DNA of 64,000 nt, from the NCBI GenBank assembly GCA_045656225.1, contig JAZOQU010000039.1:523-64522 (forward strand). Reading direction: 5' to 3'. The stretch's first letter is position 1. The number at the start of each line of letters is the position of its first letter. A program made the position numbers and the translations under genes. This document shows positions 1 through 64,000 of the stretch, piece after piece. Under the pieces are notes generated by a model. That model searched no databases. It was not told the DNA's origin and was given only the letters and a program-made list of their open reading frames with translations. This stretch comes from Kiritimatiellia bacterium (GTDB taxonomy: Bacteria > Verrucomicrobiota > Kiritimatiellia > RFP12 > UBA1067).

Positions 1-7
1 GACGCTT

Positions 8-274
8 ATGCGCTATAAGGCTCTTGCGGTGAGGTTGAGACAGGTGACGGAGACTAAAGATCCAAAGCCGACGTCGAAGCTGCTTAAGAAGCCTTATCAT
101 GAGGCGGTTAAAACGATATTAGCGGAGGAGAAGCCGATTTTTTCGCATGTCTTTGCGGCGCTTGAGTATATGCTCGCGCCCGAGACGGTGATGCTCGATG
201 CGCCGAAGGTGCGGAAAGAGCAGCGGAAGGGGAATGAGCGGCGAAGTAAAGCGCGGCGGCGGGCGGAAACGTAA
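8..274 (+). CDS. hypothetical small basic protein (frame is open to the window edge, so it may be the 3' end of a longer gene)
   Basis: 88-aa ORF with a Lys/Arg-rich C-terminus and no recognisable family. There is no in-frame stop between position 1 and the ATG. Confidence 0.3.
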   Translation: MRYKALAVRLRQVTETKDPKPTSKLLKKPYHEAVKTILAEEKPIFSHVFAALEYMLAPETVMLDAPKVRKEQRKGNERRSKARRRAET

Positions 275-700
275 TCCTGAATTGAGAATTTTGAAGTTGT
301 GACGCGATGAGAAGTTTATCGCGGAGGGGTGGTGTTGCCTAAAAGGGCGGTTTGGATAATCGGAGTGGAATTTTATTGGGTGAGAACGGATTTTTTGAAG
401 TTGTGGCGGCTAATTTTGAAGTGGAGTTGGTGTAAGATTTCTGGGTTGAGAAGCTTGGAGTGATGTCTTGGCCGGGGGATAAGGTGTTTTTTTTATTTTT
501 TGGAATTGAGTGATGTGACGGATTTGAGAGGATTAAGAATTTTATGCGGAAAATTCTTGGGGAATGAAATTAAGGGAAAGTGCGATCCTATTCGCTACAC
601 CTTGTTACGTAAATAGCGAGGGGCTGTTCCCTTTAAGATTCTGTAGCATAAAATGAATAAAAGCAAGGGGGAAGGTGGGATATTCTAAACGGGCGGTAAG

Positions 701-729
701 TTGACACCGATGAAAAAAGTGGGTATAAT
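701..729 (+). promoter_or_regulatory. sigma70-type promoter candidate for the large secreted protein gene
   Basis: TTGACA (701-706), 17 nt spacer, TATAAT (724-729). This leaves a leader of about 160 nt before the ATG at 896. Confidence 0.55.
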
Positions 730-895
730 GGTAGCATAATGCGAGAGTAGTGATAGATATAGGTGGTTTTTTGTCCGTTAAGCGTGTACCGAGCATTAGT
801 TTAGGCGCAAGTAAGGCGGTCGAAGGCTACATAAAAATCAATCATTGCGAAGGCGTTAGACGGTTTAAACAACACTCACTTAAAAGGAGTAAATA

Positions 896-3800
896 ATGAA
901 AAATAAAATAAAAGGATTGCTGGCATTAGTTTTGTCAGTGTTAATCGGTCAGGTCTGGGCCGCGGGAGAGACACTTCAAGTAGCGTGGTCGGTGTCTTTT
1001 AATGGAAATAATACGACAGAAGGCTGGATTACAAGTTGGGGGGGCGAGGCTAACGATTCTTATGTTTCAACGCCTAATGGCCAAGGCTATTTAATTAAGA
1101 ATGGGTATCATCCATATTATGATTATAAACTTACAAAGCCTTCGTCAATTGCACTTTACGCCGACATTTCATCAGTAAGCGAATTTACAGGAAATGGTGC
1201 AGCCTTAATAGCCTTCGGTAAGCCAGGAAGTTCAGTAATAGATGAGAATTCTGGTAATTTGGTTCTTTCTAAGGTTGCGGATGGTACGGTCTCTGTTAGC
1301 CGCAATGGTACTCAGCTTGTTTCTATAGAGAATGCCGATTTGGCTGTTGCCGGTTCCTATCATCTTTTTGTGTTCGGTATTAACGAGGATGGTAAGGTGT
1401 TCCTTAGCGTTGATAACGAGAAGAAAGAGAGTGAGGGATCGACGACGTTGCCCGCAAGTGGGCTTCAAATCGGATCTATGTTTACGGCAATCGGATCGTA
1501 TGTTCGCGCATATAATATGGTAGTAGATGAGGTTCGTGGTTATGAGAAATATCTTTCAGATGCAGAGTTGGATAGTCTGAGAGAAGCATTCCCAGCCTAT
1601 TCTCCAGACCTTGTGATTGTAGATGCGAATAAGAACTATTCGGATTTACAGATTGCAGAGAGTTCAAATACTACAATTATTGTTAACGAGGGTTGTACTC
1701 TTACGATGAATGGAGAGGTTACTTGTAATTCCTTAGTGATTCAGGGTCTTGGTATTGTTGCACTTGACTCTGAAGTGGGTGATCCGTTTGAGAGTGTCGA
1801 TAGACTTGCATTCGACGGTGTTACTCTTCAGGGTGGGGCGACTGACTATATAGATGTCAGTAGTTTGATTTCACTCACATCTGGTAAGACGTTAAAGACA
1901 AAGGGCTTTTTGGATTTTACTAATCAAAATAATGCTATTGCTTCAGGTGCAACATTGGAAGTTGTTTCTGGAGTTACCAAATTCTATGCTGCAGAGCAGG
2001 GTATTAAGGGTGTATTGACGATTGATAGTGATGCAACATTTGTGAATACTCGTCCTGGTGATGCTCTGGCATACAACACGAGCGGCGTTGAGGTGAATGT
2101 TTATGGTACGCTTGATATGGGCTTTACGCGATGGACAATTTTCGCCAATAATAACACCATTAATGCTTACGCAGGTGCAACGATTACTGGTGTAGGTCAG
2201 TCTGGTTATGGTGCTCTTGACGTTTGGGAAAAGGCTGGCGCGAATAATGATTATGTCGCGTTTAATATTTACAAAAATGGCGAAAACGCTTCTGATGTGA
2301 CTGTTTTCGCTACTATTCGTTACCGTGAACAAGAAACCGTTTTCAATATCGCACAGGGGATGACGGTGAATCTCGCGGGAACTAACGCTAATATCAATAC
2401 GATTTATGGTGGTCTTAAAGTTAAGGGTAGCGGTGTTCTTAAGCTTAGTGACAAGAATGCGTATGCGGACACTTATGGTGCGGGTATTAAGATTGATTCT
2501 GGAGCAACGTTGATGGTGAATCATGTAGAGGCTCTTGGGGCACAAAATATAATCAATAATGGAACGCTTGAACTCGATGTAGGTAATGAGACCGTAACGT
2601 TCGATAAGGTAATTTCTGGTACCGGTGCTGTTAAGGTCAAGACTGGAACTTGGAAGTTGACAAAAACGAATTATGTTGGCAATAATGTGTTGATTGAATC
2701 TGGAGCAATATTGGATGTTTCCAGTGATGAGGCTCGCCTATTTACTACAAATAACTATCTTTCAGCTGCTGTTTTGACAGTTAACGGAACACTTATAACA
2801 CGTGAGTGGAACTATGGTGAATCATTGGGTAATTTGCGTCATAATGATGGTGCTGTTGTAATAAATGGCGGCAAAGTTATTTTTGTGCAAAATTCATCTA
2901 GTGAGCGTTATCCTCGAATAGGTGTTGAAGGAGCGACTTTTGAAATCGCAGAGGGGGCAGTTTATACCGCTCAACGAGGTATTACAGGCAGTGGGAATCT
3001 CAATGTAGCCTCTGGAATATTAAAGTTACAGGGAACTTCTACTATCTCAGGTTCAATGACTATTGCTGAAGAAGCGAAGGTCATTGTCGATTCTGGCGAG
3101 AGCTCGGCTTTTGCAGAAAATCTCGAGGAGTCTGCAGGGGTTAATGTTAATGGTACAATTGAATTCCTTTCCTCGGGGATGTTGTATCGTAGCTTTGCAG
3201 GTAATGGTGTCGTTGCTGTTAAAGGTGATGTAGCTATTAACAATACTGGCAATAGTGGAAAGCTTACTGGTCTTTCTCGGTTTAAAGGCAGCGTTATTGT
3301 AGATGAAGGAAAGACCTTGACGTTGACATTCTGGAATAACGGTTACAATATTGAGCTTTCAGAGCTTGAGGTAAATGGTTCGGTAACTGGGAATAGAGGT
3401 AATGGTTATGCTACTACATTGAATCTTACCACATCTAAGTTGTCTGGTTCAGGTACGATTTCAGGAGTCGATACATTTACCCTCGTTGATGGTGCGACGC
3501 TCGCTGGCGCTGTTACGGTGACTAGCGATGTGACGGTTGAAGGTGCTGTAAATGTTACTCACGCTACAGCTGCTGGCGAAACGGTCATCACCTGCGCGAA
3601 TGCTGAAGCTGTTGCCTCTGCTTTGACGGGCGCTCCTCAGGGTCTTAAGTATGTCGCTGAAAACGGCGCGGTTAAGCTCGCTGTGGCGACAGTCAATGTG
3701 ACGATTCCTGCGGCGCCTGCGAATACCAAGTGGTATGATGCAGATGGCAATGTGGTCGAAGCTGGCACCATCGCTGTTAATCCTAACGCTGACGTGACAC

Positions 3801-5713
3801 TCACTCTTAAGGCTAATGAGGGTTATGTCTTTGCTGACGGCACGACCTCTACGACTGTGACTGTCAACGCTGGTGAAACTGGTACTGCTGTTACAACGCC
3901 TGATGTAACCGCGGCAACTCCTGTTGCTGAAGCAAACGACAAGCAGTATCAGACACTTCAGGCTGCTGTTGATGCTGCAAATGCTGGTGCTACTGTTACC
4001 GTAATCGCTGATATTGTTACGGATGGCCCGATTACCGTTAACAAGAAGGTGACGGTTAACCTTGGCGGGAAGACAATTGCTGCTACCAATGATACAGAAG
4101 GTAACGGTGTGTTCTATGTTGTCGCTGGCGGCGACCTTACCCTCGAAGGCGAAGGTACGGTTAATGCGCGCGGGCCGAATGACTATTGTATGGCTATCTG
4201 GGCTAAAGATGGTGGTAAGGTTACTATCAATGGCGGTACTTATACGAACGTAGGTGCTACGTCCGAAGAAGACGGCGCCCACTTCGACCTTATTTATGTT
4301 AGGAATGGTGGCTCTGTCGAAATCAACGGCGGTACGTTCATTTGCGAGACGCCTCGCTGGACATTGAACAGCCGCAATGATGAACCCGGCACTTTTGTTG
4401 TCAAGGGTGGTACGTTCAAGGACTTCAATCCTGCCGCTGTTAATACAGACGATAATGTAACAACATGGTGCGCTGAAGGGTATGTCGCTACTCAGGGCCA
4501 AGATGGCTACTGGACTGTAGCTCTAATTCCTGTCTCGAACAATGTCGCTAAGATCGGCGAGACGGAGTATGAGACGCTTCAGGATGCTCTTGATTCCGAT
4601 GAGGCTAAAACAGAGGGTGTTGAGGTTGTACTTCTTAAGGATACGACGGAGGATATCTCAATTTCTGCCGGCTTTAATGGTACGATTAACCTCGGCGAAA
4701 AGACACTGACGGGTCACATTTTGGCTTCCGGTACTAGCGCTCAGAGAATTGAAGTAGCTCTTACAAATGGTATAATGAAAGCTGAAGGTGATGTTGATGC
4801 AATAAAGGCTACATATTGCGATATTACCTTGTCGGATTTGAACTTTAGTACTCAACGTCACGGATTGCGTTTAAATGACAATGCAACGGCTATTATCAAT
4901 AGCGGTACATATGTCATTTCTAATAATTATGGATCGCATCTTTTATATCTTAGTGGTGCAAATACAGAGTTAACCATTTATGATGGTGTATTTAGTAGGA
5001 TAAAAGTTACTACAAGGGAGTCGTATGGCGTTAATGTTCAAAAAACAACTTCTAAAGTTAATATTTATGGCGGCGAATTCTCTGGATTCTCTTATATCTT
5101 TGACTTATCGAAGGTAGGTGTTTTCAACGTGTATGGTGGAACATATTTAGGAACTAGTTTAGCTAATACAAATAAGCCGACAATTATGGGCGGCGTGTAT
5201 GAAGCGAATCCTTCTAATTATCTCGCCTCTGGTTACACAATTGATACCGCTGCCAAGCCTGGCTTCTACACTGTCGTCGAGAAGCCTGCGATTGTGCCGA
5301 GTGGTTCGATTGAGGTTTCGGCTACTGATGCGGCTGCGGCTGCGGCTAAGGTTGAAATCCTTATTCCGGAGGGTGTAACCGACGTTGATGCTGCGACATA
5401 CGCAACATACTTCACTAAGACGGCTAAATATGATGAGTCGACTGGAAAGTATACGGTAACTGCCGCGCTCAATCCAGAGGTTGTCACGCCTAAGATTACG
5501 GCTATCAGCTTCGATGGTGATAAGGTAACGGTCTCGCTCGAGAATGGACTCAATGGTCTTTACTATGCGGTTCGCTCGGCAGCGACTGTCGATAAGGTTG
5601 ATACGGACGAAGCTACGGTAACGACAGGGCTTAACGCTCCTGCGACCGGTGATGCGGCGTTCTATCGCGTTCTCGTTGATTTCGCTCCGATTCCGACGAC
5701 GCCCGCTGAATAA
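896..5713 (+). CDS. large secreted beta-helix / autotransporter-repeat adhesin-like protein
   Basis: 1605-aa ORF with AAGGAG upstream. Signal peptide MKNKIKGLLALVLSVLIGQVWA|AGE. LamG/ConA-like-looking N-domain. Repeated Gly-rich beta-strand repeats (ISGTGAVKVKTGTWKLTK, ITGSGNLNVASGILKLQG). Parallel beta-helix-like segments (VTVIADIVTDGPITVNKKVTVNLGGKTI). No beta-barrel or PEP-CTERM anchor was seen. Confidence 0.75.
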   Translation: MKNKIKGLLALVLSVLIGQVWAAGETLQVAWSVSFNGNNTTEGWITSWGGEANDSYVSTPNGQGYLIKNGYHPYYDYKLTKPSSIALYADISSVSEFTGNGAALIAFGKPGSSVIDENSGNLVLSKVADGTVSVSRNGTQLVSIENADLAVAGSYHLFVFGINEDGKVFLSVDNEKKESEGSTTLPASGLQIGSMFTAIGSYVRAYNMVVDEVRGYEKYLSDAELDSLREAFPAYSPDLVIVDANKNYSDLQIAESSNTTIIVNEGCTLTMNGEVTCNSLVIQGLGIVALDSEVGDPFESVDRLAFDGVTLQGGATDYIDVSSLISLTSGKTLKTKGFLDFTNQNNAIASGATLEVVSGVTKFYAAEQGIKGVLTIDSDATFVNTRPGDALAYNTSGVEVNVYGTLDMGFTRWTIFANNNTINAYAGATITGVGQSGYGALDVWEKAGANNDYVAFNIYKNGENASDVTVFATIRYREQETVFNIAQGMTVNLAGTNANINTIYGGLKVKGSGVLKLSDKNAYADTYGAGIKIDSGATLMVNHVEALGAQNIINNGTLELDVGNETVTFDKVISGTGAVKVKTGTWKLTKTNYVGNNVLIESGAILDVSSDEARLFTTNNYLSAAVLTVNGTLITREWNYGESLGNLRHNDGAVVINGGKVIFVQNSSSERYPRIGVEGATFEIAEGAVYTAQRGITGSGNLNVASGILKLQGTSTISGSMTIAEEAKVIVDSGESSAFAENLEESAGVNVNGTIEFLSSGMLYRSFAGNGVVAVKGDVAINNTGNSGKLTGLSRFKGSVIVDEGKTLTLTFWNNGYNIELSELEVNGSVTGNRGNGYATTLNLTTSKLSGSGTISGVDTFTLVDGATLAGAVTVTSDVTVEGAVNVTHATAAGETVITCANAEAVASALTGAPQGLKYVAENGAVKLAVATVNVTIPAAPANTKWYDADGNVVEAGTIAVNPNADVTLTLKANEGYVFADGTTSTTVTVNAGETGTAVTTPDVTAATPVAEANDKQYQTLQAAVDAANAGATVTVIADIVTDGPITVNKKVTVNLGGKTIAATNDTEGNGVFYVVAGGDLTLEGEGTVNARGPNDYCMAIWAKDGGKVTINGGTYTNVGATSEEDGAHFDLIYVRNGGSVEINGGTFICETPRWTLNSRNDEPGTFVVKGGTFKDFNPAAVNTDDNVTTWCAEGYVATQGQDGYWTVALIPVSNNVAKIGETEYETLQDALDSDEAKTEGVEVVLLKDTTEDISISAGFNGTINLGEKTLTGHILASGTSAQRIEVALTNGIMKAEGDVDAIKATYCDITLSDLNFSTQRHGLRLNDNATAIINSGTYVISNNYGSHLLYLSGANTELTIYDGVFSRIKVTTRESYGVNVQKTTSKVNIYGGEFSGFSYIFDLSKVGVFNVYGGTYLGTSLANTNKPTIMGGVYEANPSNYLASGYTIDTAAKPGFYTVVEKPAIVPSGSIEVSATDAAAAAAKVEILIPEGVTDVDAATYATYFTKTAKYDESTGKYTVTAALNPEVVTPKITAISFDGDKVTVSLENGLNGLYYAVRSAATVDKVDTDEATVTTGLNAPATGDAAFYRVLVDFAPIPTTPAE

Positions 5714-5738
5714 TCGCTGAAGAGCGGTTAGCTAAACG

Positions 5739-5769
5739 AAGCCCGGGGGAAGCCTCGGGCTTTGTTTTT
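5739..5769 (+). terminator. rho-independent terminator candidate
   Basis: Stem AAGCCCG...CGGGCTT followed by TGTTTTT, immediately after the stop codon at 5713. Confidence 0.55.
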
Positions 5770-6000
5770 AGATATGCCTTCGGCATTTCGGGAAAGGGGG
5801 CTGGGGTGAAATCCCAGATAAAAACAAAGTAAATAAGTAGGAATAATATAGCGGATATATTGTGCGAAGCGCTAAGCCGGAGCGTTAGCGGAGGCATTTT
5901 GAACAACCGTCGGAGTTTATAAAAAGGTAAGTATATAGTTGTTTTTTGCGAGTCGGGGTTAGAAGTTATGGTTCGGGATATCCCAGAAGCAAATACCCCC

Positions 6001-6030
6001 TTGCCAAAAGGGGGTAAGAAGTGGTATACT
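6001..6030 (+). promoter_or_regulatory. sigma70-type promoter candidate for rpsL-rpsG
   Basis: TTGCCA (6001-6006), 18 nt spacer, TATACT (6025-6030), about 35 nt upstream of the rpsL ATG. Confidence 0.5.
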
Positions 6031-6065
6031 ATATGTTCAGTTTGGAAAAGTAAGGAAAAAAACTA

Positions 6066-6449
6066 ATGCCAACAATCAATCAGCTCATCCGCAAGGGACG
6101 TCAGCCCCTCGCCAAGCATTCGAAATCGCCTGCGCTCAAGGCTTGCCCTCAGCGCCGTGGCGTATGTCTCGTCGTCAAGACGATGACCCCTAAGAAGCCT
6201 AACTCCGCGTTGCGTAAGGTTGCCCGTGTGCGTCTTACGACCGGTTACGAAGTCACCGCCTATATTCCCGGTGAAGGCCACAACCTTCAGGAACACTCCG
6301 TCGTTCTCGTTCGCGGCGGCCGTGTAAAGGACCTTCCTGGTGTGCGTTACCACATCGTTCGTGGTAAGCTCGACTCCCTCGGTGTAAACGGTCGTAACCG
6401 CAGCCGTTCCAAGTACGGTATGAAGCGCCAGAAGAAGGAGGCAAAGTAA
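6066..6449 (+). CDS. rpsL: 30S ribosomal protein S12
   Basis: [12 protein letters not shown]...[17 protein letters not shown]... is unmistakable S12 sequence. Confidence 0.97.
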
Positions 6450-6452
6450 GCC

Positions 6453-6977
6453 ATGTCCAGAAGAGCTAGAAAAATCGTCAAGCGCGTTTCGCTCGACCCG
6501 AAGTTCAACTCTGAGCTCGTCGCTCACATGATCCGCGTGATCATGAAGGATGGTAAGAAGACCGCAGCCGAGAAGATCGTTTACGGCGCCATCGAGAAGA
6601 TCAAGGAAGCTGTCGAGAAGGATGCCGCCAAGTTCACCAAGGACGATAAGGCTTTCATCGAGCCCCTCGAGATTCTTTCCGCCGCGATCGACAACATGAA
6701 GCCCCAGGTCGAGGTCAAGACCCGCCGCGTCGGCGGTACGACCTACCCGGTTCCTGTACCGATCGCTCCCAATCGTCAGCTCTCGCTCGCGCTTCGCTGG
6801 ACGACTCAGTATGCGTCCGCGCGCCACGGTATGGGCATGCCCGCCGCCGTTGCCGCCGAAGTTATCGATGCGTTCCTCGGTCAGGGCAGCGTCATCAAGA
6901 AGCGTGACGACGTCCACAAGATGGCCCAGGCCAACAAGGCGTTCGCCCACTACGCGTGGGGCAACAACGCCGGCTGA
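6453..6977 (+). CDS. rpsG: 30S ribosomal protein S7
   Basis: MSRRARKIVKR..DPKF.S.LV...I..IMKDGKK..AEKIVYGA is typical S7. It follows rpsL with a 3-nt gap. Confidence 0.96.
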   Translation: MSRRARKIVKRVSLDPKFNSELVAHMIRVIMKDGKKTAAEKIVYGAIEKIKEAVEKDAAKFTKDDKAFIEPLEILSAAIDNMKPQVEVKTRRVGGTTYPVPVPIAPNRQLSLALRWTTQYASARHGMGMPAAVAAEVIDAFLGQGSVIKKRDDVHKMAQANKAFAHYAWGNNAG

Positions 6978-7089
6978 GATTGACGACTTTTCCAAACGAA
7001 AAAAGAGCCGCGGTCCTGACGACTGCGGTTCTTTTCGTTTTATGGTTATGATATAATATCGGTCAGGTAATTTCAAAGGAGTCAGGACA

Positions 7090-9093
7090 ATGAAACTGTT
7101 TAGAAGATTATCCGCCGGATTTCTCGCCGCCGTCGCAGCCGCAGGTGCAAACGCTGCGCCGAAACTCGATTTCCTGTTCAAGGACGCGATGGTTCTCTCC
7201 GCGGCGCACGATACGGCGCTTACGGGAACTGCCAAATCGGGTGATGATGTGGTTGTGAAGGTTCGAGATTTGGAGCTTAAAGCGAAAGCTGACAAGGACG
7301 GGCGCTTTAAAGTTGCAATTCCGGCCCTAGGGGTTGTGCGTGAGCCGTTTGCGATCACAGTATCGGATTCAACGGGAGAAGTTTCTGTTGAAGATTGTTT
7401 GGCCGGCCTTTTGATTCTCGCCGGAGGCCAGAGCAATATGGAGGTTCCCGTAAAGGAGGCTCTCAATCCCGAAGAAGAGGCGGCTGCCGCGAATTATCCT
7501 GCAATCCGTGAGTTTAAGGTTGTGCATGATTTCAACTTTGTCCCTCAGACGACATTGAAAGGCGAGTGGACAAAAGTCGTCCCTGCGACGGCGTCCAAAA
7601 TCGGAGCCGTCGGATATTATGCCGCACGGATCCTTCACAAGGAGCTCGGCGGCATCCCGGTCGGATTGATAAACAACTCCGTTTCGGCGTCCCCGATTCA
7701 GTCATGGCTTCCCGAAGAATATTTAAGAAGCGACAAGAGGTTTGCGAAGTATTATGTGAAGCGTTTTGAAGATTACCGCGCGCTCGGGCGCGAGGGGGTT
7801 CTTCGCAGACGTGCCGAGCTTGGAGACACTCTCTTTCAGTCCGATACCGGCAACGAGGGGCTTAAGAAAGGCTGGAACAACGGTCCCCAGGATGATTGGA
7901 AGGACATCATTATCCCCAATCCCCTTGAAAGACTGTGGGGTGAAGCTTCTGACGGATCATATTGGTTTGCGCGCGAAATTGATATTCCCGCTTCATTTGC
8001 CGGAAAGCCCCTCGAGTTCAAGGCGACCGCGCTCGACGATCATGACATAACATATTTCAACGGTGTCGAAATCGGGCGGACGGGAGAAGAGACTCCCGAG
8101 CCGTACAATACGCCGCGTGCATACAAGATTCCCGCGAATCTCGTCAAGGCAGGCAAGAACGTCATCTCAATCCGTATTTTCGATTCTGCGCATGCCGGCG
8201 GAATATTCTGCGAAAAAGTCTTTCTTTTAGCGGAAGATGGCGGTGAGATTGACTTAAAGGGTCCGTGGAAGGCCGTCGCCGAGAATATCATGCCCGCGAA
8301 GAAGTGGCATCCCGATTATCTGCCGCTCGTTAAAATCAACCGTAACGGCGCAACGCTCTACAACGCCATGTTCGCGCCTTTGAAGGGTGTCAAGGTTGAT
8401 GCGATATTGTGGTATCAGGGCGAGTCGAATGCCGGCGATTCGCTTTATGCCGAAGTGTTTAAGACGCTTATTGCAACGTGGAGGACCCATCTCGACAGCC
8501 CGTCTGCTCCGTTTGTTTTCGTTCAGCTCGCCTCATACCGCGCGAGACCGAAGAATGCCGCGGACTCCGGATCGTGGCCGATGACGCGCGCCGCGCAGAC
8601 CGAGGCGCTTCAGCTTAAGAACGTGAGAATGGTTCCCGCCATCGATATCGGCGATGAATTCAGAATCCATCCGCTCAACAAGCAGGAGGTCGGCCGCCGC
8701 ACGGCGCTCTGGCTTTTGCAGGATTTCTTCGCTCCCGAAAAGTTCAAGAATTCTATTGCATTGCCGACGGCGGTTTCGGCGAGAATGGCGGAAGACGGGA
8801 AGATTGCCGTTAAACTCAAGAACGCCGAAGGTCTTAAGACGATCGACGCCAAGGCGCCCCGCACATTCGCCGTCACAGGTCCCGTAATCAAGAAAAGGAA
8901 ACAGAAAACTCCCGTCGAGTGGGCCGAAGCCGAGATAAAGAACGGCGAGATAATCGTTTCTGTTCCAAAGGGGATATCTTCGCCCGCTACAGTCCGTTAC
9001 GCCTGGCATATGAATCCCGACGTCAATGTGGTCGACGGGAAGAATTTTCCGCTCATACCGTTCGAACTCAAGATTGAGTCTAAAGAGCCTTGA
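7090..9093 (+). CDS. sialate O-acetylesterase family protein (SASA/DUF303), secreted
   Basis: Signal peptide present. Family hallmarks LILAGGQSNM and ILWYQGESN. A galactose-binding-like domain is inserted between them. Confidence 0.8.
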   Translation: MKLFRRLSAGFLAAVAAAGANAAPKLDFLFKDAMVLSAAHDTALTGTAKSGDDVVVKVRDLELKAKADKDGRFKVAIPALGVVREPFAITVSDSTGEVSVEDCLAGLLILAGGQSNMEVPVKEALNPEEEAAAANYPAIREFKVVHDFNFVPQTTLKGEWTKVVPATASKIGAVGYYAARILHKELGGIPVGLINNSVSASPIQSWLPEEYLRSDKRFAKYYVKRFEDYRALGREGVLRRRAELGDTLFQSDTGNEGLKKGWNNGPQDDWKDIIIPNPLERLWGEASDGSYWFAREIDIPASFAGKPLEFKATALDDHDITYFNGVEIGRTGEETPEPYNTPRAYKIPANLVKAGKNVISIRIFDSAHAGGIFCEKVFLLAEDGGEIDLKGPWKAVAENIMPAKKWHPDYLPLVKINRNGATLYNAMFAPLKGVKVDAILWYQGESNAGDSLYAEVFKTLIATWRTHLDSPSAPFVFVQLASYRARPKNAADSGSWPMTRAAQTEALQLKNVRMVPAIDIGDEFRIHPLNKQEVGRRTALWLLQDFFAPEKFKNSIALPTAVSARMAEDGKIAVKLKNAEGLKTIDAKAPRTFAVTGPVIKKRKQKTPVEWAEAEIKNGEIIVSVPKGISSPATVRYAWHMNPDVNVVDGKNFPLIPFELKIESKEP

Positions 9094-9135
9094 GCCGGAA
9101 TATGGAGAATCGGAATTTTGTTATAATATCACATT

Positions 9136-9966
9136 ATGAAGATAGGATGTCATCTTTCCTCGAGCGGCGGTTATATGGCCATGGGCCAGACGGCCGTATC
9201 GATAGGAGCTAACGTTTTTCAGTTCTTTACGCGCAATCCGCGCGGCGGTGCGGCCAAGCCCATCGACAAGGCCGATGTCGCGGCGTTCAACGAATACGCC
9301 GCGGCTAACGGAATCGGTCCGATTCTCGCCCACGCCCCGTACACGCTCAACGCGGCGGGCGCCGAGGAACGCGTCAGGGAATTCGCCGAAATGACGATGG
9401 CCGACGATCTGAAGCGCCTTGAGTTGACGCCCGGAGCTCTTTATAATTTTCATCCCGGCTCTCATGTCGGTCAGGGCGCGGAGAAGGGGATCGAACTTAT
9501 CGCCGGAATGTTGAAGCGCATTTTCAACAACTTCGGCTCTGCTCCGTCGACTACGGTTCTTCTTGAAACGATGGCGGGAAAAGGCTCCGAGATCGGCCGG
9601 AATTTCGAGGAGCTTCGCGCCATTATGGATTTAAGCGGCCTTGATCTCGGCGTGTGTCTCGACACGTGTCACGTCTGGGACGGCGGCTACGATATTGTAG
9701 GGAATCTCGATGGCGTATTAGACGAGTTCGATCGCATCATCGGTCTTGATAAACTCAAGGCGATCCATCTTAACGACACGATGAACGCTTTCGCCGCGCA
9801 TAAGGACCGTCATGAAAAAATCGGCAAGGGCAAGATCGGTTTAGAGGCGTTCGAGCGGATCGTGAATCATCCTAAACTCAGGAATCTTCCGTTTTATCTT
9901 GAAACGCCCTGCGATCTTCAGGGATATAAAGAGGAGATTGCGCTTTTGAAAGGATTGCAGAAATGA
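9136..9966 (+). CDS. nfo: deoxyribonuclease IV (endonuclease IV)
   Basis: 276 aa. MKIGCH.S..GG......[15 protein letters not shown] and the HLNDT/HxxIG motifs of the AP endonuclease 2 TIM barrel. Confidence 0.88.
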
Positions 9967-10787
9967 AAATTTTCAGGCAGCCCGGTAAACTTCAGAAGTG
10001 GGCGCGCCAGCGCTCGAAGGCCGGAGCGAAAATCGCCCTCGTGCCGACGATGGGGTATCTGCACGACGGCCATTTAAGTCTGATAGCCGAGGCTAAAAAA
10101 CGCAAGGCCGATGAGATCATCGTCAGCGTTTTTGTAAATCCGGTCCAGTTCGGGCCGAACGAGGATTTTGAAAAATATCCGCGCGACGAGAAGGCCGATC
10201 TCGCGAAGTGCCGTGCGGCGGGCGCTACGGCGGTATTTTTTCCGACGCCGGAGAACATGTATCTTAAGGATCACAGCGTCTACATCGACGAGGAACTTCT
10301 CTCGAAGGGGCTCTGCGGCGCGCGCCGCCCCGGCCACTTCCGCGGAGTCTGTACTGTCGTCGCCAAACTTTTCAATCTCGCTCATCCCGATTTCGCGGTT
10401 TTCGGCAAGAAGGATTACCAGCAGGCCCAGGTGATAAAGCGGATGGTGCGCGATCTTAATTTCGATCTCGATATCGTCGTAGCTCCCATTGTGCGTGAGA
10501 AGTCCGGGCTTGCGATGTCGTCGCGGAATACGTATCTCTCGGACGATGAGCGCGAGCGCGCGCTCGCGTTGTCCCGCCTTCTCAGGAGCGTCGAGCCCGG
10601 CAGGAGCGTCAAAACCGAAAAGGCCAGGATTTCCAAGGCTCTCGAGAAAGAAGGTCTCAAGGTCGACTATGTCGAATTCGTCGATGGAGAGACGCTCGCC
10701 GACGTTAAGAAGACAGCTAAAGGCGTATGCGTTCTTCTGGCCGTTTTCAACGGGAAGACGAGGCTTATAGACAACCGCGTACTTTAA
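9963..10787 (+). CDS. panC: pantoate--beta-alanine ligase
   Basis: [16 protein letters not shown] and [16 protein letters not shown] motifs. 4-nt overlap with nfo. Confidence 0.93.
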
Positions 10788-10805
10788 AAGAAGGAGATAG
10801 CTCTT

Positions 10806-12110
10806 ATGATCGCCAAACTCATCATCGACAAAAAGCGCGAAGGCCGCGCGTTGGGCTCCGCCGAGATCCGCGAATTCATCGAGGGCTTTACTGCGGGCGA
10901 AATCCCCGATTACCAGATGAGCGCGCTTGCGATGGCGATATGCTGCCGCGGGATGACGGAGCGAGAGACGGCCGATCTGACGGATGCGATGATGCGCTCC
11001 GGGCGCTGCCTTGACTGGACGCTCGACGTTCCGACCGCCGATAAACATTCGACGGGCGGAGTCGGCGACAAGCTCTCTTTGATCGTTCAGCCACTCGCCG
11101 CCGCGTGCGCCGTTGCGGTCCCTTCGCTTACCGGGCGAGGACTCGGGCTGACGGGCGGCACGGCCGACAAGCTTGAGACGATTCCAGGGTACAACGCTTC
11201 GCTTTCTCTCGACGACTTCCAGAGGGTTGTCGCCGACGTAGGCGTTTCAATGACGGTCCAGACCGGGGAGATAACACCCGCCGACAAAAAGCTTTACGCA
11301 TTGAGGGACGTTACCGGAACGGTCGCGTCGATTCCGCTTATTGTAGGATCGATTTTATCCAAGAAGCTCGCCGAGGGCGCCTCGACTCTTGTCTTCGACG
11401 TGAAGTGGGGCCTTGGCGCTTTCATGAAGACTAAAGAGGACGCTTGCGAACTTGCCCGCGCTCTCGTATCCGGCGCGAAAGCGGCCGGGCGCAAGGCCGC
11501 CGCGCTCGTTACCGATATGAACACTCCGCTCGGGCGCGCGGTAGGTAATGCGAACGAAGTCGCCGAAGCGCTTGATATTCTCGAGAACCCAGAGTCTGTC
11601 GCCGACCGCGCCGATGTTGCTCTTTCGATCGAATTGTCGTCTCTCATGGTTTCGCTCGCCAAAGAAATTCCTCTTGATGAAGCGCGCGCGCTTTGCCGAG
11701 AGAAACTTTTAGACGGAAGTGCGCTCGAGAAATTTAAGATGATGGTTGCGGCCCATGGAGGCGATCTCGACAAGTTCGCGAAACTCCTTGAGCAGCCGAA
11801 ATTCAAATTCAAGATTCAGGCGATGCGCTCCGGTGTCGTTTCGGCGATCGACGCCGAAAAGGTCGCGCGCGTCGCGTTCAAACTCGGAGCGGGGCGGGAA
11901 AAGGCGAGCGATACGATCGATCCGTTGGCGGGCGTAACTCTTGATGTCCAGGTCGGAGATAAGGTTTCTATCGGCTCTCCTCTGGCGACTCTTGAAAAGT
12001 CCGGCTGCCCTGACGGTCTTGAGAGCGCCGCGGCGGATCTTTTCAAGGCGTTTACGATTTCACCTTCAGGCGAAAAGGTTGAGTCTCTTATTTTTGAGCG
12101 CATCGTGTAA
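10806..12110 (+). CDS. deoA: thymidine / pyrimidine-nucleoside phosphorylase
   Basis: 434 aa. IIDKKREGRAL...IPDYQMSALAMAI..RGM...E...LT.AM and the HSTGGVGDK motif. Confidence 0.9.
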   Translation: MIAKLIIDKKREGRALGSAEIREFIEGFTAGEIPDYQMSALAMAICCRGMTERETADLTDAMMRSGRCLDWTLDVPTADKHSTGGVGDKLSLIVQPLAAACAVAVPSLTGRGLGLTGGTADKLETIPGYNASLSLDDFQRVVADVGVSMTVQTGEITPADKKLYALRDVTGTVASIPLIVGSILSKKLAEGASTLVFDVKWGLGAFMKTKEDACELARALVSGAKAAGRKAAALVTDMNTPLGRAVGNANEVAEALDILENPESVADRADVALSIELSSLMVSLAKEIPLDEARALCREKLLDGSALEKFKMMVAAHGGDLDKFAKLLEQPKFKFKIQAMRSGVVSAIDAEKVARVAFKLGAGREKASDTIDPLAGVTLDVQVGDKVSIGSPLATLEKSGCPDGLESAAADLFKAFTISPSGEKVESLIFERIV

Positions 12111-12122
12111 GGCTGGCGCATT

Positions 12123-14360
12123 ATGATCAACGAGACAAATCTGCGTAAGAAATTCCCCTCTAAAAACCCACGGGCTTCCATATCCGCCAAGAAAAAGGCG
12201 ATTGAACATGAATACAATCGCAAAAGGGCGGAGCTTGGGTTCGGTCCTCCTTTGATGAAGAGGGGCTTTCCGTATTATATGATAATCATACTCGGCATGC
12301 TTCTCATAGGCGGGCTTGTGGGATCTGCCATTTTCAAGCGCGGAGGAATCGATTTTGCCGGGAAAAAGCAGAAAAAGGCCGATGAGTCGCTTCAGAATCT
12401 CGCCATCGCGCTGGGGCGCTACCGCTATCATGCGGGTGTATATCCGTCTACCGAGGAGGGGCTTGGACAACTTTCAAAAACACGGCTTAACGTTCCCGGG
12501 TGGATCGGCCCGTACATAAACGAGATAAAGCCCGACCCTTGGGGTAATGACTACGTCTACGTCAACAACGGGGACAGAAAACATCCGACACTTTATTCAA
12601 AGGGGCCGGACGGTGCTCTTGCGACGCCGGACGACATAAATGTAGACGGGAGTTTCTTTGAACAGCCGTTTAAAGACCCGTCCTGGGCCGAAAACTGGGT
12701 GCCGTGGCATCTTCGCGGGTATATATGGGTTGAAAACGAGCGCGAGGGGCAGATGGTGGACCGCAGGATGGCCGAGGCGCTCGGCAAGCCATTGTCCATT
12801 GAGGGTGCCGCCGGTATATGCGACGATTGGCTTTTTTCGACCGCTGACGGTAAGATTGAAAACGCCGAGGTGCGGCTGCCGCTTGATTGGCGGGCGTATG
12901 CGGGCCGCAATTTTTCAGAAGATGATGAAGCGGTCTTCACCCGTTCGTTTTTCGTCAATGAGGCGGCGGCGGATTACTGCATCATGCTGCGGATCGCCGC
13001 GGTAAGCGGGACCGTCTCCGCCGAGCTTAACGGAGTTGCTCTTGAGGTGCGCGATGTCGGGCGCGAGGGGTACGAGGCGGATATGACCAAGGTTGTCAAA
13101 CATGATGACGATAATGAGCTTAAATTAAAAGTCAAAGCGTCAGATCGCGCCGCAAGAAGCGCGGGCGTCATCGGCAATGTCTGGGTTGAGTTCTCGAATC
13201 CGTCCGAACGTGTCGTCACCGGGTCGCTTAAAGTCATCGGCAGAAAGGCGTCCGAGGACTTTTCGGTAATTACAGTCGAGAGACTTCTCGAATGCTTTGA
13301 CGGGACAAACACCGTGGTGAAGACGGATGTTCATAATCTTACCAACAGGCATCCGAGACTGTGGACGATTGAAAAGCCGGCGTTTCTGAAAAGCAATCTC
13401 ATGGGGCGTTACATGGTTCGCACGATTGAGCCGTCGACGAGCAGATCCGTCGAGCTCAACGGCCGCGAAACACGCATAAACGGCGTTATGACGGATTCGT
13501 TTCTCGGGATTCTCGGCGAGGCGTTCAGCGAGCGTCAGGCGAGGATGAAATTCGACGCGCTTAAGGAAGTCGGCGTCAACGCGGTGTTTTTCAGCGATCC
13601 GAAGACGAACAAGGCTTTTTTCGATCTGTGCGACGAAGTCGGGCTGATGGCGTTTGACGCGGAAGACCTCGAGAGGCTGAAACTTGACAGGTCGCGTTTT
13701 GTTCCTGTCGGTGGGATTCCGGACGAAGAGACTCTCGCGTATTTGAAATCTCTCTACATGCCCGACACCAAGACGCTTTATGCGGGGCCGTGCTGGACTT
13801 TCGACGAAGGCGCGAATGTTCGTATAGAGTGCGTTACCGACGCTGACAGCGTGGAGTTTTTTGTAAACGGGACGTCCGTCGGCGAGGCTGAGAAGGTTTC
13901 CGGATTCCGGTTTGCGAAAGACATCGTCTACGAATCGGGAGAACTCAAGGCGATAGCGAAAAAGAACGGGGTTTATTACAATGAACGGGTGCTGAAAACG
14001 GCGTACAGGCCTGCCGCTCTCCGCTTTATGGCCTTGCCGTGGATCATGAAGGAGAACGAGAGTGCGGTCATAGATGTCGCGCTCAGTGACGATTACGGTC
14101 AGATTGTCCCGAATGAATCCCGCGAGGTCGAGTTTGTCATCGAGGACGGTCCGGGCGAGTTTGTCGCGTGCGGCAATTCCGCACGTGAAGCCGGAAAGAT
14201 AGATTCCGCCGACAGGCGAAAGGCCGTCTGCAGAATCCATAACGGCAAGGCTTCGGTCGCCGTGCGTCGCGGTGAGGGATCGCGAGTCCCGCTCCGCATC
14301 AAGGCCAAGGCGCCTGGATTGAGGTCTGCCATCGCGATTCTGCCGTATCAGTTCCGTTGA
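12123..14360 (+). CDS. GspG-like pseudopilin domain fused to a degenerate glycoside hydrolase family 2-like body
   Basis: The N-terminus has a TM helix (GFPYYMIIILGMLLIGGLVG) and a T2SS-G domain pattern (LQNLAIALGRYRYHAGVYPSTEEGLGQL...WIGPYI...DPWGNDYVY...YSKGPDG...DDI). The rest resembles the GH2 sugar-binding and Ig-like domains, the start of the TIM barrel (VELNGRETRINGV...LKEVGVNAVFFSD) and a DUF4982-like segment (VEFFVNGTSVGEAE). I could not find the catalytic Glu regions. Confidence 0.65.
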   Translation: MINETNLRKKFPSKNPRASISAKKKAIEHEYNRKRAELGFGPPLMKRGFPYYMIIILGMLLIGGLVGSAIFKRGGIDFAGKKQKKADESLQNLAIALGRYRYHAGVYPSTEEGLGQLSKTRLNVPGWIGPYINEIKPDPWGNDYVYVNNGDRKHPTLYSKGPDGALATPDDINVDGSFFEQPFKDPSWAENWVPWHLRGYIWVENEREGQMVDRRMAEALGKPLSIEGAAGICDDWLFSTADGKIENAEVRLPLDWRAYAGRNFSEDDEAVFTRSFFVNEAAADYCIMLRIAAVSGTVSAELNGVALEVRDVGREGYEADMTKVVKHDDDNELKLKVKASDRAARSAGVIGNVWVEFSNPSERVVTGSLKVIGRKASEDFSVITVERLLECFDGTNTVVKTDVHNLTNRHPRLWTIEKPAFLKSNLMGRYMVRTIEPSTSRSVELNGRETRINGVMTDSFLGILGEAFSERQARMKFDALKEVGVNAVFFSDPKTNKAFFDLCDEVGLMAFDAEDLERLKLDRSRFVPVGGIPDEETLAYLKSLYMPDTKTLYAGPCWTFDEGANVRIECVTDADSVEFFVNGTSVGEAEKVSGFRFAKDIVYESGELKAIAKKNGVYYNERVLKTAYRPAALRFMALPWIMKENESAVIDVALSDDYGQIVPNESREVEFVIEDGPGEFVACGNSAREAGKIDSADRRKAVCRIHNGKASVAVRRGEGSRVPLRIKAKAPGLRSAIAILPYQFR

Positions 14361-14454
14361 TATTCGTTTTATCGCAGGCGATTTTGCTGTTACATTCGCG
14401 TTACATTTCTTTTCCGCTTTTATGCTATCATAGTTCCGTCCGAAAGGAGGAACT

Positions 14455-15906
14455 GTGTCGGTCGGAATCAAATGGTTTATTTTTTGTGCGGCTCTCGCGG
14501 CGGGCGAGGGTTTGGCTTTCGCCCTGCCGTATTTGTCTTCGGCCTGGCCTCTTGCCTTGGCGCTTGCCGCGTTTTCCGCGTTGACTGCGTTCGGTGCAGC
14601 TCGGCGGAGCTTGTATCTGCTGAGCGTATTTTTTCTTGGCACGGTGTTCGCATGGGCTGCGGTTGACGACCGTTCCCGGATAATCATCGAAACCGTAGAG
14701 CTCGGCAGGGGGCGGCCTGTTGAGGTTGACTTCAAGATACCGTCTTCGGTGAAGTTTTTCGAGTCTGAAAACGGCGGGCGTAAAATCGTTTTCCCGGGGA
14801 AAGTCCGGGGGATGGATGTAACGGTGAATATTTATCAGGATCAAGGCGCTGTGGCGCCCAAGGAGGGCGAGACGTGGCGTTGCAGGGGATGGATAGGCAG
14901 AGATTCAAAAGGGGGGATTTTCGGCCGGCGGAGATTTTGGGTCCGCGGTAAGGGGGCGGGAGCTCTTCCGGTCAACGGTGATGACGGCGCTTTCTCGTTG
15001 GATAAGGCGGTATCTTTGATCAGAAGCGACATTTCAAAGCGAATAGGGGCGGGAGTTGACGAGAACGCTGAAATCCGGGATTTGAACAGAGCGCTTCTTC
15101 TTGGCGACAGATCGGGTGTCGATCCCGAAACGAGAAAGGCTTTTGCCGATTCGGGGACTGCACATCTTTTTGCGGTGTCAGGACTCCATGTTTTTGTGAT
15201 AGCCAAATTCTTTTCGGTTATTCTGTCATTGACGGGTTTTCCGGCGAGGTTTAAGGCATTGCCGTTGATTCCGCTTCTCTGGCTTTATGTTCTCGTTGTC
15301 GGGGCGGGTCCGAGTTCGGTAAGAGCGGGTATAATGGCGACGTTTTATTTTTCTGCGCCGCTTTTCTGGCGTAAGAGCGATTCGTTGTCGGCGTGGGCCC
15401 AGACGTTTGTTTTGGTCCATATCGCAAGGCCCGAGAATCTTGTGAATACTGCGAGTCAACTTTCGTTTGCCGTTATGCTGGGGCTTGTTGTCTGGAATCG
15501 TATCTCTTCAGGCCTTGAAGGGCGTTTTGTCAAGGTTTTCGCACCGTCTTTGGTGGCGTGGGTGTCTGGTGTTCCGATTGTGGCGGCTACTTTTGCGGTT
15601 GTCACGCCAGGTGGGCTGGTCGCGAACATGCTTGCGGTTCCTGTGGCGTGTTTTAGCGTTGTGCTGAGCGCTGCCGGTGTTTTGTTCAGTTACGTGTCTG
15701 ACTCGATTGCCGGACTGTTCAATGCGGCAGCCTATATGTCGACATCTGTTATGGTCGGACTTGCGCGTACTGCCGGAGCGGTAGAGTGGTCCAATTTTGA
15801 GGTGGAGAAGTGGAACTTTGCGCAGTGCGCTACATGGTATGGCGTTGTCGCGCTTGTTATGCTGGTTTTTCACGCATGGCGCAACCGTGTTGTCATAAGA
15901 ATTTGA
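14455..15906 (+). CDS. comEC: ComEC/Rec2 family competence channel protein (no C-terminal MBL domain)
   Basis: GTG start after AGGAGG. Polytopic membrane protein with the FADSGTAHLFAVSGLHV motif. Confidence 0.8.
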   Translation: MSVGIKWFIFCAALAAGEGLAFALPYLSSAWPLALALAAFSALTAFGAARRSLYLLSVFFLGTVFAWAAVDDRSRIIIETVELGRGRPVEVDFKIPSSVKFFESENGGRKIVFPGKVRGMDVTVNIYQDQGAVAPKEGETWRCRGWIGRDSKGGIFGRRRFWVRGKGAGALPVNGDDGAFSLDKAVSLIRSDISKRIGAGVDENAEIRDLNRALLLGDRSGVDPETRKAFADSGTAHLFAVSGLHVFVIAKFFSVILSLTGFPARFKALPLIPLLWLYVLVVGAGPSSVRAGIMATFYFSAPLFWRKSDSLSAWAQTFVLVHIARPENLVNTASQLSFAVMLGLVVWNRISSGLEGRFVKVFAPSLVAWVSGVPIVAATFAVVTPGGLVANMLAVPVACFSVVLSAAGVLFSYVSDSIAGLFNAAAYMSTSVMVGLARTAGAVEWSNFEVEKWNFAQCATWYGVVALVMLVFHAWRNRVVIRI

Positions 15907-15981
15907 TAACCGGACTTCGATACGCCGCTGAAAGTCTGCAAAAACGTGCAAACTTCTTTTGAAATATACAAAGCGCGACAT

Positions 15982-16021
15982 TGTGTCTCAAAATGTCACA
16001 CTTTGTGTCTCACTGTGTCAC
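15982..16021 (+). promoter_or_regulatory. tandem direct repeat upstream of dnaK (possible activator binding sites)
   Basis: GTGTCTCA-aaa-TGTCACA ctt GTGTCTCA-ct-GTGTCAC. These are two units of about 20 bp, located 45-85 bp upstream of the sigma54-like element. Confidence 0.3.
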
Positions 16022-16064
16022 GAAAAGGGCGTTGGCACAGTGATTTTTTATGTAGAATGACCTT

Positions 16065-16079
16065 TGGCACGGTATTTGC
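16065..16079 (+). promoter_or_regulatory. sigma54-type (-24/-12) promoter candidate upstream of dnaK
   Basis: TGGCACGGTATTTGC matches TGGCACG-N4-TTGC with canonical GG/GC spacing. It lies 50 nt upstream of the dnaK ATG. Confidence 0.4.
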
Positions 16080-16128
16080 TACATAGATGGCGTCACCCCA
16101 GTAAGGTGGCGGATAGGAAGAAAAAATT

Positions 16129-18039
16129 ATGGCAAAAGTATTAGGAATTGACTTGGGTACCACCAACAGCTGTATGGCCGTTATGGAAGGCGGCGAGGCT
16201 ACGGTTATCCCCAATAAGGAAGGTCAGCGCACAACACCTTCGATCGTTGCATTCACCAAGACGGGCGAAATTCTCGTTGGTCAGGCCGCTAAGCGTCAGG
16301 CCGTTACGAACCCGAAGTCGACGATTTACTCGATCAAGCGTTTCATCGGCCGCAGGTTCGACGAAATGACCGACGAAATCAAGATGATGCCTTACGAGGT
16401 CGTTCGCGCGGCTAATGGCGACGCCGCCGTCAAGGTCGGCGATAAGACTTATACGGCTCAGGAAATTTCGGCTATGATTCTTCGCAAGCTTAAAGAGGAT
16501 GCCGAGGCGTTCTTGGGCGAGAAGATTACCGAGGCCGTTATTACTGTTCCTGCTTACTTCAACGACCAGCAGCGTCAGGCGACCAAGGACGCCGGCAAGA
16601 TCGCAGGTCTCGAAGTTAAGCGTATCGTCAACGAGCCTACTGCCGCGTCGCTCGCGTACGGTCTCGACAAGAAGAAAAACGAGAAGATCGCGGTTTACGA
16701 CTTCGGCGGCGGTACGTTCGATATCTCCGTACTTGATATCGGCGACGGCGTTTTCGAGGTTAAGGCGACTAATGGCGATACCCACCTCGGCGGTGACGAC
16801 CTCGATCAGGCGATCATGAAGTGGCTCATCGAGGATTTCAAGGCCGCTCAGGGCGTTGACCTATCCCAGGACATGATGGCTCTTCAGCGTCTTAAAGAAG
16901 AGGCCGAGAAGTCGAAGTGCGCTCTTTCGACCGCGACGACTTACGATATTAACCTTCCGTTCATCACGATGAACCAGTCAGGTCCCTTGCACCTCACCGC
17001 TACGCTCAACAAGGCGAAACTTGAGCAGCTTACGATGGATCTCGTCAACCGCACGAGCGAGCCTTGCCGCAAGTGCATGAGCGACGCTGATCTTTCGAGT
17101 GTTGACGAGGTCGTTCTCGTCGGCGGTCAGACGCGCATGCCTCTTATTCAGGAGAAGGCGAAGAGCCTCTTTAACAAGGAGCCTCACAAGGGCGTTAACC
17201 CCGACGAAGTCGTTGCCATGGGCGCGGCGATTCAGGGCGGCATCCTGAAGGGCGAAGTCAAGGACGTTCTCCTTCTCGACGTAACTCCGCTTACGCTCGG
17301 CATCGAGACATTGGGCGGCGTTCTCACTCCGCTTATCGAACGCAACACGACGATTCCCGCCAAGAAGTCTCAGGTCTTCTCGACGGCGTCGGACAATCAG
17401 CCTGCCGTTACGATCGCGATTTTCCAGGGTGACCGCAAGATGGCCCGCGACAACAAGTCGCTCGGCAACTTCAATCTCGACGGTATTCCTCCGGCGCCGC
17501 GCGGCGTTCCCCAGATTGAGGTTACGTTCGATATCGACGCCAACGGCATTCTCAATGTCTCGGCTAAGGATCTCGGCACTCAGAAGGAGCAGAAGATTAC
17601 GATTACTGCCGCGGGTGGCCTCTCTAAGGAGGAGATTGAGAAGATGCGCAAGGACGCCGAGGCTCACGCAGCCGAGGATGAGAAGCGTCACGAGGAAGTT
17701 GAAGCCCGCAACAAGGCCGATGGTCTCGCGTTCCAGGTCGAGAAGACCTTGAAGGACGCCGGCGATAAGATCGCCGCCGAGAAGAAGGCTCCCGTCGAAG
17801 AGGCTCTTAAGGCTCTCAAGGACGAGCTCGCCAAGAATCCTCCCGCTCCGATCGCCGACATCAAGGCTAAGGAAGAGGCTCTCATGAAGGCGATGGAACC
17901 CGTCGCTCAGGAGATGTACGCTTCCGCTCAGGCCAACCAGCAGCAGCCGGGAGCCAATCCCGAGCCGCCGCCTGCCGATGAGCCTAAGAAGGAGAAGGGC
18001 GGAGACGATGTTGTCGACGCGGACTTCACGATGAAGTAA
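16129..18039 (+). CDS. dnaK: molecular chaperone DnaK (Hsp70)
   Basis: [22 protein letters not shown]..., [18 protein letters not shown]. Confidence 0.98.
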
Positions 18040-18040
18040 G

Positions 18041-18118
18041 TCAGTAGTTAGGGGTTAGTGGTTAGGAGTCAGTTTTAAAACTAATCACTAACCACTAATC
18101 ACTAACGACTAATGACTA
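18041..18118 (+). terminator. imperfect TTAG/CTAA-rich hairpin between dnaK and groES
   Basis: GTCAGTAGTTAGGGGTTAGTGGTTAGGAGTCAG ... CTAATCACTAACCACTAATCACTAACGACTAATGAC. The arms are partly complementary and there is no clear T-tract. Confidence 0.35.
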
Positions 18119-18162
18119 TCATATATAAAAAAAGAATTTAAAACTGAAAGGAAATAAAAAAC

Positions 18163-18450
18163 ATGAAAATCAGACCTCTTGGTGATCGCGTTCTCGTTGA
18201 ACCTATCGAAGAGAAAGAGCAGGTAGTCGGCGGTATCTATATCCCTGACTCTGCTAAGGAAAAGCCCATGCAGGGCAAGGTTATCGCCGTAGGCAAGAAG
18301 CTCGACGATGCTGGTAAGGAAATCGCTTTCGACGTTAAGCCTGGCGACACGGTACTTCTTCCTAAGTACGGCGGCACCGAAGTTAAGATCGACGGTCAGA
18401 AGCTTCAGCTCGTCCGTGAGGAAGACCTCCTCGGCGTATTCGTTAAGTAA
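18163..18450 (+). CDS. groES: co-chaperonin GroES
   Basis: [12 protein letters not shown]...[21 protein letters not shown]. Confidence 0.97.
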
Positions 18451-18522
18451 CAAGGAACGGGGGAGATCAGTCTCCTTCGAACCCCCACGATAAGGTAAGT
18501 TTTATTAAGAAAGGCAATTACA

Positions 18523-20157
18523 ATGGCTAAGCAGATTAAGTTTGATGCAGAAGCTCGTCAGAAGATTCTCGCCGGTGTCGAGAAGCTTTCGAGCGCCGTA
18601 ACTTCCACTCTCGGTCCCTCCGGCCGCAACGTCATCATCGACAAGAAGTTCGGCTCGCCCCAGATCACCAAGGACGGTGTTACCGTAGCCAAGGAGATCG
18701 AGCTTCCCGATCCCTTCGAGAACATGGGCGCCCAGATGGTCAAGGAGGTCGCCTCCAAGACGAACGATGTCGCCGGTGACGGTACGACCACGGCTACCTT
18801 GCTCGCCGAGGCTATCTACCGCGAAGGTCTCAAGAACCTCACCGCCGGCGCGAACGCTATGGCCCTTAAGAACGGTATCGACAAGGCTACAGCCGCTGTC
18901 ACCGAGTCCATCGCCAAGCTCGCCAAGAAGGTCAAGTCGGCCGACGAGATCGCCCAGGTCGCCACGATTTCCGCCAACGGCGACACCGAGATCGGCAAGA
19001 TGATCTCCGACGCGATGGACAAGGTCGGCCAGAACGGCACGATTACTGTCGAAGAGGCCAAGACGCTCGAGTCCACTCTCGATGTCGTCGAGGGCATGCA
19101 GTTCGACAAGGGCTATCTCTCGCCTTACTTCGTCACAGCTCCCGAGCGCATGGAGTGCGAGCTCGAGAATCCCTTCATCCTCCTTTTCGAGAAGAAGATC
19201 TCCAACCTCCAGGATATGCTTCCTCTCCTCCAGGGCGTCGCCAAGTCCGGACGTCCTCTCATGATCATCGCCGAGGATGTCGAGGGCGAAGCTCTCGCGA
19301 CTCTCGTCGTCAACAAGCTCCGCGGCACCTTCCAGGTCTGCGCCGTTAAGGCTCCCGGCTTTGGCGATCGCCGCAAAGCCATCCTCGAGGATATCGCCAT
19401 TCTTACGGGCGGCAAGCTCATCACTGAGGATATCGGCATCAAGCTCGAGTCCGTCACGATCGATATGCTCGGCCGCGCCAAGAAGGTCGTCGTCGACAAG
19501 GACAACACGACGATCGTCGAGGGTCTCGGCAAGGGCGCCGACATCAAGGCCCGCGTCGAACTCATCAAGAAGCAGATCGAGGAGACTTCCTCCGACTACG
19601 ATCGCGAGAAGCTCCAGGAGCGCCTCGCTAAGCTCTCCGGCGGTGTCGCGCTCATCAAGGTCGGCGCTGCTACCGAGGCTGCGATGAAGGAGAAGAAGGA
19701 TCGCGTCGATGACGCTCTCCACGCCACCCGCGCTGCGGTTGAAGAGGGTATCGTTCCCGGCGGCGGCGTCGCTTACCTCCGCGCTCAGAAGGCCATCGAG
19801 GCTCTCAAGCTCGAAGGCGACGAGAAGGTCGGCGCATCGATCATCTGCCGCGCTATCGAAGCTCCTCTCCGCAAGCTCGTCAACAACGCCGGTCAGGAAG
19901 CGGCTCTCGTCATCGCCAACGTCAAGAAGGCGACCGGTACGAACGGTTACAACGTCCGCACGGGCGAGTACTGCGACCTCCTTAAGGCCGGTGTCGTCGA
20001 CCCCGCCAAGGTTACGCGCTCTGCTCTCCAGAACGCGGCTTCCATCGCGGGTCTCCTCCTCACGACCGACTGCATGGTCACCGATCTTCCCGAGAAGAAG
20101 GAAGGTTGCGGTTGCGGCGGCCACGGCGGCGCTCCCGACATGGGCGGCATGATGTAA
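18523..20157 (+). CDS. groEL: chaperonin GroEL
   Basis: [12 protein letters not shown]...[12 protein letters not shown]... with a C-terminal GGM-type tail. Confidence 0.98.
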
Positions 20158-20181
20158 TATCGTTGGTTCAACGGTAAATAA

Positions 20182-20215
20182 AAGAGGCGATCCTTTCGGG
20201 TCGTCTCTTTTTATT
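20182..20215 (+). terminator. rho-independent terminator after groEL
   Basis: AGAGGCGATCC-TTTC-GGGTCGTCTCT followed by TTTTATT. Confidence 0.6.
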
Positions 20216-20291
20216 CTTTCAAGTTGACTATGTGCCGACGAATAGGATATACTTCATGCATTATTTATTAACGTATAACAATGGTAAAACA

Positions 20292-21521
20292 ATGGAAATA
20301 AATCGTAACACTTCTGTCGTCGGGGCGTTTTTTACGGTCCTCGCGTGTTCTTTGTTCATTTTTGGCAGTGGCTGCGGGGGTGTTAAATGTTCCCGTAGCG
20401 CGATTCCCGGCGATCTTAATACGTTGTGCCTTCTCTCTGACGCCGAATCGCGGTCGATCAGCCCCGAGAATCAGACGGGCGAGCGCGGCGGCGGCGCGAA
20501 GGAAGTCCCCGACGAGGACTCCAAGGCATATAGGCTCGGTAAGGGCTGGAAGGTCCGTCCATGCGTGACGATCAAGCCCGGCAAGACGTTCGAGCTTATG
20601 AATGTTGAAGGTCCCGGTCTTATCCAGAACATGTGGATTACGATGGCCGGCGACGGTTCGCTTGAAAGGCGCTGTTATATTTTAAGAATGTATTGGGATG
20701 ACGAGAAGGAGCCTTCGGTCGAGTGTCCTTTAGGCGACTTCTTCTGCAACGCCTATAAGAAGTGGGCTCCGCTTTCCTCTCAGGTTGTCTGTGTCGGTCC
20801 GCGTCAGGCGTTCAGCTGCTTCTGGCCTATGCCGTTCAGAAAGAAAGCCCGCATTACCTTGGAACACCGCGGCAAGGAGCCTATCGCGCTTTTTTATCAG
20901 ATCAACTATGCGCTCGGCGACGTTCCGGACGACGCGGCGTATTTCCACGCCCAGTTCCGCCGTTCGAATCCAACCAAGGGTTCTCTTCACACGATTCTTG
21001 ACGGCGTAAAGGGTCGCGGTCATTACGCGGGTACTTACTTCGCGTGGCGCTGCCGCAATTATATCTGGTGGGGCGAGGGTGAAATCAAATTCTATATGGA
21101 CGGCGACACCGAATATCCTACGATTTGCGGAACCGGTGCCGAGGATTATGTCTTAGGCTCCCACAACTTTGAGGTTTTGAATGAGAAGAAGTTCTGGATT
21201 TACAATACGCCTTACGCGGGTCTCATTCAGGCCGAGGAGGCCAAGGAGCCCGATAGCGTAAGCTCCTACGGCATGTATCGCTGGCACGTTACAGACCCTG
21301 TTCGCTTCAATAACGATCTTCGCGTGACTATTCAGGATCTCGGATGGGCGCCCGGGCCGTACGTGACCCAGAACTCCGACATTTCGACGACGGCGTTCTG
21401 GTATCAGACCGAGCCTCACGCCGCTTTCCCGAAACTTCCCTCCGATGAGGAGCTTGTAGAGGATTACGGTAGCGAGCTTGTATCCCGCAAGAATTCGATA
21501 AAGGCCAAGGGCGCCAAATAA
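20292..21521 (+). CDS. DUF2961 (GH172-family) protein, probable lipoprotein
   Basis: ILRMYWDDEKEPSVECPLGDFF and ISPENQTGERGGG are hallmark DUF2961 segments. Start chosen at MEINRN... because it gives a lipobox-like signal (FIFGSGC). The ORF is open from 20232. Confidence 0.7.
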   Translation: MEINRNTSVVGAFFTVLACSLFIFGSGCGGVKCSRSAIPGDLNTLCLLSDAESRSISPENQTGERGGGAKEVPDEDSKAYRLGKGWKVRPCVTIKPGKTFELMNVEGPGLIQNMWITMAGDGSLERRCYILRMYWDDEKEPSVECPLGDFFCNAYKKWAPLSSQVVCVGPRQAFSCFWPMPFRKKARITLEHRGKEPIALFYQINYALGDVPDDAAYFHAQFRRSNPTKGSLHTILDGVKGRGHYAGTYFAWRCRNYIWWGEGEIKFYMDGDTEYPTICGTGAEDYVLGSHNFEVLNEKKFWIYNTPYAGLIQAEEAKEPDSVSSYGMYRWHVTDPVRFNNDLRVTIQDLGWAPGPYVTQNSDISTTAFWYQTEPHAAFPKLPSDEELVEDYGSELVSRKNSIKAKGAK

Positions 21522-21547
21522 TTTCAGATTTCAAAAGGAGTTTTGTC

Positions 21548-22966
21548 ATGCAGATTTCTAAGAGAGAGTTTCTTAAGCGTCTCGGCGTAGGCGGAGCCGC
21601 AGCGATCACAGGCGCCGCGTTCGGCGATGAATTTGTCGCTTCTAATGAGAAACTTCCCCCCGGTGCTATCGGCGATCCGCTTAATCCGCGTTTCGGCAAG
21701 TGGATTTATCCTATCGATCATACGACCGAGGACGGTCCGAGTTCCTTCATGAAGGGCGGCAAGGTTATGATGCCCGGGCGCGAGGTGCCTATTTTCCACG
21801 AGACAGACGTCGTCGTCGTCGGCGGCGGATGCGCGGGTTTCGCCGCAGCGGTCGCCGCCGCGAAGACGGGCGCGAAGGTCGCGCTCGTCGAGAAGGACGG
21901 CTCTCTCGGCGGTCTTTTCACGAACGGCATGGTTCTTATCGTTCTTGCGACGGCCCGCAAGGAGGCCGGCGGTGATTTTACCGTCGTCACGCGCGGCGTC
22001 TGCGGCGAGTTTATGGATCGCGCTTTGAATCTCGGTTCCGCTTTCTGCACAAAGCCCACCAAAGACAATCTCATGCAGCCGACGGTCGATCCCGAAGGGG
22101 CTAAGTATCTCATGGACCGCATGGTTGAGGAGCAGAAGATCGATATGTTCTTCCACGCCTGGGGCATCGACGTTATCCAGGAGGGTAATAAGATTCGCGG
22201 CATCGTGTTCATGTCCAAGCAGGGTATGCAGGCGATTTTGGCGAAGACGGTCGTCGACTGTACGGGCGACGGCGATATTTATTTCGCGGCAGGCGCCCAG
22301 TACCGCCAGATCACCCATGGCATCGGTTTTGTTTCCCGCTGGGCCAATCTCGACAGGATTACGGCTAAGCGTCCGCCGCGCGACAAGGACGGCAACGTTC
22401 TTCCTGGCTACTGGATCATGAAGGGCAACGAGGCTAATCCTTCGACATGCTGGACGGGCGTTCCCAATCATCACGGCGACGGTCTTGACATTCGCAATCT
22501 GACGCGCGAGGAGATTTATCATCGGAAGGAAACCTGGGAGGCCGTTCAGAAGCTCCGTAAGACTCCCGGCTGGGAAGAGGTTTTCATCGCCAATACCTGC
22601 TCTCAGATCGGTCCGCGTGTTACGCGCCTTTTAAAGTCCGAGTGCATAGTCGATCGTGCGATGCTCGCTAAGAACTGGGATCCGGAAGATGCGGTAGGCT
22701 GGTTCGGCGTAGACGGTCTTCATTCCGCGTGGAAGGTTCCGTACCGCTCGCTCCTTCCCGTTGGCGTCGACAATCTTCTTTCGGCGGGCCGCTGCATCGG
22801 CGCTCCCGATACGTGCGACACCTTCCGTCTTATCGCACCCTGCTTCGTCACGGGCGAAGCCGCGGGTACAGCCGCCGCGCTTGCGGCTCTTTCGGGTAAG
22901 TCGCCGCGCGACATTGACGTCAAAACACTCCAGAAGACGCTCGTTAAAAACGGCGTTTATCTGTAA
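21548..22966 (+). CDS. FAD-dependent oxidoreductase, TAT-exported
   Basis: Twin-arginine-type leader MQISKREFLKRLGVGGAAAITGAAFG. Dinucleotide-binding motif VVVVGGGCAGFAAAVAAAKTGAKVALVEKDGSLGG. Confidence 0.8.
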   Translation: MQISKREFLKRLGVGGAAAITGAAFGDEFVASNEKLPPGAIGDPLNPRFGKWIYPIDHTTEDGPSSFMKGGKVMMPGREVPIFHETDVVVVGGGCAGFAAAVAAAKTGAKVALVEKDGSLGGLFTNGMVLIVLATARKEAGGDFTVVTRGVCGEFMDRALNLGSAFCTKPTKDNLMQPTVDPEGAKYLMDRMVEEQKIDMFFHAWGIDVIQEGNKIRGIVFMSKQGMQAILAKTVVDCTGDGDIYFAAGAQYRQITHGIGFVSRWANLDRITAKRPPRDKDGNVLPGYWIMKGNEANPSTCWTGVPNHHGDGLDIRNLTREEIYHRKETWEAVQKLRKTPGWEEVFIANTCSQIGPRVTRLLKSECIVDRAMLAKNWDPEDAVGWFGVDGLHSAWKVPYRSLLPVGVDNLLSAGRCIGAPDTCDTFRLIAPCFVTGEAAGTAAALAALSGKSPRDIDVKTLQKTLVKNGVYL

Positions 22967-23112
22967 TTTCCGGTTGCAGACAAGACGGTGTTTTGGTAAA
23001 CTATTTGAATCTTTTTCCGAGTGGAAGAAGATGAAGCGAATGATTCGGGTCTCTCCATAACCCCGGACAAAGCGGATTAATCTAACTTTTAAAGATTGAA
23101 AGGAACAAAAAG

Positions 23113-24123
23113 ATGGAAATGCCTACCTCCACCCTTACGGGTATTACGCTCAAGGATATGTTTGACGCCGGTCTCCACTTCGGTCACCAGACGAAGCGTT
23201 GGAATCCGAAGATGAAAGGTTATATCTTCGACAAGCGCAACGGTATCCATATCATCGACCTCACCCAGAGCGTCACTCTCCTCGACGAAGCCGCTCAGTT
23301 CCTCCGCGACACCGTTCTCGCCGGTAAGAATATCCTCTTCGTCGCCACCAAGAAGCAGGTTTCCGAACTCGTCAAGGATTGCGCTACATCTGTCGGTCAG
23401 TACTACATCACCGAGCGCTGGCTCGGCGGTACGCTCACCAACGCCAAGACGATCCGCTCTTCCGTAAAGCGTATGCGTCAGCTCCAGGCTACCGCCAAGG
23501 CTAACGGCGGCGAGCTCTCCGAGCACAAGCAGGAAGCTTCGATGCTCCGCCGCGAGCTCAACAAGCTCGAGAAGAATTTGACCGGTATCGCCGATATGGC
23601 CGAGCAGCCCGGCGCCGTCGTCATCGTTGACGTCGTCCGCGAGCAGAACGCCGTTAAGGAAGCCGTCCGTCTCGGTATCCCTGTCGTCGCCATCGTCGAT
23701 ACGAACGCCGACCCCGAGCCGATCGATTACGTCATCCCCGGCAACGACGACTCCGTCCGCGGCGTCGAGCTCGTTCTCGGCGGTCTCACCAAGGTTATCA
23801 AGACCGCTAACGACGAGTACAGCGCCAAGGCCGCCGAAGAGAATCGCAAGCGCGAGGCCGATCGCGCCAAGCGTGACGAGGCCGAGAAGGCCGCCCGCGC
23901 CGAGCGTAAGGCCAAGAGCGGTGCGAAGGAAGGCGCCAAGCGCGCTCCCCGCAAGGCTTCTGTAGCGGTTAACGTCAAGGCCGCCGCCCGCGCCGCCAAA
24001 GAGGCCGCCGAGGCCAAGGCTAAGGCCGATCTCGAGGCTAAGCGTCAGGCCGCCGTCGTTGAGGCTGAGGCCGCCGCCCGCGCCGCCGAGGCTCCTGCCG
24101 ACGAAGCTCCCGTCGCTGAGTAA
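23113..24123 (+). CDS. rpsB: 30S ribosomal protein S2 with a long Ala/Lys/Glu-rich C-terminal extension
   Basis: LKDMFDAGLHFGHQTKRWNPKM..YIF..RNGIHIIDL. The last 85 aa or so are low-complexity A/K/E. Confidence 0.95.
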   Translation: MEMPTSTLTGITLKDMFDAGLHFGHQTKRWNPKMKGYIFDKRNGIHIIDLTQSVTLLDEAAQFLRDTVLAGKNILFVATKKQVSELVKDCATSVGQYYITERWLGGTLTNAKTIRSSVKRMRQLQATAKANGGELSEHKQEASMLRRELNKLEKNLTGIADMAEQPGAVVIVDVVREQNAVKEAVRLGIPVVAIVDTNADPEPIDYVIPGNDDSVRGVELVLGGLTKVIKTANDEYSAKAAEENRKREADRAKRDEAEKAARAERKAKSGAKEGAKRAPRKASVAVNVKAAARAAKEAAEAKAKADLEAKRQAAVVEAEAAARAAEAPADEAPVAE

Positions 24124-24158
24124 TTCAATAAACAATTTTTAACGAAAGGTTTTTCACA

Positions 24159-24995
24159 ATGGCTATTACCATTCAGGAAATCAAGGAACTCCGCGAAGCG
24201 ACCGCCGCTGGTATGGGCGCTTGCAAGGAAGCTCTCACCGCCACCAACGGCAATATGGAAGAGGCTATCAAGTATCTTCGTGAGAAGGGTCTCGCCGTTG
24301 CCGCCAAGCGCGTTGACAAGGAGTCCAAGCAGGGCATCATCGCTCTCGCCGAGGCTGCCGACAAGAAGACGATGGCTCTCGCCGAAGTCAATTGCGAAAC
24401 CGACTTCGTCGCCAAGACCGAGGCCTTCATCAAGTTCGTCGATGACGCCGCCAAGGTCGCGCTCGAGGGTAAGGATATCGAAGCTACTCTTAACGACGAC
24501 TACAAGATGCTTCTCACCAAGACGGGTGAGAACGTCAAGATCCGCCGCAGCGAGCGTTACGCGCTCGAGGGTGCCGGCGTTCTTTCCGGCTACATCCACA
24601 TGGGCGGCAAGATCGGTGTTCTCGTTGAGCTCGCTTGCGAGAAGGCTGACGCCGCCGAGCTCGCCGACGCGGCTCACATGATCTGCCTCCAGATTGCCGC
24701 TAACGCTCCTAAGTACGTCAATCCTGAGGATGTTCCTCAGGCTGAGATTGATGCTGAGCTCGAGATTAAACTCAACGCGCTCAAGGAGCAGAAGGGTAAG
24801 CTTCCTCCCGAGCAGGCTCTCGTCGGCATCAAGAAGGGTATGGCCGCTAAGTACTGCACCCAGGTTTGTGTTACGAAGCAGGATTACGTCGCCGACGGCG
24901 AAGTCACCGTTGAGAAGTATCTCGACGGCGTCGCCAAGACGGTCGGCGCTCCCATCACGATCAAGCGCTTCTGCCGCATGCAGCTTGGCGCCTAA
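24159..24995 (+). CDS. tsf: translation elongation factor Ts
   Basis: IKELREATAAGMGACKEAL...GNMEEAIKYLREKG. Confidence 0.95.
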   Translation: MAITIQEIKELREATAAGMGACKEALTATNGNMEEAIKYLREKGLAVAAKRVDKESKQGIIALAEAADKKTMALAEVNCETDFVAKTEAFIKFVDDAAKVALEGKDIEATLNDDYKMLLTKTGENVKIRRSERYALEGAGVLSGYIHMGGKIGVLVELACEKADAAELADAAHMICLQIAANAPKYVNPEDVPQAEIDAELEIKLNALKEQKGKLPPEQALVGIKKGMAAKYCTQVCVTKQDYVADGEVTVEKYLDGVAKTVGAPITIKRFCRMQLGA

Positions 24996-25022
24996 TATAT
25001 TCTACATAAATAGAATAAGAAG

Positions 25023-25051
25023 AAGGACGGTCGTAGGACCGTCCTTTTTTT
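25023..25051 (+). terminator. rho-independent terminator after tsf
   Basis: AAGGACGGTC-GTAG-GACCGTCCTT followed by TTTTTTTG. Confidence 0.8.
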
Positions 25052-25187
25052 GCGTCGCAGTCGCACCTGAAAACTTAGCGGACATAGCGCGAGGTAAACA
25101 CCATTAAAAACCGCGCGAGCGCCTAAAATGCCGCGGTAGCGATGGAAAAGGATGAAGATAGTAATCTATTCGCGCTTCGCTTAGTGG

Positions 25188-25315
25188 CGGCACCCCTGCT
25201 AGGGCATCGCCTTCGGCGGCTCGCGCAACCGCTTGCGCCCCCTTCGGGGCTCGGCCTTCGGCCTCGGGCAACCTGGCGGCTACGCCGCAGGTGCATCTCG
25301 CTCGGGGGATACCCG
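25188..25315. repeat. left copy of the 128-bp island-bracketing inverted repeat
   Basis: Reverse complement of 44203-44330 with 4 mismatches (hand count). Rich in cUUCGg-type mini-hairpins (CGCCTTCGGCGG, GGCCTTCGGCC). Confidence 0.9.
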
Positions 25316-25508
25316 AAAAGTACAACACTAGAGATAGTGAGTATGATTTGTCGAAGTTCGTTTAAGGTCTTTGACTTTCTTATGCTCTTCCTTTTACAAT
25401 CTACTTCGTGATTGCTATGATTGGTGTAAGATTGTTCGCATCAATAACTAAGCAACGCGCAGAATCTACCAATTCCATTCTCCAACTCCAAACTCCAACT
25501 AAATCTTT

Positions 25509-25747
25509 CTTCGAAGATTGTACTCAGTCTATCCAATGTTGCATCTTTCGTGTAGAGCGCGATAGCGCTCGTTTTCGTGACCCCGTAGGGGTTTTGTGTC
25601 TGAGTTAAGTGACAAAACCCGATAGGGTGAAGAGGCGTTGGGCGCGGTGGCAACGCAAAGCGTTAAGCCACAAGCGCACAGCGACACTTCAATCGCACTT
25701 GCGCGATTTGTCACTAACTCAGTTTTAGTGGTCGCGCGTCAGCGCTC
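25509..25747 (+). repeat. structured repeat family N, copy N1 (candidate ncRNA)
   Basis: Three TTTCGTG boxes, each followed by a small hairpin, then a long closing stem CTGAGTTAAGTGACAAA/TTTGTCACTAACTCAG around internal hairpins. Paralogs at 28704-28878(-), 36244-36486(+) and 43540-43762(-). Confidence 0.7.
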
Positions 25748-25783
25748 TTCCCTCTTCCCACTTCCCATTCCCACCTTGTTTAC

Positions 25784-25801
25784 TTATCATAATTATGATA
25801 A
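25784..25801. promoter_or_regulatory. perfect 18-bp palindrome overlapping the phd-parE promoter (likely operator)
   Basis: TTATCATAATTATGATAA, overlapping a TAAAAT -10 candidate about 30 nt upstream of the antitoxin ATG. Confidence 0.5.
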
Positions 25802-25829
25802 AATCTTTGGTGTAAAAGATGGAGAAATT

Positions 25830-26114
25830 ATGTCAACATTATTAAAGGATGCCGATATTCGCCCTATTTCTGATCTTCGCAATCGATTTGCTGAAGTTTC
25901 AGATTATGTGCAAAGTGGAAAGACGATAATTTTCACGAAAAACGGCTATGGATGTATGGTTACAATGAGTTTCGATGCGTACAAGTCGCTTTCGGATCCA
26001 GCGTTAACTGAACTTAAACGAGTTGATGAATTGCTCGAAACCGACAATCGCCATTTTACACGCGAGGAGTCGCTAAATATACTTCGGGAGCGTGCAAATG
26101 CTCGGAGAAAATAA
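25830..26114 (+). CDS. Phd/YefM-family type II antitoxin
   Basis: GGAG RBS. MSTLLKDADIRPISDLRNRFAEVSDYVQSGKTIIFTKNGYGCMVTMSFDAY fits the Phd/YefM fold pattern. Overlaps the downstream toxin ORF. Confidence 0.75.
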   Translation: MSTLLKDADIRPISDLRNRFAEVSDYVQSGKTIIFTKNGYGCMVTMSFDAYKSLSDPALTELKRVDELLETDNRHFTREESLNILRERANARRK

Positions 26115-26412
26115 TTACACACTTGATATCCGACCTACATTCATTGACGAGCTTGACGCAACAGTTCGTTACATTGAGCAGGAATTACAGAATCCAATTG
26201 CGGCGGATAAATTGATCGAACAAACTTACGCGGCGATTGATGAAAGATTGTTTGCTCCTGAATCCTTTGAGCCGTGTTATCGTCCGCCAGATGTTAAACA
26301 ACCGTATTATAGGATTCATGTCGGGAATTTTGAGGTTTATTATATTGTTCGTGATAAAGTTATGGAAGTAAGATGGTTTCGCTATTCTAAAAGCGTTCAA
26401 CCTCTTACGTAA
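26092..26412 (+). CDS. RelE/ParE-family type II toxin
   Basis: 106 aa. C-terminal YYRIHVGNFEVYYIVRDKVMEVRWFRYS is typical of the RelE/ParE fold. 23-nt overlap with the antitoxin. Confidence 0.7.
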   Translation: MQMLGENNYTLDIRPTFIDELDATVRYIEQELQNPIAADKLIEQTYAAIDERLFAPESFEPCYRPPDVKQPYYRIHVGNFEVYYIVRDKVMEVRWFRYSKSVQPLT

Positions 26413-26572
26413 GTGTAGCATAAAATAAACGCGTAAAGTCTAGTCCTCTGCCAATCCTGTGCTAATGCTCTTGTAATACACTTCGTGATTGCTATGATTG
26501 GCTAAGTTAGTGCGCGTCAGTAATACCGTTCCGCAATTTAAGCGAATCGCAGAAATGAGATATAATAATCGT

Positions 26573-26701
26573 ATGAAAACAAATGCGCTTTTGTATGCAG
26601 ATGAAACTTACGAAATCAACCGTTGTATTTATGATATTCTGATAGCGAAGGTATGGTAGAAGATATTGAAACAGGCGATATTTCGCCTATTCAGTTGCAT
26701 T
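26573..26701 (+). repeat. roughly 125-bp direct repeat R125, copy 1 (contains a 28-codon mini-ORF, probable gene remnant)
   Basis: Near-identical to 30600-30723. The ATG..TAG mini-ORF (MKTNALLYADETYEINRCIYDILIAKVW) is frameshifted in copy 2. Confidence 0.8.
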
Positions 26702-26740
26702 AATATTTCTTTTATAGGTTTTGTAACTTTTTTGATTGTT

Positions 26741-27197
26741 TTGCTTGCTCCTGCGGAGCAGACGACTTATATCGATAATTTTTTACTGCGCCTTCGGCGC
26801 GACGACTTATATCGACTTTTATGTGCGCAGGCATTGTGCGGAAGGCTTTAATCTCGTGGCCGGACTTGTCGTCGCTTTTGCTCCGACGCCACGAGATTAA
26901 GCGCCTTATCCTTCCGCACAATGCCTGCGCATTTAGAAGTTAGTTATATTATTAATGAAGTGCATCGCTCGATCAGGAGGATAGGCACTTGCGTTGCGCC
27001 CGTCGCCGCAGGTGACAAGTCCGGGGCGCAACGGAAAGCCTACCGAGCGAGCGATGCACACAAAAGTCGTTCCAAGTCGTCGCGGCGAAGCCGCAGTAAT
27101 AAAAATAAATCTAACCGGCCACGAGATTAAAGCCTTCCTTCCAAGGCTTGCGCCAAAGTCGTTCCAAGTCGTCTGCCGCGTCAGCGGCAAGTAAAAA
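26741..27197. repeat. hairpin-mosaic element E1 (MITE/BIME-like)
   Basis: Terminal inverted modules TT(A/G)CTTGC-hairpin-AGACGACTTATATCGA (x2 at the left end) and AAAGTCGTTCCAAGTCGTC-hairpin-AAGTAAA (x2 at the right end). Long nested hairpins at 26821-26932 and 26979-27044. Confidence 0.8.
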
Positions 27198-27233
27198 CAA
27201 CTTCCTACTTCCCACGTCCTCCCAAAATCGCTA

Positions 27234-27263
27234 TTGCACCGAAAAACTCTAATGTGATATAAT
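27234..27263 (+). promoter_or_regulatory. sigma70-type promoter with extended -10 for the DUF3800 gene
   Basis: TTGCAC, 18 nt spacer, TGaTATAAT. Followed by a GC-rich leader of about 90 nt. Confidence 0.5.
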
Positions 27264-27360
27264 TTGAGGCGACGAAGGCTTAATAGGCTGGGGTCATCGA
27301 GACGCGGAGAAAGTTCTTCGCCTTGAGCGGCGGTGAAAACCGTCGCTCTTGCATTTTAAG

Positions 27361-28053
27361 ATGAATGATAGAAATATACTGAGCATATTTGTCGATGAAT
27401 CTGGGAATTTCTCATTTGAGAAAGAGGCTTCCCGGTTCTATATTGTTTGCTTTGTAATGCATAATCAAAATTCATCTATTGATGAACATGTCAGAAAACT
27501 AGACTCTGATCTTGATCGAATGGGATTCTCGAATCTGTGCTTTCATGCCGGTCCCATAATTCGTCATGAAGATGGGTACGAGTTTATGAACTGGGAATTA
27601 CGCAATCGAATATTCTCAAAGATGATGGCGTTCTATCGCAAGGCAGAATTCTCCTACCATTGTTTTACGGTGGATAAAAAGTTTGTCTCGTCCGAATCGC
27701 AGATTGTAGATCGACTTAAAATAGAAATAAAAGCCTTTCTTGAAGCCCTTCGCATGAACTCTGAAATTGCGCAACATCTGAAGCTGTATTATGATTGTGG
27801 CCAAACGCCAATAACAAACATGCTTCAATCGGCTATGACATCAGTGTATGGCGATGATTGGGAGTTTGCGCAAGATGTAAAGCCCATAAAATACAAGCTT
27901 TTTCAAATAGCAGACTTAATCTGCACAACAACTCTCATTGAGCAGAAAATAGCCAATGGTCTTAAAATGACTAAAAGCGAAGATAAATTTTTTGGTGGTC
28001 CCAGAAATTTCAAGCGCAATGTTCTTAAGGTAATAAAGCGCAAAGAAATCTAA
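27361..28053 (+). CDS. DUF3800 domain protein (paralog 1)
   Basis: N-terminal ILSIFVDESGNFS motif. Clear paralogy to 42376..43071 (FHAGPIIRHEDGYEF / FHAGPLIRREKGYEY, YHCFTVDKKF / YHCLSVDKKY). The ORF is open from a TTG at 27349. Confidence 0.7.
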   Translation: MNDRNILSIFVDESGNFSFEKEASRFYIVCFVMHNQNSSIDEHVRKLDSDLDRMGFSNLCFHAGPIIRHEDGYEFMNWELRNRIFSKMMAFYRKAEFSYHCFTVDKKFVSSESQIVDRLKIEIKAFLEALRMNSEIAQHLKLYYDCGQTPITNMLQSAMTSVYGDDWEFAQDVKPIKYKLFQIADLICTTTLIEQKIANGLKMTKSEDKFFGGPRNFKRNVLKVIKRKEI

Positions 28054-28092
28054 GTATTTCGAGTCTTTTGTTTTCTAACTTTTTTTATTGTA

Positions 28093-28581
28093 TTTACTTG
28101 CGCCTTCGGCGCGACGACTTATATCGACTTTGACGAGCGGAGGAGGAAGGAAGGCTTTACGCCGATGCCCAGACATGTCGCGCAAGTGCGACGGCATCGT
28201 CGTAAGCGCCTTATCCTTCCTTCCTCCTCCGCTCGTTAGAGTATTAATCAAATGTCAATTATTTGTGATTGTGCGACGGATATGCGGATAAATGCGCCGA
28301 AGAGCGAAGCTCGAAGGGAGATACACCTGCACCGAAGGTGTCAGGTCGCCCGACGAGCAACGCGAGGAGCTTTGCGAAGCAAAGTCGCAAGAGGCTGTGC
28401 CGCGCAGACCGAAGGTCGAGCGCACGAGCGTAGCGAAGTGGCCGCAAGGCGCCGCGATCGGCGTTTAATCTCGTGGCGTCGGAGCGAAGCGACGACAAGT
28501 CCGGCCACGAGATTAAAGCCTTCCTTCCAAGGCTTGCGCCAAAGTCGTTCTAAGTCGTCTGCCGCGTCAGCGGCAAGTAAA
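28093..28581. repeat. hairpin-mosaic element E2
   Basis: Same end modules as E1. Forward hairpin 28132-28236 and reverse hairpin 28460-28520. Shares a core with E3 and E4 (GCGCCGAAGAGCGAAGCTCGAAGGGA...), here carrying an insert of about 80 nt. Confidence 0.8.
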
Positions 28582-28703
28582 TAACCTCTTCCCTCTTCCC
28601 ACTTCCCTCTTCCCTTCCAAAAAACCGCGCGAGGGGTGAAAATGCGGCGCTAGCGATGGAAAAGGATGAAGATAGTAATCTATTCGCGCTTCGCTTAGTG
28701 GCG

Positions 28704-28878
28704 GCTCCGCCGTGAGGTAGTGACAAATTGCGCAAGCGCGATTGAAGCGCTGCTGTGCGCTTGTGGCTTAACGCTTTGCGTTGCCACCGCGCCCATTGCC
28801 TCTTAACCCTATCGGGTTTTGTCACTTACCTCAGACACGAAACCCCTTCGGGGACACGAAAATTCACGAAAATGTGGG
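28704..28878 (-). repeat. structured repeat family N, copy N2 (5'-truncated)
   Basis: The reverse complement reads TTTTCGTGAATTTTCGTG-TCCCCGAAGGGG-TTTCGTGTCTGAGGTAAGTGACAAAACCCGATAGGG.... Its internal part is nearly identical to N1. Confidence 0.7.
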
Positions 28879-28986
28879 GGAATGGGGAACTGGGAAGAAA
28901 GACTAAAATATGAAGCGAGAAAAAGTGACTATAGATAGAGGAGATTGGTTGCATTTTTGTCTGAAAAAGCATATACTATTTCCGAC

Positions 28987-29604
28987 ATGAAAGAAAAGGA
29001 TTATTCGGAGAAAATTAGAGAGCGCGTCTCAAAGCTTAGAGATGGCGAACTTGTCGTTATGGTTGATTTTGCCGATATTGCTCCAAATAACACCGTCAAC
29101 AAAATTGTTACGAGACTTGTGGACGAGAATCTTTTGCGTCCTATTATCAGAGGAGTTTATCAAAAGCCGCTGATGAATTCATTTCTTGGCGAGCCAATAG
29201 AACCTACTGGCGAGGCTTTGGCGTTAGCAATAGCTCGAAAGAATGGATGGACGATATGTCCTAATGGAGATACCGCGCTTAATTTGCTTGGTCTTTCTAC
29301 TCAGGTTCCTGCGAATTGGAGTTTTCTTTCGAATGGTCCATATAAAGTATATAAGTTTAGCGGCGGTGAAATTCGCTTTTCTCATACGGCGAATAGATTA
29401 TTAGAGAGTTTATCAAAGGATTCAGTATTTCTAGTACAGGCATTGAGAGCTTTGGGTGAAGAGAGTACAGATGAAGAGACGCTTATGCGCCTATCTCACA
29501 ATATTTCACCTGAACGGATAAATCTAATTGAGGCCGAAACTAGGAATGTTCCAGATTGGATTCGGTCAAAAATTGCGAAATTAAAGGAGATTAAAAATGC
29601 GTAA
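28987..29604 (+). CDS. AbiEi-family (DUF6088-like) type IV antitoxin
   Basis: EKIRERVSKLRDGELVVMVDFADIAPNNTVNKIVTRLVDENLLRPIIRGVYQKP matches the AbiEi/DUF6088 N-terminal pattern. Overlaps the AbiEii gene by 8 nt. The ORF is open from a TTG at 28945. Confidence 0.7.
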   Translation: MKEKDYSEKIRERVSKLRDGELVVMVDFADIAPNNTVNKIVTRLVDENLLRPIIRGVYQKPLMNSFLGEPIEPTGEALALAIARKNGWTICPNGDTALNLLGLSTQVPANWSFLSNGPYKVYKFSGGEIRFSHTANRLLESLSKDSVFLVQALRALGEESTDEETLMRLSHNISPERINLIEAETRNVPDWIRSKIAKLKEIKNA

Positions 29605-30598
29605 TGTTGCAAGAGAAAGCGATGCCAATCTTTATGCGCTTTTTGCGAATACATCGGCTAAGAGTGGATTATCTCCTGCTGTTATAGAAAAGGACTTTTG
29701 GGTTTGTTGGCTACTTGATTACCTTTTCAGTAGATCGCCATGGAAAAATCAATTGGCGTTCAAAGGCGGTACTAGTCTCTCAAAGGCATTTGGTCTTATC
29801 AAACGCTTTTCCGAAGATGTTGACCTTATTCTTGACTGGCGGCTGCTCGGATATGAGAAAGATGAGCCTTGGCAGTCACGCAGCAATACTCAGCAAGACA
29901 TTTTTAATACGAAGGCGAATGAAAAAAGCGCCATATTCTTAAGAGATGTTTTTGCACCGAAACTCCGTGAAGATCTTGCGCGTGATCTTAATCATCCAGT
30001 TGATATCAATATAGACCCGGTAGATCCTAATACGGTTATATTTAATTATCCATGCGCATTTTCGGACGCGTCAATTCTTCGTGAAATACGTATTGAAAGT
30101 GGTAGCCTTGCCGCATGGACACCTGCGCGGCACAAGTCTATTTCACCTTATGCCGCTGAATATTATCCGCATATTTTTAAGCAGGCAGAAACATTGGTGT
30201 TTACGGTTGAGGCTGAACGGACATTTTGGGAGAAGGTTACAATTTTACATCGAGAGGCGATGCGTACAGAACGCCAAGGCCCGATGCCGCCACGTTATTC
30301 TCGGCATTATTATGACTTATGGAGTATGTGCCAAGGCGAAACTAAGGACGCTGCGCTTGCCAAGCTAAATCTTCTTGATGCGGTTGTTGAGTTTAAAAAG
30401 AAATTCTATCGTTGCGCATGGGCTAAGTACGAATTGGCGACTGCGAAGTCAATTTCGTTGATGCCGCCAGCTGCTGCAATCCCATCTTTAGAAGCGGACT
30501 ATCGTCACATGCGTAATATGATATTCGGTGAAACGCCACCATTTGAAGAGATGCTTGACTGTATAGCGAAGCTTGAAGATGAGATTCATAAGTGTTAA
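29597..30598 (+). CDS. AbiEii/AbiGii nucleotidyltransferase toxin (DUF1814)
   Basis: IEKDFWVCWLLDYLF...LAFKGGTSLSKAFGLIKRFSEDVDLIL is the hallmark N-terminal nucleotidyltransferase region. Confidence 0.8.
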   Translation: MRNVARESDANLYALFANTSAKSGLSPAVIEKDFWVCWLLDYLFSRSPWKNQLAFKGGTSLSKAFGLIKRFSEDVDLILDWRLLGYEKDEPWQSRSNTQQDIFNTKANEKSAIFLRDVFAPKLREDLARDLNHPVDINIDPVDPNTVIFNYPCAFSDASILREIRIESGSLAAWTPARHKSISPYAAEYYPHIFKQAETLVFTVEAERTFWEKVTILHREAMRTERQGPMPPRYSRHYYDLWSMCQGETKDAALAKLNLLDAVVEFKKKFYRCAWAKYELATAKSISLMPPAAAIPSLEADYRHMRNMIFGETPPFEEMLDCIAKLEDEIHKC

Positions 30599-30599
30599 T

Positions 30600-30723
30600 A
30601 TGAAAACTAATGCGCTTTTATTTAGCTCAGAAACTTACCAATCGTTGTATTTATGATATTCTGATAGCGAAGGTATGGTAGAAGATATTGAAACAGGCGA
30701 TATCTCGCCTATTCAGTTGCATT
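30600..30723 (+). repeat. direct repeat R125, copy 2
   Basis: Matches 26573-26701. It again sits immediately upstream of an E element. Confidence 0.8.
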
Positions 30724-30736
30724 GATTTTTATTGTA

Positions 30737-31163
30737 TTTACTTGCTCCTTTGTTTTACTTGCTCCTGCGGAGCAGACGACTTATATCGACTTTGACGAGC
30801 GGAGGAGGAAGGAAGGCTTTACGCCGATGCCCGGATATGTCGCGCAAGCGCGACGGCATCGTCGTAAGCGCCTTATCCTTCCTTCCTCCTCCGCTCGTTA
30901 GAGTATTAATCAAATATCAATTATTTATGACTGTGCGACGGATATGCGGATAAATGCGCCGAAGAGCGAAGCTCGAAGGGAAGCCGCGCAGACCGAAGGT
31001 CGAGCGCACGAGCGTAGCGAAGTGGCCGCAAGGCGCCGCGATCGGCGTTTACGACGCGTCCGCCGCCGCAGGCGGCAAGTCTGGGACGCGGCGTAATGCC
31101 GACCGCATATCCGATGCACACAAAAGTCGTTCCAAGTCGTCTGCCGCGTCAGCGGCAAGTAAA
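30737..31163. repeat. hairpin-mosaic element E3
   Basis: End modules as in E1 and E2. Forward hairpin 30794-30898, nearly identical to the one in E2. Reverse hairpin 31044-31100. Long-range stem GTGCGACGGATATGCGG / CCGCATATCCGATGCAC. Confidence 0.8.
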
Positions 31164-31337
31164 ATAAAAAAACCGCGCGAGGGGTAAAAATGCCGCGGTA
31201 GCGATGGGAAAGGGAGAGAAAATAAAAAAAATTAAAAAATATTTTTAAGGGGGTTAAAAGTGCGTTTCACCCCTATTTTTATTGGGTGAGATGGCGATTA
31301 GGGTCTAAGTTCGAAGCAGAAGGGGAGTATACCCCAC

Positions 31338-31367
31338 TTTACAAACAACCCCACAATTCGCTACAAT
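31338..31367 (+). promoter_or_regulatory. sigma70-type promoter candidate for cassette A
   Basis: TTTACA, 18 nt spacer, TACAAT, about 150 nt upstream of the ATG at 31517. It lies outside the proposed invertible segment. Confidence 0.4.
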
Positions 31368-31516
31368 ATAGGTGCTTGGGCGGATAGTCGAAACTCGCGG
31401 TGAGTTTCATCTACCTTGGCGAAAATCGGAACGACGATGAGTTGGCGATCTGGGTATCGTAAATGAATCTGAGTTCTAAACCTAATCGGGCTGGGCCCCG
31501 AGAAAGTGAAAAAGAA

Positions 31517-32287
31517 ATGAAGAAACTTATGTTTGCAGCTACGGCCGCCGTCTGTGCCGCAGTAACGTTCGGATTGGAGTCCGCTAATATTGTAGGTTAT
31601 AGTCAGTCGGATGTTCGTTTGAATTTGTCACAGCAGATGCCGACCTTCGCTAATGTTGGTCAGACTTCTGTTGACATTCAGTCGATGATCCCTGTTGATG
31701 CTGATGGCGAAGTTCTTGACTATGAGTTCACCATTCAGGAAATTTCAGACCTTGGCAAGGTTATCAAGGTGTACGACTACATTCTCGCTGACTCTTCTGA
31801 CGATGGCGAAATGGAAGGCTGGTTGACCTATAATGAAGACGGTGAGCAGGAAGTTGTTGAGCGTAAGTTCGATATTGGCGAGGGCTTCTTGGTTCTTGCT
31901 ACCGCAGCTGGTAAGATGAGTTACTGTGGTGAGGTAGTTATGGGCGAGATTTGTGTTCCTGTTCGTAAGAACCTTTCTGCTCAGGGCAATATCCGTCCTA
32001 TGCCGGTTGATATTCAGACCTTGATTCCCGTTGATGCTGACGGTGAAGTTCTTGACTATGAATTCACCATTCAGGAGACAACTGACCTTGGCAAGGTTAT
32101 CAAGGTGTACGACTACATTCTCGCTGACTCTTCTGACGATGGCGAAATGGAAGGTTGGTTGACCTATAATGAAGATGGCGAGCAGGAAGTCGTTTCTCGC
32201 ACATTTAATGCTGGCGAGGGCTTCTTGATTCTTTCTACGGCTGATGAAGGGTTTCTTAAGTTCCCCGCTATTCAAACCAACAACTAA
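31517..32287 (+). CDS. cassette A gene 1: secreted protein with two tandem repeat domains of about 112 aa
   Basis: Signal peptide MKKLMFAATAAVCAAVTFG, then LESANIVGY. Internal 336-bp tandem duplication (about 31670-31905 and 32006-32241). The ORF is open from 31463. Confidence 0.75.
   Translation: MKKLMFAATAAVCAAVTFGLESANIVGYSQSDVRLNLSQQMPTFANVGQTSVDIQSMIPVDADGEVLDYEFTIQEISDLGKVIKVYDYILADSSDDGEMEGWLTYNEDGEQEVVERKFDIGEGFLVLATAAGKMSYCGEVVMGEICVPVRKNLSAQGNIRPMPVDIQTLIPVDADGEVLDYEFTIQETTDLGKVIKVYDYILADSSDDGEMEGWLTYNEDGEQEVVSRTFNAGEGFLILSTADEGFLKFPAIQTNN
31552..31600. repeat. inverted repeat IR-a, left copy (inside the gene 1 5' coding region)
   Basis: CTGTGCCGCAGTAACGTTCGGATTGGAGTCCGC (33 nt) is a perfect reverse-complement match to 41009-41041. 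Over the full repeat the match is 46/49. Confidence 0.9.
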
Positions 32288-32340
32288 TTTACTACACAGC
32301 ATAGTGTTGTGTGGATAAAACAAAAAAAAGGAAAAATAAA

Positions 32341-32895
32341 ATGAAAAAAATCATGGTAGCAGCAGCAGCGATTGCTATGGCGGTAGTTGCTAATGCGTCA
32401 TCTGTTATCTGGACATGTTCGAACGTGTTCCTCGGCAATGAAACCGACAAGTGCTCGGGTATTGCTTACTTCGTAAATGCAGACTTAATCAGCTCCACTG
32501 CCCTCAAGGCTCTTGGAGACGATGGTGCCGCTGCAATTACAACTGCTCTCGGCAGTTCGTATAGCTTCACCCCTGCCTCCGCTGGTTCTTATGTTAAGAC
32601 AGCTGCTAACGCAGTTTCAGTAGGCACGTTGGGTCTCGCTGATACAACAGCTTACACTGGTTACCTCGTAATCTTCGATGGTGCTACCATCGCTGATTCT
32701 ACGAAGTTCTACACTACTCAGGAGATGGATTTCACCACTCTTGCTGGTGATAACGCCGTTCAGGTTAAGTTCGGTTCTCAGAAGGTCAACTCGACCGACG
32801 CTGGTAATTGGACTGCTGTTGCTCCGGAGCCGACCTCTGGTCTCCTCCTCCTCATTGGCGTTGCTGGCCTCGCTCTCCGTCGCCGTCGCGCCTAA
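32341..32895 (+). CDS. cassette A gene 2: PEP-CTERM sorting-domain protein
   Basis: Signal peptide MKKIMVAAAAIAMAVVANA. C-terminus VAPEPTSGLLLLIGVAGLALRRRRA (PEP motif, TM helix, Arg cluster). Confidence 0.85.
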   Translation: MKKIMVAAAAIAMAVVANASSVIWTCSNVFLGNETDKCSGIAYFVNADLISSTALKALGDDGAAAITTALGSSYSFTPASAGSYVKTAANAVSVGTLGLADTTAYTGYLVIFDGATIADSTKFYTTQEMDFTTLAGDNAVQVKFGSQKVNSTDAGNWTAVAPEPTSGLLLLIGVAGLALRRRRA

Positions 32896-33027
32896 TTGGT
32901 TAGGAGTTAGTAGTTAGGAGTCAGGAGTTAGTAATAAGGAAGTTAAAATTCCATTGTTCAACTTGAACTTCGACTTCGACTCTAACTTAACAAAACGGTA
33001 AGCCCGTCCGATTATTCGGGCGGGCTT
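32821..33027. repeat. inverted repeat IR-b, left copy (PEP-CTERM coding end plus 3' UTR and terminator)
   Basis: Reverse complement of 39576-39781, with about 9 mismatches and 1 indel over about 207 bp by hand count. Includes the terminator hairpin AAGCCCGTCCG-ATTATT-CGGGCGGGCTT. Confidence 0.9.
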
Positions 33028-33048
33028 CAAAATTTTAAGGAGATTATT

Positions 33049-33873
33049 ATGGCTTGGAATCGTTCTATACCAAAACAAGTTAGCCCTAAAAAGAAAATAA
33101 GTCGTTTTCTTCTTTATATTTCGATACTTGGTGTAGTTATTTTGGTTATCTCCTTTTTTATAATGTCGGCATCAGAAGATGTTGTTCTCGAAGAAGACGA
33201 AACATCTTCTACACAAAAAACACCTAAGAAAAAACCCGTAAAACAGGATATTCCTAAGGAATCACTCGAAAGTGATTCTACTGTCGTTGAAACTAACACT
33301 GTAGAAGAAGCGACACCTACAGTAAAAAAAGCCAAACATAGTGGGCGATTTGTTGATGTTTCAAAGGCTATTTTTATTCCACGCAAGGATCCGCCCCGTA
33401 GATTTATCAATGACGCTGAAGAAGATGTCGCTTCACTCTTGGAGGTAATTCCAGGGGAGATGATCGTAGGCGAAATTAATTATCATAAAAAGAATCGATT
33501 TGTTAATAGTTTAAAGCAAGCGTTAGAGAATCCTACTCGTATTGACGAAAACGATTCAGCGTATTCAGTTGAATTAAAAAATTCAGTAAGAGATGTTATT
33601 AACGATTTAGCTCAGCGCATGAGAAAAGGCGAAGATGTCGCCGCGACGATGAAGCAAGCTAGATCAGAATTACAAGACCTAGGAATCTTTAGAATGGAGC
33701 TCCAAAACGAGCTAAAAAACATTCGCAAGACTACAGATGTTACAACAACTGAATATGAAGAATTTGTAGCTGTCGCGAATAAGATGTTAATTGAAAAAGG
33801 TGCAGAACCATTAAAAATTCCAAAAATCGTTTATCATCAATTGAAGTTAAGAGAAGAAAGGAAAGAAAAATGA
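33049..33873 (+). CDS. cassette A gene 3: N-terminally membrane-anchored protein, unknown function
   Basis: AAGGAG RBS. Starts MAWNRS..., followed by the TM helix FLLYISILGVVILVISFFIM. Positional counterpart of 38167..39057 (MGWNGS...). Confidence 0.7.
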   Translation: MAWNRSIPKQVSPKKKISRFLLYISILGVVILVISFFIMSASEDVVLEEDETSSTQKTPKKKPVKQDIPKESLESDSTVVETNTVEEATPTVKKAKHSGRFVDVSKAIFIPRKDPPRRFINDAEEDVASLLEVIPGEMIVGEINYHKKNRFVNSLKQALENPTRIDENDSAYSVELKNSVRDVINDLAQRMRKGEDVAATMKQARSELQDLGIFRMELQNELKNIRKTTDVTTTEYEEFVAVANKMLIEKGAEPLKIPKIVYHQLKLREERKEK

Positions 33874-34700
33874 AATTAGCTGTATATTGCGTTGTTGCCT
33901 TGCTTGGGGTTGCTTCTTTTGCTAAGGATAAAACCCCATTGCATTTGACATCTGCTGAAGAATTTAAGGCTAGGAAAGCTGAATTTGATGCATTGACACC
34001 AGAGCAGAAGAATGAATTCCGTCAGAAAAGAATTGCCTTTCATAAGGAGAAGGCTGGTGGTGTTGTTAGGGATACGCGCGGAATGTCAGGAACGGTATAT
34101 GTAATCAATGCTCAGAAAAATATCTCAACGGATGATGTTAAAAAGCCTGTTGAGTGGTTACAGAACTACTTAAAAGTGCAGTTTAAGGTCATTGATGGCG
34201 CTTATGTTCATAGGGATACGGCTTATTCTTTTAGGCAAAAGAACAAAGCTAATGCTATCATTGTAGTTTATGATGACCCTAAAGAGTCCGCCTCTATTCT
34301 CGTTGCCCCTGAATCCCGTTGGGGTTCTATTAATATAGCTCAATTAGGCACTGACAATCTTGTTGAAAGAACTCAGAAGGAAATTTCAAGAACGATTGCT
34401 TTTGTTTGCGGAGGTATCAGCAGCCAATATCACCCAACACTTGGATCTCACGTAGATTCGCCATCGTTTTTGGATAAGGTTGATGGCTATGATTTACCCG
34501 TAGATATTCTTCTTTCAATTCGTCAATTTCTCCCTCAATTAGGTGTAAGACCATATAGAGACGTAATGTATCGTAAGGCATGTCGTGAAGGCTGGGCTCC
34601 TGCTCCGACAAATGATGTCCAAAAAGCTATTTGGAATGAAATCCACGCTACTCCGAAGAATCCTATGAAGATTGAATTCGATCCTAAGAAAGGTCGATGA
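33870..34700 (+). CDS. cassette A gene 4: secreted protein, unknown function
   Basis: Signal peptide MKLAVYCVVALLGVASFA. The C-terminus EGWAPAPTNDVQKAIWNEIHATPKNPMKIEFDPKKGR is conserved in the paralog at 37298..38149. 4-nt overlaps with both neighbouring genes. Confidence 0.75.
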   Translation: MKLAVYCVVALLGVASFAKDKTPLHLTSAEEFKARKAEFDALTPEQKNEFRQKRIAFHKEKAGGVVRDTRGMSGTVYVINAQKNISTDDVKKPVEWLQNYLKVQFKVIDGAYVHRDTAYSFRQKNKANAIIVVYDDPKESASILVAPESRWGSINIAQLGTDNLVERTQKEISRTIAFVCGGISSQYHPTLGSHVDSPSFLDKVDGYDLPVDILLSIRQFLPQLGVRPYRDVMYRKACREGWAPAPTNDVQKAIWNEIHATPKNPMKIEFDPKKGR

Positions 34701-35488
34701 AATACACCTACGCATATAAGACCTCTGACGGGGTGCGGCATGAAGAAACTATGAATGCCGCATCTCGCGAAGAGGTTTTTACTGCGCTACGAGCCAAGGG
34801 CATAAAGGCGATTAAGGTTGTCGCCGCTGACGGATCTAAAGCCAATGGCGAAGTGCGCGGCATCCGCAAACGAGTAGTTGCAGCGATTGTTATTATCGTT
34901 GCTGTAGCTGTTGGTGCTATCGCTTATTTCGGCGGCTCACAATCTAAAACCGATAGCATTTCAAACACAACCTCTAACCAAAATTCCAATGCTATCGCAG
35001 TCATTGAGAGTCCAACTCAAGACAATGCGAGACGACAGGTTATTGGCGATGTCGCTATAATCGAAAAAGGCATCCGCAACGGATGGAGCGACGTCTTTGA
35101 ACTTGAGGGCGATAGGTTTCTCGCCTCGTTCGCCATCCCTGGCGTAAAGGCAGGTCAGCGTAATACTTCCGAAAAGGAATTCGCAGCAGCGCTTGAGAAT
35201 AAATGCGAGATTAAGCCTAATGACTCAATCGAAGTCAAACAGATAAAAGCGATGGTCGAGGGGATGAAAGACGAGGCTCGCCGTTACATCGCTGCTGGTG
35301 GCTCAATTGTCTCTTATGGTAAAAGACTTACCGAGAGACAAGACGCTGAGATTGCTATTTATGAAAGAATCAAAGCCGATCTCGAAAAGGCTCATTCATC
35401 TATGAGCGAAGATGAATACATGATTTACTGGGAAAAGCGGAATGACGAACTTAGAAATCTTGGGATTAAGACGATTGGGCTGGAGTGA
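34697..35488 (+). CDS. cassette A gene 5: single-pass membrane protein with a GspF/PilC-N-terminus-like motif
   Basis: MKYTYAYKTSDGVRHEETMNAASREEVFTALRAKGIKAIKV resembles the F-Y-A-D-G...A-S...L...G motif of T2SS/T4P platform protein N-termini. One TM helix. Roughly three-quarters identical by eye to 36504..37301. Confidence 0.7.
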   Translation: MKYTYAYKTSDGVRHEETMNAASREEVFTALRAKGIKAIKVVAADGSKANGEVRGIRKRVVAAIVIIVAVAVGAIAYFGGSQSKTDSISNTTSNQNSNAIAVIESPTQDNARRQVIGDVAIIEKGIRNGWSDVFELEGDRFLASFAIPGVKAGQRNTSEKEFAAALENKCEIKPNDSIEVKQIKAMVEGMKDEARRYIAAGGSIVSYGKRLTERQDAEIAIYERIKADLEKAHSSMSEDEYMIYWEKRNDELRNLGIKTIGLE

Positions 35489-35581
35489 GGGGCGGTAGAA
35501 GGTTTTAGGTGAAGGTTAGAGGTGAAGGTGAACAGCGGAATTTGAGATTTTCCCTCTTCCCACTTCCTTTAGTAGTTCTTC

Positions 35582-35803
35582 TTAATCAAAGAGCTCAGGC
35601 TCGTTTTCGATTAGATCTGCCGCAAGGTATTTATAATCAAGATTATCAATACCATAAAGCCCCTCAGCAATTTGGTTGCAAAGGCGACTACGATAATAAA
35701 TGTCAGTAGCAGAGCGAATATCTATCTTACGCATTTTACTTAGCTCGCTAATGATGTCTATAGACAAATCTTGCCGATAAATATCTACCTCTGACTTTTT
35801 CAT
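35582..35803 (-). CDS. small hypothetical protein (possibly DUF3791-like)
   Basis: 73-aa ORF in tandem with the DUF3791-like ORF upstream. Family similarity is weak. Confidence 0.4.
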   Translation of the reverse strand: MKKSEVDIYRQDLSIDIISELSKMRKIDIRSATDIYYRSRLCNQIAEGLYGIDNLDYKYLAADLIENEPELFD

Positions 35804-35895
35804 GTTATTACATCTTAATTATCCGAGATCCAAGCGACCTTTAGCCTTTGTAAGATCTGGGATTTTGACTTCGCAAATACTACCATGGTAAACAG

Positions 35896-36117
35896 TCATG
35901 CGATTTCGTACCCCCAATCCTTGACGCAACCAGTTACATCATCAACAAGATATTCCTTACCTAACGTGTGTAACACATCATAATGGAGAATAAGATAATT
36001 ATCTAAAACTTTGGAATTATTCAAAATAGAATACACCTTCTGCGGGGACATGTGCCATGCCTCCGCAAGGGCGTGAATCATAAAGACCACAAAAACAAGT
36101 ACAGAACGATTAGCCAT
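35896..36117 (-). CDS. DUF3791-like small protein
   Basis: 73 aa. The pattern ...AEAWHMSPQKVYSILNNSKVLDNYLILHYDVLHTLGKEYLVDDV resembles DUF3791 family members. Confidence 0.5.
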   Translation of the reverse strand: MANRSVLVFVVFMIHALAEAWHMSPQKVYSILNNSKVLDNYLILHYDVLHTLGKEYLVDDVTGCVKDWGYEIA

Positions 36118-36243
36118 AAGTTATGTCAACATTATACCAAAAAACTAATTAGATAGGAGCGGAAAAATAAAACCAATAGCGAAGTCTGGGAAAAGAAAAA
36201 CGAGGCATTGCGCTGCCTAAGTAAGACCAAAACTTAAAACTCG

Positions 36244-36486
36244 CTTCGTCAGAATGTACTCAGTGTCTCCAGTGTTGTGCTTTTCGTGTAGCCTCCGAAG
36301 GAGGCGTTTTTGTGTCCCACGAATGTGGGCTTTCGTGTTTGGGAGCGCGGCAAAAGCCGTAGGCTTTAGACGAGACGATGCGCTATGGGTGACGCGTTAA
36401 GCGACAAACCCAATAGCGCATTGGCGAGTCGTTAATCGCGTTAACGATTTGCCGCGCTCACAACTTTCGTGGTCGCGCGGAGCGCC
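36244..36486 (+). repeat. structured repeat family N, copy N3
   Basis: TTTTCGTGTAG-CCTCCGAAGGAGG-CGTTTTTGTG-TCCCACGAATGTGGG-CTTTCGTGTTTGG, then the closing stem GAGCGCGGCAAA/TTTGCCGCGCTC. The architecture is the same as N1 but the stem sequences differ. Confidence 0.7.
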
Positions 36487-36503
36487 ACACTAATCACTAA
36501 TGA

Positions 36504-37301
36504 TTATTCTAGCCCTACCGTCTTAATTCCTAAATTTCTAAGCTCTTCGTTGCGGCGTTCCCAGACGTCCATGAAGTCGTCTTCGTTAAGCGATTCTTTA
36601 GCCTTTTCAATTTCTGACTTTATCCTCTCGTAGATTGCGATTTCTGCGTCTTGGCGTTCTGTTAGGCGCTTACCATAGTCGACGATTGTGCCGCCCGCTG
36701 CGATATATTGCCGCGCTTCGTCTTTCATTCCCTCGACCATCGCTTTAATTTGACGCGCTTCAGGCGAATCGGCAGGGAGGATCTCGCACTTTGAATTTAT
36801 CGCAGCTTCAAATTCTTTAAGCGAAGTGTTGCGCTGACCAGCCTTAACGCCAGGAATCGCGAAGCTCGCTAAGAACCTATCTCCTTCGAGCGCGAAGACA
36901 TCTGCCCACCCAGTGCGAATACCCTTAGCTACGATCGCTTCATCACCGAAAACTTGGCGGCGGGTTTTATCGACATTCGCCAAGTTCGCATAGGGATTAC
37001 TCTCAGCCTTACCTAATGATTCTTTGGCGCTCTCAGGCACGTTGTTTACCGCGCTCTTGCTTCCGCTAAAGTAGGCTGCAACACCTACGCCAAGTGCAAC
37101 AGACGCCACAAGAGCCACAACACCGCGCTTTCTAAGGCCGCGAACCTCTCCGTTAGCTTTAGAGCCGTCAGCAGCGACAACTTTAATCGCTTTTATGCCG
37201 CGTTTACGCAATTCAGCGAACACCTCTTCTCTCGAAGAGGCGTTCATTGTATCTTCATGACGTATTCCGTCACTCGACTTATATGCGTAAGTATATTTCA
37301 T
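36504..37301 (-). CDS. cassette B gene 5 (paralog of 34697..35488)
   Basis: MKYTYAYKSSDGIRHEDTMNASSREEVFAELRKRGIKAIKVVAADGSKANGEVRG.... High identity to the A copy at both termini. Confidence 0.75.
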   Translation of the reverse strand: MKYTYAYKSSDGIRHEDTMNASSREEVFAELRKRGIKAIKVVAADGSKANGEVRGLRKRGVVALVASVALGVGVAAYFSGSKSAVNNVPESAKESLGKAESNPYANLANVDKTRRQVFGDEAIVAKGIRTGWADVFALEGDRFLASFAIPGVKAGQRNTSLKEFEAAINSKCEILPADSPEARQIKAMVEGMKDEARQYIAAGGTIVDYGKRLTERQDAEIAIYERIKSEIEKAKESLNEDDFMDVWERRNEELRNLGIKTVGLE

Positions 37302-38149
37302 CGACCTTTCTTAGGATCGAACTGAATTTTCATTGGATTTTTGGGGGCGGCGCGGACTTCGTCCCAAACAGCCTTTTGGTACTCGTTCGTTGGCTGGGGC
37401 GCCCAGCCTTCCATGACTGCGAGTTTATAGGGGATATGACGCGCTCTTTTAACGCCGAACTTAGCCATTTGAGCGTACATCTTTTGGAAGTTCATAGGCT
37501 GCATAACTTGATAAACGAGCGCGTCGAGTTCCTTAAGATTATAAACTGGCTGAAGTACATCGTTCTTATAGGGCGCGTAACCGATACCGCCTACAAAGCC
37601 AAGCGCTCTCCAAACTTCCTTAATAAGTCTCGTCTCTGGCGCGAGAGGATCATTGCCGCCGAGATAACGCTTAGCATTGATAACTGCGATACGCTCCTCT
37701 GGCATTACGCAAAGACCAGGGCAATCGCCAGATTCAGCGATGAGAATCACATACGCGGCATTATTAGCCTTAAGCGCGGCGAGCGCTTTGGCGTATGGCT
37801 TTTCGTTCGCGTTAAGCTTTGACTTATCAATCTTAATATTCGTCTTAGATAAATCGCCGAATACTTCGGCGAAGCGATCTGCCGCGATGCCGGGCTTTTC
37901 GCGTGTATCAACTACGACTACGCTTACGCCAACTGCCGCGACATCGAGAAAGCCGCCTGTCTTTTTAAGGACTGCCGGGCGATTTTCAAGTTCAGCGCGA
38001 GTTTGCTTTTTATCAGCCTTTTTCTGACCTTCAGCCGCCTTTAGAGCTGCTGCTTCAGCCATCTTTTTAATTTGGTCTTCTTGGGCGTTATTAGCGAGAA
38101 TGGGAGCCGTGATAAGAAGCGCGGCGATTATACTTAGAGTAGCTTTCAT
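37298..38149 (-). CDS. cassette B gene 4 (paralog of 33870..34700)
   Basis: Signal peptide MKATLSIIAALLITAPILA. Conserved C-terminus EGWAPQPTNEYQKAVWDEVRAAPKNPMKIQFDPKKGR. Confidence 0.75.
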   Translation of the reverse strand: MKATLSIIAALLITAPILANNAQEDQIKKMAEAAALKAAEGQKKADKKQTRAELENRPAVLKKTGGFLDVAAVGVSVVVVDTREKPGIAADRFAEVFGDLSKTNIKIDKSKLNANEKPYAKALAALKANNAAYVILIAESGDCPGLCVMPEERIAVINAKRYLGGNDPLAPETRLIKEVWRALGFVGGIGYAPYKNDVLQPVYNLKELDALVYQVMQPMNFQKMYAQMAKFGVKRARHIPYKLAVMEGWAPQPTNEYQKAVWDEVRAAPKNPMKIQFDPKKGR

Positions 38150-38166
38150 ATTGTGAACCTTAATCC

Positions 38167-39057
38167 TTAATTGGAGTCTTTATGAGCGTCAATAATATCG
38201 TTAATGTGTTTAGGAATTTTAGCGTCAGGTAAGCCTAATTCTCTAAACTTTTGATTTAAAGTATCGCGATAGAGCGCGGCGGATTTAGCGTCACCTTTTT
38301 TGAGAAATCCTACAATATCCTTTAAGGTTGACGCGGTTAAGCCCTTTTGAATGGTAGCGGTTTGGCGCATTTCCATTACAAATTCATCGAAGCTCGCGCC
38401 AGTAGTTTCCATATAATCAAGCGCGAGTTCCTTAACTTCAGCGGCGGCTGTCTTTTTGCGGATGACTTCTTCGCTGTCATCGGGGTTAATTGTAACAGGT
38501 TTACGAAGCATTTTCATAACCTCAGCTTTATCTAAGCCCATAAGCATACCAGGGATAAACGATCCGTTTTGAAGATTCATGCCAATAAGATTCTCTTCAA
38601 AGGCGTTGTCGAATACAGGCTTAGGAGTAATATCTACCCAATTACCCTCATGATCACATTTATACACAGCGCCATGAGAGTGTACAGTTCTAAATTCACC
38701 GGGAGCAGGAACGGGGAAGGTTAAAACGCGACCATCGGGCGTTTGCATTGTGCCAGGCTTTTTAACGAATGGGGGCTTTTCCTTTTTTTGCGCGGCAAGG
38801 GGCTTCTCGGTCTTTTTAACGAGATTGGTCGAGGTCTTAGGCGTGGGAACGCGCTTTTTAGGGGTGTCGGTTTGCGCAATGGGCGCGGATTCGGGCTTAG
38901 AGAGGAAGAAATAAAGCACGATGCCGCCAAATAACGCGATAAGGGCGCAGATAGCGTATGGTACAACGCGCAGCTTGCGCGTTGACTTAGGAGTATCATT
39001 TTTCTTGAACGAGCTAGCAGCTCGTTCTACTACTTTATCTGATCCATTCCAACCCAT
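38167..39057 (-). CDS. cassette B gene 3: N-terminally membrane-anchored protein
   Basis: Starts MGWNGS..., with the TM helix VVPYAICALIALFGGIVLYFFL. Same position and topology as 33049..33873 but highly diverged. Confidence 0.7.
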   Translation of the reverse strand: MGWNGSDKVVERAASSFKKNDTPKSTRKLRVVPYAICALIALFGGIVLYFFLSKPESAPIAQTDTPKKRVPTPKTSTNLVKKTEKPLAAQKKEKPPFVKKPGTMQTPDGRVLTFPVPAPGEFRTVHSHGAVYKCDHEGNWVDITPKPVFDNAFEENLIGMNLQNGSFIPGMLMGLDKAEVMKMLRKPVTINPDDSEEVIRKKTAAAEVKELALDYMETTGASFDEFVMEMRQTATIQKGLTASTLKDIVGFLKKGDAKSAALYRDTLNQKFRELGLPDAKIPKHINDIIDAHKDSN

Positions 39058-39076
39058 AAGTTTTCTTTCTGTTTAT

Positions 39077-39563
39077 TTTTACTTGCCGCGTTCCGCGGCA
39101 GACGACTTAGATCGACTTTTATATGCTCCGGACGTACGGTAGGCTTTCCGTTGCGCCCCGGACTTGTCGCCTGCGGCGACGGGCGCAACGCAAACGCCTA
39201 TCCTCCCGTCCGTCCGTCGCATAAAGGAGTTAATTATTACACCTGCGCATGACTTGGAAGGAGATGCGCCGAAGAGCGAAGCTCGAAGGGAAGCCGCGCA
39301 GACCGAAGGTCGAGCGCACGAGCGTAGCGAAGTGGCCGCAAGGCGCCGCGATAAGGCGCTTAATCTCGTGGCGTCGGAGCGAAGCGACGACAAGTCCGGC
39401 CACGAGATTAAAGCCTTCCTTCCAAGGCTTGCGCTAAAGTCGTTCCAAGTCGTCTGCACCGCAGGAGCAAGTAAATCAAAACTAACCAACCACGAGCTTA
39501 AAGCTTCCTTACAAGGCTTGCGCCAAAGTCGTTCCAAGTCGTCGCGCCGTAGGCGCAGTAAAA
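39077..39563. repeat. hairpin-mosaic element E4 (insertion relative to cassette A)
   Basis: Same end modules as E1-E3 (two at the right end). Forward hairpin 39123-39222 and reverse hairpin 39354-39415. It occupies the gene 2 - gene 3 spacer, which in cassette A (33028-33048) is only about 20 bp. Confidence 0.8.
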
Positions 39564-39575
39564 CTTAAAGTTAGA

Positions 39576-39781
39576 AAGCCCGCCCGAATAATCGGACGGG
39601 CTTACCGTTTTGTTTAGTTAGAGTCGAAGTCGAAGTTGAAGTCGAACAATGGAATTTAACTTCCTTATTACTAACTCCTGACTCCTAACTACTAACTCCT
39701 AACCTATTAGGCGCGGCGGCGACGGAGAGCGAGGCCAGCAACGCCAAGGAGGAGGAGAAGACCAGAGGTCGGCTCCGGAGC
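39576..39781. repeat. inverted repeat IR-b, right copy
   Basis: See 32821-33027. Confidence 0.9.
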
Positions 39782-40228
39782 AACCTCGAAGCTGTTGTTC
39801 GCGAGGTTGGTAGCCTGATTGCCGAAACCGAAGGTCTTGGACTGCGAGTCGTTCTCCATCATGATGGAAGCGACAGACGTGACCGAAGCAGAGGTGCCAT
39901 CAGCGCCCCAGATAACGGCGAAAGCCTGATAGGTGTCCGTACCGCTGCCGCTGTAAGTGATAGTCTTGCCAGAGGTAGCAGCAGAGGCATTAGCCATACC
40001 GGTATTGCCAACCGTACCATTTGCGAACGCATAGGCAGAAGTGTCAGTACCAGCAGCAACGAGAGCGGTGATCTGATCAACAGATGTAACACCGTTCTGA
40101 CCGATTACGTAAACAGAGTAATCGCTGTTTTTGTAAGCGGTAGCACCCATCATCGACCAACCGACAGCAGCCGCGTTAGCCATCGCAGCCATCGCAACGG
40201 CGGCTACGAGAATCATGATTTTCTTCAT
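39707..40228 (-). CDS. cassette B gene 2: PEP-CTERM sorting-domain protein
   Basis: MKKIMILVAAVAMAAMANA signal peptide. C-terminus VAPEPTSGLLLLLGVAGLALRRRRA. The ORF is open from 40306. Confidence 0.85.
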   Translation of the reverse strand: MKKIMILVAAVAMAAMANAAAVGWSMMGATAYKNSDYSVYVIGQNGVTSVDQITALVAAGTDTSAYAFANGTVGNTGMANASAATSGKTITYSGSGTDTYQAFAVIWGADGTSASVTSVASIMMENDSQSKTFGFGNQATNLANNSFEVAPEPTSGLLLLLGVAGLALRRRRA

Positions 40229-40293
40229 TTTTTGTTTTCCTTTTTTTTGTTTTAGGCACGTTACACCATGCAACGCACGTAAATTGTTTTGAC

Positions 40294-41019
40294 TTAATAG
40301 GGGCAAGCAATCTCAATGTTGAACGTAAGGCTGTTCATATTATCGATAGCGAAGCCAGCACCAGGTTCGATTGTAACATTAACGGGAGTACCCATTTCAT
40401 CGCCCCAGAAGTTACCAGCCTCTTCACCAGCAGGATTCATCGACTTGTCAAAGTAGAAATAAATCGTTTCAGCGCTGCCGAGAGGACCAACAATCTGCAT
40501 CGTATCGCCCCAGCCAACAGTAGGCATTTCGCCAGTAGGCGTACCATCGTTGAGCTGAATAGCATTGATATTAATGGCAGCAGGGAAGGGGTTGCCCGTC
40601 CAATTGAAGTTAGCGCGAGCAGGGATGGAAACCTTGGCAGTAGGAACTTCACCTGCAGTGCGGATCTTGAACTCAAGACCGTTCATGTTATCAATCGCAA
40701 TACCATCGCCGGAATCGAACGAAACAGCAACAGGCGTACCCATTTCGTCGCCCCAGAAGTTACCAGCCTCTTCACCAGCAGGATTCATCGACTTGTCAAA
40801 GTAGAAGTAAATCGTTTCAGCACTGCCGAGAGGTCCAACGATCTGCATCGTGTCGCCCCAACCAACTGTAGGCATTTCGCCAACAGGAGTGCCGTCATCA
40901 AGCTGAATGGCGTTTATGTCGGTGGTATTAGCACCAGCCGTGACGAACATAGGAGCATACCAGTTAAAGTTAGCACGCGCATCCGTGTTATTATACCCAA
41001 CAATATTCGCGGACTCCAA
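40294..41019 (-). CDS. cassette B gene 1: 5'-truncated (no ATG, no signal peptide) tandem-repeat protein, candidate silent cassette
   Basis: Begins at ..LESANIVGY, where only a TTG is available. Homology to the cassette A gene starts exactly at IR-a. Two repeats of about 115 aa share a near-identical 50-aa core (DNA 40729-40878 and 40381-40530). Confidence 0.6.
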   Translation of the reverse strand: MESANIVGYNNTDARANFNWYAPMFVTAGANTTDINAIQLDDGTPVGEMPTVGWGDTMQIVGPLGSAETIYFYFDKSMNPAGEEAGNFWGDEMGTPVAVSFDSGDGIAIDNMNGLEFKIRTAGEVPTAKVSIPARANFNWTGNPFPAAININAIQLNDGTPTGEMPTVGWGDTMQIVGPLGSAETIYFYFDKSMNPAGEEAGNFWGDEMGTPVNVTIEPGAGFAIDNMNSLTFNIEIACPY

Positions 41020-41041
41020 TCCGAACGTTACTGCGGCACAG
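40993..41041. repeat. inverted repeat IR-a, right copy
   Basis: See 31552-31600. The outer boundary lies inside the palindrome GTTACTG-CGGCA-CAGTAAC (41027-41045). Confidence 0.9.
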
Positions 41042-41124
41042 TAACATTTATTTACATTATTCTACGAGCGAATGAATGCAGAATACAGTAATAAAATGTA
41101 AAATAGAGGGCAAAAAGGAGAAAT

Positions 41125-41991
41125 ATGACACCGACTATTGCGCAAGTAATAAAATGCTACAAAATAATCGCTGATATTGAGCGGGCGAAGACTGGGCGGC
41201 CTGGGGAAGGGACGAAGAAAAATGTCTTGAGAGGTACGGTTGCTGTTTGTAATGCTGCCGGGATAGCGTTGAGCGATAGTGTTGAGGTGTTGACGCGAAG
41301 GGCGATAGATAGGGCGCTAGCTGATTTTATGGTTCGGGGAATGACGCGGCTTTCGGCGTGGAGCTATATTTGTAAATTAAGGGGGCTTTTCGCTAAATGG
41401 TGTCTGCCATATTATAAGGACGCTGGGTGGGAAATACCGAAGTTGGAGTTGCCGGTGTTTCGAGCGCAGGCGCCGCGTTATATTAGACCGTCGAGCGAGT
41501 TGTTGGCAAGGGTTAAAAACTGGTACAGGTTGCAGAAGGGCGAGTATTGGTTCGCGGCGACGATGATGCTCGAGTTCGCTATGAGAAATGGAGATGTATT
41601 AAGGCTTACGGATTCTAATTTTGTTGAGAATGATAATGGTAAGTTTTTGTCGTATACGCCGCATAAAACTGAACTTACGTCTGCGCGGCGGGTTTATTGG
41701 CCGATCCATCCAGAGATATGGCAGAAGTTCGAGGATTATGGGCGATTAGCGGGACTGGATGTTACGAATGAGACATTCGAGGACATAAATCGCGATTTAC
41801 GGAATCTTGGATTTCACGGCTCAAAGGCAGCGTATGAATTGCGCAAGATTTGTATCGACCATATCTATCAGAAGTTTGGTGCAGAAATGGCAGTATCTAT
41901 CTCAGGTGATGACATCCGCACCATTACGAAATATTACGCCGACCCCGCCCAACCGAATATCGGAGCGGTTAGGGTCTTGGATTTGCTTTAA
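41125..41991 (+). CDS. tyrosine recombinase-like protein (divergent family member)
   Basis: 288 aa. Box I-like MRNGDVLRL. The segment HKTELTSARRVYWPIHPE resembles the Lys-containing beta-hairpin. Box II-like AYELRKICIDH, with Tyr in place of the first His. C-terminal ISGDDIRTITKYY provides a candidate nucleophile Tyr. It is divergently oriented, 84 bp from IR-a. Confidence 0.55.
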   Translation: MTPTIAQVIKCYKIIADIERAKTGRPGEGTKKNVLRGTVAVCNAAGIALSDSVEVLTRRAIDRALADFMVRGMTRLSAWSYICKLRGLFAKWCLPYYKDAGWEIPKLELPVFRAQAPRYIRPSSELLARVKNWYRLQKGEYWFAATMMLEFAMRNGDVLRLTDSNFVENDNGKFLSYTPHKTELTSARRVYWPIHPEIWQKFEDYGRLAGLDVTNETFEDINRDLRNLGFHGSKAAYELRKICIDHIYQKFGAEMAVSISGDDIRTITKYYADPAQPNIGAVRVLDLL

Positions 41992-42181
41992 CCCCTGTCA
42001 AACACTTTCTCGCTATTATTTTCAACTCACGCTAACTGCTACCCGCTAACTGTCAAAAGCTAATTATGATATAATATCCGCATATAAATTAATAGCAATG
42101 GGGCCTGTCCCCCTCAGATTTTGCTGTAAGGCTACGCTCGACAGGTTCTTGAAGGGTAGTTGGGCGGCATCGAGGAATAAT

Positions 42182-42379
42182 ATGGTTCCTATGGAGTCGT
42201 TTGTTAAGAGGACGATAGGCGATTCAGCAAGGGTAATGGAGGCGGTCTTTGATGAGGAGCGTACGACCGATGAGCTTATAGACGCTATCGCTGATTTGGC
42301 AGCGGGCTTAAATCCTATCGTCAGAGACGCAAGACGAGTAAGCGAGAACCTGGAGAAGGAGGATGAGGACGAGGATTAA
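42182..42379 (+). CDS. hypothetical small acidic protein
   Basis: Short ORF, open from 42098, with the acidic tail EKEDEDED. A TGATATAAT -10 candidate lies near 42066. No family recognised. Confidence 0.3.
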   Translation: MVPMESFVKRTIGDSARVMEAVFDEERTTDELIDAIADLAAGLNPIVRDARRVSENLEKEDEDED

Positions 42380-43071
42380 GGAAGCTGCTTGTTATTGAGG
42401 AACTTAAGCTCGTTATGTTTGAATGCTCTTGCACCACCGAAGAACCTATGTTCGCTTTCGGAAAGCTTCTCACCAGTTTCGAGCTTAAGTTTTACCAGAG
42501 TAAGAGTGCAGATTAAATCAGCAAGCTGGAATAATTTGTAATTTCGAGGAAGGACGCCCTGTGCGAAATCCACGGGGCAGCCGATGTCTGAAAAATATTT
42601 ATGAAGGAGATTTGTAATCGGCGCTTGACCGCAGTCGTAGTACACCTTAACCTTGCCAAGTCTTGAAAGCATGTCTTTATGATTGATTATAAAATCATTA
42701 AGTTGTGTTCCAAGACGTGAGACAATCTGAAGAGTAGAACTGATATATTTCTTATCAACGCTTAAACAATGATAGCGAAAATTCATCTTTCTGGCAAAAC
42801 TAAGCATTCTTGCGTAGATTTTCCCTCGCATGTGTCTTGAGAAGTATTCATAACCCTTTTCGCGACGAATGAGAGGCCCAGCATGAAAAATGAATGTGTC
42901 TTTATCTATACCAATTGACTCAAGAGACTGTTCGTAGTCGGCAATCAACTTGGATATGTCGATAGACTGGTCATGAAAAATCATGCCTAAAATATAAAAG
43001 CGAGAATCTTTGTCTGGATACTGAAAGCATCCAGATTCATCCACAAATATACTTAAAACATTATTATTCAT
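42376..43071 (-). CDS. DUF3800 domain protein (paralog 2)
   Basis: MNNNVLSIFVDESGCF.... Paralogous along its whole length to 27361..28053. The ORF is open from 43125. Confidence 0.7.
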   Translation of the reverse strand: MNNNVLSIFVDESGCFQYPDKDSRFYILGMIFHDQSIDISKLIADYEQSLESIGIDKDTFIFHAGPLIRREKGYEYFSRHMRGKIYARMLSFARKMNFRYHCLSVDKKYISSTLQIVSRLGTQLNDFIINHKDMLSRLGKVKVYYDCGQAPITNLLHKYFSDIGCPVDFAQGVLPRNYKLFQLADLICTLTLVKLKLETGEKLSESEHRFFGGARAFKHNELKFLNNKQLP

Positions 43072-43539
43072 TCTTAAAAAAACGAAAGTGACGAGAATTA
43101 CTTCCCGCCACTCACACGGGGACATTTCCCCGCATCAAGGTGATCCCTTCCTTGGGGATGAGACCACGTATATTTTAGCATAAGGAAATTGTAGCCGCAA
43201 GTGCCAATTTAGCATATTCGTTTTATGGTATTAGTTTGCGGGGATTTGACCACATTGGTGGGGGCAGACTGGTGGGGTGAATATTTTTATGCTATTGGAG
43301 TTACGCAAGGAACTTGGTATTAACAGTGCAAATTATTACATCGCAATATTTGACTCCAATGAAAAGAGAAGGATATATTGAAATTGAAAAAGGGGTTAAT
43401 ATGTGTAATTCGCGCGTAGACCCTCGGATTCAGTTGTGGGGGAATGGGGTTAGAGGCCGCTCCGCGGCGGTACACTAAGCGAGGCGAAGCCGAGGTAGCC
43501 AAGGCCGAAGGCCGCAGCCCCGAAGGGGTGCTCCAAGCA

Positions 43540-43762
43540 GCCGCAAAACTGAGTCGGTGACGAATCGTGCATTCGCACGATTGAATCGTCGCTGTCCGCC
43601 CTCATTTTGAGGCTTTGCCTCAGAGGTGCGTCCATCTCCGATTCACCCTATCGGGTTTCGTCACTCGCCTCAGACACGAAAGCCCTACGGGACACGAAAG
43701 CGTCTCCTTCGGAGACTTACACGAAAATGCAACATTTGAGAAGCTTTGTACAATCTACGAAG
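43540..43762 (-). repeat. structured repeat family N, copy N4
   Basis: The reverse complement reads CTTCGTAGATTGTAC...TTTTCGTGTAAG-TCTCCGAAGGAGA-CGCTTTCGTG-TCCCGTAGGGC-TTTCGTGTCTGAGGCGAGTGACGAAACCCGATAGGGTG.... Confidence 0.7.
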
Positions 43763-44202
43763 TTTGTCAATTTTGGCACAAATAGGTCTGACCTTGTTGT
43801 GCCACTTTTACACTCTCACGGCAATGTCCAATTGTCTTGGATTGACGCGGCGAGCGATGTTAATGACGCGTATCAACTTAACCCATCATAGCCTTACGAA
43901 GTAGATTGTAAGAGGAAGGGCACTATCAAGTCACTGACTAAGCGAAGCGCAAAAACGTATCATCCTTATTATAAATCCTCTATTTAGCGAAGTGTGGATT
44001 AAGCGGAGGTCTTCGAGTGAGACTCGCGAAGGATTGTAGCCGTAAGAGAGACTTTGTACGCAACCAGTGACGTTGTTGTGGCGTTCCCGGAGTAAGCGTT
44101 CTAACTTGTCTAGATAGTAAAGGCGTTACAATTCCGTAGCGAGTCGAGACCGAGAAGACGCTCCGTTAATCCACCGTAGCTCCTCACTTTCGTGGTTCGC
44201 GG

Positions 44203-44330
44203 CGGGTATCCCCCGAGCGAGATGCACCTGCGGCGTAGCCGCCAGGTTGCCCGAGGCCGAAGGCCGAGCCCCGAAGGGAGCGCAAGCGGCTGCGCGAGTC
44301 GCCGAAGGCGATGCCCTGGCAGGGGTGCCG
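44203..44330. repeat. right copy of the 128-bp island-bracketing inverted repeat
   Basis: See 25188-25315. Confidence 0.9.
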
Positions 44331-44469
44331 CAATGGTATGGTAGGGGGGCTGTGGGGGGGGGGCAGGGATGCAGGTGCAGCTTAAGGAACGGTGATAGCC
44401 TGTAATGCTGATAGCGTGGCGTTGGGTGATTAAGGGGTTTTGGGAACTGAAATTGTCGCCCTATATCCA

Positions 44470-44499
44470 TTGACGGCAGAATAATCAATTTGGTATAAT
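44470..44499 (+). promoter_or_regulatory. sigma70-type promoter with extended -10
   Basis: TTGACG, 18 nt spacer, TGgTATAAT, about 95 nt upstream of the ATG at 44597. Confidence 0.5.
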
Positions 44500-44596
44500 T
44501 ACAACAATCATTGTGAGCGTTTCATGATGGGACTTATGTAAAGTCAAGCCCGGGCTTTATGTAAGATAATACAGGGCGAAAAAAGGAAAATTAAAA

Positions 44597-44896
44597 ATGG
44601 GAGTTGCTTCTCTTGTTATGGGTATTCTCGCCCTCGTCGTTTGCTGGATTCCGTGCTTTGGCGCTTGGGCGCTTTTGTTCGCCATCCTCGGTATTATTTT
44701 CGGCGCTGTCGGTATCGTCAAGGCCAAGAAAACCAATAAGGGTAAGGGTCAGTCTATCGCCGGCTTGGTTTGCAGCATTATTGCCACTGTCGTTGTCGTT
44801 ATTTGGATTTTCGTTATCGCGGCTGCTGCGAATGAGGCTGCCAATATCAATGACGAAGAGCTTAAAGATGCTATGAAGGCTCTTCAGTCTCTCTAA
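44597..44896 (+). CDS. DUF4190-like small membrane protein
   Basis: 99 aa with two hydrophobic hairpin segments (GILALVVCWIPCFGAWALLFAILGIIFGAVGIVKAKK). Confidence 0.6.
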   Translation: MGVASLVMGILALVVCWIPCFGAWALLFAILGIIFGAVGIVKAKKTNKGKGQSIAGLVCSIIATVVVVIWIFVIAAAANEAANINDEELKDAMKALQSL

Positions 44897-44949
44897 TTCT
44901 ATAAAGAACTTAAGAGTCTTAAACATTCTTAAGGATATATAGAAAATAC

Positions 44950-45022
44950 AAGGTTGCTCAGGCAATGACGGTGAAACCTGTAAAGGTCAGCCGTAAAGCC
45001 GGGCAACCTTATTTTTTTTTTT
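44950..45022 (+). terminator. long-stem terminator (AAGGTTGC...GCAACCTT plus a run of 12 T)
   Basis: An 8-bp outer stem encloses about 45 nt of further structure, followed by ATTTTTTTTTTTT. Confidence 0.6.
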
Positions 45023-45036
45023 GACAGGGTTTTGTT

Positions 45037-45429
45037 TTGAATTTTGAACACCAGAATAAGAATGTGGCGGGTGAATATAAAGTATTCAATCGCATACTTC
45101 TTTTGGCGGCGATAGTATCAGGGGTGCTGATATATTGTTATCGTTTTTTTTCGAGCGATACATCCTGTCTGTCCAAACGCATTGCCGACAGGGAGTGCAT
45201 TCTTTGCGGATGCACGCGGGATTTTGTCGATATTCTGTCCGGGATTCCTCCGACGCGAAACCCGATCAGCCTATGGCTGTTTTATTTCATCTGCAGTGAA
45301 CTTGTTTTCCGGTTCATCCTTTCGTTTTTACGTTCTGCACGTAAGGTTATTGCGGTTGATGTGACAGTTCACGCTGTCATACTGGTGATTTTCATTTACT
45401 ACAATTTTAAAATCGTGTTCAGATTTTAG
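45037..45429 (+). CDS. DUF2752-like membrane protein
   Basis: CILCGCTRDF matches the CPxCGxTRA motif of DUF2752. TTG start, so the start position is uncertain. Confidence 0.55.
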   Translation: MNFEHQNKNVAGEYKVFNRILLLAAIVSGVLIYCYRFFSSDTSCLSKRIADRECILCGCTRDFVDILSGIPPTRNPISLWLFYFICSELVFRFILSFLRSARKVIAVDVTVHAVILVIFIYYNFKIVFRF

Positions 45430-45476
45430 TGTGCATCAATTAGAAAATTTTTGGATTATGGAAGGGGTGAAATTGA

Positions 45477-47885
45477 ATGAGTCATGATAAAGGATTGAAT
45501 GGAGGACTATGCCGCAGGTCGTTTATCGAGGCGATGGGGCTTTGCGCGGTGAGTGCTCTCGCGCATCGCTCTTTCGCTTATGTCGGGGGTAAATTCTGCG
45601 AGGCTGGCGAAGCGCTTCAGTCATTCGGTTCCGGCAAGCGTCCAAATGTTATTCTTGTCCTGTGCGACGATCTCGGATGGGGCGATATCGGATATTGGCA
45701 GAACAAGCGAAACGCCCAGAACAGGATTTCTACCCCAGGGCTCGATAAGATGATCCGTGACGGCGTCGTCTGTACGAACGCCTATACGACGGCTCCCGTC
45801 TGTGCGCCGGCGCGCGCGTCGATGGTTACGGGTAAGCATCAGGGCCACTGCAATCTTCGAGACAACATGTTCGATCGCCCGATCGCGACCGATCTTACGA
45901 TCGCCTCGGTGATGAAGGCCGCAGGATATTCGACCTGGCATATAGGTAAGTGGGGTATCGGCGGCGGATACGAAAGCAACGGCGAGAAGCGCGTCGCGAT
46001 GGCGTGTGACGCCGGGTTTGATTATTCCTACGGTTATCCCGGCCATTCCCACGGGCATTCTTTCTATCACTGGCAGCCTAAAAATGTCGATTGGCGCACC
46101 CACAGAGGCGAGTCGCCTGTTATAGAGAATGTTTCGGGCGAGGTGAAGTCTGACGAAAAACTTTTAAACCGTTATAAATCCCTTTCGACCGGGGCGTGCG
46201 ATTTTGAGCGCGACGAGGAAGGTTCGTACTACCGCAGGCTCATTGCGGACAGTGAAGTTAAATACTGCTACGATACAGATTTATTCGCCGCTAAAATCAA
46301 GCAGCTCGTAAAAACTCATCTTGAAGATGCGGAGGAGAAAAGGAAGCCGTTTTTCTGTTATGCCTGCTTTACGACGGTTCACGGTACAGGGAATTCGAGC
46401 GGCTTGAGTGAGGCGGCGGAAATGGATCTTTCGCGCGGCTTTACTCTGCATATTCCGCCGAGCGGAGCGGAGCCGTCTGGAGCTGACGGGAACGGCAAGG
46501 CGTATGGGACCGAAATCGATTATCCCGCGCTTGATAAGGCTGATGCAGAATGGGGAGGCGGACTTAAGTGGGAGAAGAATGCGAAAGGCCATCTTCCTTT
46601 TAAGGGTACGCGCACGACCGCCAATAAAGGCTACAATCCGAAGTACACAGATTTTAAAAAGTATCCCGCCTTTCAGGGGCGCTACGCGACCGCGGTTACG
46701 CGCCTCGACGCCGCTATAAACGACATCAGGAATTTCCTTGAAGTTAAGGGGCTTGATAAAAATACGCTCATTATTTTTACTTCCGACAACGGCCCCGCCG
46801 CTGAGCATCTCGGAAGATGGAGCCCGGAGACTATGGATTCCAACGGGCCATTCACGGGGATGAAGCGTTGGATTTACGAGGGCGGCTTAAGAGAGCCCGC
46901 AATAGCCGTGTGGCCCGGAACGATTCCTTGCGGCGGGGGAGATAATCCGCGAGGGTGTTCGAGACCTTTTCAGTTTCCCGCATGGATGGCGACGCTCGCG
47001 GATGTGGCGGGGCTTCCGCAGCCGGCTCATTGCGACGGCATTTCAATTTTACCGTTTCTTACAGGTCAACCGGAGCCAAATCCCTGTCTGGAATCGGCGC
47101 GCATATACGCTGAGTATGTGGACGGAGGTTCGGGACAGGGCTTCGGGTTTGAGCAGATGGTGCGAGACGGCGATTTTGTTCTTTTGCGCAACAGCGGCAG
47201 GAAGAACGGGGTCGAGCTTTATAATGTCGTAAAAGATCCCGCCCAGCGCGTCAATCTCGCGAATGACGGCGCGTACACCGAGCGTGTGAAGATTATGACG
47301 GATATGTTCGCTCAATCGCGCATTCCATGCTCTAAGGTAGGCGACTCATTCGGCGCTAAGGGTTACGCCAACAATACGCCGGGGCGTATAGAGGCGGATA
47401 CGCTCGCGATTCCGAAAGCGACCGTCTTGCAAAGAATTCCTGCACTGAACAGCATGTCGCGAGAATTGTCGTATATTGTTCAATTTTTCGAAAAAGGAGC
47501 CGAGGACTGGCCTTGGGTCCCGAACTTCCGTACGATGAAGGCCGACGGCGGGACGTTTCTGCTGAATCTCAAGGATATGAAGGCGATGCTCAAGACCCGT
47601 AAGGGAGCCTTCGGCGCCGCGATTGACGGATTTATAGAAGTGCCCGAAACGGGTGATGTAACATTCACCGCCAAGGGCGCGGGCGGATGTCAGCTTTGGC
47701 TTCACGAGGCGCATGTTTTCGAGTACGAGAAAGGCGATCTGATCGACGGCAGGTCGATAACGCTGAAACTTGAAAATGGAGTGCATCCGTTCAGGCTGTA
47801 TCTCACGACCGACGACGGGTGTGAAGGACTCTGCCGTATCAGAATCGCACATCCGGTTTTGCGCACAGAGATTGTGAGCTTATAG
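45477..47885 (+). CDS. sulfatase (formylglycine-dependent) with a C-terminal PA14-like domain
   Basis: Signal CRRSFIEAMGLCAVSALAHRSFA. VILVLCDDLGWGDIGY and the CAPARASMVTGKH (C-x-P-x-R) motifs. Confidence 0.88.
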   Translation: MSHDKGLNGGLCRRSFIEAMGLCAVSALAHRSFAYVGGKFCEAGEALQSFGSGKRPNVILVLCDDLGWGDIGYWQNKRNAQNRISTPGLDKMIRDGVVCTNAYTTAPVCAPARASMVTGKHQGHCNLRDNMFDRPIATDLTIASVMKAAGYSTWHIGKWGIGGGYESNGEKRVAMACDAGFDYSYGYPGHSHGHSFYHWQPKNVDWRTHRGESPVIENVSGEVKSDEKLLNRYKSLSTGACDFERDEEGSYYRRLIADSEVKYCYDTDLFAAKIKQLVKTHLEDAEEKRKPFFCYACFTTVHGTGNSSGLSEAAEMDLSRGFTLHIPPSGAEPSGADGNGKAYGTEIDYPALDKADAEWGGGLKWEKNAKGHLPFKGTRTTANKGYNPKYTDFKKYPAFQGRYATAVTRLDAAINDIRNFLEVKGLDKNTLIIFTSDNGPAAEHLGRWSPETMDSNGPFTGMKRWIYEGGLREPAIAVWPGTIPCGGGDNPRGCSRPFQFPAWMATLADVAGLPQPAHCDGISILPFLTGQPEPNPCLESARIYAEYVDGGSGQGFGFEQMVRDGDFVLLRNSGRKNGVELYNVVKDPAQRVNLANDGAYTERVKIMTDMFAQSRIPCSKVGDSFGAKGYANNTPGRIEADTLAIPKATVLQRIPALNSMSRELSYIVQFFEKGAEDWPWVPNFRTMKADGGTFLLNLKDMKAMLKTRKGAFGAAIDGFIEVPETGDVTFTAKGAGGCQLWLHEAHVFEYEKGDLIDGRSITLKLENGVHPFRLYLTTDDGCEGLCRIRIAHPVLRTEIVSL

Positions 47886-47968
47886 TCTATCGATTTGCAC
47901 TGACGCAATCGGCTCTGTTTTTTCGGTGTTTTATGTTATAATATAATAAAAAATTTTTAGCATAAAGG

Positions 47969-48772
47969 ATGATTCGAATGGTTAATGATAAGGTTGCCGC
48001 ATATTTATCGCGCATCGGCGCCGATGAGCTTGCCGGGGTTTCGGCGGATAATCTCGCCTCTCTTCAGAAGGCGCACATAATGTCTGTCCCGTACGAGAAT
48101 TATGACATTTGGAGCGATGCTTCTTCATCTCTTGCCTATGATGTACTTTTCGACAAAATCGTCACTCGCCGCCGCGGCGGTTACTGTTTTGAACTTAACG
48201 GTCTTTTCGGCTGGCTGCTCAGAGAGCTTGGTTACGAGGTCGAGGAATATTTCGGCAGGTGGCTTAAGGATGAGCCACTCAAGGTGCCCGCACGACGCCA
48301 TCGCATTCTGAAAGTCAAGGTTGACGGCAAGGATTTTATCGCCGATGTCGGCGTCGGTCAACGGACGTTTTTAACGCCGCTTGAATTTGTTTATGACAAG
48401 GTTCAGAATCGTGAAGATGTCGATTACCGCATTGTGAAGAATGAACGTGATGAATCTGTCGTCGAATGTATGTCCGACGGGAAATGGGTGCAGGTTTATT
48501 CGTTTGATTCTGCGCCTCAATCGCCTATCGACTTTACCTATGTTCATTATTTCTGTTCCAAAGAGCCGTCGTCGGTGTTCAGGAAGAATCTCTTTGTTCA
48601 TCTTCCCGTTTCCGGCGGACGCAAATCGATCGCAACGGTTCCAGATCCCGAAACAGGCTTTATGACGGAGAAGCTGTCGATTTCCGCGGGAGACAAGTCT
48701 GAGATCAAATTCCTGAGAACGGAAAAAGACCTTAAAGAGGCTCTGTCGGTTCATTTTGGTCTGATTGTCTGA
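47969..48772 (+). CDS. arylamine N-acetyltransferase family protein
   Basis: YLSRIG...LQKAHIMSVPYENYDIW...RRGGYCFELNGLFGWLL, which includes the catalytic Cys context. Confidence 0.85.
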   Translation: MIRMVNDKVAAYLSRIGADELAGVSADNLASLQKAHIMSVPYENYDIWSDASSSLAYDVLFDKIVTRRRGGYCFELNGLFGWLLRELGYEVEEYFGRWLKDEPLKVPARRHRILKVKVDGKDFIADVGVGQRTFLTPLEFVYDKVQNREDVDYRIVKNERDESVVECMSDGKWVQVYSFDSAPQSPIDFTYVHYFCSKEPSSVFRKNLFVHLPVSGGRKSIATVPDPETGFMTEKLSISAGDKSEIKFLRTEKDLKEALSVHFGLIV

Positions 48773-48816
48773 ATTGCGTATAAATCCGCACATGAAAATC
48801 TCAAAAGGGAAACACC

Positions 48817-49821
48817 ATGGAAACGAATTCTAATATCAAAGATCGCGCCTGGCATTTGCTTTGGAAGAGAAAGTGGCTTTGGAAAACTCTTGGTGTGACG
48901 CTTTTGCTGACGTCCGCCGCGCAGGCGATTATGCTTGTCTTTCGCCTGATTACGGCGGCTTTTGACTGTCCTTCCGTCCATTCTCTTCAGGTGAATTTGG
49001 CGGAAGGTGAATCCCTTCTGCAGCTTTCAGGCGAAACGATCCTGGCTATGATCCCCTTGTTTCTGATGGAGATGTTCCTGGGGTTCATAGTTTCGGGAAT
49101 CGTCTCATACGGCTGCGGCGTGATTTCCAATGCGGCGGCGGATGACAGGGCCCACGGATGGATGGGGGCGTCGTTTGCCGGATTTAAGGATCCGTTGGGG
49201 CTGGCATGTCTTTCGTTCCGCATCTGGCTTATTTTTGTAGGTTGGAGCATTTTAGCGCTCATCCCCGCATCCTGCATAATGTATTTTGCTTTGCCGTTTC
49301 TCAGGAATCTTTCTTTGCGCTTCAGCGGTGCGGATCTTGCCGTGTTCACTCTTTTGTTTACGCTTGCGGCGTCTGTTTTCATAGCCGTTGTCTGTCTGCC
49401 GTTTTACAGATATCGTTATCTGTTCAGAATCAAAGCCGACAATCCCGGCTGGACCGCAGGCGAATGCCTAAAGCGCGCATCCTTCCTGTCCGACGGATTC
49501 AAGTGGCGAATGTTCGTGCTGGACTGCACGTATTGGCGGATAATGCTGCTCCCCCTCGCTCTTTTTGCGGCGCTCGCCGGCGTGGCGTTCTGGATATTTT
49601 CATATGCCTTAGATCCGGCTCCTCAATTATTTGGTGGCGCTGAGGCGTTAACTCCGTATGAATATGCGGGCGGAATGTTTTGTGTCCTTTTATTGTTCAT
49701 GGTTTTGTTTGCCGCGTGTGTTGTAACCCAGGTTATTGTGTTTGCCTATAATGGAATCGGACAGTCTCTTCTGTACCGTCAAATCTCCGCGCGGAAGGAC
49801 TCTGACGATCAGCAAGGTTGA
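48817..49821 (+). CDS. polytopic membrane protein (DUF975-like)
   Basis: 334 aa with multiple TM helices. The N-terminal IKDRAWHLLWKRKWLWK pattern resembles DUF975. Confidence 0.5.
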   Translation: METNSNIKDRAWHLLWKRKWLWKTLGVTLLLTSAAQAIMLVFRLITAAFDCPSVHSLQVNLAEGESLLQLSGETILAMIPLFLMEMFLGFIVSGIVSYGCGVISNAAADDRAHGWMGASFAGFKDPLGLACLSFRIWLIFVGWSILALIPASCIMYFALPFLRNLSLRFSGADLAVFTLLFTLAASVFIAVVCLPFYRYRYLFRIKADNPGWTAGECLKRASFLSDGFKWRMFVLDCTYWRIMLLPLALFAALAGVAFWIFSYALDPAPQLFGGAEALTPYEYAGGMFCVLLLFMVLFAACVVTQVIVFAYNGIGQSLLYRQISARKDSDDQQG

Positions 49822-49909
49822 AAACGCATCCGCAATCGTGTAGAATATCAGATGTTTTATCAAGAGTAAAATATGATCAGTTGAGAAACATAAAATCAAG
49901 GTGGATAAA

Positions 49910-50803
49910 ATGAAAATCGCAAAAGTAAACGGATATGAAGTCAATAAACAGGCTGTAGGCTTTGAACTTGACCGTCTCGTCAGATTTTACATGTCTCACG
50001 GAATGTCAATGCAGGAGATCAAGGAAAACCTTCCCAGACTTCAGGAGAAGGCTCTCGATCAGGCTATCGGCGCGAGACTGCTCCTTGAGCGCTCCCAGCA
50101 GCTGGATGTTCCCGTCACCGCCGCCGACATTGATGCTGAAATCGCCAAGGTTGTCGGGCAGGTGGGCGGCGATGAGAACTTCAAAAAGGCGCTCGCCGCG
50201 CAGAATATTTCAGAGGATGATTTCCGCAAGGAGATTGAAAAGGGGGCTCGCGTCAATAAGCTCGTCGAACAGGCCTGTACCGGGGTCGAGGAGCCGACCG
50301 AGCAGGAGGTTTCCGGTTTTTACGAGGCTCACAAGAGCGAGTATGTGACCGAACCGAAGGTTCTTTGCCAGCATATTCTCGTCAAGGTGGAAGACAATTC
50401 AACCTCTGACGAGAAGGCCGCCGCGTTCGAGAAGATTCTCGCAATTAAAGATCGTATCGCCGCCGGCGGCAATTTCGCCGAAGAGGCCGAGAAGAATTCC
50501 GATTGTCCGTCCGGCCGCGAGGGGGGCTCGCTCGGCTGGTTCGGACCCGGCATGATGGTCCCCGAATTCGACAAGGTCGCCTTTGAGATGAAGAAGGGCG
50601 AGGTTTCCGGCGTCGTTACAACCCAGTTCGGCTATCATATCATCTACAAGGCCGATGAACAGCCCGGCGGTCAGCAGACATTGGTTGATGTTCATGATCA
50701 GATTAAGGACCTTCTCCGTCATGAATCGCGCGGCAAGGCGGTTGACGCTTTTGTCGCGGAACTTCGCGAGAAGGCCGAGATCGAGTTTATGGAAGTTGAG
50801 TAG
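49910..50803 (+). CDS. peptidylprolyl isomerase, parvulin (PpiC/SurA-like)
   Basis: CQHILVKV...A.KNSDCPSGREGGSLGWFGPGMMVPEFDKVAF....GEVSGVVTTQFGYHIIYK. Confidence 0.88.
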   Translation: MKIAKVNGYEVNKQAVGFELDRLVRFYMSHGMSMQEIKENLPRLQEKALDQAIGARLLLERSQQLDVPVTAADIDAEIAKVVGQVGGDENFKKALAAQNISEDDFRKEIEKGARVNKLVEQACTGVEEPTEQEVSGFYEAHKSEYVTEPKVLCQHILVKVEDNSTSDEKAAAFEKILAIKDRIAAGGNFAEEAEKNSDCPSGREGGSLGWFGPGMMVPEFDKVAFEMKKGEVSGVVTTQFGYHIIYKADEQPGGQQTLVDVHDQIKDLLRHESRGKAVDAFVAELREKAEIEFMEVE

Positions 50804-50812
50804 TTTAACGTT

Positions 50813-51670
50813 ATGGAGATAACAAGTCCCAGTAATCCGAAGCTTAAGTATGTCGTAAAGTTGAGGACGTGTTCGACGCGCGAAGAGTCCGGCGAGATGA
50901 TCGTCGAAGGCTTTCGCGAGTGCCGGCGCGCCCTCGACAACGGCTATCGTCCCCGCGCGATTTTTCACTGCCCCGACTTTTATCTTAAAAACGAGAATGA
51001 GCCGGCGATCGTCGAGGAATGCCGCGCTAAGGGGGCTGAGGTTTTTACCTGCTCTAAACAATGCTTTGCCAAGATCGCTTATAAGGAACGGCCTGACGGG
51101 CTGCTGATGGTCGGTCCTCATGTTACGGTTAAGCTTTCGGACTTGAAACTTCCCGAAAACGCGCTTGTGATCGTAACAGAAGCGATAGAAAAGCCCGGCA
51201 ACCTCGGTACCATCCTCCGCTCCGCCGACGCGGCCAGGGTCGCTGCGGTCATCGTCTGCAACCGTACCACCGACATCCACAATCCCAACGTTGTCCGCGC
51301 CTCTACCGGAACGATGTTCTCCGTTCCCATCGCCGAGGCTACGAGCGATGAGGCGCTTGAATTTCTCAAATCGCGCGGTTTTAAGATTCTCGCCGCGACT
51401 CCTCATGCCGAGAAACTTCATTTTGAAGTCGATCTGACGGGCAATGTCGCCATCGCGCTCGGAGCGGAGCAGTATGGCCTTACTGCCAAGTGGATGGACG
51501 GTGCGGAGCTTCGTGTCAGAATTCCGATGCTGGGGCTTGCCGATTCTCTCAATGTTTCCGCCGCGGCTACGATTCTTGTTTACGAGGCTGTGCGGCAGCG
51601 CATCGCCGCCGGAGTGGAGAGCGTCCCCGCGTTCGAGCCGTGGCACGGCGAAGGTATGAAGGATCATTAA
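50813..51670 (+). CDS. TrmH/SpoU-family RNA 2'-O-methyltransferase
   Basis: IEKPGNLGTILRSADAA, NPNVVRASTGTMF and IPMLGLADSLNVSAAATILVYE motifs. Confidence 0.88.
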   Translation: MEITSPSNPKLKYVVKLRTCSTREESGEMIVEGFRECRRALDNGYRPRAIFHCPDFYLKNENEPAIVEECRAKGAEVFTCSKQCFAKIAYKERPDGLLMVGPHVTVKLSDLKLPENALVIVTEAIEKPGNLGTILRSADAARVAAVIVCNRTTDIHNPNVVRASTGTMFSVPIAEATSDEALEFLKSRGFKILAATPHAEKLHFEVDLTGNVAIALGAEQYGLTAKWMDGAELRVRIPMLGLADSLNVSAAATILVYEAVRQRIAAGVESVPAFEPWHGEGMKDH

Positions 51671-51674
51671 GAGT

Positions 51675-52700
51675 ATGCTTTTCGATTTGGACAAGTATTT
51701 TGCGTATTCTTATGTGCTTTCAGCGGTTCTTCTCGTTCCCGTGATTCTGTTTTTCTGCGCGTTTCTCATCGCACGGCGGCAGAAAGCGCTTTTGAAACTG
51801 ACAACGGGTGTTCCAAATTCATTTTTGCAGCGAATCCAGCTGCCTTTGATGGGAATAGGCCTTTGTCTCGCTCTTTTTGCCGCTGCGCGTCCCCGTTGGG
51901 GCAAGTCAACGGAAAAAATACCGGCGACCAACCGTAATATTGTCGTCGCAATCGATGTTTCCCGTTCCATGCTTGCGCGTGACGTGCGGCCTGACAGACT
52001 GGAGCGGGCCAAGGCGGACGTGGCCGATCTCATCGATTCTCTCGAGGGCGACAGGTGCGCGCTTGTGGCATTCAGGCGCACCGGTGTCGCACTTTGTCCG
52101 CTTACGGCAGATCAGGGATTTTTAAGAAGCGCGCTCGAAGCTATTTCAATAGATTCAGCTCCGAAGGGCGAAACCGATCTCGGCAGCGCGATCCGCGAGT
52201 CCCTTCAGGTGATTTCACAGATTGACGGCAAGGACGGCGGAAAAGCCGACCGCAGCGCGATCATTCTCATTTCAGACGGCGGCGATCTTAGGGGTGATGC
52301 CGTGAAGGAGGCCGGAAGATCCAAGGAGCGCGGCGTTCCGATTTTCACGGTGGGTATAGGCGATCCCGACAGGGCTTCGGTGCTGCCCGCCGAGAACGGC
52401 GGCATTATGAAGTTTAAGGGAACGAACGTGACCGTGAAACTCGAAGAAGACGCTCTTAAGAAGATTGCGGAGGTTTCGGGCGGACGTTATGTGCCGTTGG
52501 CGACTGCCGGCATGGCCGAGACCACTCTCGGATCGATTTACAGAAGTTTTCTCCGTCAGGTCGCGATTGACGAGCAGAACAAGGATGAATCAAGACTTGA
52601 GGAGCAGTATTTCCAGTTTTTGGTTTCTGCCTTGTTTTTTTTGATTGCAGCGTTTGCGCTGTCTAAAGGCAGGCTTAACAACAGAAGAAATAAATTATGA
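51675..52700 (+). CDS. VWA domain membrane protein (BatA-like)
   Basis: N-terminal TM helices. NIVVAIDVSRSMLARDVRPDRLERAK (MIDAS DxSxS). C-terminal TM helix. Confidence 0.8.
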   Translation: MLFDLDKYFAYSYVLSAVLLVPVILFFCAFLIARRQKALLKLTTGVPNSFLQRIQLPLMGIGLCLALFAAARPRWGKSTEKIPATNRNIVVAIDVSRSMLARDVRPDRLERAKADVADLIDSLEGDRCALVAFRRTGVALCPLTADQGFLRSALEAISIDSAPKGETDLGSAIRESLQVISQIDGKDGGKADRSAIILISDGGDLRGDAVKEAGRSKERGVPIFTVGIGDPDRASVLPAENGGIMKFKGTNVTVKLEEDALKKIAEVSGGRYVPLATAGMAETTLGSIYRSFLRQVAIDEQNKDESRLEEQYFQFLVSALFFLIAAFALSKGRLNNRRNKL

Positions 52701-53626
52701 GAAAAGTATTTATAATGTTCGCATTGTTGCCGATGTTTGTTTTTGGCGCCGGTAATACGTTTAAAATAATGAGCTACAATATCCGCCACGGTGCAACTTC
52801 GGACAAGGGGTTCGATCTGACCCGGTGCGCCTCGGTTATGGCGGCTGAGAATCCGCGCTTTATAGCTCTTCAGGAAGTTGACATGTTCACATCCCGCGTG
52901 GCAAATACGAATACCTGTGAAGTGTTGGCGGACCTGGTAGGTGAAAAGATCAATGCGCCTGTCCGCTGGACGTTTGCCAAGGCCATCAAATACGGCGGCG
53001 GCGATTATGGAGTAGCTCTTTTATCAAAAGAGAAGCCGCTTAGAGTTGATCAAATCGGGCTGGGCGGAAACGAATCCCGGGTTTTGCTGATGTGCGAATT
53101 TGACGATTGCTGGATTGGCGTTGCCCATTTGCCTCTCGGCTTCATCGCTTCAAAGCACATGAACCTTACTCCTCATAAGCCTTCGGTCGCGTTGGATGAT
53201 TCAGACGGCGCGATCGCCTCCGAAAATATCGCGTTGGCCGAGAAAAAAGCCGCGTTGGCCCGTGAATTCAACCGTGCGGCCTATGATTATATGGCTGATG
53301 TCATAAAAATCGAGGTTCTCGCCCGCGCCAAAACCAAGCCTGTTTTTGTAACAGGAGACTGGAACGCTCTTCCTGATTCGCGGCTTTTGACAAACTTCAG
53401 GCGCTTTATGACGGTTATTACGCCTGAGGATGTTCCGACATTTCATGGCGTTATCACCGAGTTGCCGTTTACGGGCAAAGGCAAATGCATCGACTACATA
53501 GCGATCGATTCGGCGCACAAAAACATGTGCGATGTCATCACCTCGCGCGTTGTTGAAGAGCGTCTTGTGTCGGATCACGCGCCGGTTGTCGCTGAGGTGT
53601 CGATGAAAGACAGCCCTCTAAAATAA
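52697..53626 (+). CDS. endonuclease/exonuclease/phosphatase (EEP) family protein, secreted
   Basis: Signal peptide present. FKIMSYNIRHG, ALQEVD and SDHAPV motifs. Confidence 0.8.
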   Translation: MRKVFIMFALLPMFVFGAGNTFKIMSYNIRHGATSDKGFDLTRCASVMAAENPRFIALQEVDMFTSRVANTNTCEVLADLVGEKINAPVRWTFAKAIKYGGGDYGVALLSKEKPLRVDQIGLGGNESRVLLMCEFDDCWIGVAHLPLGFIASKHMNLTPHKPSVALDDSDGAIASENIALAEKKAALAREFNRAAYDYMADVIKIEVLARAKTKPVFVTGDWNALPDSRLLTNFRRFMTVITPEDVPTFHGVITELPFTGKGKCIDYIAIDSAHKNMCDVITSRVVEERLVSDHAPVVAEVSMKDSPLK

Positions 53627-53662
53627 GTTTTGACACCATATTAGAACAAGGAGAAACCAAAC

Positions 53663-54592
53663 ATGAAAAAATTACTGTCAATCATTGCGTTTGCCGCTCT
53701 CGCCGGATGCACATCCTTTAAGTATGATTGCAAGACCGAAGATTCGTTTAATATAGCCTCTTTCAATATCAGATGTCCAACCGATAAAGGTGACAATCAT
53801 TGGACGGTGCGCATCCCCAGAATGGTTGATGTCATAGAGAAATACGATTTTGATATTTTCGGGGTCCAGGAGGCCGTTAAGATGGTGACGGATAAGCTTC
53901 AATCCGAACTTAAGGGGTATCGTCGCATAGGCTGCGGGCGCGAGTTGGCGTGCGACGGCGAGTGCAATTATATTTTTTACAAGGAGGAACGCTTTGAGTG
54001 CATAGATTACGGTACTTTCTGGCTTTCTAATGCGCCGCTCGTTTCGGGAAGCCGTTACAAGGGCGCCGGGTGTCCCAGAACCTGCACCTGGGGCCGCTTT
54101 AAGGATTTGAAGACGGGTAGGGTGTTCGCTTACTATAATACTCATCTTGATCATGTTTCGTCCAAGGCCCGTCTTGACGGCGCCAGGGTGCTGTATGATA
54201 ACGGTCTTAAGGATGCGCTTGCGCGGGGTGAGACGGTCTTTCTTACGGGAGATATGAATGAGACGCTGTCTACGGTTGCAGATGCGAAAAGTATAGCCGC
54301 CGTTAATGGCCCCCGCTTGGCAAAAGCCTCTAAGAAGGGCAATACTCCGGATGTTAATCCGATTGCGTTCTTTGAGTCTATTCTCAAGGATTCCTATGCG
54401 ACGACCGAGACCCCGCATAAAGGTACGAGCGAGACTTTTCACGGGTTTAAGCCGGTCAACAAATGCCGTATCGATTATGTCTACGTCTCAGACAACGTAA
54501 GGGTTTTGTCTCATTTGACGGCTAATGACAGACCTGCGGGCAAGTATCCGAGTGATCATGACGCTGTAGTGGCGGTAGTTGAAATCCGTTAA
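53663..54592 (+). CDS. EEP family lipoprotein
   Basis: Lipobox LAGC. FNIASFNIR, GVQEA and PSDHDAV motifs. Confidence 0.8.
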   Translation: MKKLLSIIAFAALAGCTSFKYDCKTEDSFNIASFNIRCPTDKGDNHWTVRIPRMVDVIEKYDFDIFGVQEAVKMVTDKLQSELKGYRRIGCGRELACDGECNYIFYKEERFECIDYGTFWLSNAPLVSGSRYKGAGCPRTCTWGRFKDLKTGRVFAYYNTHLDHVSSKARLDGARVLYDNGLKDALARGETVFLTGDMNETLSTVADAKSIAAVNGPRLAKASKKGNTPDVNPIAFFESILKDSYATTETPHKGTSETFHGFKPVNKCRIDYVYVSDNVRVLSHLTANDRPAGKYPSDHDAVVAVVEIR

Positions 54593-54596
54593 GATT

Positions 54597-55943
54597 ATGC
54601 AAGAGAATATCAAGCGAGAATACTTCGACCTTCTTCGCTTTGAGTCGATAGGGGCCGATCCCGCCAAGCTGAAGGAATGCGCTTCCTGCGCCGTCTGGCT
54701 CAAGAAGTGGCTTGAGGCGATCGATTTCGAGTGCGAACTTCTCATGGGTGACATAAAGGACGGTAAGGCCTCGCCTCCCGTTCTTTACGCTGAGAAGTTC
54801 GGGTGCGAAGGCTCTCCCACGGTCCTGATTTACGGGCATTACGATGTTCAGCCCGCCGATCCCATTTCCGAATGGAAGACACCGCCGTTTACGCCGACGG
54901 AGATTGACGGCCGCGTTTACTGCCGCGGCGCCGAGGACGACAAGGGTCAGTTTTTCGCGTTTCTCAACGGCGTAAAAGATTATCTGGCGACGAATCCCGT
55001 AAATGCTCCGACCATCAAGATCATTCTCGAAGGTCAGGAGGAATCCGGAAGTGAAGCTCTTATCGCCCTGGCCGATTCGATGAGAAAGCGTATCGCGGCG
55101 GATGTTCTTTTAGTGTGTGATACGTCCGCGGCCGCCGATCTTCGCCCGTCGATCGTCGCAGGGCTTCGCGGCGTAAGTCATTTTACCGTTCGACTTAAAG
55201 GGCCTTCGCGCGATCTTCATTCAGGAGCGTACGGCGGCATCGCGCCAAATCCGGCACAAGCCATCGCGGAAATAGTTTCGTCTCTTCATAATCCCGACGG
55301 TTCTATCGCGGTCGACGGCTTTTGCGACGGGATCGAGCGCCCGACCAGCGAGGAAATCGCCGCGGCCGAGGCCGGTGCGGACACCAGGGAAGCCTACGAG
55401 GCCAATATCGGATGCGAGGCGGTCGGAGGAGAGAAGGGCAAGAGCATCGTTGAGCGCAACTCGTTCGAGCCGACGATTGAAGTGAACGGCATTCACTCGG
55501 GGTATGCAGGTCCCGGCTCAAAGACGGTCATCCCGAGCGAAGCGTTCGCCAAGATTTCGATGCGCCTCGTGCCTGGCCAGTCGATACGCGCCGTGCGCGA
55601 CGCCGTCATCGCGCATCTGAAGGCGCACTGTCCGCGCGGTATGACGCTTTCTGTCGAGGATTACACTCTCGGCGCGGGAGGCTTTAGGCTGCCGCTCGCT
55701 TCGCCTCTTTTCCGTCTCGCTAGCGACGTTCTTTCCGAGATGGACGATCGCGGTGCCGTCTATCAGTGGGACGGCGCGTCGATTCCTGTTATAAGCGTTT
55801 TGAAGGAAGTCTCCGGAGCGGCGCCGTTGATCGTCGGCTGGGGGCAACCGGAAGATAAAATCCATTCGCCTAACGAAAGTTATTCGTTCGCCCAGTTCGA
55901 TAAGGCCCGCGAATGGGGTCGGAAGATTATTGCGGCATTCTGA
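54597..55943 (+). CDS. M20-family peptidase / dipeptidase
   Basis: VLIYGHYDVQPADP...W.TPPF.PTEIDGRVYCRGAEDDKGQ. The ORF is open from a TTG at 54579. Confidence 0.85.
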   Translation: MQENIKREYFDLLRFESIGADPAKLKECASCAVWLKKWLEAIDFECELLMGDIKDGKASPPVLYAEKFGCEGSPTVLIYGHYDVQPADPISEWKTPPFTPTEIDGRVYCRGAEDDKGQFFAFLNGVKDYLATNPVNAPTIKIILEGQEESGSEALIALADSMRKRIAADVLLVCDTSAAADLRPSIVAGLRGVSHFTVRLKGPSRDLHSGAYGGIAPNPAQAIAEIVSSLHNPDGSIAVDGFCDGIERPTSEEIAAAEAGADTREAYEANIGCEAVGGEKGKSIVERNSFEPTIEVNGIHSGYAGPGSKTVIPSEAFAKISMRLVPGQSIRAVRDAVIAHLKAHCPRGMTLSVEDYTLGAGGFRLPLASPLFRLASDVLSEMDDRGAVYQWDGASIPVISVLKEVSGAAPLIVGWGQPEDKIHSPNESYSFAQFDKAREWGRKIIAAF

Positions 55944-55967
55944 GCGGCAGAGAAGGGAGATTTGAAA

Positions 55968-57584
55968 ATGAAGCTTAATATTGATTCTATTGTGAACAAT
56001 GCCGGGTCGTGGACGAATGCGGGTGTGGAACTGCCTCAATTCGATATCGCCGCGATGCGCGCTCAGAGCGCCGTTAAGCCCGAGTGGGTCCATTTCGGAG
56101 CGGGCAACATCTTTCGCGGCTTCATCGGATCGATAGCCCAGAAGCTTCTCGACGAAGGAATTTCCAAAACCGGCATTATCGCGTGCGAGACGTTCGACTA
56201 CGACATCATCGACAAGATTTACAAGCCGTTCGACAACCTGACGCTCAATGTTCTGATGAACGCCGACGGAACGACCTCGCGCCGCGTCCTGGCAGGTATT
56301 GCCGAGGTGTTGAAGGCTGATTTTACGGATGACGTTTCTAAAGAGCGTCTTAAAGAGATTTTCCGCGCACCGTCGCTCAAGATGATTTCGTTCACGATCA
56401 CCGAGAAGGGGTATCAGCTCAAGCGCACCGACGGCTCGCTTCTCCCGGTCGTCGAATCCGATATGAATGAGGGTCCCTCCAAAGCGCGTCATGCGATGTC
56501 TATCGTAGCCGCGCTTCTTTTGGAGAGATTCAATTCGGGGGCGGCTCCCATAGCCGTCGTTTCTATGGACAACTGCTCGCATAACGGCGAAAAGCTTATG
56601 ACTGCGGTTCTCGCCGTCGCGACCGCATGGCGGGACAACGGATTTGTTTCCGACGCTTTTGTCGATTATATCTCCGACGACAGCCGCGTTTCGTTCCCGT
56701 GGACGATGATTGACAAGATTACGCCCCGCCCCCATCCCGCCGTCCGCGAATCGCTCGAGCGCGACGGGCTTGAGGAGATGGAAGGTGTCGTCACCTCCAA
56801 GTCCACGTTCATCGCGCCGTTCGTGAATGCCGAGCGCCCCGAGTATCTCGTCGTGGAAGACCGCTTTCCGAACGGACGTCCCGCGCTTGAAAAAGCGGGC
56901 GTTTATCTCACCGACCGAGAGACCGTAAATAAGACCGAGCGCATGAAGGTTACGACGTGTCTCAATCCTCTTCATACGGCGATGTCTGTCTACGGCTGCC
57001 TTTTAGGTTATACGCTTATCTGCAAGGAGATGGAGGATCCGGATATCGTCCGTCTCGTAAGGCGCTTAGGTTATATCGAGGGGCTTCCCGTTGTCACAGA
57101 TCCCGGAATTCTCTCGCCGAAAGCGTTTGTCGACGAGGTCGTCGAAGAGCGTCTGCCCAACAGGTTCATGCCCGACGATCCGCGCCGTATCGCGACCGAC
57201 ACTTCGCAGAAAGTCGGCATACGTTTCGGCGAGACGATAAAGAGCTATATCGTCTCAGGCAAGGATCTCAACGGACTTGTTTCGATTCCGCTCGCGCTCG
57301 CGGGCTGGATGCGGTATTTGCTCGCCGTGAACGACGCGGGCGAGGCGATTGAGGTAAGCCCCGATCCGCTCAAGGATGAAATGCAGTCTAAGCTTCAGGG
57401 TATCGTCTGGAACGATCCCGCGAGCTACTCGGGCCAGCTTAAACCGATTTTCGCGAACGCGTCCGTTTTCGGCGTCGACCTTACCGGCACCGTTCTTTTT
57501 GAGAAGATCGAAAAGTATTTTCTTGAATTGCTTAAAGGTCCGGGTGCGGTCCGCAGACTGCTGCACACGACTTTGGCGGACTGA
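55968..57584 (+). CDS. mannitol dehydrogenase family oxidoreductase
   Basis: N-terminal Rossmann motif WVHFGAGNIFRGFIG. Length and layout fit the family. Substrate cannot be called. Confidence 0.7.
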   Translation: MKLNIDSIVNNAGSWTNAGVELPQFDIAAMRAQSAVKPEWVHFGAGNIFRGFIGSIAQKLLDEGISKTGIIACETFDYDIIDKIYKPFDNLTLNVLMNADGTTSRRVLAGIAEVLKADFTDDVSKERLKEIFRAPSLKMISFTITEKGYQLKRTDGSLLPVVESDMNEGPSKARHAMSIVAALLLERFNSGAAPIAVVSMDNCSHNGEKLMTAVLAVATAWRDNGFVSDAFVDYISDDSRVSFPWTMIDKITPRPHPAVRESLERDGLEEMEGVVTSKSTFIAPFVNAERPEYLVVEDRFPNGRPALEKAGVYLTDRETVNKTERMKVTTCLNPLHTAMSVYGCLLGYTLICKEMEDPDIVRLVRRLGYIEGLPVVTDPGILSPKAFVDEVVEERLPNRFMPDDPRRIATDTSQKVGIRFGETIKSYIVSGKDLNGLVSIPLALAGWMRYLLAVNDAGEAIEVSPDPLKDEMQSKLQGIVWNDPASYSGQLKPIFANASVFGVDLTGTVLFEKIEKYFLELLKGPGAVRRLLHTTLAD

Positions 57585-57638
57585 ATTTCGGCCGAGTTTT
57601 ACCGCCGCATTCTGCTAAATGTGAGAAAGGAGTTCTTA

Positions 57639-58235
57639 ATGTCGGAAAACCGTTGGACGCGTCCTAAACTGATGGGCATGTCGGATTTTCGTGAATTCGT
57701 CGCCGAGGTCGAGTCGCGTGTCGGTGTTGAGAACGTTAAGCTTTTAGAGGATATCAACCGGGCGATGAACGGCGATCTGCCTCTGCCCGGCATTTTGGAT
57801 TTTTCCGGGGATAAGATTTCTGCGATTGTTTCATCTTCGGGTGTAGAGGAGAAAAAGTTCCGTTCGTATCTGTCTTTTCTGCATGAAATCGAATATCGCA
57901 AAAAGAACGGGCCCGCACTTTGGGAGCGCAGACGCGCGGTTGTGCCTTGTCCCGATTGTTTGCCGCCCACAAAGTGGCAGATACGGAGCGGCAGACTGCC
58001 TCTGTTCAACGTGATTACCAGAATTTGGAACATTTCGCTTGTAGTGGTCGTTGCAGGGGTGATTCCCTTTATGATTGTCCCTCTGTCGAAGTTTGTTTCG
58101 ATCGGTTTTGGGATTGAAGGGTCCGCCAATGTCAAGCTTTCGATGTTCTCTGTCGCGGGTTTTATCGGTTGGAGTGTTTCCGCAGCCGTATTTTTAGCCG
58201 CATTCTCAATCGCACGTGCCATACGTAAGGCGTGA
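57639..58235 (+). CDS. hypothetical membrane protein
   Basis: AAGGAG RBS. C-terminal TM helices. No family recognised. Confidence 0.5.
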   Translation: MSENRWTRPKLMGMSDFREFVAEVESRVGVENVKLLEDINRAMNGDLPLPGILDFSGDKISAIVSSSGVEEKKFRSYLSFLHEIEYRKKNGPALWERRRAVVPCPDCLPPTKWQIRSGRLPLFNVITRIWNISLVVVVAGVIPFMIVPLSKFVSIGFGIEGSANVKLSMFSVAGFIGWSVSAAVFLAAFSIARAIRKA

Positions 58236-58326
58236 CGGGGCGGTTGACAACCTGTAGATAAATGTAATGTAACTGTAGACAACTTGCCGGCGTTTTTATG
58301 CTTTTGTTTTGTTATACTTTTACATC

Positions 58327-59823
58327 ATGGACAATATAAAAACGCCACCGAATAATACTGAAGCCGAACGAGCCGTTTTAGGCTCCGTCCTTATCGACAC
58401 TACCGGTCGCGGCGATGATCGCATTATGGATTTGTGTCTTACATCCGGCATTTCCGCAGAGTCGTTCTACGATCCCAGAAATAGGACGATCTATTCGGCA
58501 ATGCTCACGTTAAACCGTCTTGGCAAGCCGCTTGATGCGCTTGTTTTAATAGAAAATTTAAGGGTCGACGGTAAACTTGAAAGCGTCGGAGGCGTTGGTT
58601 ATATACAGTCTCTCATAGATCAGACGCCGACGACGGCGCACGCGGAGCACTACATTGGCATCATTCGGGCGAAGCATTTGCGCCGTCTGATGATCGAGCG
58701 CGCGACGAAGGTTGTGGAGAAATGTTACGATGAAGCCGACTGGCCGGATCCGCAGGCCGTTCTCGGCGAGGCTGAGAAGGCTTTTCTCGAAATCGGCGTC
58801 AGCGGTGACGGTACAATGCCGTGGGCGACCGCGATCGATCAGAGTTTTGAGCGTTTGAACGACATGTTCAAGTCTAACGGCTCGACTTTCGAGGGTCTTT
58901 CCACCGGACTTACCCACTTAGACGAGAAGCTGCAAGGCCTAAAAAAGGCGGAAATGATTGTAATCGCGGCGCGTCCTTCAGTCGGCAAGACGTCGCTCGC
59001 GATGAATATCGCCGAGAGCTGCGCGCTCGGGCTTGACATGAACAATGTTCCCGTAAAGACAGACGGCGGCAAGCGTCATCCGGTAATGATTTTCTCTCTC
59101 GAAATGCCGGTTGAGGCGTTGACCCGCCGTATGATAGCCGGTCGCGCCAATATCAATACGTGGAGATTGAACCGCAATCTCTGCTCTAAGAGCGAAAAAC
59201 AGGCGTTGATGCAGAATCTTTTTCAGGCGGCGGGCGACTTGAAGGATGCTCCCATTTATGTCGACGATGCGGCGGGTCTTGATGTTATGGATCTGCGTGC
59301 CCGCGCTCGCCGTGCAAAAAAGCAGTACGGTATCGAGCTTATCGTGATTGACTACCTCCAGCTCTGCACGTGCCGCGAGGCGGCGCGCCAGGGCAGCCGT
59401 CAGATCGAGGTCGGTATGATTTCCCAGCAGATCAAGGCGATGGCCAAGGAGCTTAAGATTCCCGTCATAGTTCTTTCGCAGCTTTCGCGTGCGAACGAAC
59501 AGCGTGGCGATAAGTTTGAACGCCCGAAGCTTTCCGATTTGCGCGATTCCGGCGCCATTGAACAGGATGCCGACGTTGTGTTTCTTCTCAGGCGTCCTTC
59601 GCGCAACGCGGCCGACCCCGAGTCCAACGACGAGACGCTCGCGATTATCGACGTCGCTAAAAACCGCAACGGCGAAACGGGGGAGGTGCGCGTCAACTTC
59701 GTGCGCGAATATACCCGCTTTTTCGATCGCGAGATACCCCGAAGCGAAGAATCGAATTTTCAGACGTCCGAACCTCCGCCGGAGCAGATATCCCAAGAAT
59801 ACTTCGATGATCCGAATATGTGA
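58327..59823 (+). CDS. dnaB: replicative DNA helicase
   Basis: PPNNTEAERAVLGSVLID N-domain. Walker A ARPSVGKTS. LSQLSR and RDSGAIEQDADVV motifs. Confidence 0.95.
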   Translation: MDNIKTPPNNTEAERAVLGSVLIDTTGRGDDRIMDLCLTSGISAESFYDPRNRTIYSAMLTLNRLGKPLDALVLIENLRVDGKLESVGGVGYIQSLIDQTPTTAHAEHYIGIIRAKHLRRLMIERATKVVEKCYDEADWPDPQAVLGEAEKAFLEIGVSGDGTMPWATAIDQSFERLNDMFKSNGSTFEGLSTGLTHLDEKLQGLKKAEMIVIAARPSVGKTSLAMNIAESCALGLDMNNVPVKTDGGKRHPVMIFSLEMPVEALTRRMIAGRANINTWRLNRNLCSKSEKQALMQNLFQAAGDLKDAPIYVDDAAGLDVMDLRARARRAKKQYGIELIVIDYLQLCTCREAARQGSRQIEVGMISQQIKAMAKELKIPVIVLSQLSRANEQRGDKFERPKLSDLRDSGAIEQDADVVFLLRRPSRNAADPESNDETLAIIDVAKNRNGETGEVRVNFVREYTRFFDREIPRSEESNFQTSEPPPEQISQEYFDDPNM

Positions 59824-59879
59824 GCGAAGAGGGAGATTTTCCACGCGTCATTCTTTTTTTGCTATAATATTAAGCAATT

Positions 59880-60383
59880 ATGGCAGAGAAAATCGCAGTA
59901 TATCCCGGCACATTTGACCCTATGACGAAGGGTCACTTCGATCTTATCGTTCGTGGGGCCAAACTCTACGACAAGCTCATTGTCGCCGTTGCGGCCACAA
60001 GTACGAAAGATAAGGCTATGTTTTCGGGTGAAGAGCGGCTCGAAATGATCCGTGAAGATGCCGAAAAGGCCGGTTTGGACAATGTTGAAGTTAAGATTCT
60101 CGACACTCTTCTCGTTGATTTCTGCCGTCGCGAGGGGGCGCGCGTCGTGCTGCGCGGCGTGAGAGTCTACAGCGATTTCGAATACGAGTTCCAGATGGCG
60201 CTCATCAACAGGCGCATGGCTCCGGAAATTGAGACTCTCTTCATGATGCCGAGCGAGAATCTCGCGTATGTGACGGCGTCCACCGTCCGCGAAATAGCCA
60301 GCTACGGCGGCGATACGGCTCCTTTTGTGACGGATGTCGTTCAAGCCAATTTAGAAAAAAGAAAATCCCATGGAAAGGCGTAA
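59880..60383 (+). CDS. coaD: phosphopantetheine adenylyltransferase
   Basis: IAVYPGTFDPMTKGHFDLI. Confidence 0.93.
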   Translation: MAEKIAVYPGTFDPMTKGHFDLIVRGAKLYDKLIVAVAATSTKDKAMFSGEERLEMIREDAEKAGLDNVEVKILDTLLVDFCRREGARVVLRGVRVYSDFEYEFQMALINRRMAPEIETLFMMPSENLAYVTASTVREIASYGGDTAPFVTDVVQANLEKRKSHGKA

Positions 60384-60390
60384 GAATTAA

Positions 60391-61560
60391 ATGAAAATTA
60401 GAGACGATATCAGGTACGTCGGCGTAAACGATCACGAGGTTGACCTTTTTGAAGGTCAGTATGTCGTTCCGCGCGGTATGGCCTATAACTCCTATCTCAT
60501 CGTTGACGAAAAGAAGGCCGTTCTCGATACGGTCGACGCGAATTTCGGCGAGGAGTGGCTTAAGAATATCGAAGACGCCGCCAAAGGCGCCAAAATCGAC
60601 TATCTCGTCGTTCATCACATGGAGCCCGATCACTCCGCGAATATCGCGAAGTTCGCCGAGCGCTATCCCGAGTCTCTGATTGTCTCGAGCGCCCAGGCTT
60701 TCACTATGATGAAGAACTTCTTCGGTGACGATTTCGCTTCGCGCCGCATCGTCGTCAAGGAGGGCGATACGCTTTCGACGGGCCGCCACAACCTCGCGTT
60801 CGTCGCGGCTCCCATGGTTCATTGGCCCGAGGTGATGGTCAGTTACGATACGACCGAGAAGATTCTCTTTTCCGCCGACGGTTTCGGCAAGTTCGGCGCA
60901 AACGACGTCGAGGATCCCGAGGGCTGGGACTGCGAGGCGCGCCGTTACTACATCGGCATCGTCGGAAAGTACGGTCCTCAGACTCAGGCGCTTCTTAAAA
61001 AGGCGGCAGGTCTCGAGATAAAGACGATCTGTCCTCTGCACGGCCCCGTTCTTTCGACGCCCGAGGAAATCGCGAACGCCGTCACCAAGTACGATATCTG
61101 GTCGAGCTACCGCGTCGAATCGCCCGGAGTGCTCGTCGCTTATACTTCCGTCTACGGCAATACGAAGGCCGCAGCGCTCAAGCTCGTCGAGATTCTGAAG
61201 GCGAAGGGCTGCCCCAAGGTCGCCGTCGCAGATCTTGCGCGCGACGATCAGCCCGAGGCCGTCGAGGACGCGTTCCGCTACGGTAAGCTCGTTCTTGCGA
61301 CGACGACGTACAACGCGACGATCTTCCCGTGGATGCGCCACTTTATCGATCATCTCACCGAGCGCAACTACCAGTCGCGCAAGGTCGGTTTCATCGAGAA
61401 CGGCTCCTGGGCGCCGATGGCCGCGAAGGTCATGAAGAAGATGTTCGAAAATTCGAAGGATATAGCTTTCTGCGATACGGTCGTCACCGTAAAGGGTGCG
61501 CTTAATTCCGAGAGCGAAGCGTCCCTTGAAAAACTCGCCGACGAGATTCTCGCCGACTAA
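60391..61560 (+). CDS. flavodiiron (FprA-type) protein: MBL-like plus flavodoxin domains
   Basis: VVHHMEPDHS di-iron motif. C-terminal flavodoxin-like segment (VLVAYTSVYGNT). Confidence 0.85.
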   Translation: MKIRDDIRYVGVNDHEVDLFEGQYVVPRGMAYNSYLIVDEKKAVLDTVDANFGEEWLKNIEDAAKGAKIDYLVVHHMEPDHSANIAKFAERYPESLIVSSAQAFTMMKNFFGDDFASRRIVVKEGDTLSTGRHNLAFVAAPMVHWPEVMVSYDTTEKILFSADGFGKFGANDVEDPEGWDCEARRYYIGIVGKYGPQTQALLKKAAGLEIKTICPLHGPVLSTPEEIANAVTKYDIWSSYRVESPGVLVAYTSVYGNTKAAALKLVEILKAKGCPKVAVADLARDDQPEAVEDAFRYGKLVLATTTYNATIFPWMRHFIDHLTERNYQSRKVGFIENGSWAPMAAKVMKKMFENSKDIAFCDTVVTVKGALNSESEASLEKLADEILAD

Positions 61561-61575
61561 GGTTAAGAGGTTGAT

Positions 61576-62766
61576 TTGAAAGAACGTATCGCCAGACACG
61601 TGGTTGAACTCCCAAAGAGCGGGATTCGCAAATTCTTCGACATTGTAGCACAGTCGAAGGATGTCATTTCGCTCGGTGTAGGAGAGCCCGACTTTGATAC
61701 GCCCTGGCATATTTCGCGCGCGGCGGTTACGTGTCTTGAGGACGGGGGGACTCACTATACGTCCAACTTAGGTACGCCTAAGCTCCGTCAGGCGATCGTG
61801 CGGTATTTCAAACGCCGGTTCAATACCGATTACGCGTGGGATAAAGAGGTTCTCGTTACGGTCGGCGTTTCCGAGGCGATTGATCTCGCGATCCGTGCGC
61901 TCTGTTCACCCGGCGACGAGGTCATGTTTCATGAGCCGTGTTTCGTGAGTTACGCCGCGACCGTGCGCCTTGCGCATGCCGTTCCCGTAGCTGTTCCTAC
62001 TTGCGTCGAGAATGCCTTCCGGCTTACAGTTGAAGAACTTGAGAAATATGTGACGCCTAAAACAAAGGCGCTGCTGCTTAATTTCCCGTGCAATCCGACG
62101 GGCGCTACCTTGAGCCGCGCCGAGATGGCGGATATTCTCGATTTCTGCGAGCGCCACGATATTATTTTGATTTCCGATGAAGTTTATACCGAGCTTAACT
62201 ATGAGATCGAAGACGGAGCCGAAGAGGTGGTCTTGGATTCGTTCGGTTCGTTTGAGCGGTACCGCGACAGAGTTCTTGTTTTGAACGGCTTTTCGAAGAG
62301 CTGGGCGATGACGGGGTACCGTCTCGGTTTCGCGTGCGGGCCCGAGGATGTCATCGGCGCGATGATGAAGATTCACCAGTACGGGATCATGTCGGCTCCG
62401 ACGCTCGCGCAGGCCGCGGGAGTCGAGGCGCTCGATTTCGGTGATAAGGATATCGCGCGTATGCGCGGAGAATACAAGAAGCGCCGCGATTATCTCGTGA
62501 ACGCTCTTAATTCCATGGGGCTTAAGACGCTTATGCCGAAGGGCGCGTTCTATCTGTTCGTCGATATCCGTTCAACCGGCATGACGAGCGAGGATTTTAC
62601 AATGCGTCTTCTGAAGGATTTCGGCGTGGCGTGTGTTCCCGGCTCCGCATTCGGAGCTTCGGGCGAGGGGTTTGTGAGAATGAGTTACGCAACGAGTCTT
62701 GAGAATATCAAGCTCGCCGCGGAACGAATCGCCGGAATGATGCGGGAAGGAGGTTTTTCGGGATGA
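61576..62766 (+). CDS. class I/II PLP-dependent aminotransferase
   Basis: LGVGEPDFDTP and NGFSKSWAMTGYRLGF (PLP Lys context). TTG start. Confidence 0.88.
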   Translation: MKERIARHVVELPKSGIRKFFDIVAQSKDVISLGVGEPDFDTPWHISRAAVTCLEDGGTHYTSNLGTPKLRQAIVRYFKRRFNTDYAWDKEVLVTVGVSEAIDLAIRALCSPGDEVMFHEPCFVSYAATVRLAHAVPVAVPTCVENAFRLTVEELEKYVTPKTKALLLNFPCNPTGATLSRAEMADILDFCERHDIILISDEVYTELNYEIEDGAEEVVLDSFGSFERYRDRVLVLNGFSKSWAMTGYRLGFACGPEDVIGAMMKIHQYGIMSAPTLAQAAGVEALDFGDKDIARMRGEYKKRRDYLVNALNSMGLKTLMPKGAFYLFVDIRSTGMTSEDFTMRLLKDFGVACVPGSAFGASGEGFVRMSYATSLENIKLAAERIAGMMREGGFSG

Positions 62767-63353
62767 ATATAAATGACAGTTCCGAGATAAAAATGAACTG
62801 GACCTTCGCCTTAGTCGTGAGCGTTGTTGTTCATGTTGTCGGACTCGGTCTTTTTATGTTGTGTTCAGATTCGCCTAAGCAAGTCGATGACTCCGAGGCG
62901 CAAGAGGAGGTAAGCCCCCATACTTCGAGAAATACGGATGACGGAAATTTAGAGCCGGTTAGCGATACAGCTCAGACCTCTATTCCAACCGCGACACCTG
63001 TAAATAGAACCTCGACGCAGGCACCCGCGCCCGCACCGCGTACGACCCGGCCGCGTACGGCGACGCGCGTTCCAGCCGCATCGACGGCGGGTTCGTCGTC
63101 TCATCTTCCGGCGACTTCCGCATCAGGAGCTTCAAGTCGGGCGGCAGATACGGGCGCTTCCGCTCCCCGTTCTGTTGCATCAACCCTGGCGGCAAAGACG
63201 ATTGTGTATGAAGTGAAGCCGGGTGATAATCTTGCTAAAATCGCCCAGAAGCATAAATGCACAAAAACTGAAATTATAAAGCTCAACAAAATAAACAATC
63301 CGAACAGGATATCTGTGGGACGTAAACTTAAAATCCCCGCTCCTGTCGAATGA
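62763..63353 (+). CDS. membrane-anchored LysM domain protein
   Basis: N-terminal TM helix, Pro/Ser/Thr/Ala-rich linker, and C-terminal LysM domain (YEVKPGDNLAKIAQKHKCTKTEIIKLNKINNPNRISVGRKLKIP). Confidence 0.8.
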   Translation: MNINDSSEIKMNWTFALVVSVVVHVVGLGLFMLCSDSPKQVDDSEAQEEVSPHTSRNTDDGNLEPVSDTAQTSIPTATPVNRTSTQAPAPAPRTTRPRTATRVPAASTAGSSSHLPATSASGASSRAADTGASAPRSVASTLAAKTIVYEVKPGDNLAKIAQKHKCTKTEIIKLNKINNPNRISVGRKLKIPAPVE

Positions 63354-63368
63354 GTTTAAAGTAATCCT

Positions 63369-63845
63369 ATGTCGTGCGAGATCGTTATTGATGGGTGTCT
63401 GCCGCGTTCCGTCGCTATTTCCAAAGCGTCTCTCAAGGCGGCGGCTGGATATTTCGCGTCGCGCTCGTCCAAACGGATCGGAATTCCCTTTCATTCCGTC
63501 ACGGTCATTCTTCAGGATGATGCCGCTTCAGACGAGGTGCATCGCGGGATAATGGGCGTCGAGGGCGCGACCGACGTTATAACCCAGGCATACGAGGCGA
63601 TGCCGCCGGAGCCCGAAGGGATTTACGGCGAACTTTACGTCAACGTTGATCAAGCGCTCAGATTTTCAAACGTCGCCAGAAACTGGTCGGCGCAGAAGGA
63701 GCTTCTTCTTTATATCGCGCACGGGATGGATCATCTTTCCGGGGCCGACGATTTTGAATCTGCCGATAGGGCGCGTATGCGCAGGCGCGAGCTTAAGTGG
63801 ATGAGGGATTACGCACGCGCGGATGCGGGAAAGGACCGGAGGTGA
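63369..63845 (+). CDS. ybeY: YbeY-like rRNA maturation endoribonuclease
   Basis: ATDVITQAY and IAHGMDHLSGADD align to the YbeY TDVLSF and HGxLHLxGYDH motifs. Asp replaces the third His. Confidence 0.65.
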   Translation: MSCEIVIDGCLPRSVAISKASLKAAAGYFASRSSKRIGIPFHSVTVILQDDAASDEVHRGIMGVEGATDVITQAYEAMPPEPEGIYGELYVNVDQALRFSNVARNWSAQKELLLYIAHGMDHLSGADDFESADRARMRRRELKWMRDYARADAGKDRR

Positions 63846-63847
63846 GG

Positions 63848-64000
63848 ATGAAATTTAAAATTCTTTTGGCGGCACTCGCCTTGTCTTTTACATCTGTCTC
63901 TTCAGCCGGGGATGAATACGATCATGTTGATTACGATTTCGAGCGGTGGTATGTAGGGTCGCGTGCGGTAGCGGTGATTCCGCAGGGCGGCGGCGGAATG
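63848..64000 (+). CDS. secreted / outer-membrane-like protein, 5' fragment (runs off the window)
   Basis: MKFKILLAALALSFTSVSSA signal peptide. The ORF is open to the window end. Confidence 0.45.
   Translation, partial: MKFKILLAALALSFTSVSSAGDEYDHVDYDFERWYVGSRAVAVIPQGGGGM

Follow-up and report, generated by a model that had tools for sequence, protein, structure and literature searches.

The locus described here, which lies in a 64-kb stretch of DNA (the window) from a member of the Kiritimatiellae living in gut or rumen, is very probably a cassette switch based on site-specific inversion, i.e. a shufflon with a single expression site. According to the proposed mechanism, a fixed expression site would supply the promoter, the 5' UTR, the start codon and the first signal-peptide codons, and a second site, in inverted orientation, would head a silent cassette B beside a recombinase gene. 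The recombinase would synapse the two sites and invert the roughly 9.4 kb between them, so that gene 1 of cassette B would come in frame with the leader and B genes 1-5 under the promoter, and cassette A would be parked headless next to the recombinase. That inversion swaps operons behind one promoter and leader was the central claim of the original prediction, and this interpretation is supported by the recombinase, by an architecture that recurs in relatives and by the junctions found there. Judged from sequence comparison, the window's own strain probably switches as well, and cassette B is presumably silent while parked. The features are listed in the table.

Features of the switch locus, in window positions
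Feature	Position	Strand	Description
Fixed expression site	31166..31551 (to 31563 when the motif is counted)	+	Promoter-like site, 5' UTR, RBS-like sequence, ATG, leader
Recombination site, expression-site arm	31552..31618	+	Perfect core 31552-31584; encodes CAAVTFGLESANIVGY
Five-gene cassette A	31517-32287, 32338-32895, 33049-33873, 33870-34700, 34697-35488	+	ORFs
Cassette A gene 1	31517..32287	+	Secreted protein with internal tandem duplication
Cassette A gene 2	32338..32895	+	Signal peptide and PEP-CTERM sorting domain protein; TIGR02595 25.2 bits (cut-off 16)
Inner repeat arm, cassette A	32818..33039	+	PEP-CTERM tail of gene 2 and downstream hairpin (AAGCCCGTCC...GGGCGGGCTT)
Cassette A genes 3-5	33049..35488	+	N-terminally anchored protein; secreted protein; weakly GspF-N-like protein
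Spacer between convergent cassettes	35582..36117	-	Two 73-aa genes: DUF3791; PADLOC candidate PDC-M13 A/C
Five-gene cassette B	41019-40294, 40228-39707, 39057-38167, 38149-37298, 37301-36504	-	ORFs
Cassette B genes 5, 4, 3	36504..39057	-	Colinear with expressed cassette of relative L028
MITE-like repeat element	~39061..39543	.	Insertion that separates B genes 3 and 2
Inner repeat arm, cassette B	39564..39784	-	PEP-CTERM tail and hairpin 3' of gene 2
Cassette B gene 2	39707..40228	-	PEP-CTERM sorting domain protein; TIGR02595 23.3 bits (cut-off 16)
Cassette B gene 1, 5'-truncated	40294..41040	-	Frame starts at recombination site, without ATG or leader
Recombination site, recombinase-side arm	40975..41041	-	Perfect core 41009-41041
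Divergent tyrosine recombinase-like gene, 288 aa	41125..41991	+	Predicted catalytic R154, K181, Y237, R240, D262, Y271

The two arms of the leader-end inverted repeat are 67 nt long and 87% complementary, and direct reading of the 49-nt repeat reported earlier gives the same count (46/49, with 33 nt perfect). The repeat is far above chance: its perfect core (CTGTGCCGCAGTAACGTTCGGATTGGAGTCCGC) was not found in 100 shuffles with up to 3 mismatches allowed. Within the 64-kb window the core occurs exactly twice. It is positioned where the part of gene 1 that encodes the signal peptide ends. There the expression-site arm carries the conserved motif CTGTGCCGCAGT (31552-31563, codons for Cys-Ala-Ala-Val) and then runs into the conserved mature N-terminus ...ESANIVGY.

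The two copies are asymmetric, as had been claimed: a promoter-like site, an ATG and a signal peptide are confined to copy A. Its leader reads MKKLMFAATAAV-CAAVTFGLESANIVGY and copy B reads ...*NNVNKCY-CAAVTFGLESANIVGY, with an in-frame TAA 7 codons ahead of the Cys and 83 nt between the repeat and the recombinase gene. The palindrome GTTACTG-CGGCA-CAGTAAC, formerly suggested as the core site, is present at 41027-41045. Across species, however, conservation is limited to its inner CTG-N5-CAG, and its outer arms (GTTA/TAAC) are part of the fixed recombinase-side flank. The expression site comprises a ~150-nt 5' UTR, an RBS-like GAGAAAG, the ATG at 31517 and the leader codons (MKKLMFAATAAV), and gives the start codon and the first 12-16 signal-peptide codons. 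The expected TTTACA-18-TACAAT is found at 31338-31367 and may act as the promoter; it is a joint-best hexamer match in the region (10/12, tied with three others), where the number of such matches is at chance level. The upstream region is kept before different cassettes (90% with L016, 96.6% with L024/L026, 84% with L028). A second, inner inverted repeat, absent from the original prediction, is longer and more identical than the leader repeat (~222 nt, 93-97%; 130 nt align at 97% and 94 nt at 93%), and its sequence is kept at 92-95% in the L024, L026 and L028 modules.

The two facing paralogous five-gene cassettes are confirmed as ORFs and are convergent, and all five ORFs are intact in cassette B, the presumed silent copy. 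The view that the first three products are almost unrelated between the copies holds as well: protein identity is 29% for gene 1, the likeness of gene 2 is confined to the PEP-CTERM tail, and the similarity of gene 3 is not significant. Gene 4 has 37% identity over the C-terminal half, and gene 5 has 69% protein identity. The duplication in A gene 1 joins 31670-31910 and 32006-32246 (86%), and a model of a B-type gene 1 paralogue has two tandem beta-sandwich domains (pLDDT 82), for which no relative was found among PDB structures. A gene 3 encodes an N-terminally anchored protein, gene 4 a secreted protein with a conserved C-terminus, and gene 5 a protein with a weak GspF-N-like N-terminus and a hydrophobic stretch (TIGR02120 GspF at E 0.08 only; its orthologues have weak T2SSF_N matches). 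We suggest that the products of genes 1 and 2 are variable, the former a secreted protein built of two beta-sandwich domains and the latter an exosortase-sorted PEP-CTERM surface protein, and that genes 3-5 encode envelope or accessory proteins, with conservation rising from 3 to 5. The two spacer genes lie within the invertible segment and outside both cassettes. The MITE-like insertion in cassette B, also absent from the original prediction, has TIRs GCAGACGACTT..ATCGACTTT at 39098-39119 / 39436-39457.

The product of the 41125 gene looks like a tyrosine recombinase by predicted fold, profile alignment and invariant catalytic residues, as originally claimed. The AF2 model (pLDDT 78) has only tyrosine recombinases among its best 50 Foldseek matches in the PDB, with Cre at the top (E 2e-4), and superposes on the P2 integrase catalytic domain with TM 0.6 and rmsd 3.2-3.6 A. 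In the HMM check that had been proposed for this protein, the Pfam and NCBIfam models gave no match, nor did PDB sequences, but the family profile aligns with lambda Int (hhalign probability 85%, E 6e-6) and PHROG_1 integrase matches at E 7e-4. The hhalign pairing sets R154/K181/Y237/R240/D262/Y271 against Int R212/K235/H308/R311/H333/Y342, i.e. two canonical active-site positions are replaced (His-II by Tyr, His/Trp-III by Asp); R154, K181, R240 and Y271 are invariant across 47 family sequences, down to 25% identity. A tblastn search with five tyrosine-recombinase queries found no further gene of this kind in the window, and the adjacent recombinase probably catalyses the inversion.

A comparison of related assemblies had been suggested, and it yielded both alternative junctions and segments inverted at 100% identity, which supports switching at loci related to that of the window. 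The combination of fixed promoter and leader, 5'-truncated silent cassette, junction site and adjacent recombinase is found in 7/8 other sampled recombinase groups. Recombinase-cassette linkage is kept in 8/9 groups, although the opposite flank changes from group to group; in the P0108 group the recombinase adjoins no cassette or site. In public metagenomes, identical recombinases lie beside different gene-1 cassettes, joined at CTG(T/C)GCC(G/A)CAGT. In the P0015 group, L022 corresponds to L016 7305-8703, inverted at 100% identity and joined to the recombinase flank, and L021 and L020 correspond to L016 5931-6228, also inverted at 100%. These junctions lie at CTGTGCCACAGT, a sequence also found at the front of each of the five headless gene-1 copies in L016; they share ~13-20 nt (CTGTGCCACAGTC...). 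The P0040 group has one identical recombinase protein with three different gene-1 bodies that diverge just past the site, and five of its contigs terminate in or at the site. In the P0001 group L001 and L002 part directly after GTTACTGTGCCGCAGTAACTTTCG, and contigs L003 and L004 stop exactly at ...CAGTAAC; in the P0005 group CTGTGCGACAGTC, downstream of one and the same recombinase, leads into two different cassettes.

In metagenome JAEIGA01, two different gene-1 bodies are attached to the window-type leader (96.6% identity), and a third adjoins a recombinase 96.8% identical to that of the window. Among homologues of B gene 1, P0272, P0276 and P0278 have the leader and P0275 lacks it; in P0278 and P0276 the leader fused to the B-family gene 1 is the identical one. 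Relative L028 has the expression-site flank, with the same leader, fused to a B-like cassette, colinear over five genes at 77-83% nt, and an A-like gene 5 (89%) in silent orientation. The original prediction had a whole operon swapped; in relatives the shuffled unit is not always the five-gene cassette but often a module of gene 1 and gene 2 alone, with up to 5 silent copies. Exact-protein look-ups for the window returned no match on record. Most of the comparative cases stem from different samples and may, though less probably, reflect strain replacement instead of switching inside one population.

Three other explanations need to be weighed. Switching might be real but RecA-dependent, with homologous recombination between the repeats and an unrelated neighbouring recombinase. 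The 33-nt perfect core and the inner repeats could serve such exchange, the active site of the recombinase is non-canonical, and the P0108 recombinase is distant from any cassette. We consider this unlikely, as the stretch common to the P0015 junctions is rather short for an exchange that depends on RecA, the inversions occur with precision at the same motif in every group, and the recombinase stays linked to the cassettes despite the changing flank.

Somewhat less likely still is a static locus, in which cassette B would be the 5'-truncated relic of an old duplication and the assemblies would differ through strain-level gene replacement instead of programmed switching. The L006, L007 and L008 cassettes of P0040, which are unrelated and not mutual inversions, would fit this explanation. 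Against it, the silent cassette retains five intact ORFs and a perfect site, segments of L016 recur exactly inverted in L020, L021 and L022, one metagenome assembly holds two contigs that have a common 145-nt leader end and then branch, and many contigs break at the site. A mobile island that carries the cassettes together with toxin-antitoxin or defence genes, with the 288-aa protein as its integrase and the repeats as by-products of internal duplication, is very improbable. The surroundings are indeed rich in accessory genes (AbiEii, DUF3800, PDC-M13-like genes, MITE-like repeats) and the L001 and L016 loci have PF00589 integrases in their vicinity, but the locus flanks lack att-like direct repeats, the site is inverted rather than direct and lies at the same gene 1 codon in all groups, and the rearrangements observed are inversions, not excisions.

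It is useful to compare the inversion switch to known systems, since this kind of phase variation is known from Mycoplasma vsa and Bacteroides SusC/SusD shufflons. In the vsa locus of Mycoplasma pulmonis, which switches by inversion, one expression site provides the promoter, the start codon and the codons of the signal peptide, and several silent genes are devoid of this 5' part. The two parts meet within the coding region at a short recombination site, and the locus encodes a tyrosine recombinase, HvsR. The present locus shares the expression site, the headless silent copy, the in-gene site, the locus-encoded tyrosine recombinase and the inversion. However, vsa swaps single lipoprotein genes, whereas here the swapped unit would be a five-gene operon (a two-gene module in relatives), in a host of the PVC-group Kiritimatiellae. 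The recombinase here also comes from a distinct and highly divergent clade, in which Tyr and Asp replace His at two canonical positions. In the R64 plasmid shufflon the Rci tyrosine recombinase inverts several segments between short repeats in pilV, and alternative coding segments join a constant 5' part, as here; in R64 the variation is limited to the C-terminal tip of a single pilin adhesin, whereas here it would extend to nearly the whole protein and the downstream genes and leave only the signal peptide constant. The sap locus of Campylobacter fetus likewise has a single promoter behind which large inversions put new homologues from among several promoterless ones with a conserved 5' region, but this S-layer switching is RecA-dependent and its conserved 5' regions measure several hundred base pairs, as opposed to a shared core of down to ~13 nt and a dedicated, locus-linked recombinase here.

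Gene-altering inversions of the Bacteroides SusC/SusD type have inverted repeats near the 5' end, tail-to-tail CDS or operons, one copy that lacks the stretch from transcription start to repeat, a recombinase close by and intra-species variants (Milman et al. 2023, PMC9881135). All these features recur here, with an uncharacterised operon as the cargo. The cases confirmed by long reads in that survey come from Actinobacteria, Bacteroidetes, Firmicutes and Proteobacteria, and it makes no mention of PEP-CTERM proteins, Kiritimatiellae, Verrucomicrobia or Lentisphaerae. Akkermansia muciniphila, a gut bacterium that is also of the PVC group, varies the expression of PEP-CTERM surface proteins by DNA inversion. 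Near the genes for these proteins it has invertible promoters (invertons): a short segment with the promoter (cited example <200 bp) flips ON/OFF (PMC11892184). Here, in contrast, the putative promoter keeps its place beyond the invertible DNA, and what would change behind the common leader is a coding cassette of 1.4-9.4 kb. In the literature we found no description of such a switch for Kiritimatiellae or for this recombinase family, and the lineage, the cargo and the recombinase clade all appear to be undescribed for switching of this kind. Its likely effect would be a reversible variation of cell-surface structures, which may help the cells to escape, for example, phages or host antibodies.

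The ORF coordinates bear out the original prediction that two five-gene cassettes converge in the window: cassette A has a leader and would be the expression site, and cassette B is headless, i.e. its first gene has no ATG and leader, and is presumed silent. The expected inverted repeat is found inside gene 1 of both, and the first 33 of its 67 nt are identical. In copy A an ATG and the hydrophobic leader MKKLMFAATAAV lie 5' of the repeat. The same frame in copy B reads ...*NNVNKCY-CAAVTFGLESANIVGY with an in-frame stop seven codons upstream, and neither a start codon nor a leader is found upstream of the site, i.e. the leader is confined to copy A, as had been claimed. The hexamers described as promoter-like are present 5' of cassette A; the promoter itself is putative, since hexamer matches occur in this region at chance frequency. 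The identity between the cassettes is graded from 5' to 3' (29% in gene 1, 69% in gene 5): the similarity of gene 2 is confined to the PEP-CTERM tail, that of gene 3 is not significant, and gene 4 has 37% identity across its C-terminal half. A search of the 64-kb window for further copies of the site or for a third cassette found none. Exact-sequence look-ups of three proteins of the window gave no database entry.

Positions of the cassettes, repeats and neighbouring features in the window
Feature	Coordinates	Strand	Remarks
Cassette A	31517-35488	+	five genes, ORF calling
Cassette B	41019-36504	-	five genes, ORF calling; convergent with A
Inverted repeat in gene 1 (A / B)	31552-31618 / 40975-41041		67 nt, 87% identity
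ATG of copy A	31517	+	5' of repeat
TTTACA-18-TACAAT	31338-67		5' of cassette A
Conserved promoter/leader region	31166-31551		outside the repeats
GTTACTG-CGGCA-CAGTAAC	41027-45		palindrome
Recombinase gene	41125-41991	+	288 aa; 83 nt from B-side site
Internal tandem duplication of gene 1 (A / B)	31670-32246 / 40316-40917		units ~240-254 nt, 83-86% identity, spacing 336-348 nt
Inner inverted repeat	32818-33039 / 39564-39784		~222 nt, 93-97%; PEP-CTERM tail of gene 2 and downstream GC-rich hairpin
MITE-like element, four copies	26798-27176, 28110-28562, 30772-31144, 39098-39457		~350-450 bp
Internal segment shared by two MITE-like copies	30954-31042 / 39264-39352		89 nt, 100% identity
73-aa spacer genes	35582-35803, 35896-36117	-	between the cassettes; DUF3791 matches
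DUF3800 proteins	27349-28053, 42376-43125		flank locus on both sides
DUF6088 and AbiEii toxin pair	28945-30598		directly upstream of expression site
Copy related to TGGCACAAATAGGTCTGACCTTCTTGTGCCA	43746-43817		~1.8 kb downstream of recombinase

We compared the locus with related public metagenome contigs carrying genes for identical copies of several recombinase homologues. In the P0015 recombinase group (75% identical recombinase), gene 1 is present in five headless copies on contig L016, which lie in both orientations and all start exactly at CTGTGCCACAGT. The segment 7305-8703 of L016 is found inverted at 100% identity in L022, and the segment 5931-6228 is likewise inverted at 100% identity in L020 and L021, all three being fused to the same recombinase flank. 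The junctions fall within the shared site, and judged by their sequences these contigs differ from L016 by simple inversions between pairs of sites. The same type of branching is seen in the P0040 group from human gut (including Hadza) samples, where a single recombinase protein with a single fixed flank is combined with three unrelated gene-1 bodies that part company just past the site, and five more contigs end inside or at the site. In the P0001 group (95% identical recombinase) L001 and L002 split directly after GTTACTGTGCCGCAGTAACTTTCG, and L003 and L004 terminate exactly at ...CAGTAAC. In the P0005 group CTGTGCGACAGTC is followed by two different headless cassettes downstream of the same recombinase, in the P0095 and P0116 groups the cassettes adjoin the recombinase, and contig L036 has an expression site with several silent modules. 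Altogether, the recombinase adjoins such a locus in 8 of the 9 groups sampled.

The closest relatives of the window include contigs from metagenome JAEIGA01. There L024 and L026 share the window-type promoter/leader end (96.6% identity to 31456-31600) and then continue into two different gene-1 bodies, and L027, whose recombinase is 96.8% identical to that of the window, has a third gene-1 body adjoining it. The proteins P0278 and P0276 have the identical leader fused to a B-family gene 1, and P0278 also shares the upstream ORF. In contig L028 the expression-site flank (84% identity to 31372-31599) is fused to a cassette that is colinear with cassette B over five genes (77-83% at the nucleotide level), and an A-like gene 5 (89%) is in the silent orientation. 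L028 would thus be the post-inversion state predicted for the window, in a diverged relative. The comparison of related assemblies that had been suggested as a check shows both orientations among relatives, and with the alternative junctions and 100% identical inverted segments of the relatives it supports the interpretation of the locus as an inversion switch.

The homology edges delimit the point of exchange. The left edge is in all cases the C of CTG(T/C)GC..., and the right edge is down to 13 nt downstream (P0015 group). Across the groups CTGYGCNRCWGT is conserved as the core; it is an imperfect palindrome, CTG-N5-CAG, coding for Cys-Ala-(Ala/Thr)-Val. The longer palindrome pointed out in the original prediction is present; its outer GTTA...TAAC arms were rejected as a part of the core since other silent sites (L027, L016) do not conserve them, and they belong to the fixed flank on the recombinase side. 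Searching species-representative genomes for the core pattern gave only a chance match, in Nocardia.

Taken together, we consider it likely that the cassettes are inverted by the adjoining recombinase, a mechanism that for the window's own strain is extrapolated from its relatives. A fixed expression site would supply the putative promoter, the 5' UTR, the start codon and the signal peptide, and the recombinase would invert the DNA between the expression-site core and a silent copy of the core, so that a new gene 1 is fused in frame and its downstream genes come under the promoter. In the window the unit exchanged would be the whole five-gene cassette (9.4 kb inverted), and the inverted state should be recognized by the junctions leader + ...ESANIVGYNNTDARANF and, reciprocally, recombinase flank + ...ESANIVGYSQSDVRL. 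In L016, L036 and other contigs the unit is often smaller, a module made up of genes 1 and 2, and there is a single set of genes 3-5. The same logic underlies the gene-altering programmed inversions described earlier (PMC9881135), and the features used to define these are found here as well: the repeat arms are inside two homologous tail-to-tail coding sequences, near their 5' ends, cassette B, the copy that by this definition should be without the stretch from the transcription start to the repeat, has no ATG and no leader, and the recombinase gene is adjacent to the B-side site. Inversion variants within a species, also part of that definition, are found in a related species (L020-L022 vs L016, 100% identity), and the leader branches within JAEIGA01 count toward them as well.

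Inversion is known to control the genes of PEP-CTERM proteins in Akkermansia, where it acts via invertible promoters (PMC11892184). In an invertible promoter (inverton; fimS, Bacteroides or Akkermansia type) the promoter is inside a short segment between the repeats. In the present locus the conserved promoter/leader region is outside the repeats and remains fixed while the downstream cassettes differ, so the locus is not an invertible promoter. Within the 64-kb window the identical 33-mer of the gene-1 repeat occurs only twice, and in 100 shuffles it did not occur at all, even with three mismatches permitted. A further candidate site was the inner inverted repeat, which is conserved much above the surrounding genes and far above the needs of its coding context, and recurs at 92-95% on unrelated modules of L024, L026 and L028. 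It was rejected as a second recombinase site, as the core motif is absent from it, and for this reason we read it as a homogenised module end consisting of a sorting signal and a hairpin. It is possibly a substrate of homologous recombination that would re-assort genes 1-2 with genes 3-5.

The neighbouring gene had been described as recombinase-like, and it was suggested that its product be compared with models of tyrosine recombinases. The 288-aa protein gave no match at E <= 0.1 with Pfam (PF00589, Phage_integrase) and NCBIfam, nor in PDB sequence searches (phmmer with the protein, and the family profile), and distant family members reached E values of 0.04-0.08 at best with the curated models (Pfam PF00589/NCBIfam). 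The links to tyrosine recombinases come from a weak match to PHROG_1 (integrase, E 7e-4), the fold search and an alignment with lambda Int only. The AlphaFold (AF2) model (pLDDT 78) has a two-domain fold, i.e. a helical core-binding and a catalytic domain. The best 50 Foldseek matches in the PDB are all tyrosine recombinases (Cre, XerH, Tn1549 Int, lambda Int, IntI, XerA; E 2e-4 for Cre), and the catalytic domain of P2 integrase superimposes with a TM of 0.6 (rmsd 3.2-3.6 A, 144 columns). A 47-sequence family alignment, extending down to 25% identity, has seven invariant residues including R154, K181, R240 and Y271, and hhalign (probability 85%, E 6e-6, 264 columns) pairs these four with R212, K235, R311 and Y342 of lambda Int, whose catalytic residue numbering (R212, K235, H308, R311, H333, Y342) we take as established. 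Arg-I, the beta-hairpin Lys, Arg-II and the nucleophilic Tyr are thus present. At the place of His-II (HxxR motif) and His/Trp-III, the less strictly conserved positions of the superfamily, we find Y237 (at least 90% conserved), aligned to H308 of Int, and D262, aligned to H333. The hhalign comparison with Cre aligned the Arg-I/Lys segment alone, without significance. A tblastn search with five tyrosine-recombinase queries found no other such gene in the window. Based on the fold matches, the invariant catalytic residues and the hhalign result, we place the protein in the tyrosine recombinase superfamily, as a very divergent member with predicted catalytic activity whose active site is non-canonical at two positions. 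It has 784 close homologues, all unnamed, those with a taxon label being Kiritimatiellae MAGs; the 185 related clusters among 1.84 billion cluster representatives include none with a Pfam match.

As regards the cargo, gene 2 of both cassettes passes the TIGR02595 PEP-CTERM model (25.2 and 23.3 bits, cut-off 16) with a tail composed of a PEP motif, a hydrophobic helix and a basic tail, VAPEPTSGLLLL(I/L)GVAGLALRRRRA. The model of the B-type gene 1 product has two tandem beta-sandwich domains (pLDDT 82) and no significant neighbour among PDB structures (Foldseek, best E-value 0.4). Gene 1 contains an internal tandem duplication in both cassettes, the units of which correspond to the two modelled domains, and the two halves of the gene resemble each other more than the A and B copies of gene 1 do. 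Apart from the PEP-CTERM tail, the cassette proteins gave no credible match in Pfam, NCBIfam, PADLOC, PHROG and PDB; for gene 5 there is a faint similarity at most, to the N-terminal domain of GspF. We find it most reasonable to read the products as a variable structure, either secreted or on the surface.

There are a few loci that do not follow the general picture. In the P0108 group (L031-L035, five samples) a 71%-identical recombinase homologue is located in a stable setting of unrelated housekeeping genes (PrmA, solute-binding protein, sulfatase), and no cassette or core motif is found near it; linkage to the presumed substrate is thus not universal in the recombinase family, or else the enzyme acts at a distance. 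L016 contains, at 10950-17556, a window-type promoter, leader and site (leader and core identical, ~90% over a 430-nt upstream region) that reads ...ESANIVG-stop and is followed, in place of a cassette, by a 6.5-kb block encoding a 681-aa PF00589 integrase and an HNH protein. Its core, CTGTGCCGCAGTAAC, is not that of the contig's five silent sites, which is CTGTGCCACAGTC. In L001 cassette A, too, has neither leader nor site and borders on a PF00589 integrase. Mobile elements possibly target or disrupt the expression site.

The surroundings are also rich in repeats, and accessory genes (DUF3800, DUF6088 and AbiEii) flank the locus. The MITE-like elements have the terminal inverted repeats GCAGACGACTT(A/G)(T/G)A(T/A)CGACTTT; one copy is ~200 bp upstream of the putative expression-site promoter and a second interrupts the silent cassette between its genes 3 and 2. 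The short palindromic repeat TGGCACAAATAGGTCTGACCTTCTTGTGCCA forms hairpin pairs in L001 (6048-6083, 9789-9909) and L002 (5848-5968), and in each of these contigs the DNA separating the recombination site from the recombinase gene carries two inserted copies. The two spacer genes of the window also match the PADLOC candidate defence family PDC-M13 (A and C components), and the equivalent spacer contains RelB/YafQ in L001 and an AAA_14/DUF4143 gene with AbiEi/AbiEii in L028, so the gap of the invertible segment seems to gather toxin-antitoxin and defence genes.

It is useful to compare the locus with known systems. Its nearest likeness is to the vsa/HvsR expression-site system of Mycoplasma pulmonis and the SusC/SusD shufflons of Bacteroides. 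The class of mechanism is not itself new; neither its recombinase clade nor its lineage or cargo seems to have been described. Our full-text literature search found no paper tying Kiritimatiellae to shufflons or inversions, nor PEP-CTERM proteins to cassette inversion. Although frequent in rumen and gut communities, Kiritimatiellae have hardly been cultured, and we know of no study on how they vary their surface. In the broadest form of our proposal, to which we lean with modest confidence, a hitherto unrecognised, Pfam-invisible R-K-Y-R-D-Y recombinase clade of animal and human gut Kiritimatiellae drives shufflons of as little as two modules and as much as whole operons, with at most five silent cassettes, which give alternative PEP-CTERM surface modules a single shared signal peptide; they would be the chief means by which the lineage varies its antigens or phage receptors, and a new, compact recombinase-and-site pair. 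The small recombinase and its short core could be characterised as a tool. Standard annotation calls the recombinase family "hypothetical", which is an annotation gap, and assemblies of these organisms break at the locus, so it explains a recurring assembly problem. The locus would mean that Kiritimatiellae switch cassettes in a manner comparable to mycoplasmas and Bacteroides, and it points to surface proteins under diversifying selection, i.e. candidate phage receptors or immune targets.

Follow-up and report, generated by a model that had tools for sequence, protein, structure and literature searches.

A likely programmed DNA-inversion switch selecting between two five-gene envelope-protein operons in a Kiritimatiellia bacterium

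Results

A candidate inversion switch

In a 64,000-nucleotide stretch of DNA from an uncultured Kiritimatiellia bacterium of the gut (the window), the region at 31.3-42.0 kb is likely to be a programmed DNA-inversion switch, or shufflon, choosing which of two five-gene operons for envelope proteins is expressed. A fixed left part would provide a promoter-like site, a leader of ~135 nt, an ATG, and the first 12 signal-peptide codons, and a fixed right part the gene for a recombinase, REC; the invertible segment of ~9.46 kb between them would be bounded by inverted sites within the gene 1 signal-peptide coding sequence. In the assembly the expression site leads into cassette A, and cassette B is silent. 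REC would recombine both sites and flip the segment, giving B1 the promoter, start codon, and signal peptide and leaving A1 beside REC.

Two convergent cassettes with identical gene order occupy 31517-35488 (cassette A, + strand) and 36504-41041 (cassette B, - strand), with coordinates as mapped in Table 1; a preliminary description of this DNA had already recognized their shared order. Features beyond that description are the 5′-truncated and promoterless state of B1, the inverted repeats joining the cassettes, and the recombinase gene next door. The two small genes of the spacer also lie downstream of gene 5 in three related loci (L019, L025, and L027), and in L025 and L027 the pair sits between convergent cassettes. 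The MITE-like element is a passenger and no component of the switch.

Table 1. Features of the candidate switch region (window coordinates).
Feature	Position	Strand	Remarks
Promoter-like site	31338..31367	+	TTTACA-18-TACAAT; sigma-70-like, 10/12 positions
Transcribed 5′ leader	31383..31516	+	RNA contigs
A1, expressed gene 1	31517..32287	+	full signal peptide MKKLMFAATAAVCAAVTFG|LESANIVGY; two ~112-aa repeats
Left inverted repeat	31552..31618	+	putative recombination site at expression site; 33-nt exact core 31552-31584
Motif CTGTGCCGCAGTA	31552-31564	+	in left repeat core
A2, small secreted PEP-CTERM protein	32341..32895	+	ATG at 32341 preceded by AAGGAAAA
Conserved module end, cassette A	32818..33039	+	PEP-CTERM coding tail, 3′ UTR, hairpin; inverted repeat of 39564-39784
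A3, N-terminally anchored membrane protein	33049..33873	+	MAWNRS..., one TM segment, K/P/E-rich linker
A4, secreted protein, conserved C-terminus	33870..34700	+	weak archaemetzincin-like similarity
A5, single-pass membrane protein	34697..35488	+	T2SSF_N-like N-terminus; 71% identical to B5
Spacer between cassettes	35489..36503	-	inside invertible segment; two small genes
Small genes of spacer	35582-35803; 35896-36117		DUF3791 at 35896-36117
B5	36504..37301	-	
B4	37298..38149	-	
B3	38167..39057	-	
MITE-like palindromic repeat element	39076..39563	.	inserted between B2 hairpin and B3
Conserved module end, cassette B	39564..39784	-	hairpin 39576-39603; partner of 32818-33039
B2, PEP-CTERM protein	39707..40228	-	
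B1, silent gene 1	40294..41041	-	5′-truncated; frame opens at ...CYCAAVTFGLESANIVGY
Right inverted repeat	40975..41041	-	putative recombination site adjoining recombinase; core 41009-41041
Palindrome TACTGTGCCGCAGTA	41029-41043		in right repeat; hairpin 41027-41045
REC, 288 aa, divergent protein of predicted tyrosine-recombinase fold	41125..41991	+	transcribed away from B1

Cassette proteins and their divergence

Gene 1 has two internal repeats, as first described, spaced 336 nt apart in A1 (86% nucleotide identity) and 348 nt apart in B1 (83%); an AF2 model of B1 (pLDDT 89) has two beta-sandwich repeats, and a structural search with the predicted double beta-sandwich gave no significant match. 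The PEP-CTERM assignment of gene 2 is borne out by TIGR02595 scores of 25.3 bits (A2) and 23.3 bits (B2) at a cut-off of 16 bits. Gene 3 has the proposed M-x-W-N-x-S start (MAWNRS or MGWNGS) followed by a transmembrane segment, with M-x-W-N starts also in homologues, and family and PDB searches with A3 were without a match. An alignment of 45 members agrees that the conserved part of gene 4 is its C-terminal motif; the protein is weakly archaemetzincin-like, with the metal ligands missing. A GspF/PilC-like N-terminus had been proposed for gene 5, and it survives as a weak T2SSF_N-like similarity whose support is sub-threshold (NCBIfam GspF, E 0.08-0.12; PDB PilC, E 0.32; Pfam T2SSF_N, precomputed on six homologues and flagged 'weak'). 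Searches with genes 1 to 5 gave, as the preliminary description had it, no match to a characterized family beyond PEP-CTERM; nor did they give any confident match to an unrelated one. The ATGA overlaps it noted occur at A3/A4, A4/A5, and B4/B5, whereas B3 and B4 are separated by a 17-nt gap.

The two cassettes share 30, 43, 24, 34, and 71% amino acid identity in genes 1 to 5, so that gene 5 is indeed well conserved, but the steep 5′-to-3′ divergence gradient proposed earlier is not monotonic. In all five gene pairs synonymous substitution is saturated or close to it, and gene 5 (pN 0.22, pS 0.83) is therefore conserved by selection; these sequences show strong purifying selection on gene 5 and extreme variability of genes 1 to 3. 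The DNA of the cassettes is a mosaic in which variable bodies alternate with conserved islands, the latter located at the gene 1 5′ end (33 nt, exact), the gene 2 start (77%), the gene 2 3′ end and 3′ UTR (224 nt, about 96%), and the gene 4/5 junction (198 nt, 76%). The apparent gradient reflects this modular make-up, with conserved islands of recombination or junction type, and the variability is most economically explained by a system of programmed inversion and exchange of cassettes. Arms of the module-end repeat comprise 130 nt at 97% and 94 nt at 93%, and one related locus (L079) has a segment 92% identical to the cassette A module end. We suggest that the junction islands (gene 2 tail and UTR, 96%; gene 4/5, 76%) probably serve homologous exchange of sub-modules.

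Cassette B lacks an expression site

The 5′ end of B1 falls inside the signal-peptide coding sequence, at the inverted repeat. No ATG, GTG, or TTG precedes the Leu codon at 41019, a TAG stop lies 12 codons upstream of the frame opening, and the n- and h-regions of the signal peptide are both absent. In the assembly, the promoter-like site, transcribed leader, start codon, and complete signal peptide all belong to cassette A alone, and cassette B is silent because B1 has neither a start codon nor the signal peptide's N-terminal half; B2 through B5 are intact. Homology between A1 and B1 begins exactly at CTG in the left repeat, and the 33-nt exact inverted repeat and motif CTGYGSSRCAGTA both occur only at the two gene 1 sites in the 64 kb, with 0.03 expected. 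Translation of A1 probably does not begin at the ATG at 31463.

Of the sigma-70-like matches in 30.5-42.5 kb, the promoter-like site scores best; it is a consensus match only, such sites being not enriched over shuffles in the promoter scan. Metatranscriptome contigs start at 31383-31386, 16-19 nt downstream of it. Two bovine gut metatranscriptomes have contigs over 31383/31386-31584 at depths of 30.6 and 68, and a third has a shorter contig (31500-31584) at depth 39; these leader depths are the highest in the locus, and the spacer between REC and B1 has a depth of about 1. Compared with the leader and the end of gene 2, genes 3 to 5 have a much lower depth, and although contig RNA depth is a poor and unreliable proxy for expression, this drop and the strong hairpin 3′ of gene 2 in both cassettes (-23 kcal/mol in A, at 33000-33027, and -24 kcal/mol in B) make the proposed co-transcription of all five genes doubtful.

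REC is a divergent tyrosine recombinase by fold

The REC gene lies 84 nt from B1 and the right repeat. REC has no Pfam match even at E 10 and no PDB sequence match, and its AF2 model is of moderate confidence (pLDDT 71.5). In a Foldseek search of this model against the PDB, the best 50 matches are all tyrosine recombinases (probability 0.96-1.0; E-values from 1e-4, 29 matches at or below 1e-3), including XerH, XerA, Tn1549 Int, Cre, lambda Int, and IntI. By hhalign, REC matches a bona fide PF00589 protein at E 1.7e-4 in a stretch spanning the box-I Arg and the Lys hairpin (aligned segment MRNGD...HKT...GR.V.WPIHPE). In REC alignments of 36 and 21 sequences, R154, K181, R240, and Y270/271 vary little or not at all, and a manual alignment places Tyr237 and Asp262 at the two canonical His positions. 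By its modeled fold REC is thus a very divergent tyrosine recombinase, and we consider it the putative invertase of the gene 1 sites. A homologue in L081/L082 is an orphan with no cassette nearby.

Related loci and alternative linkages

The comparison set comprises 89 related loci from gut Kiritimatiellae, in which 15 gene 1 starts are complete (nearly all MKKLM...) and 28 are truncated; the truncated copies are cut at motif CTGYGSSRCAGTA, with one complete copy per locus. Convergent pairs are present in 19 of the 21 loci with two or more gene 5 copies, and L067, L061, L043, and L083 are multi-module versions. In line with the preliminary description, the two cassettes could simply be old paralogous operons under diversifying selection, with no programmed switch and with B1 a decaying pseudogene or mis-started; the synonymous saturation of all five pairs implies ancient copies, and far-end copies are differently truncated in some loci, such as L001 and L085, which have no complete expression site within reach. 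We hold this to be highly improbable, the least likely of the readings considered. Were the copies decaying independently, 28 of them in many species would not share one cut motif, nor would their frames stay open for 230-250 codons, and B2 to B5 have not decayed. Moreover, B1-family bodies are fused to a complete leader in other assemblies: P0126 and P0128 carry an identical signal peptide on such bodies, P0128 also the whole leader-encoded N-terminus, and in L077 the same leader is fused to a B-type cassette, with an A5-type cassette opposite. Across assemblies the same promoter and leader precede different cassettes; L077, L078, and L079 have leaders 84-96% identical to this one, fused to other gene 1 bodies.

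Switching by inversion at the gene 1 sites also has to be weighed against RecA-dependent homologous recombination at the conserved 5′ ends, or gene conversion there, for which Campylobacter fetus sapA is the model, with REC a bystander such as an island integrase. We regard this as unlikely. It would suit the conserved islands of 67-224 nt at several module junctions, the 224-nt, 96% identical gene 2 tail, which includes non-coding DNA and resembles recent gene conversion, an opposite-strand joint of the A4 end to the B5 start in one metagenome, and a REC without canonical His residues or a Pfam match. However, the gene 1 site shares only a short sequence (33 nt exact), and in multi-copy loci gene 1 homology starts at the core, or within a few bases of this same palindromic motif. 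The REC-side sequences of L085 and L086 show 100% identity for 11.2 kb and part 14 nt beyond the palindrome, a breakpoint within about 20 nt of the motif; contigs L087 and L088 begin at the core. The gene 1 end nearest REC is truncated in 17/17 informative cases, which would be unexpected for an unrelated integrase.

A hot spot of horizontal cassette replacement between strains, with integron-like capture by REC rather than reversible inversion, seems very unlikely to us. L078 and L079, from one metagenome, have 96 nt of leader and the core in common and then differ completely; the cassette on the REC side of L086 is not the other cassette of L085, and unrelated cassettes stand beside an identical REC flank. 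In one sample the leader has a depth of 35x and the A1 body 4x, so strains with different cassettes coexist there, and both contrasts could for that reason be strain replacement at a hot spot and not ongoing flipping. Such replacement would also fit the three or more gene 1 types found after the core in single samples, and one variant without cassette B and REC (joint 35492->42375). Against it, inverted partner sites lie in one locus with exactly one complete copy, an architecture that serves inversion, and neither circular cassette intermediates nor direct-repeat arrays were seen. The orientation data are assembled unitigs, which break at the repeat; among them no single clonal population showed both orientations, and we predict ongoing flipping of the segment in clones.

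Discussion

The earlier suggestion of a variable surface structure is reasonable as regards exported or membrane proteins and variable genes 1 to 3, although a view of the cassettes as just a pair of diverged paralogous operons does not hold. More tentatively, the products of genes 1 and 2 may be abundant, variable, and exposed, with the gene 1 double beta-sandwich secreted and the gene 2 PEP-CTERM protein perhaps passed to an exosortase encoded elsewhere, and those of genes 3 to 5 may be cognate inner-membrane or periplasmic accessory proteins with lower expression past the hairpin. Switching would then alter the cell surface, and we speculate that it could serve escape from phages or host antibodies, or a change of ligand.

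Published hallmarks of programmed inversions that alter genes include copies truncated as far as the first inverted repeat, a tail-to-tail arrangement with repeats at the 5′ ends, and a recombinase in the vicinity (PMC9881135), and the Bacteroides thetaiotaomicron shufflon is defined by 5′-truncated susC genes beside a tyrosine recombinase (bioRxiv 10.1101/521070). In the sites described here only the right arm is common to the partners; the expression site and the silent sites have different left arms. This asymmetry, which would favor inversion over deletion, resembles that of the R64 shufflon sfx sites.

Two convergent cassettes with a mosaic pattern of divergence

Listing of the ORFs and pairwise alignment bear out the shared gene order proposed in the preliminary description for two convergent five-gene cassettes, A (genes A1 to A5) and B (genes B1 to B5), together with several of their particulars. 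Two repeats are found within gene 1, with a spacing of 336 nt (A1) or 348 nt (B1) and 83–86% nucleotide identity; gene 2 matches the PEP-CTERM model TIGR02595 (25.3 and 23.3 bits, with a cut-off of 16); gene 3 has an M-x-W-N start and a single transmembrane segment; and the C-terminus is the conserved part of gene 4. ATGA coupling of genes 3-4-5 is present at A3/A4, A4/A5, and B4/B5, but not at B3/B4.

The steep 5′-to-3′ gradient of divergence does not hold, as the amino acid identities between A and B (30, 43, 24, 34, and 71% from gene 1 through gene 5) are not monotonic. At the DNA level, the two cassettes form a mosaic in which variable bodies are split by four conserved segments (see table). 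Synonymous sites are saturated or nearly so in all of the A/B gene pairs, and in gene 5 the comparison of pN (0.22) with pS (0.83) argues that its conservation reflects purifying selection rather than recent copying.

Coordinates of features in the window
Feature	Position	Strand	Remarks
A1	31517-32287	+	
A2	32341-32895	+	
A3	33049-33873	+	
A4	33870-34700	+	
A5	34697-35488	+	
B1	40294-41041	-	
B2	39707-40228	-	
B3	38167-39057	-	
B4	37298-38149	-	
B5	36504-37301	-	
REC, putative invertase gene	41125-41991	+	
Promoter-like site	31338-31367		
Gene 1 inverted repeats	31552-31618; 40975-41041		33 nt exact
Exact part of the repeats	31552-31584; 41009-41041	+; -	
Conserved segment 1			gene 1 5′ end; 33 nt exact, 67 nt at 87%
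Conserved segment 2			gene 2 start; 77%
Conserved segment 3			last 78 nt of gene 2 and 144 nt of 3′ UTR with strong hairpin; 224 nt, ~96%
Conserved segment 4			gene 4/5 junction; 198 nt, 76%
Hairpin after gene 2	33000-33027		-23 kcal/mol
DUF3791 gene and 73-aa neighbour	35582-36117	-	
1605-aa ORF	896-5713	+	
745-aa ORF	12123-14360	+	
Lower-GC island, toxin-antitoxin and defence-type part	25638-30598; 42098-43125		
Phd/YefM-like antitoxin	25638-26114		
DUF3800 paralogues	27349-28053; 42376-43125	+; -	opposite orientation
DUF6088/AbiEi and AbiEii	28945-30598		
MITE-like GC-rich palindromic element	26736-27200; 28088-28582; 30750-31165; 39076-39563		four copies, 350-480 nt

A DUF3791 gene and a 73-aa neighbour are carried between the cassettes, within the putative invertible segment. 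The same pair also lies 3′ of gene 5 in three related loci from other assemblies (L019, L025, and L027; 68–84% identity), and in L025 and L027 it sits between convergent cassettes.

A contig from metagenome run X4 joins the end of A4 to the start of B5 on opposite strands (34693 to 37305), a recombinant at the gene 4/5 segment. In a contig from run X1, the end of A5 (35492) is fused to the end of a DUF3800 gene (42375) with 11 filler bases between them; the joint omits 6.9 kb, comprising the spacer, cassette B, REC, and a 93-aa ORF, and is a strain variant with one cassette and without REC.

Cassette B is cut at a shared repeat within gene 1

As assembled, A1 is joined to an expression site consisting of a promoter-like site, leader, ATG, and signal-peptide start. 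Identity between A1 and B1 starts exactly at CTGTGCCGCAGTAACGTTCGGATTGGAGTCCGC, and the sequences further upstream are unrelated. A1 reads MKKLMFAATAAV-CAAVTFG-LESANIVGY, and the B1 frame upstream of LESANIVGY reads ...N-K-C-Y-C-A-A-V-T-F-G, then TAG; between that upstream TAG and the Leu codon at 41019 we found no ATG, GTG, or TTG. The window therefore has one complete gene 1 (A1) and one cut at the repeat (B1), and B1, which opens at the shared repeat, is promoterless, with no start codon and an incomplete signal peptide. Inverted repeats are likewise placed inside paralogous gene 1 copies in L007, L020, L043, L061, L067, and L083.

The motif CTGYGSSRCAGTA occurs at no other place in the 64 kb (0.03 expected) and makes a palindrome, TACTGTGCCGCAGTA, at the B site. 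The core of the site in the window is CTGTGCCGCAGTA, with variants in other loci that include CTGCGCGGCAGTA, CTGTGGCACAGTA, and CTGCGCCACAGTA. Homology between the expression site and the silent site begins at CTG, with the gene-side arm alone common to both; this start, together with the breakpoint between loci L085 and L086, confines the exchange point to ~20 nt, CTGTGCCGCAGTAAC(G/T)TTCG.

A divergent putative tyrosine recombinase adjoins the silent gene 1

REC, which codes for a 288-aa putative invertase, lies 84 nt past the B site and reads away from it. The protein has no Pfam match up to an E value of 10, the PF00589 profile is not matched, and sequence searches of the PDB returned nothing with either the single sequence or a 21-sequence profile. 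The 120 homologues listed, of 784 found, are all unnamed or 'hypothetical protein', and none carries a precomputed Pfam domain. An AlphaFold2 model built from 36 sequences, of moderate confidence (pLDDT 71.5), has a helical N-terminal domain and a C-terminal helix/three-strand/helix domain, and when this model was searched against the PDB with Foldseek, the best 50 matches were tyrosine recombinases without exception (E from 1e-4, with 29 matches at ≤1e-3; probability 0.96–1.0; TM 0.33–0.59), including XerH, XerA, Tn1549 integrase, Cre, lambda Int, IntI, and P2 Int.

Alignment by hhalign with the PF00589 protein of L039 (E 1.7e-4, 50% probability) paired the REC segment MRNGDVLRL...YTPHKT...GR.V.WPIHPE with the box-I arginine and lysine hairpin, R154 and K181 being the paired residues. 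R154, K181, R240, and Y270/Y271 show little or no variation in the REC alignments; when the sequence was aligned by hand with that of XerD, Tyr237 and Asp262 presumably fall at the two canonical His positions. The predicted model and these alignments point to REC being a tyrosine-recombinase-fold protein of a divergent clade, and we do not call it a PF00589 member.

Some other types of variable or mobile locus were considered and rejected. There is no reverse transcriptase gene near the cassettes, which argues against a diversity-generating retroelement; a prophage tail-fibre invertase does not suit a region with no phage genes and a recombinase of tyrosine rather than serine type; and with no tRNA within the window, the locus does not fit a tRNA-targeted integrative element.

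Related loci in gut genomes share the pattern of cut copies

Scanning 185,579 species genomes for gene 5 identified 76 loci, and others were added by protein look-ups and a scan of metagenome contigs for the core. Named records among the 76 are mostly Kiritimatiellae or Verrucomicrobia/Lentisphaerae, from ruminant, pig, chicken, and human guts. With all of the window proteins mapped, convergent pairs were found in 19 of the 21 loci with at least two gene 5 copies, and REC is present in 31 copies across the mapped loci. Some loci invert gene 1-2 modules only, about a single 3-4-5 set, as in L067, where the order is REC> 1> 2> 2< 1< 3> 4> 5>. One REC homologue has no nearby cassette. Two lone gene 5 homologues (L039 and L058) were considered as an 'ancestral' context for this gene and rejected, their neighbours being toxin-antitoxin, integrase, and transporter genes only.

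A six-frame search for the ESANIVGY-type motif identified 15 complete and 28 cut gene 1 starts, and nearly all of the complete ones begin MKKLM/I.... At most one complete copy is present per locus, also in L083, where it is accompanied by three that are cut, and in multi-copy loci the gene 1 homology starts at the same core or a few bases off. Among the loci with both REC and a detectable gene 1 end, the end closest to REC is cut in every case (17/17; 64 to ~1,850 nt away, and within 700 nt in 12 of them). This is the pattern that a promoter-fixed shufflon requires. Independent decay of the gene 1 copies cannot account for it.

Most contigs with REC or gene 1 homologues in public assemblies are 1–5 kb long, and those of L078, L079, L087, and L088 have one end lying exactly at the core motif. 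Loci with REC and cassettes systematically break short-read assemblies of Kiritimatiellae genomes.

Evidence for exchange of cassettes between expression and silent sites

In L077, a 45-kb scaffold, a leader with 84% nucleotide identity to that of the window is joined to a B-type cassette (75–82% nucleotide identity to B1-B5), opposite an A5-type cassette (88%), which is the reverse of the window arrangement. A protein search using the predicted chimera of the A1 signal peptide and B1 body as the query identified P0128, in which 46 N-terminal residues identical to the sequence encoded by the window leader are followed by a B1-family body, and P0126, with the identical signal peptide on a different B1-family body; in other relatives the protein starts no earlier than MESANIVGY, which identifies them as silent copies. 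L078 and L079, both from one JGI metagenome, have 96 nt of leader and the core in common and unrelated gene 1 bodies ~12 nt further on, and L080 from the same metagenome has REC, the core, and a third gene 1 body. L085 and L086 share a stretch of 11,204 nt with 100% identity on the REC side and are unrelated from 14 nt past the palindrome; the four samples represented by L085-L088 have one REC allele, and the contigs of L087 and L088 start at the core.

These differences in linkage between assemblies or within a metagenome cannot be distinguished from strain mixtures with unitigs ending at the repeat, and unitig-like DNA and RNA contigs from eight public runs, mapped on the locus and on L079, do end there. 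In one sample the leader has a depth of 35 and the A1 body a depth of 4, which argues that strains with different cassette sets coexist. The L078/L079 and L085-L088 contrasts could therefore be strain differences arising from past exchange, not ongoing flipping. The cassette next to REC in L086 is not the second cassette found in L085, so additional cassettes or horizontal replacement must be involved.

L001 has the cassette order relative to REC swapped compared with the window, and supports exchange. We rejected it as a plain inversion of the window, however, since its flanks are rearranged too and its far-end gene 1 has no site, so it does not provide a clean inversion pair. No complete expression site was found within reach in L001 or L085; the far-end gene 1 is cut differently in both, and in L085 lies beside a classical integrase gene. 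Exact-protein look-ups with A5 and B4 found no other contigs.

Transcription of the locus

The promoter-like sequence that scores best in this region, TTTACA-18-TACAAT, is 150 nt upstream of the ATG. Two bovine gut metatranscriptomes contain leader contigs (31383/31386-31584), with depths of 30.6 and 68, and a third has a shorter contig (31500-31584) with a depth of 39. Although contig depth is a poor measure, these are the top values in the locus, followed by the conserved gene 2 tail (10–23), with values of 1–5 over genes 3-5 and ~1 in the REC-B1 spacer. The pattern fits a transcription start at ~31375-31385 where the hairpin that follows gene 2 (see table) terminates part of the transcripts, and from the drop in depth and the hairpin, the five genes are probably not expressed as one unit at equal levels.

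Predicted properties of the cassette proteins

A profile check of all ten proteins (Pfam, NCBIfam) found nothing beyond PEP-CTERM, in agreement with the preliminary description. The confident AF2 model of B1 (pLDDT 89, pTM 0.82) is all-beta, with two sandwich-like repeats in tandem, and a fold search with it gave no match with E < 0.01 or a usable probability (best E 0.05 in the PDB, and 0.012 with probability 0.18 in BFVD); lectin, CBM, viral jelly-roll, and DUF2436 identities were rejected for gene 1, with no significant fold match in either database. The C-termini of A2 and B2, VAPEPTSGLLLL.GVAGLALRRRRA, have the PEP motif, TM helix, and Arg-rich tail, and gene 2 codes for a typical small PEP-CTERM protein. 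A gene 3 profile gave nothing meaningful against the PDB.

A profile of 45 gene 4 proteins matched four archaemetzincin-type PDB entries with E values of 0.019–0.52, and Peptidase_M54, found in two of the 45, is the sole Pfam family matched by more than one member. The likeness to archaemetzincins recurs, weakly, around the zinc-site helix. The HExxH zinc motif is present in none of the 45, and a nearly invariant Arg stands at the first His position. Gene 4 may code for a metal-less metzincin-like fold or pseudo-protease, a reading of the sequence profiles that we offer as a lead only.

The gene 5 products are 263–265 aa long with one TM segment, and PF00482 is not matched. Their family is self-contained and comprises 776 cluster representatives, and the best 150 of the 776 are all short, the full-length ones being ~240–320 aa. 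GspF/PilC platform proteins are about 400 aa in length, with three TM segments and two T2SSF (PF00482) domains. The GspF/PilC-like N-terminus proposed in the preliminary description persists as a faint, sub-threshold likeness over the first ~45 residues, where residues 3-44/62 resemble the extreme N-terminus of these proteins (E 0.32 to PilC in the PDB) and precomputed T2SSF_N matches on six homologues are flagged 'weak', but the gene 5 product is not a GspF. Being short, with one TM segment and no T2SSF domain, the gene 5 product was rejected as a platform protein.

Genomic surroundings

The switch lies between tsf and a sulfatase gene, in an island of lower GC content (~42–49%, compared with 52–58% in most of the flanks) that is rich in toxin-antitoxin and defence-type genes. 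AbiE, RelB/YafQ, AAA_14, or DUF3800 genes are also beside or between cassettes in L077, L085, L086, L009, and L010. The flanks scanned have housekeeping genes such as dnaK, groEL, rpsB, tsf, and dnaB, and no exosortase turned up in a scan of 20 large ORFs of the window that lie outside the island.

Copies of a MITE-like element bracket the DUF3800 and AbiE modules, and one copy is ~190 nt upstream of the promoter-like site with another inserted between B2 and B3. The element ends are ~40-nt terminal inverted repeats (GACGACTTATATCGACTTT / AAAGTCGTTCCAAGTCGTC), each with an adjoining GC hairpin, and all 11 matches to the terminal repeat (0.01 expected) are inside 26.7–39.6 kb. L077 has a related piece at 7580-7730. 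ORFs called inside these elements are probably spurious, and an Rfam scan of the window returned nothing at gathering thresholds, with sub-threshold generic hairpin (miRNA) matches on the repeat elements.

Two large ORFs are found elsewhere in the window. The 1605-aa ORF matches no Pfam family at E 1e-5. The first 337 nt upstream of it are 94% identical to DNA 1.4–5.6 kb from REC in L001 and L085-L088, so in those loci the shufflon adjoins the 1605-aa gene rather than being 30 kb off. The 745-aa ORF has T2SSG (pseudopilin), DUF4982, and glycoside-hydrolase-family-2 C-terminal domains; joining a pilin-like anchor to a glycosidase tail in this way is unusual.

A model for cassette switching

We consider it likely that the locus is a recombinase-driven inversion switch. 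We propose that REC recombines the expression-site core with the silent core, with crossover expected inside CTGTGCCGCAGTAACG, and so would invert the intervening DNA, ~9.46 kb in the window. The silent cassette flipped in would acquire the promoter, leader, ATG, and first 12 signal-peptide codons, and the formerly active gene 1 would end up beside REC with none of these parts. The gene 2 tail with its UTR and the gene 4/5 junction probably permit further homologous exchange of sub-modules.

We are far less confident of a role in surface variation, which we suggest by analogy to Bacteroides shufflons (bioRxiv 10.1101/521070): switching may alter the surface in response to phage or antibody, or may change a ligand. 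A broader reading, which we hold only tentatively, is that gut Kiritimatiellae have a Pfam-invisible, hitherto unrecognised clade of tyrosine recombinases with Tyr/Asp at the two canonical His positions, which would drive surface variation at the scale of operons by acting at an asymmetric site in signal-peptide sequence, and that a new exosortase-linked envelope assembly of five proteins is the main variable surface feature of this uncultured lineage. The parts of that assembly would include a double beta-sandwich protein with no significant structural match, a PEP-CTERM protein as its partner, a protein that resembles archaemetzincins but is metal-less, and a bitopic protein whose head is T2SSF_N-like; that all of these hold jointly is possible but somewhat doubtful.

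Kiritimatiellae are common and almost uncultured in ruminant and human gut communities. If correct, the model would add a phylum, a recombinase clade, and a type of cargo to known programmed inversion systems, and would account for Kiritimatiellae assemblies breaking at these loci. The MKKLM leader, CTGYGSSRCAGTA core, and REC would then give a simple rule for finding and phasing switches in metagenomes, genes 1 and 2 would code for the likely phage- or antibody-exposed proteins, and REC, with only 288 aa and a defined target of ~20 nt, would be a compact recombinase that could be tried out as a tool. The five-gene operon itself merits structural and genetic study.

Comparison with known inversion systems

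Several inversion systems share features with the window locus. The R64/IncI shufflon uses the Rci tyrosine recombinase and multiple invertible segments to vary PilV C-termini, and its sfx sites are asymmetric, with one conserved arm and a reaction limited to inversion. The partner sites in the window similarly share only the gene-side arm, with homology from the core; however, R64 swaps short C-terminal exons of a plasmid pilin-tip gene, whereas the window has 4-kb operons, N-terminal exchange, and a chromosomal location, and REC has no sequence match to Rci-type (PF00589) models. In the Campylobacter fetus sap locus, which underlies antigenic variation of the S-layer, one promoter is used for multiple sapA homologues, which have conserved 5′ ends and are oppositely oriented, and accessory export genes are aboard the invertible DNA, much as L067 appears to keep genes 3-4-5 between inverted gene 1 sites. 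Inversion at sap is RecA-dependent, using ~600 bp of homology without a dedicated recombinase, unlike the 33–67-nt repeat, palindromic core, and adjoining recombinase of the window. In Moraxella bovis/lacunata, pilin inversion (tfpQ/tfpI) is mediated by Piv, a DEDD (IS110-type) recombinase; there, too, the promoter and N-terminal coding part are outside the segment and inversion swaps the variable remainder, but the Piv system switches a single gene and the window locus an operon.

B. fragilis carries loci similar to the B. thetaiotaomicron shufflon. In the latter (BT1032-BT1053, with tyrosine recombinase BT1041), a function in phage escape has been proposed (bioRxiv 10.1101/521070). These Bacteroides SusC/SusD shufflons are the closest in logic to the window locus, with alternative multi-gene surface/outer-membrane operons for one promoter, silent first genes cut at the 5′ end, recombination at a short site in the 5′ part of the coding sequence, a locus-encoded tyrosine recombinase, and a gut habitat. 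They differ in belonging to Bacteroidota rather than Kiritimatiellota and in carrying TonB-dependent transporters rather than a PEP-CTERM five-gene cargo, and the window locus is further set apart by a recombinase unrecognised by Pfam and a site within signal-peptide coding sequence.

Milman et al. 2023 (PMC9881135) describe the hallmarks of gene-altering programmed inversions as genes cut to the first repeat, a tail-to-tail arrangement with 5′ repeats, and a nearby recombinase, and the window locus has all three. The cases they confirmed come from Actinobacteria, Bacteroidetes, Firmicutes, and Proteobacteria, and PEP-CTERM or Verrucomicrobia terms are absent from that paper; our literature search found no paper linking Kiritimatiellae with PEP-CTERM proteins or phase variation. 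The locus thus differs from the known systems in its phylum, its cargo, its recombinase clade, and the position of its site within the sequence coding for a signal peptide.
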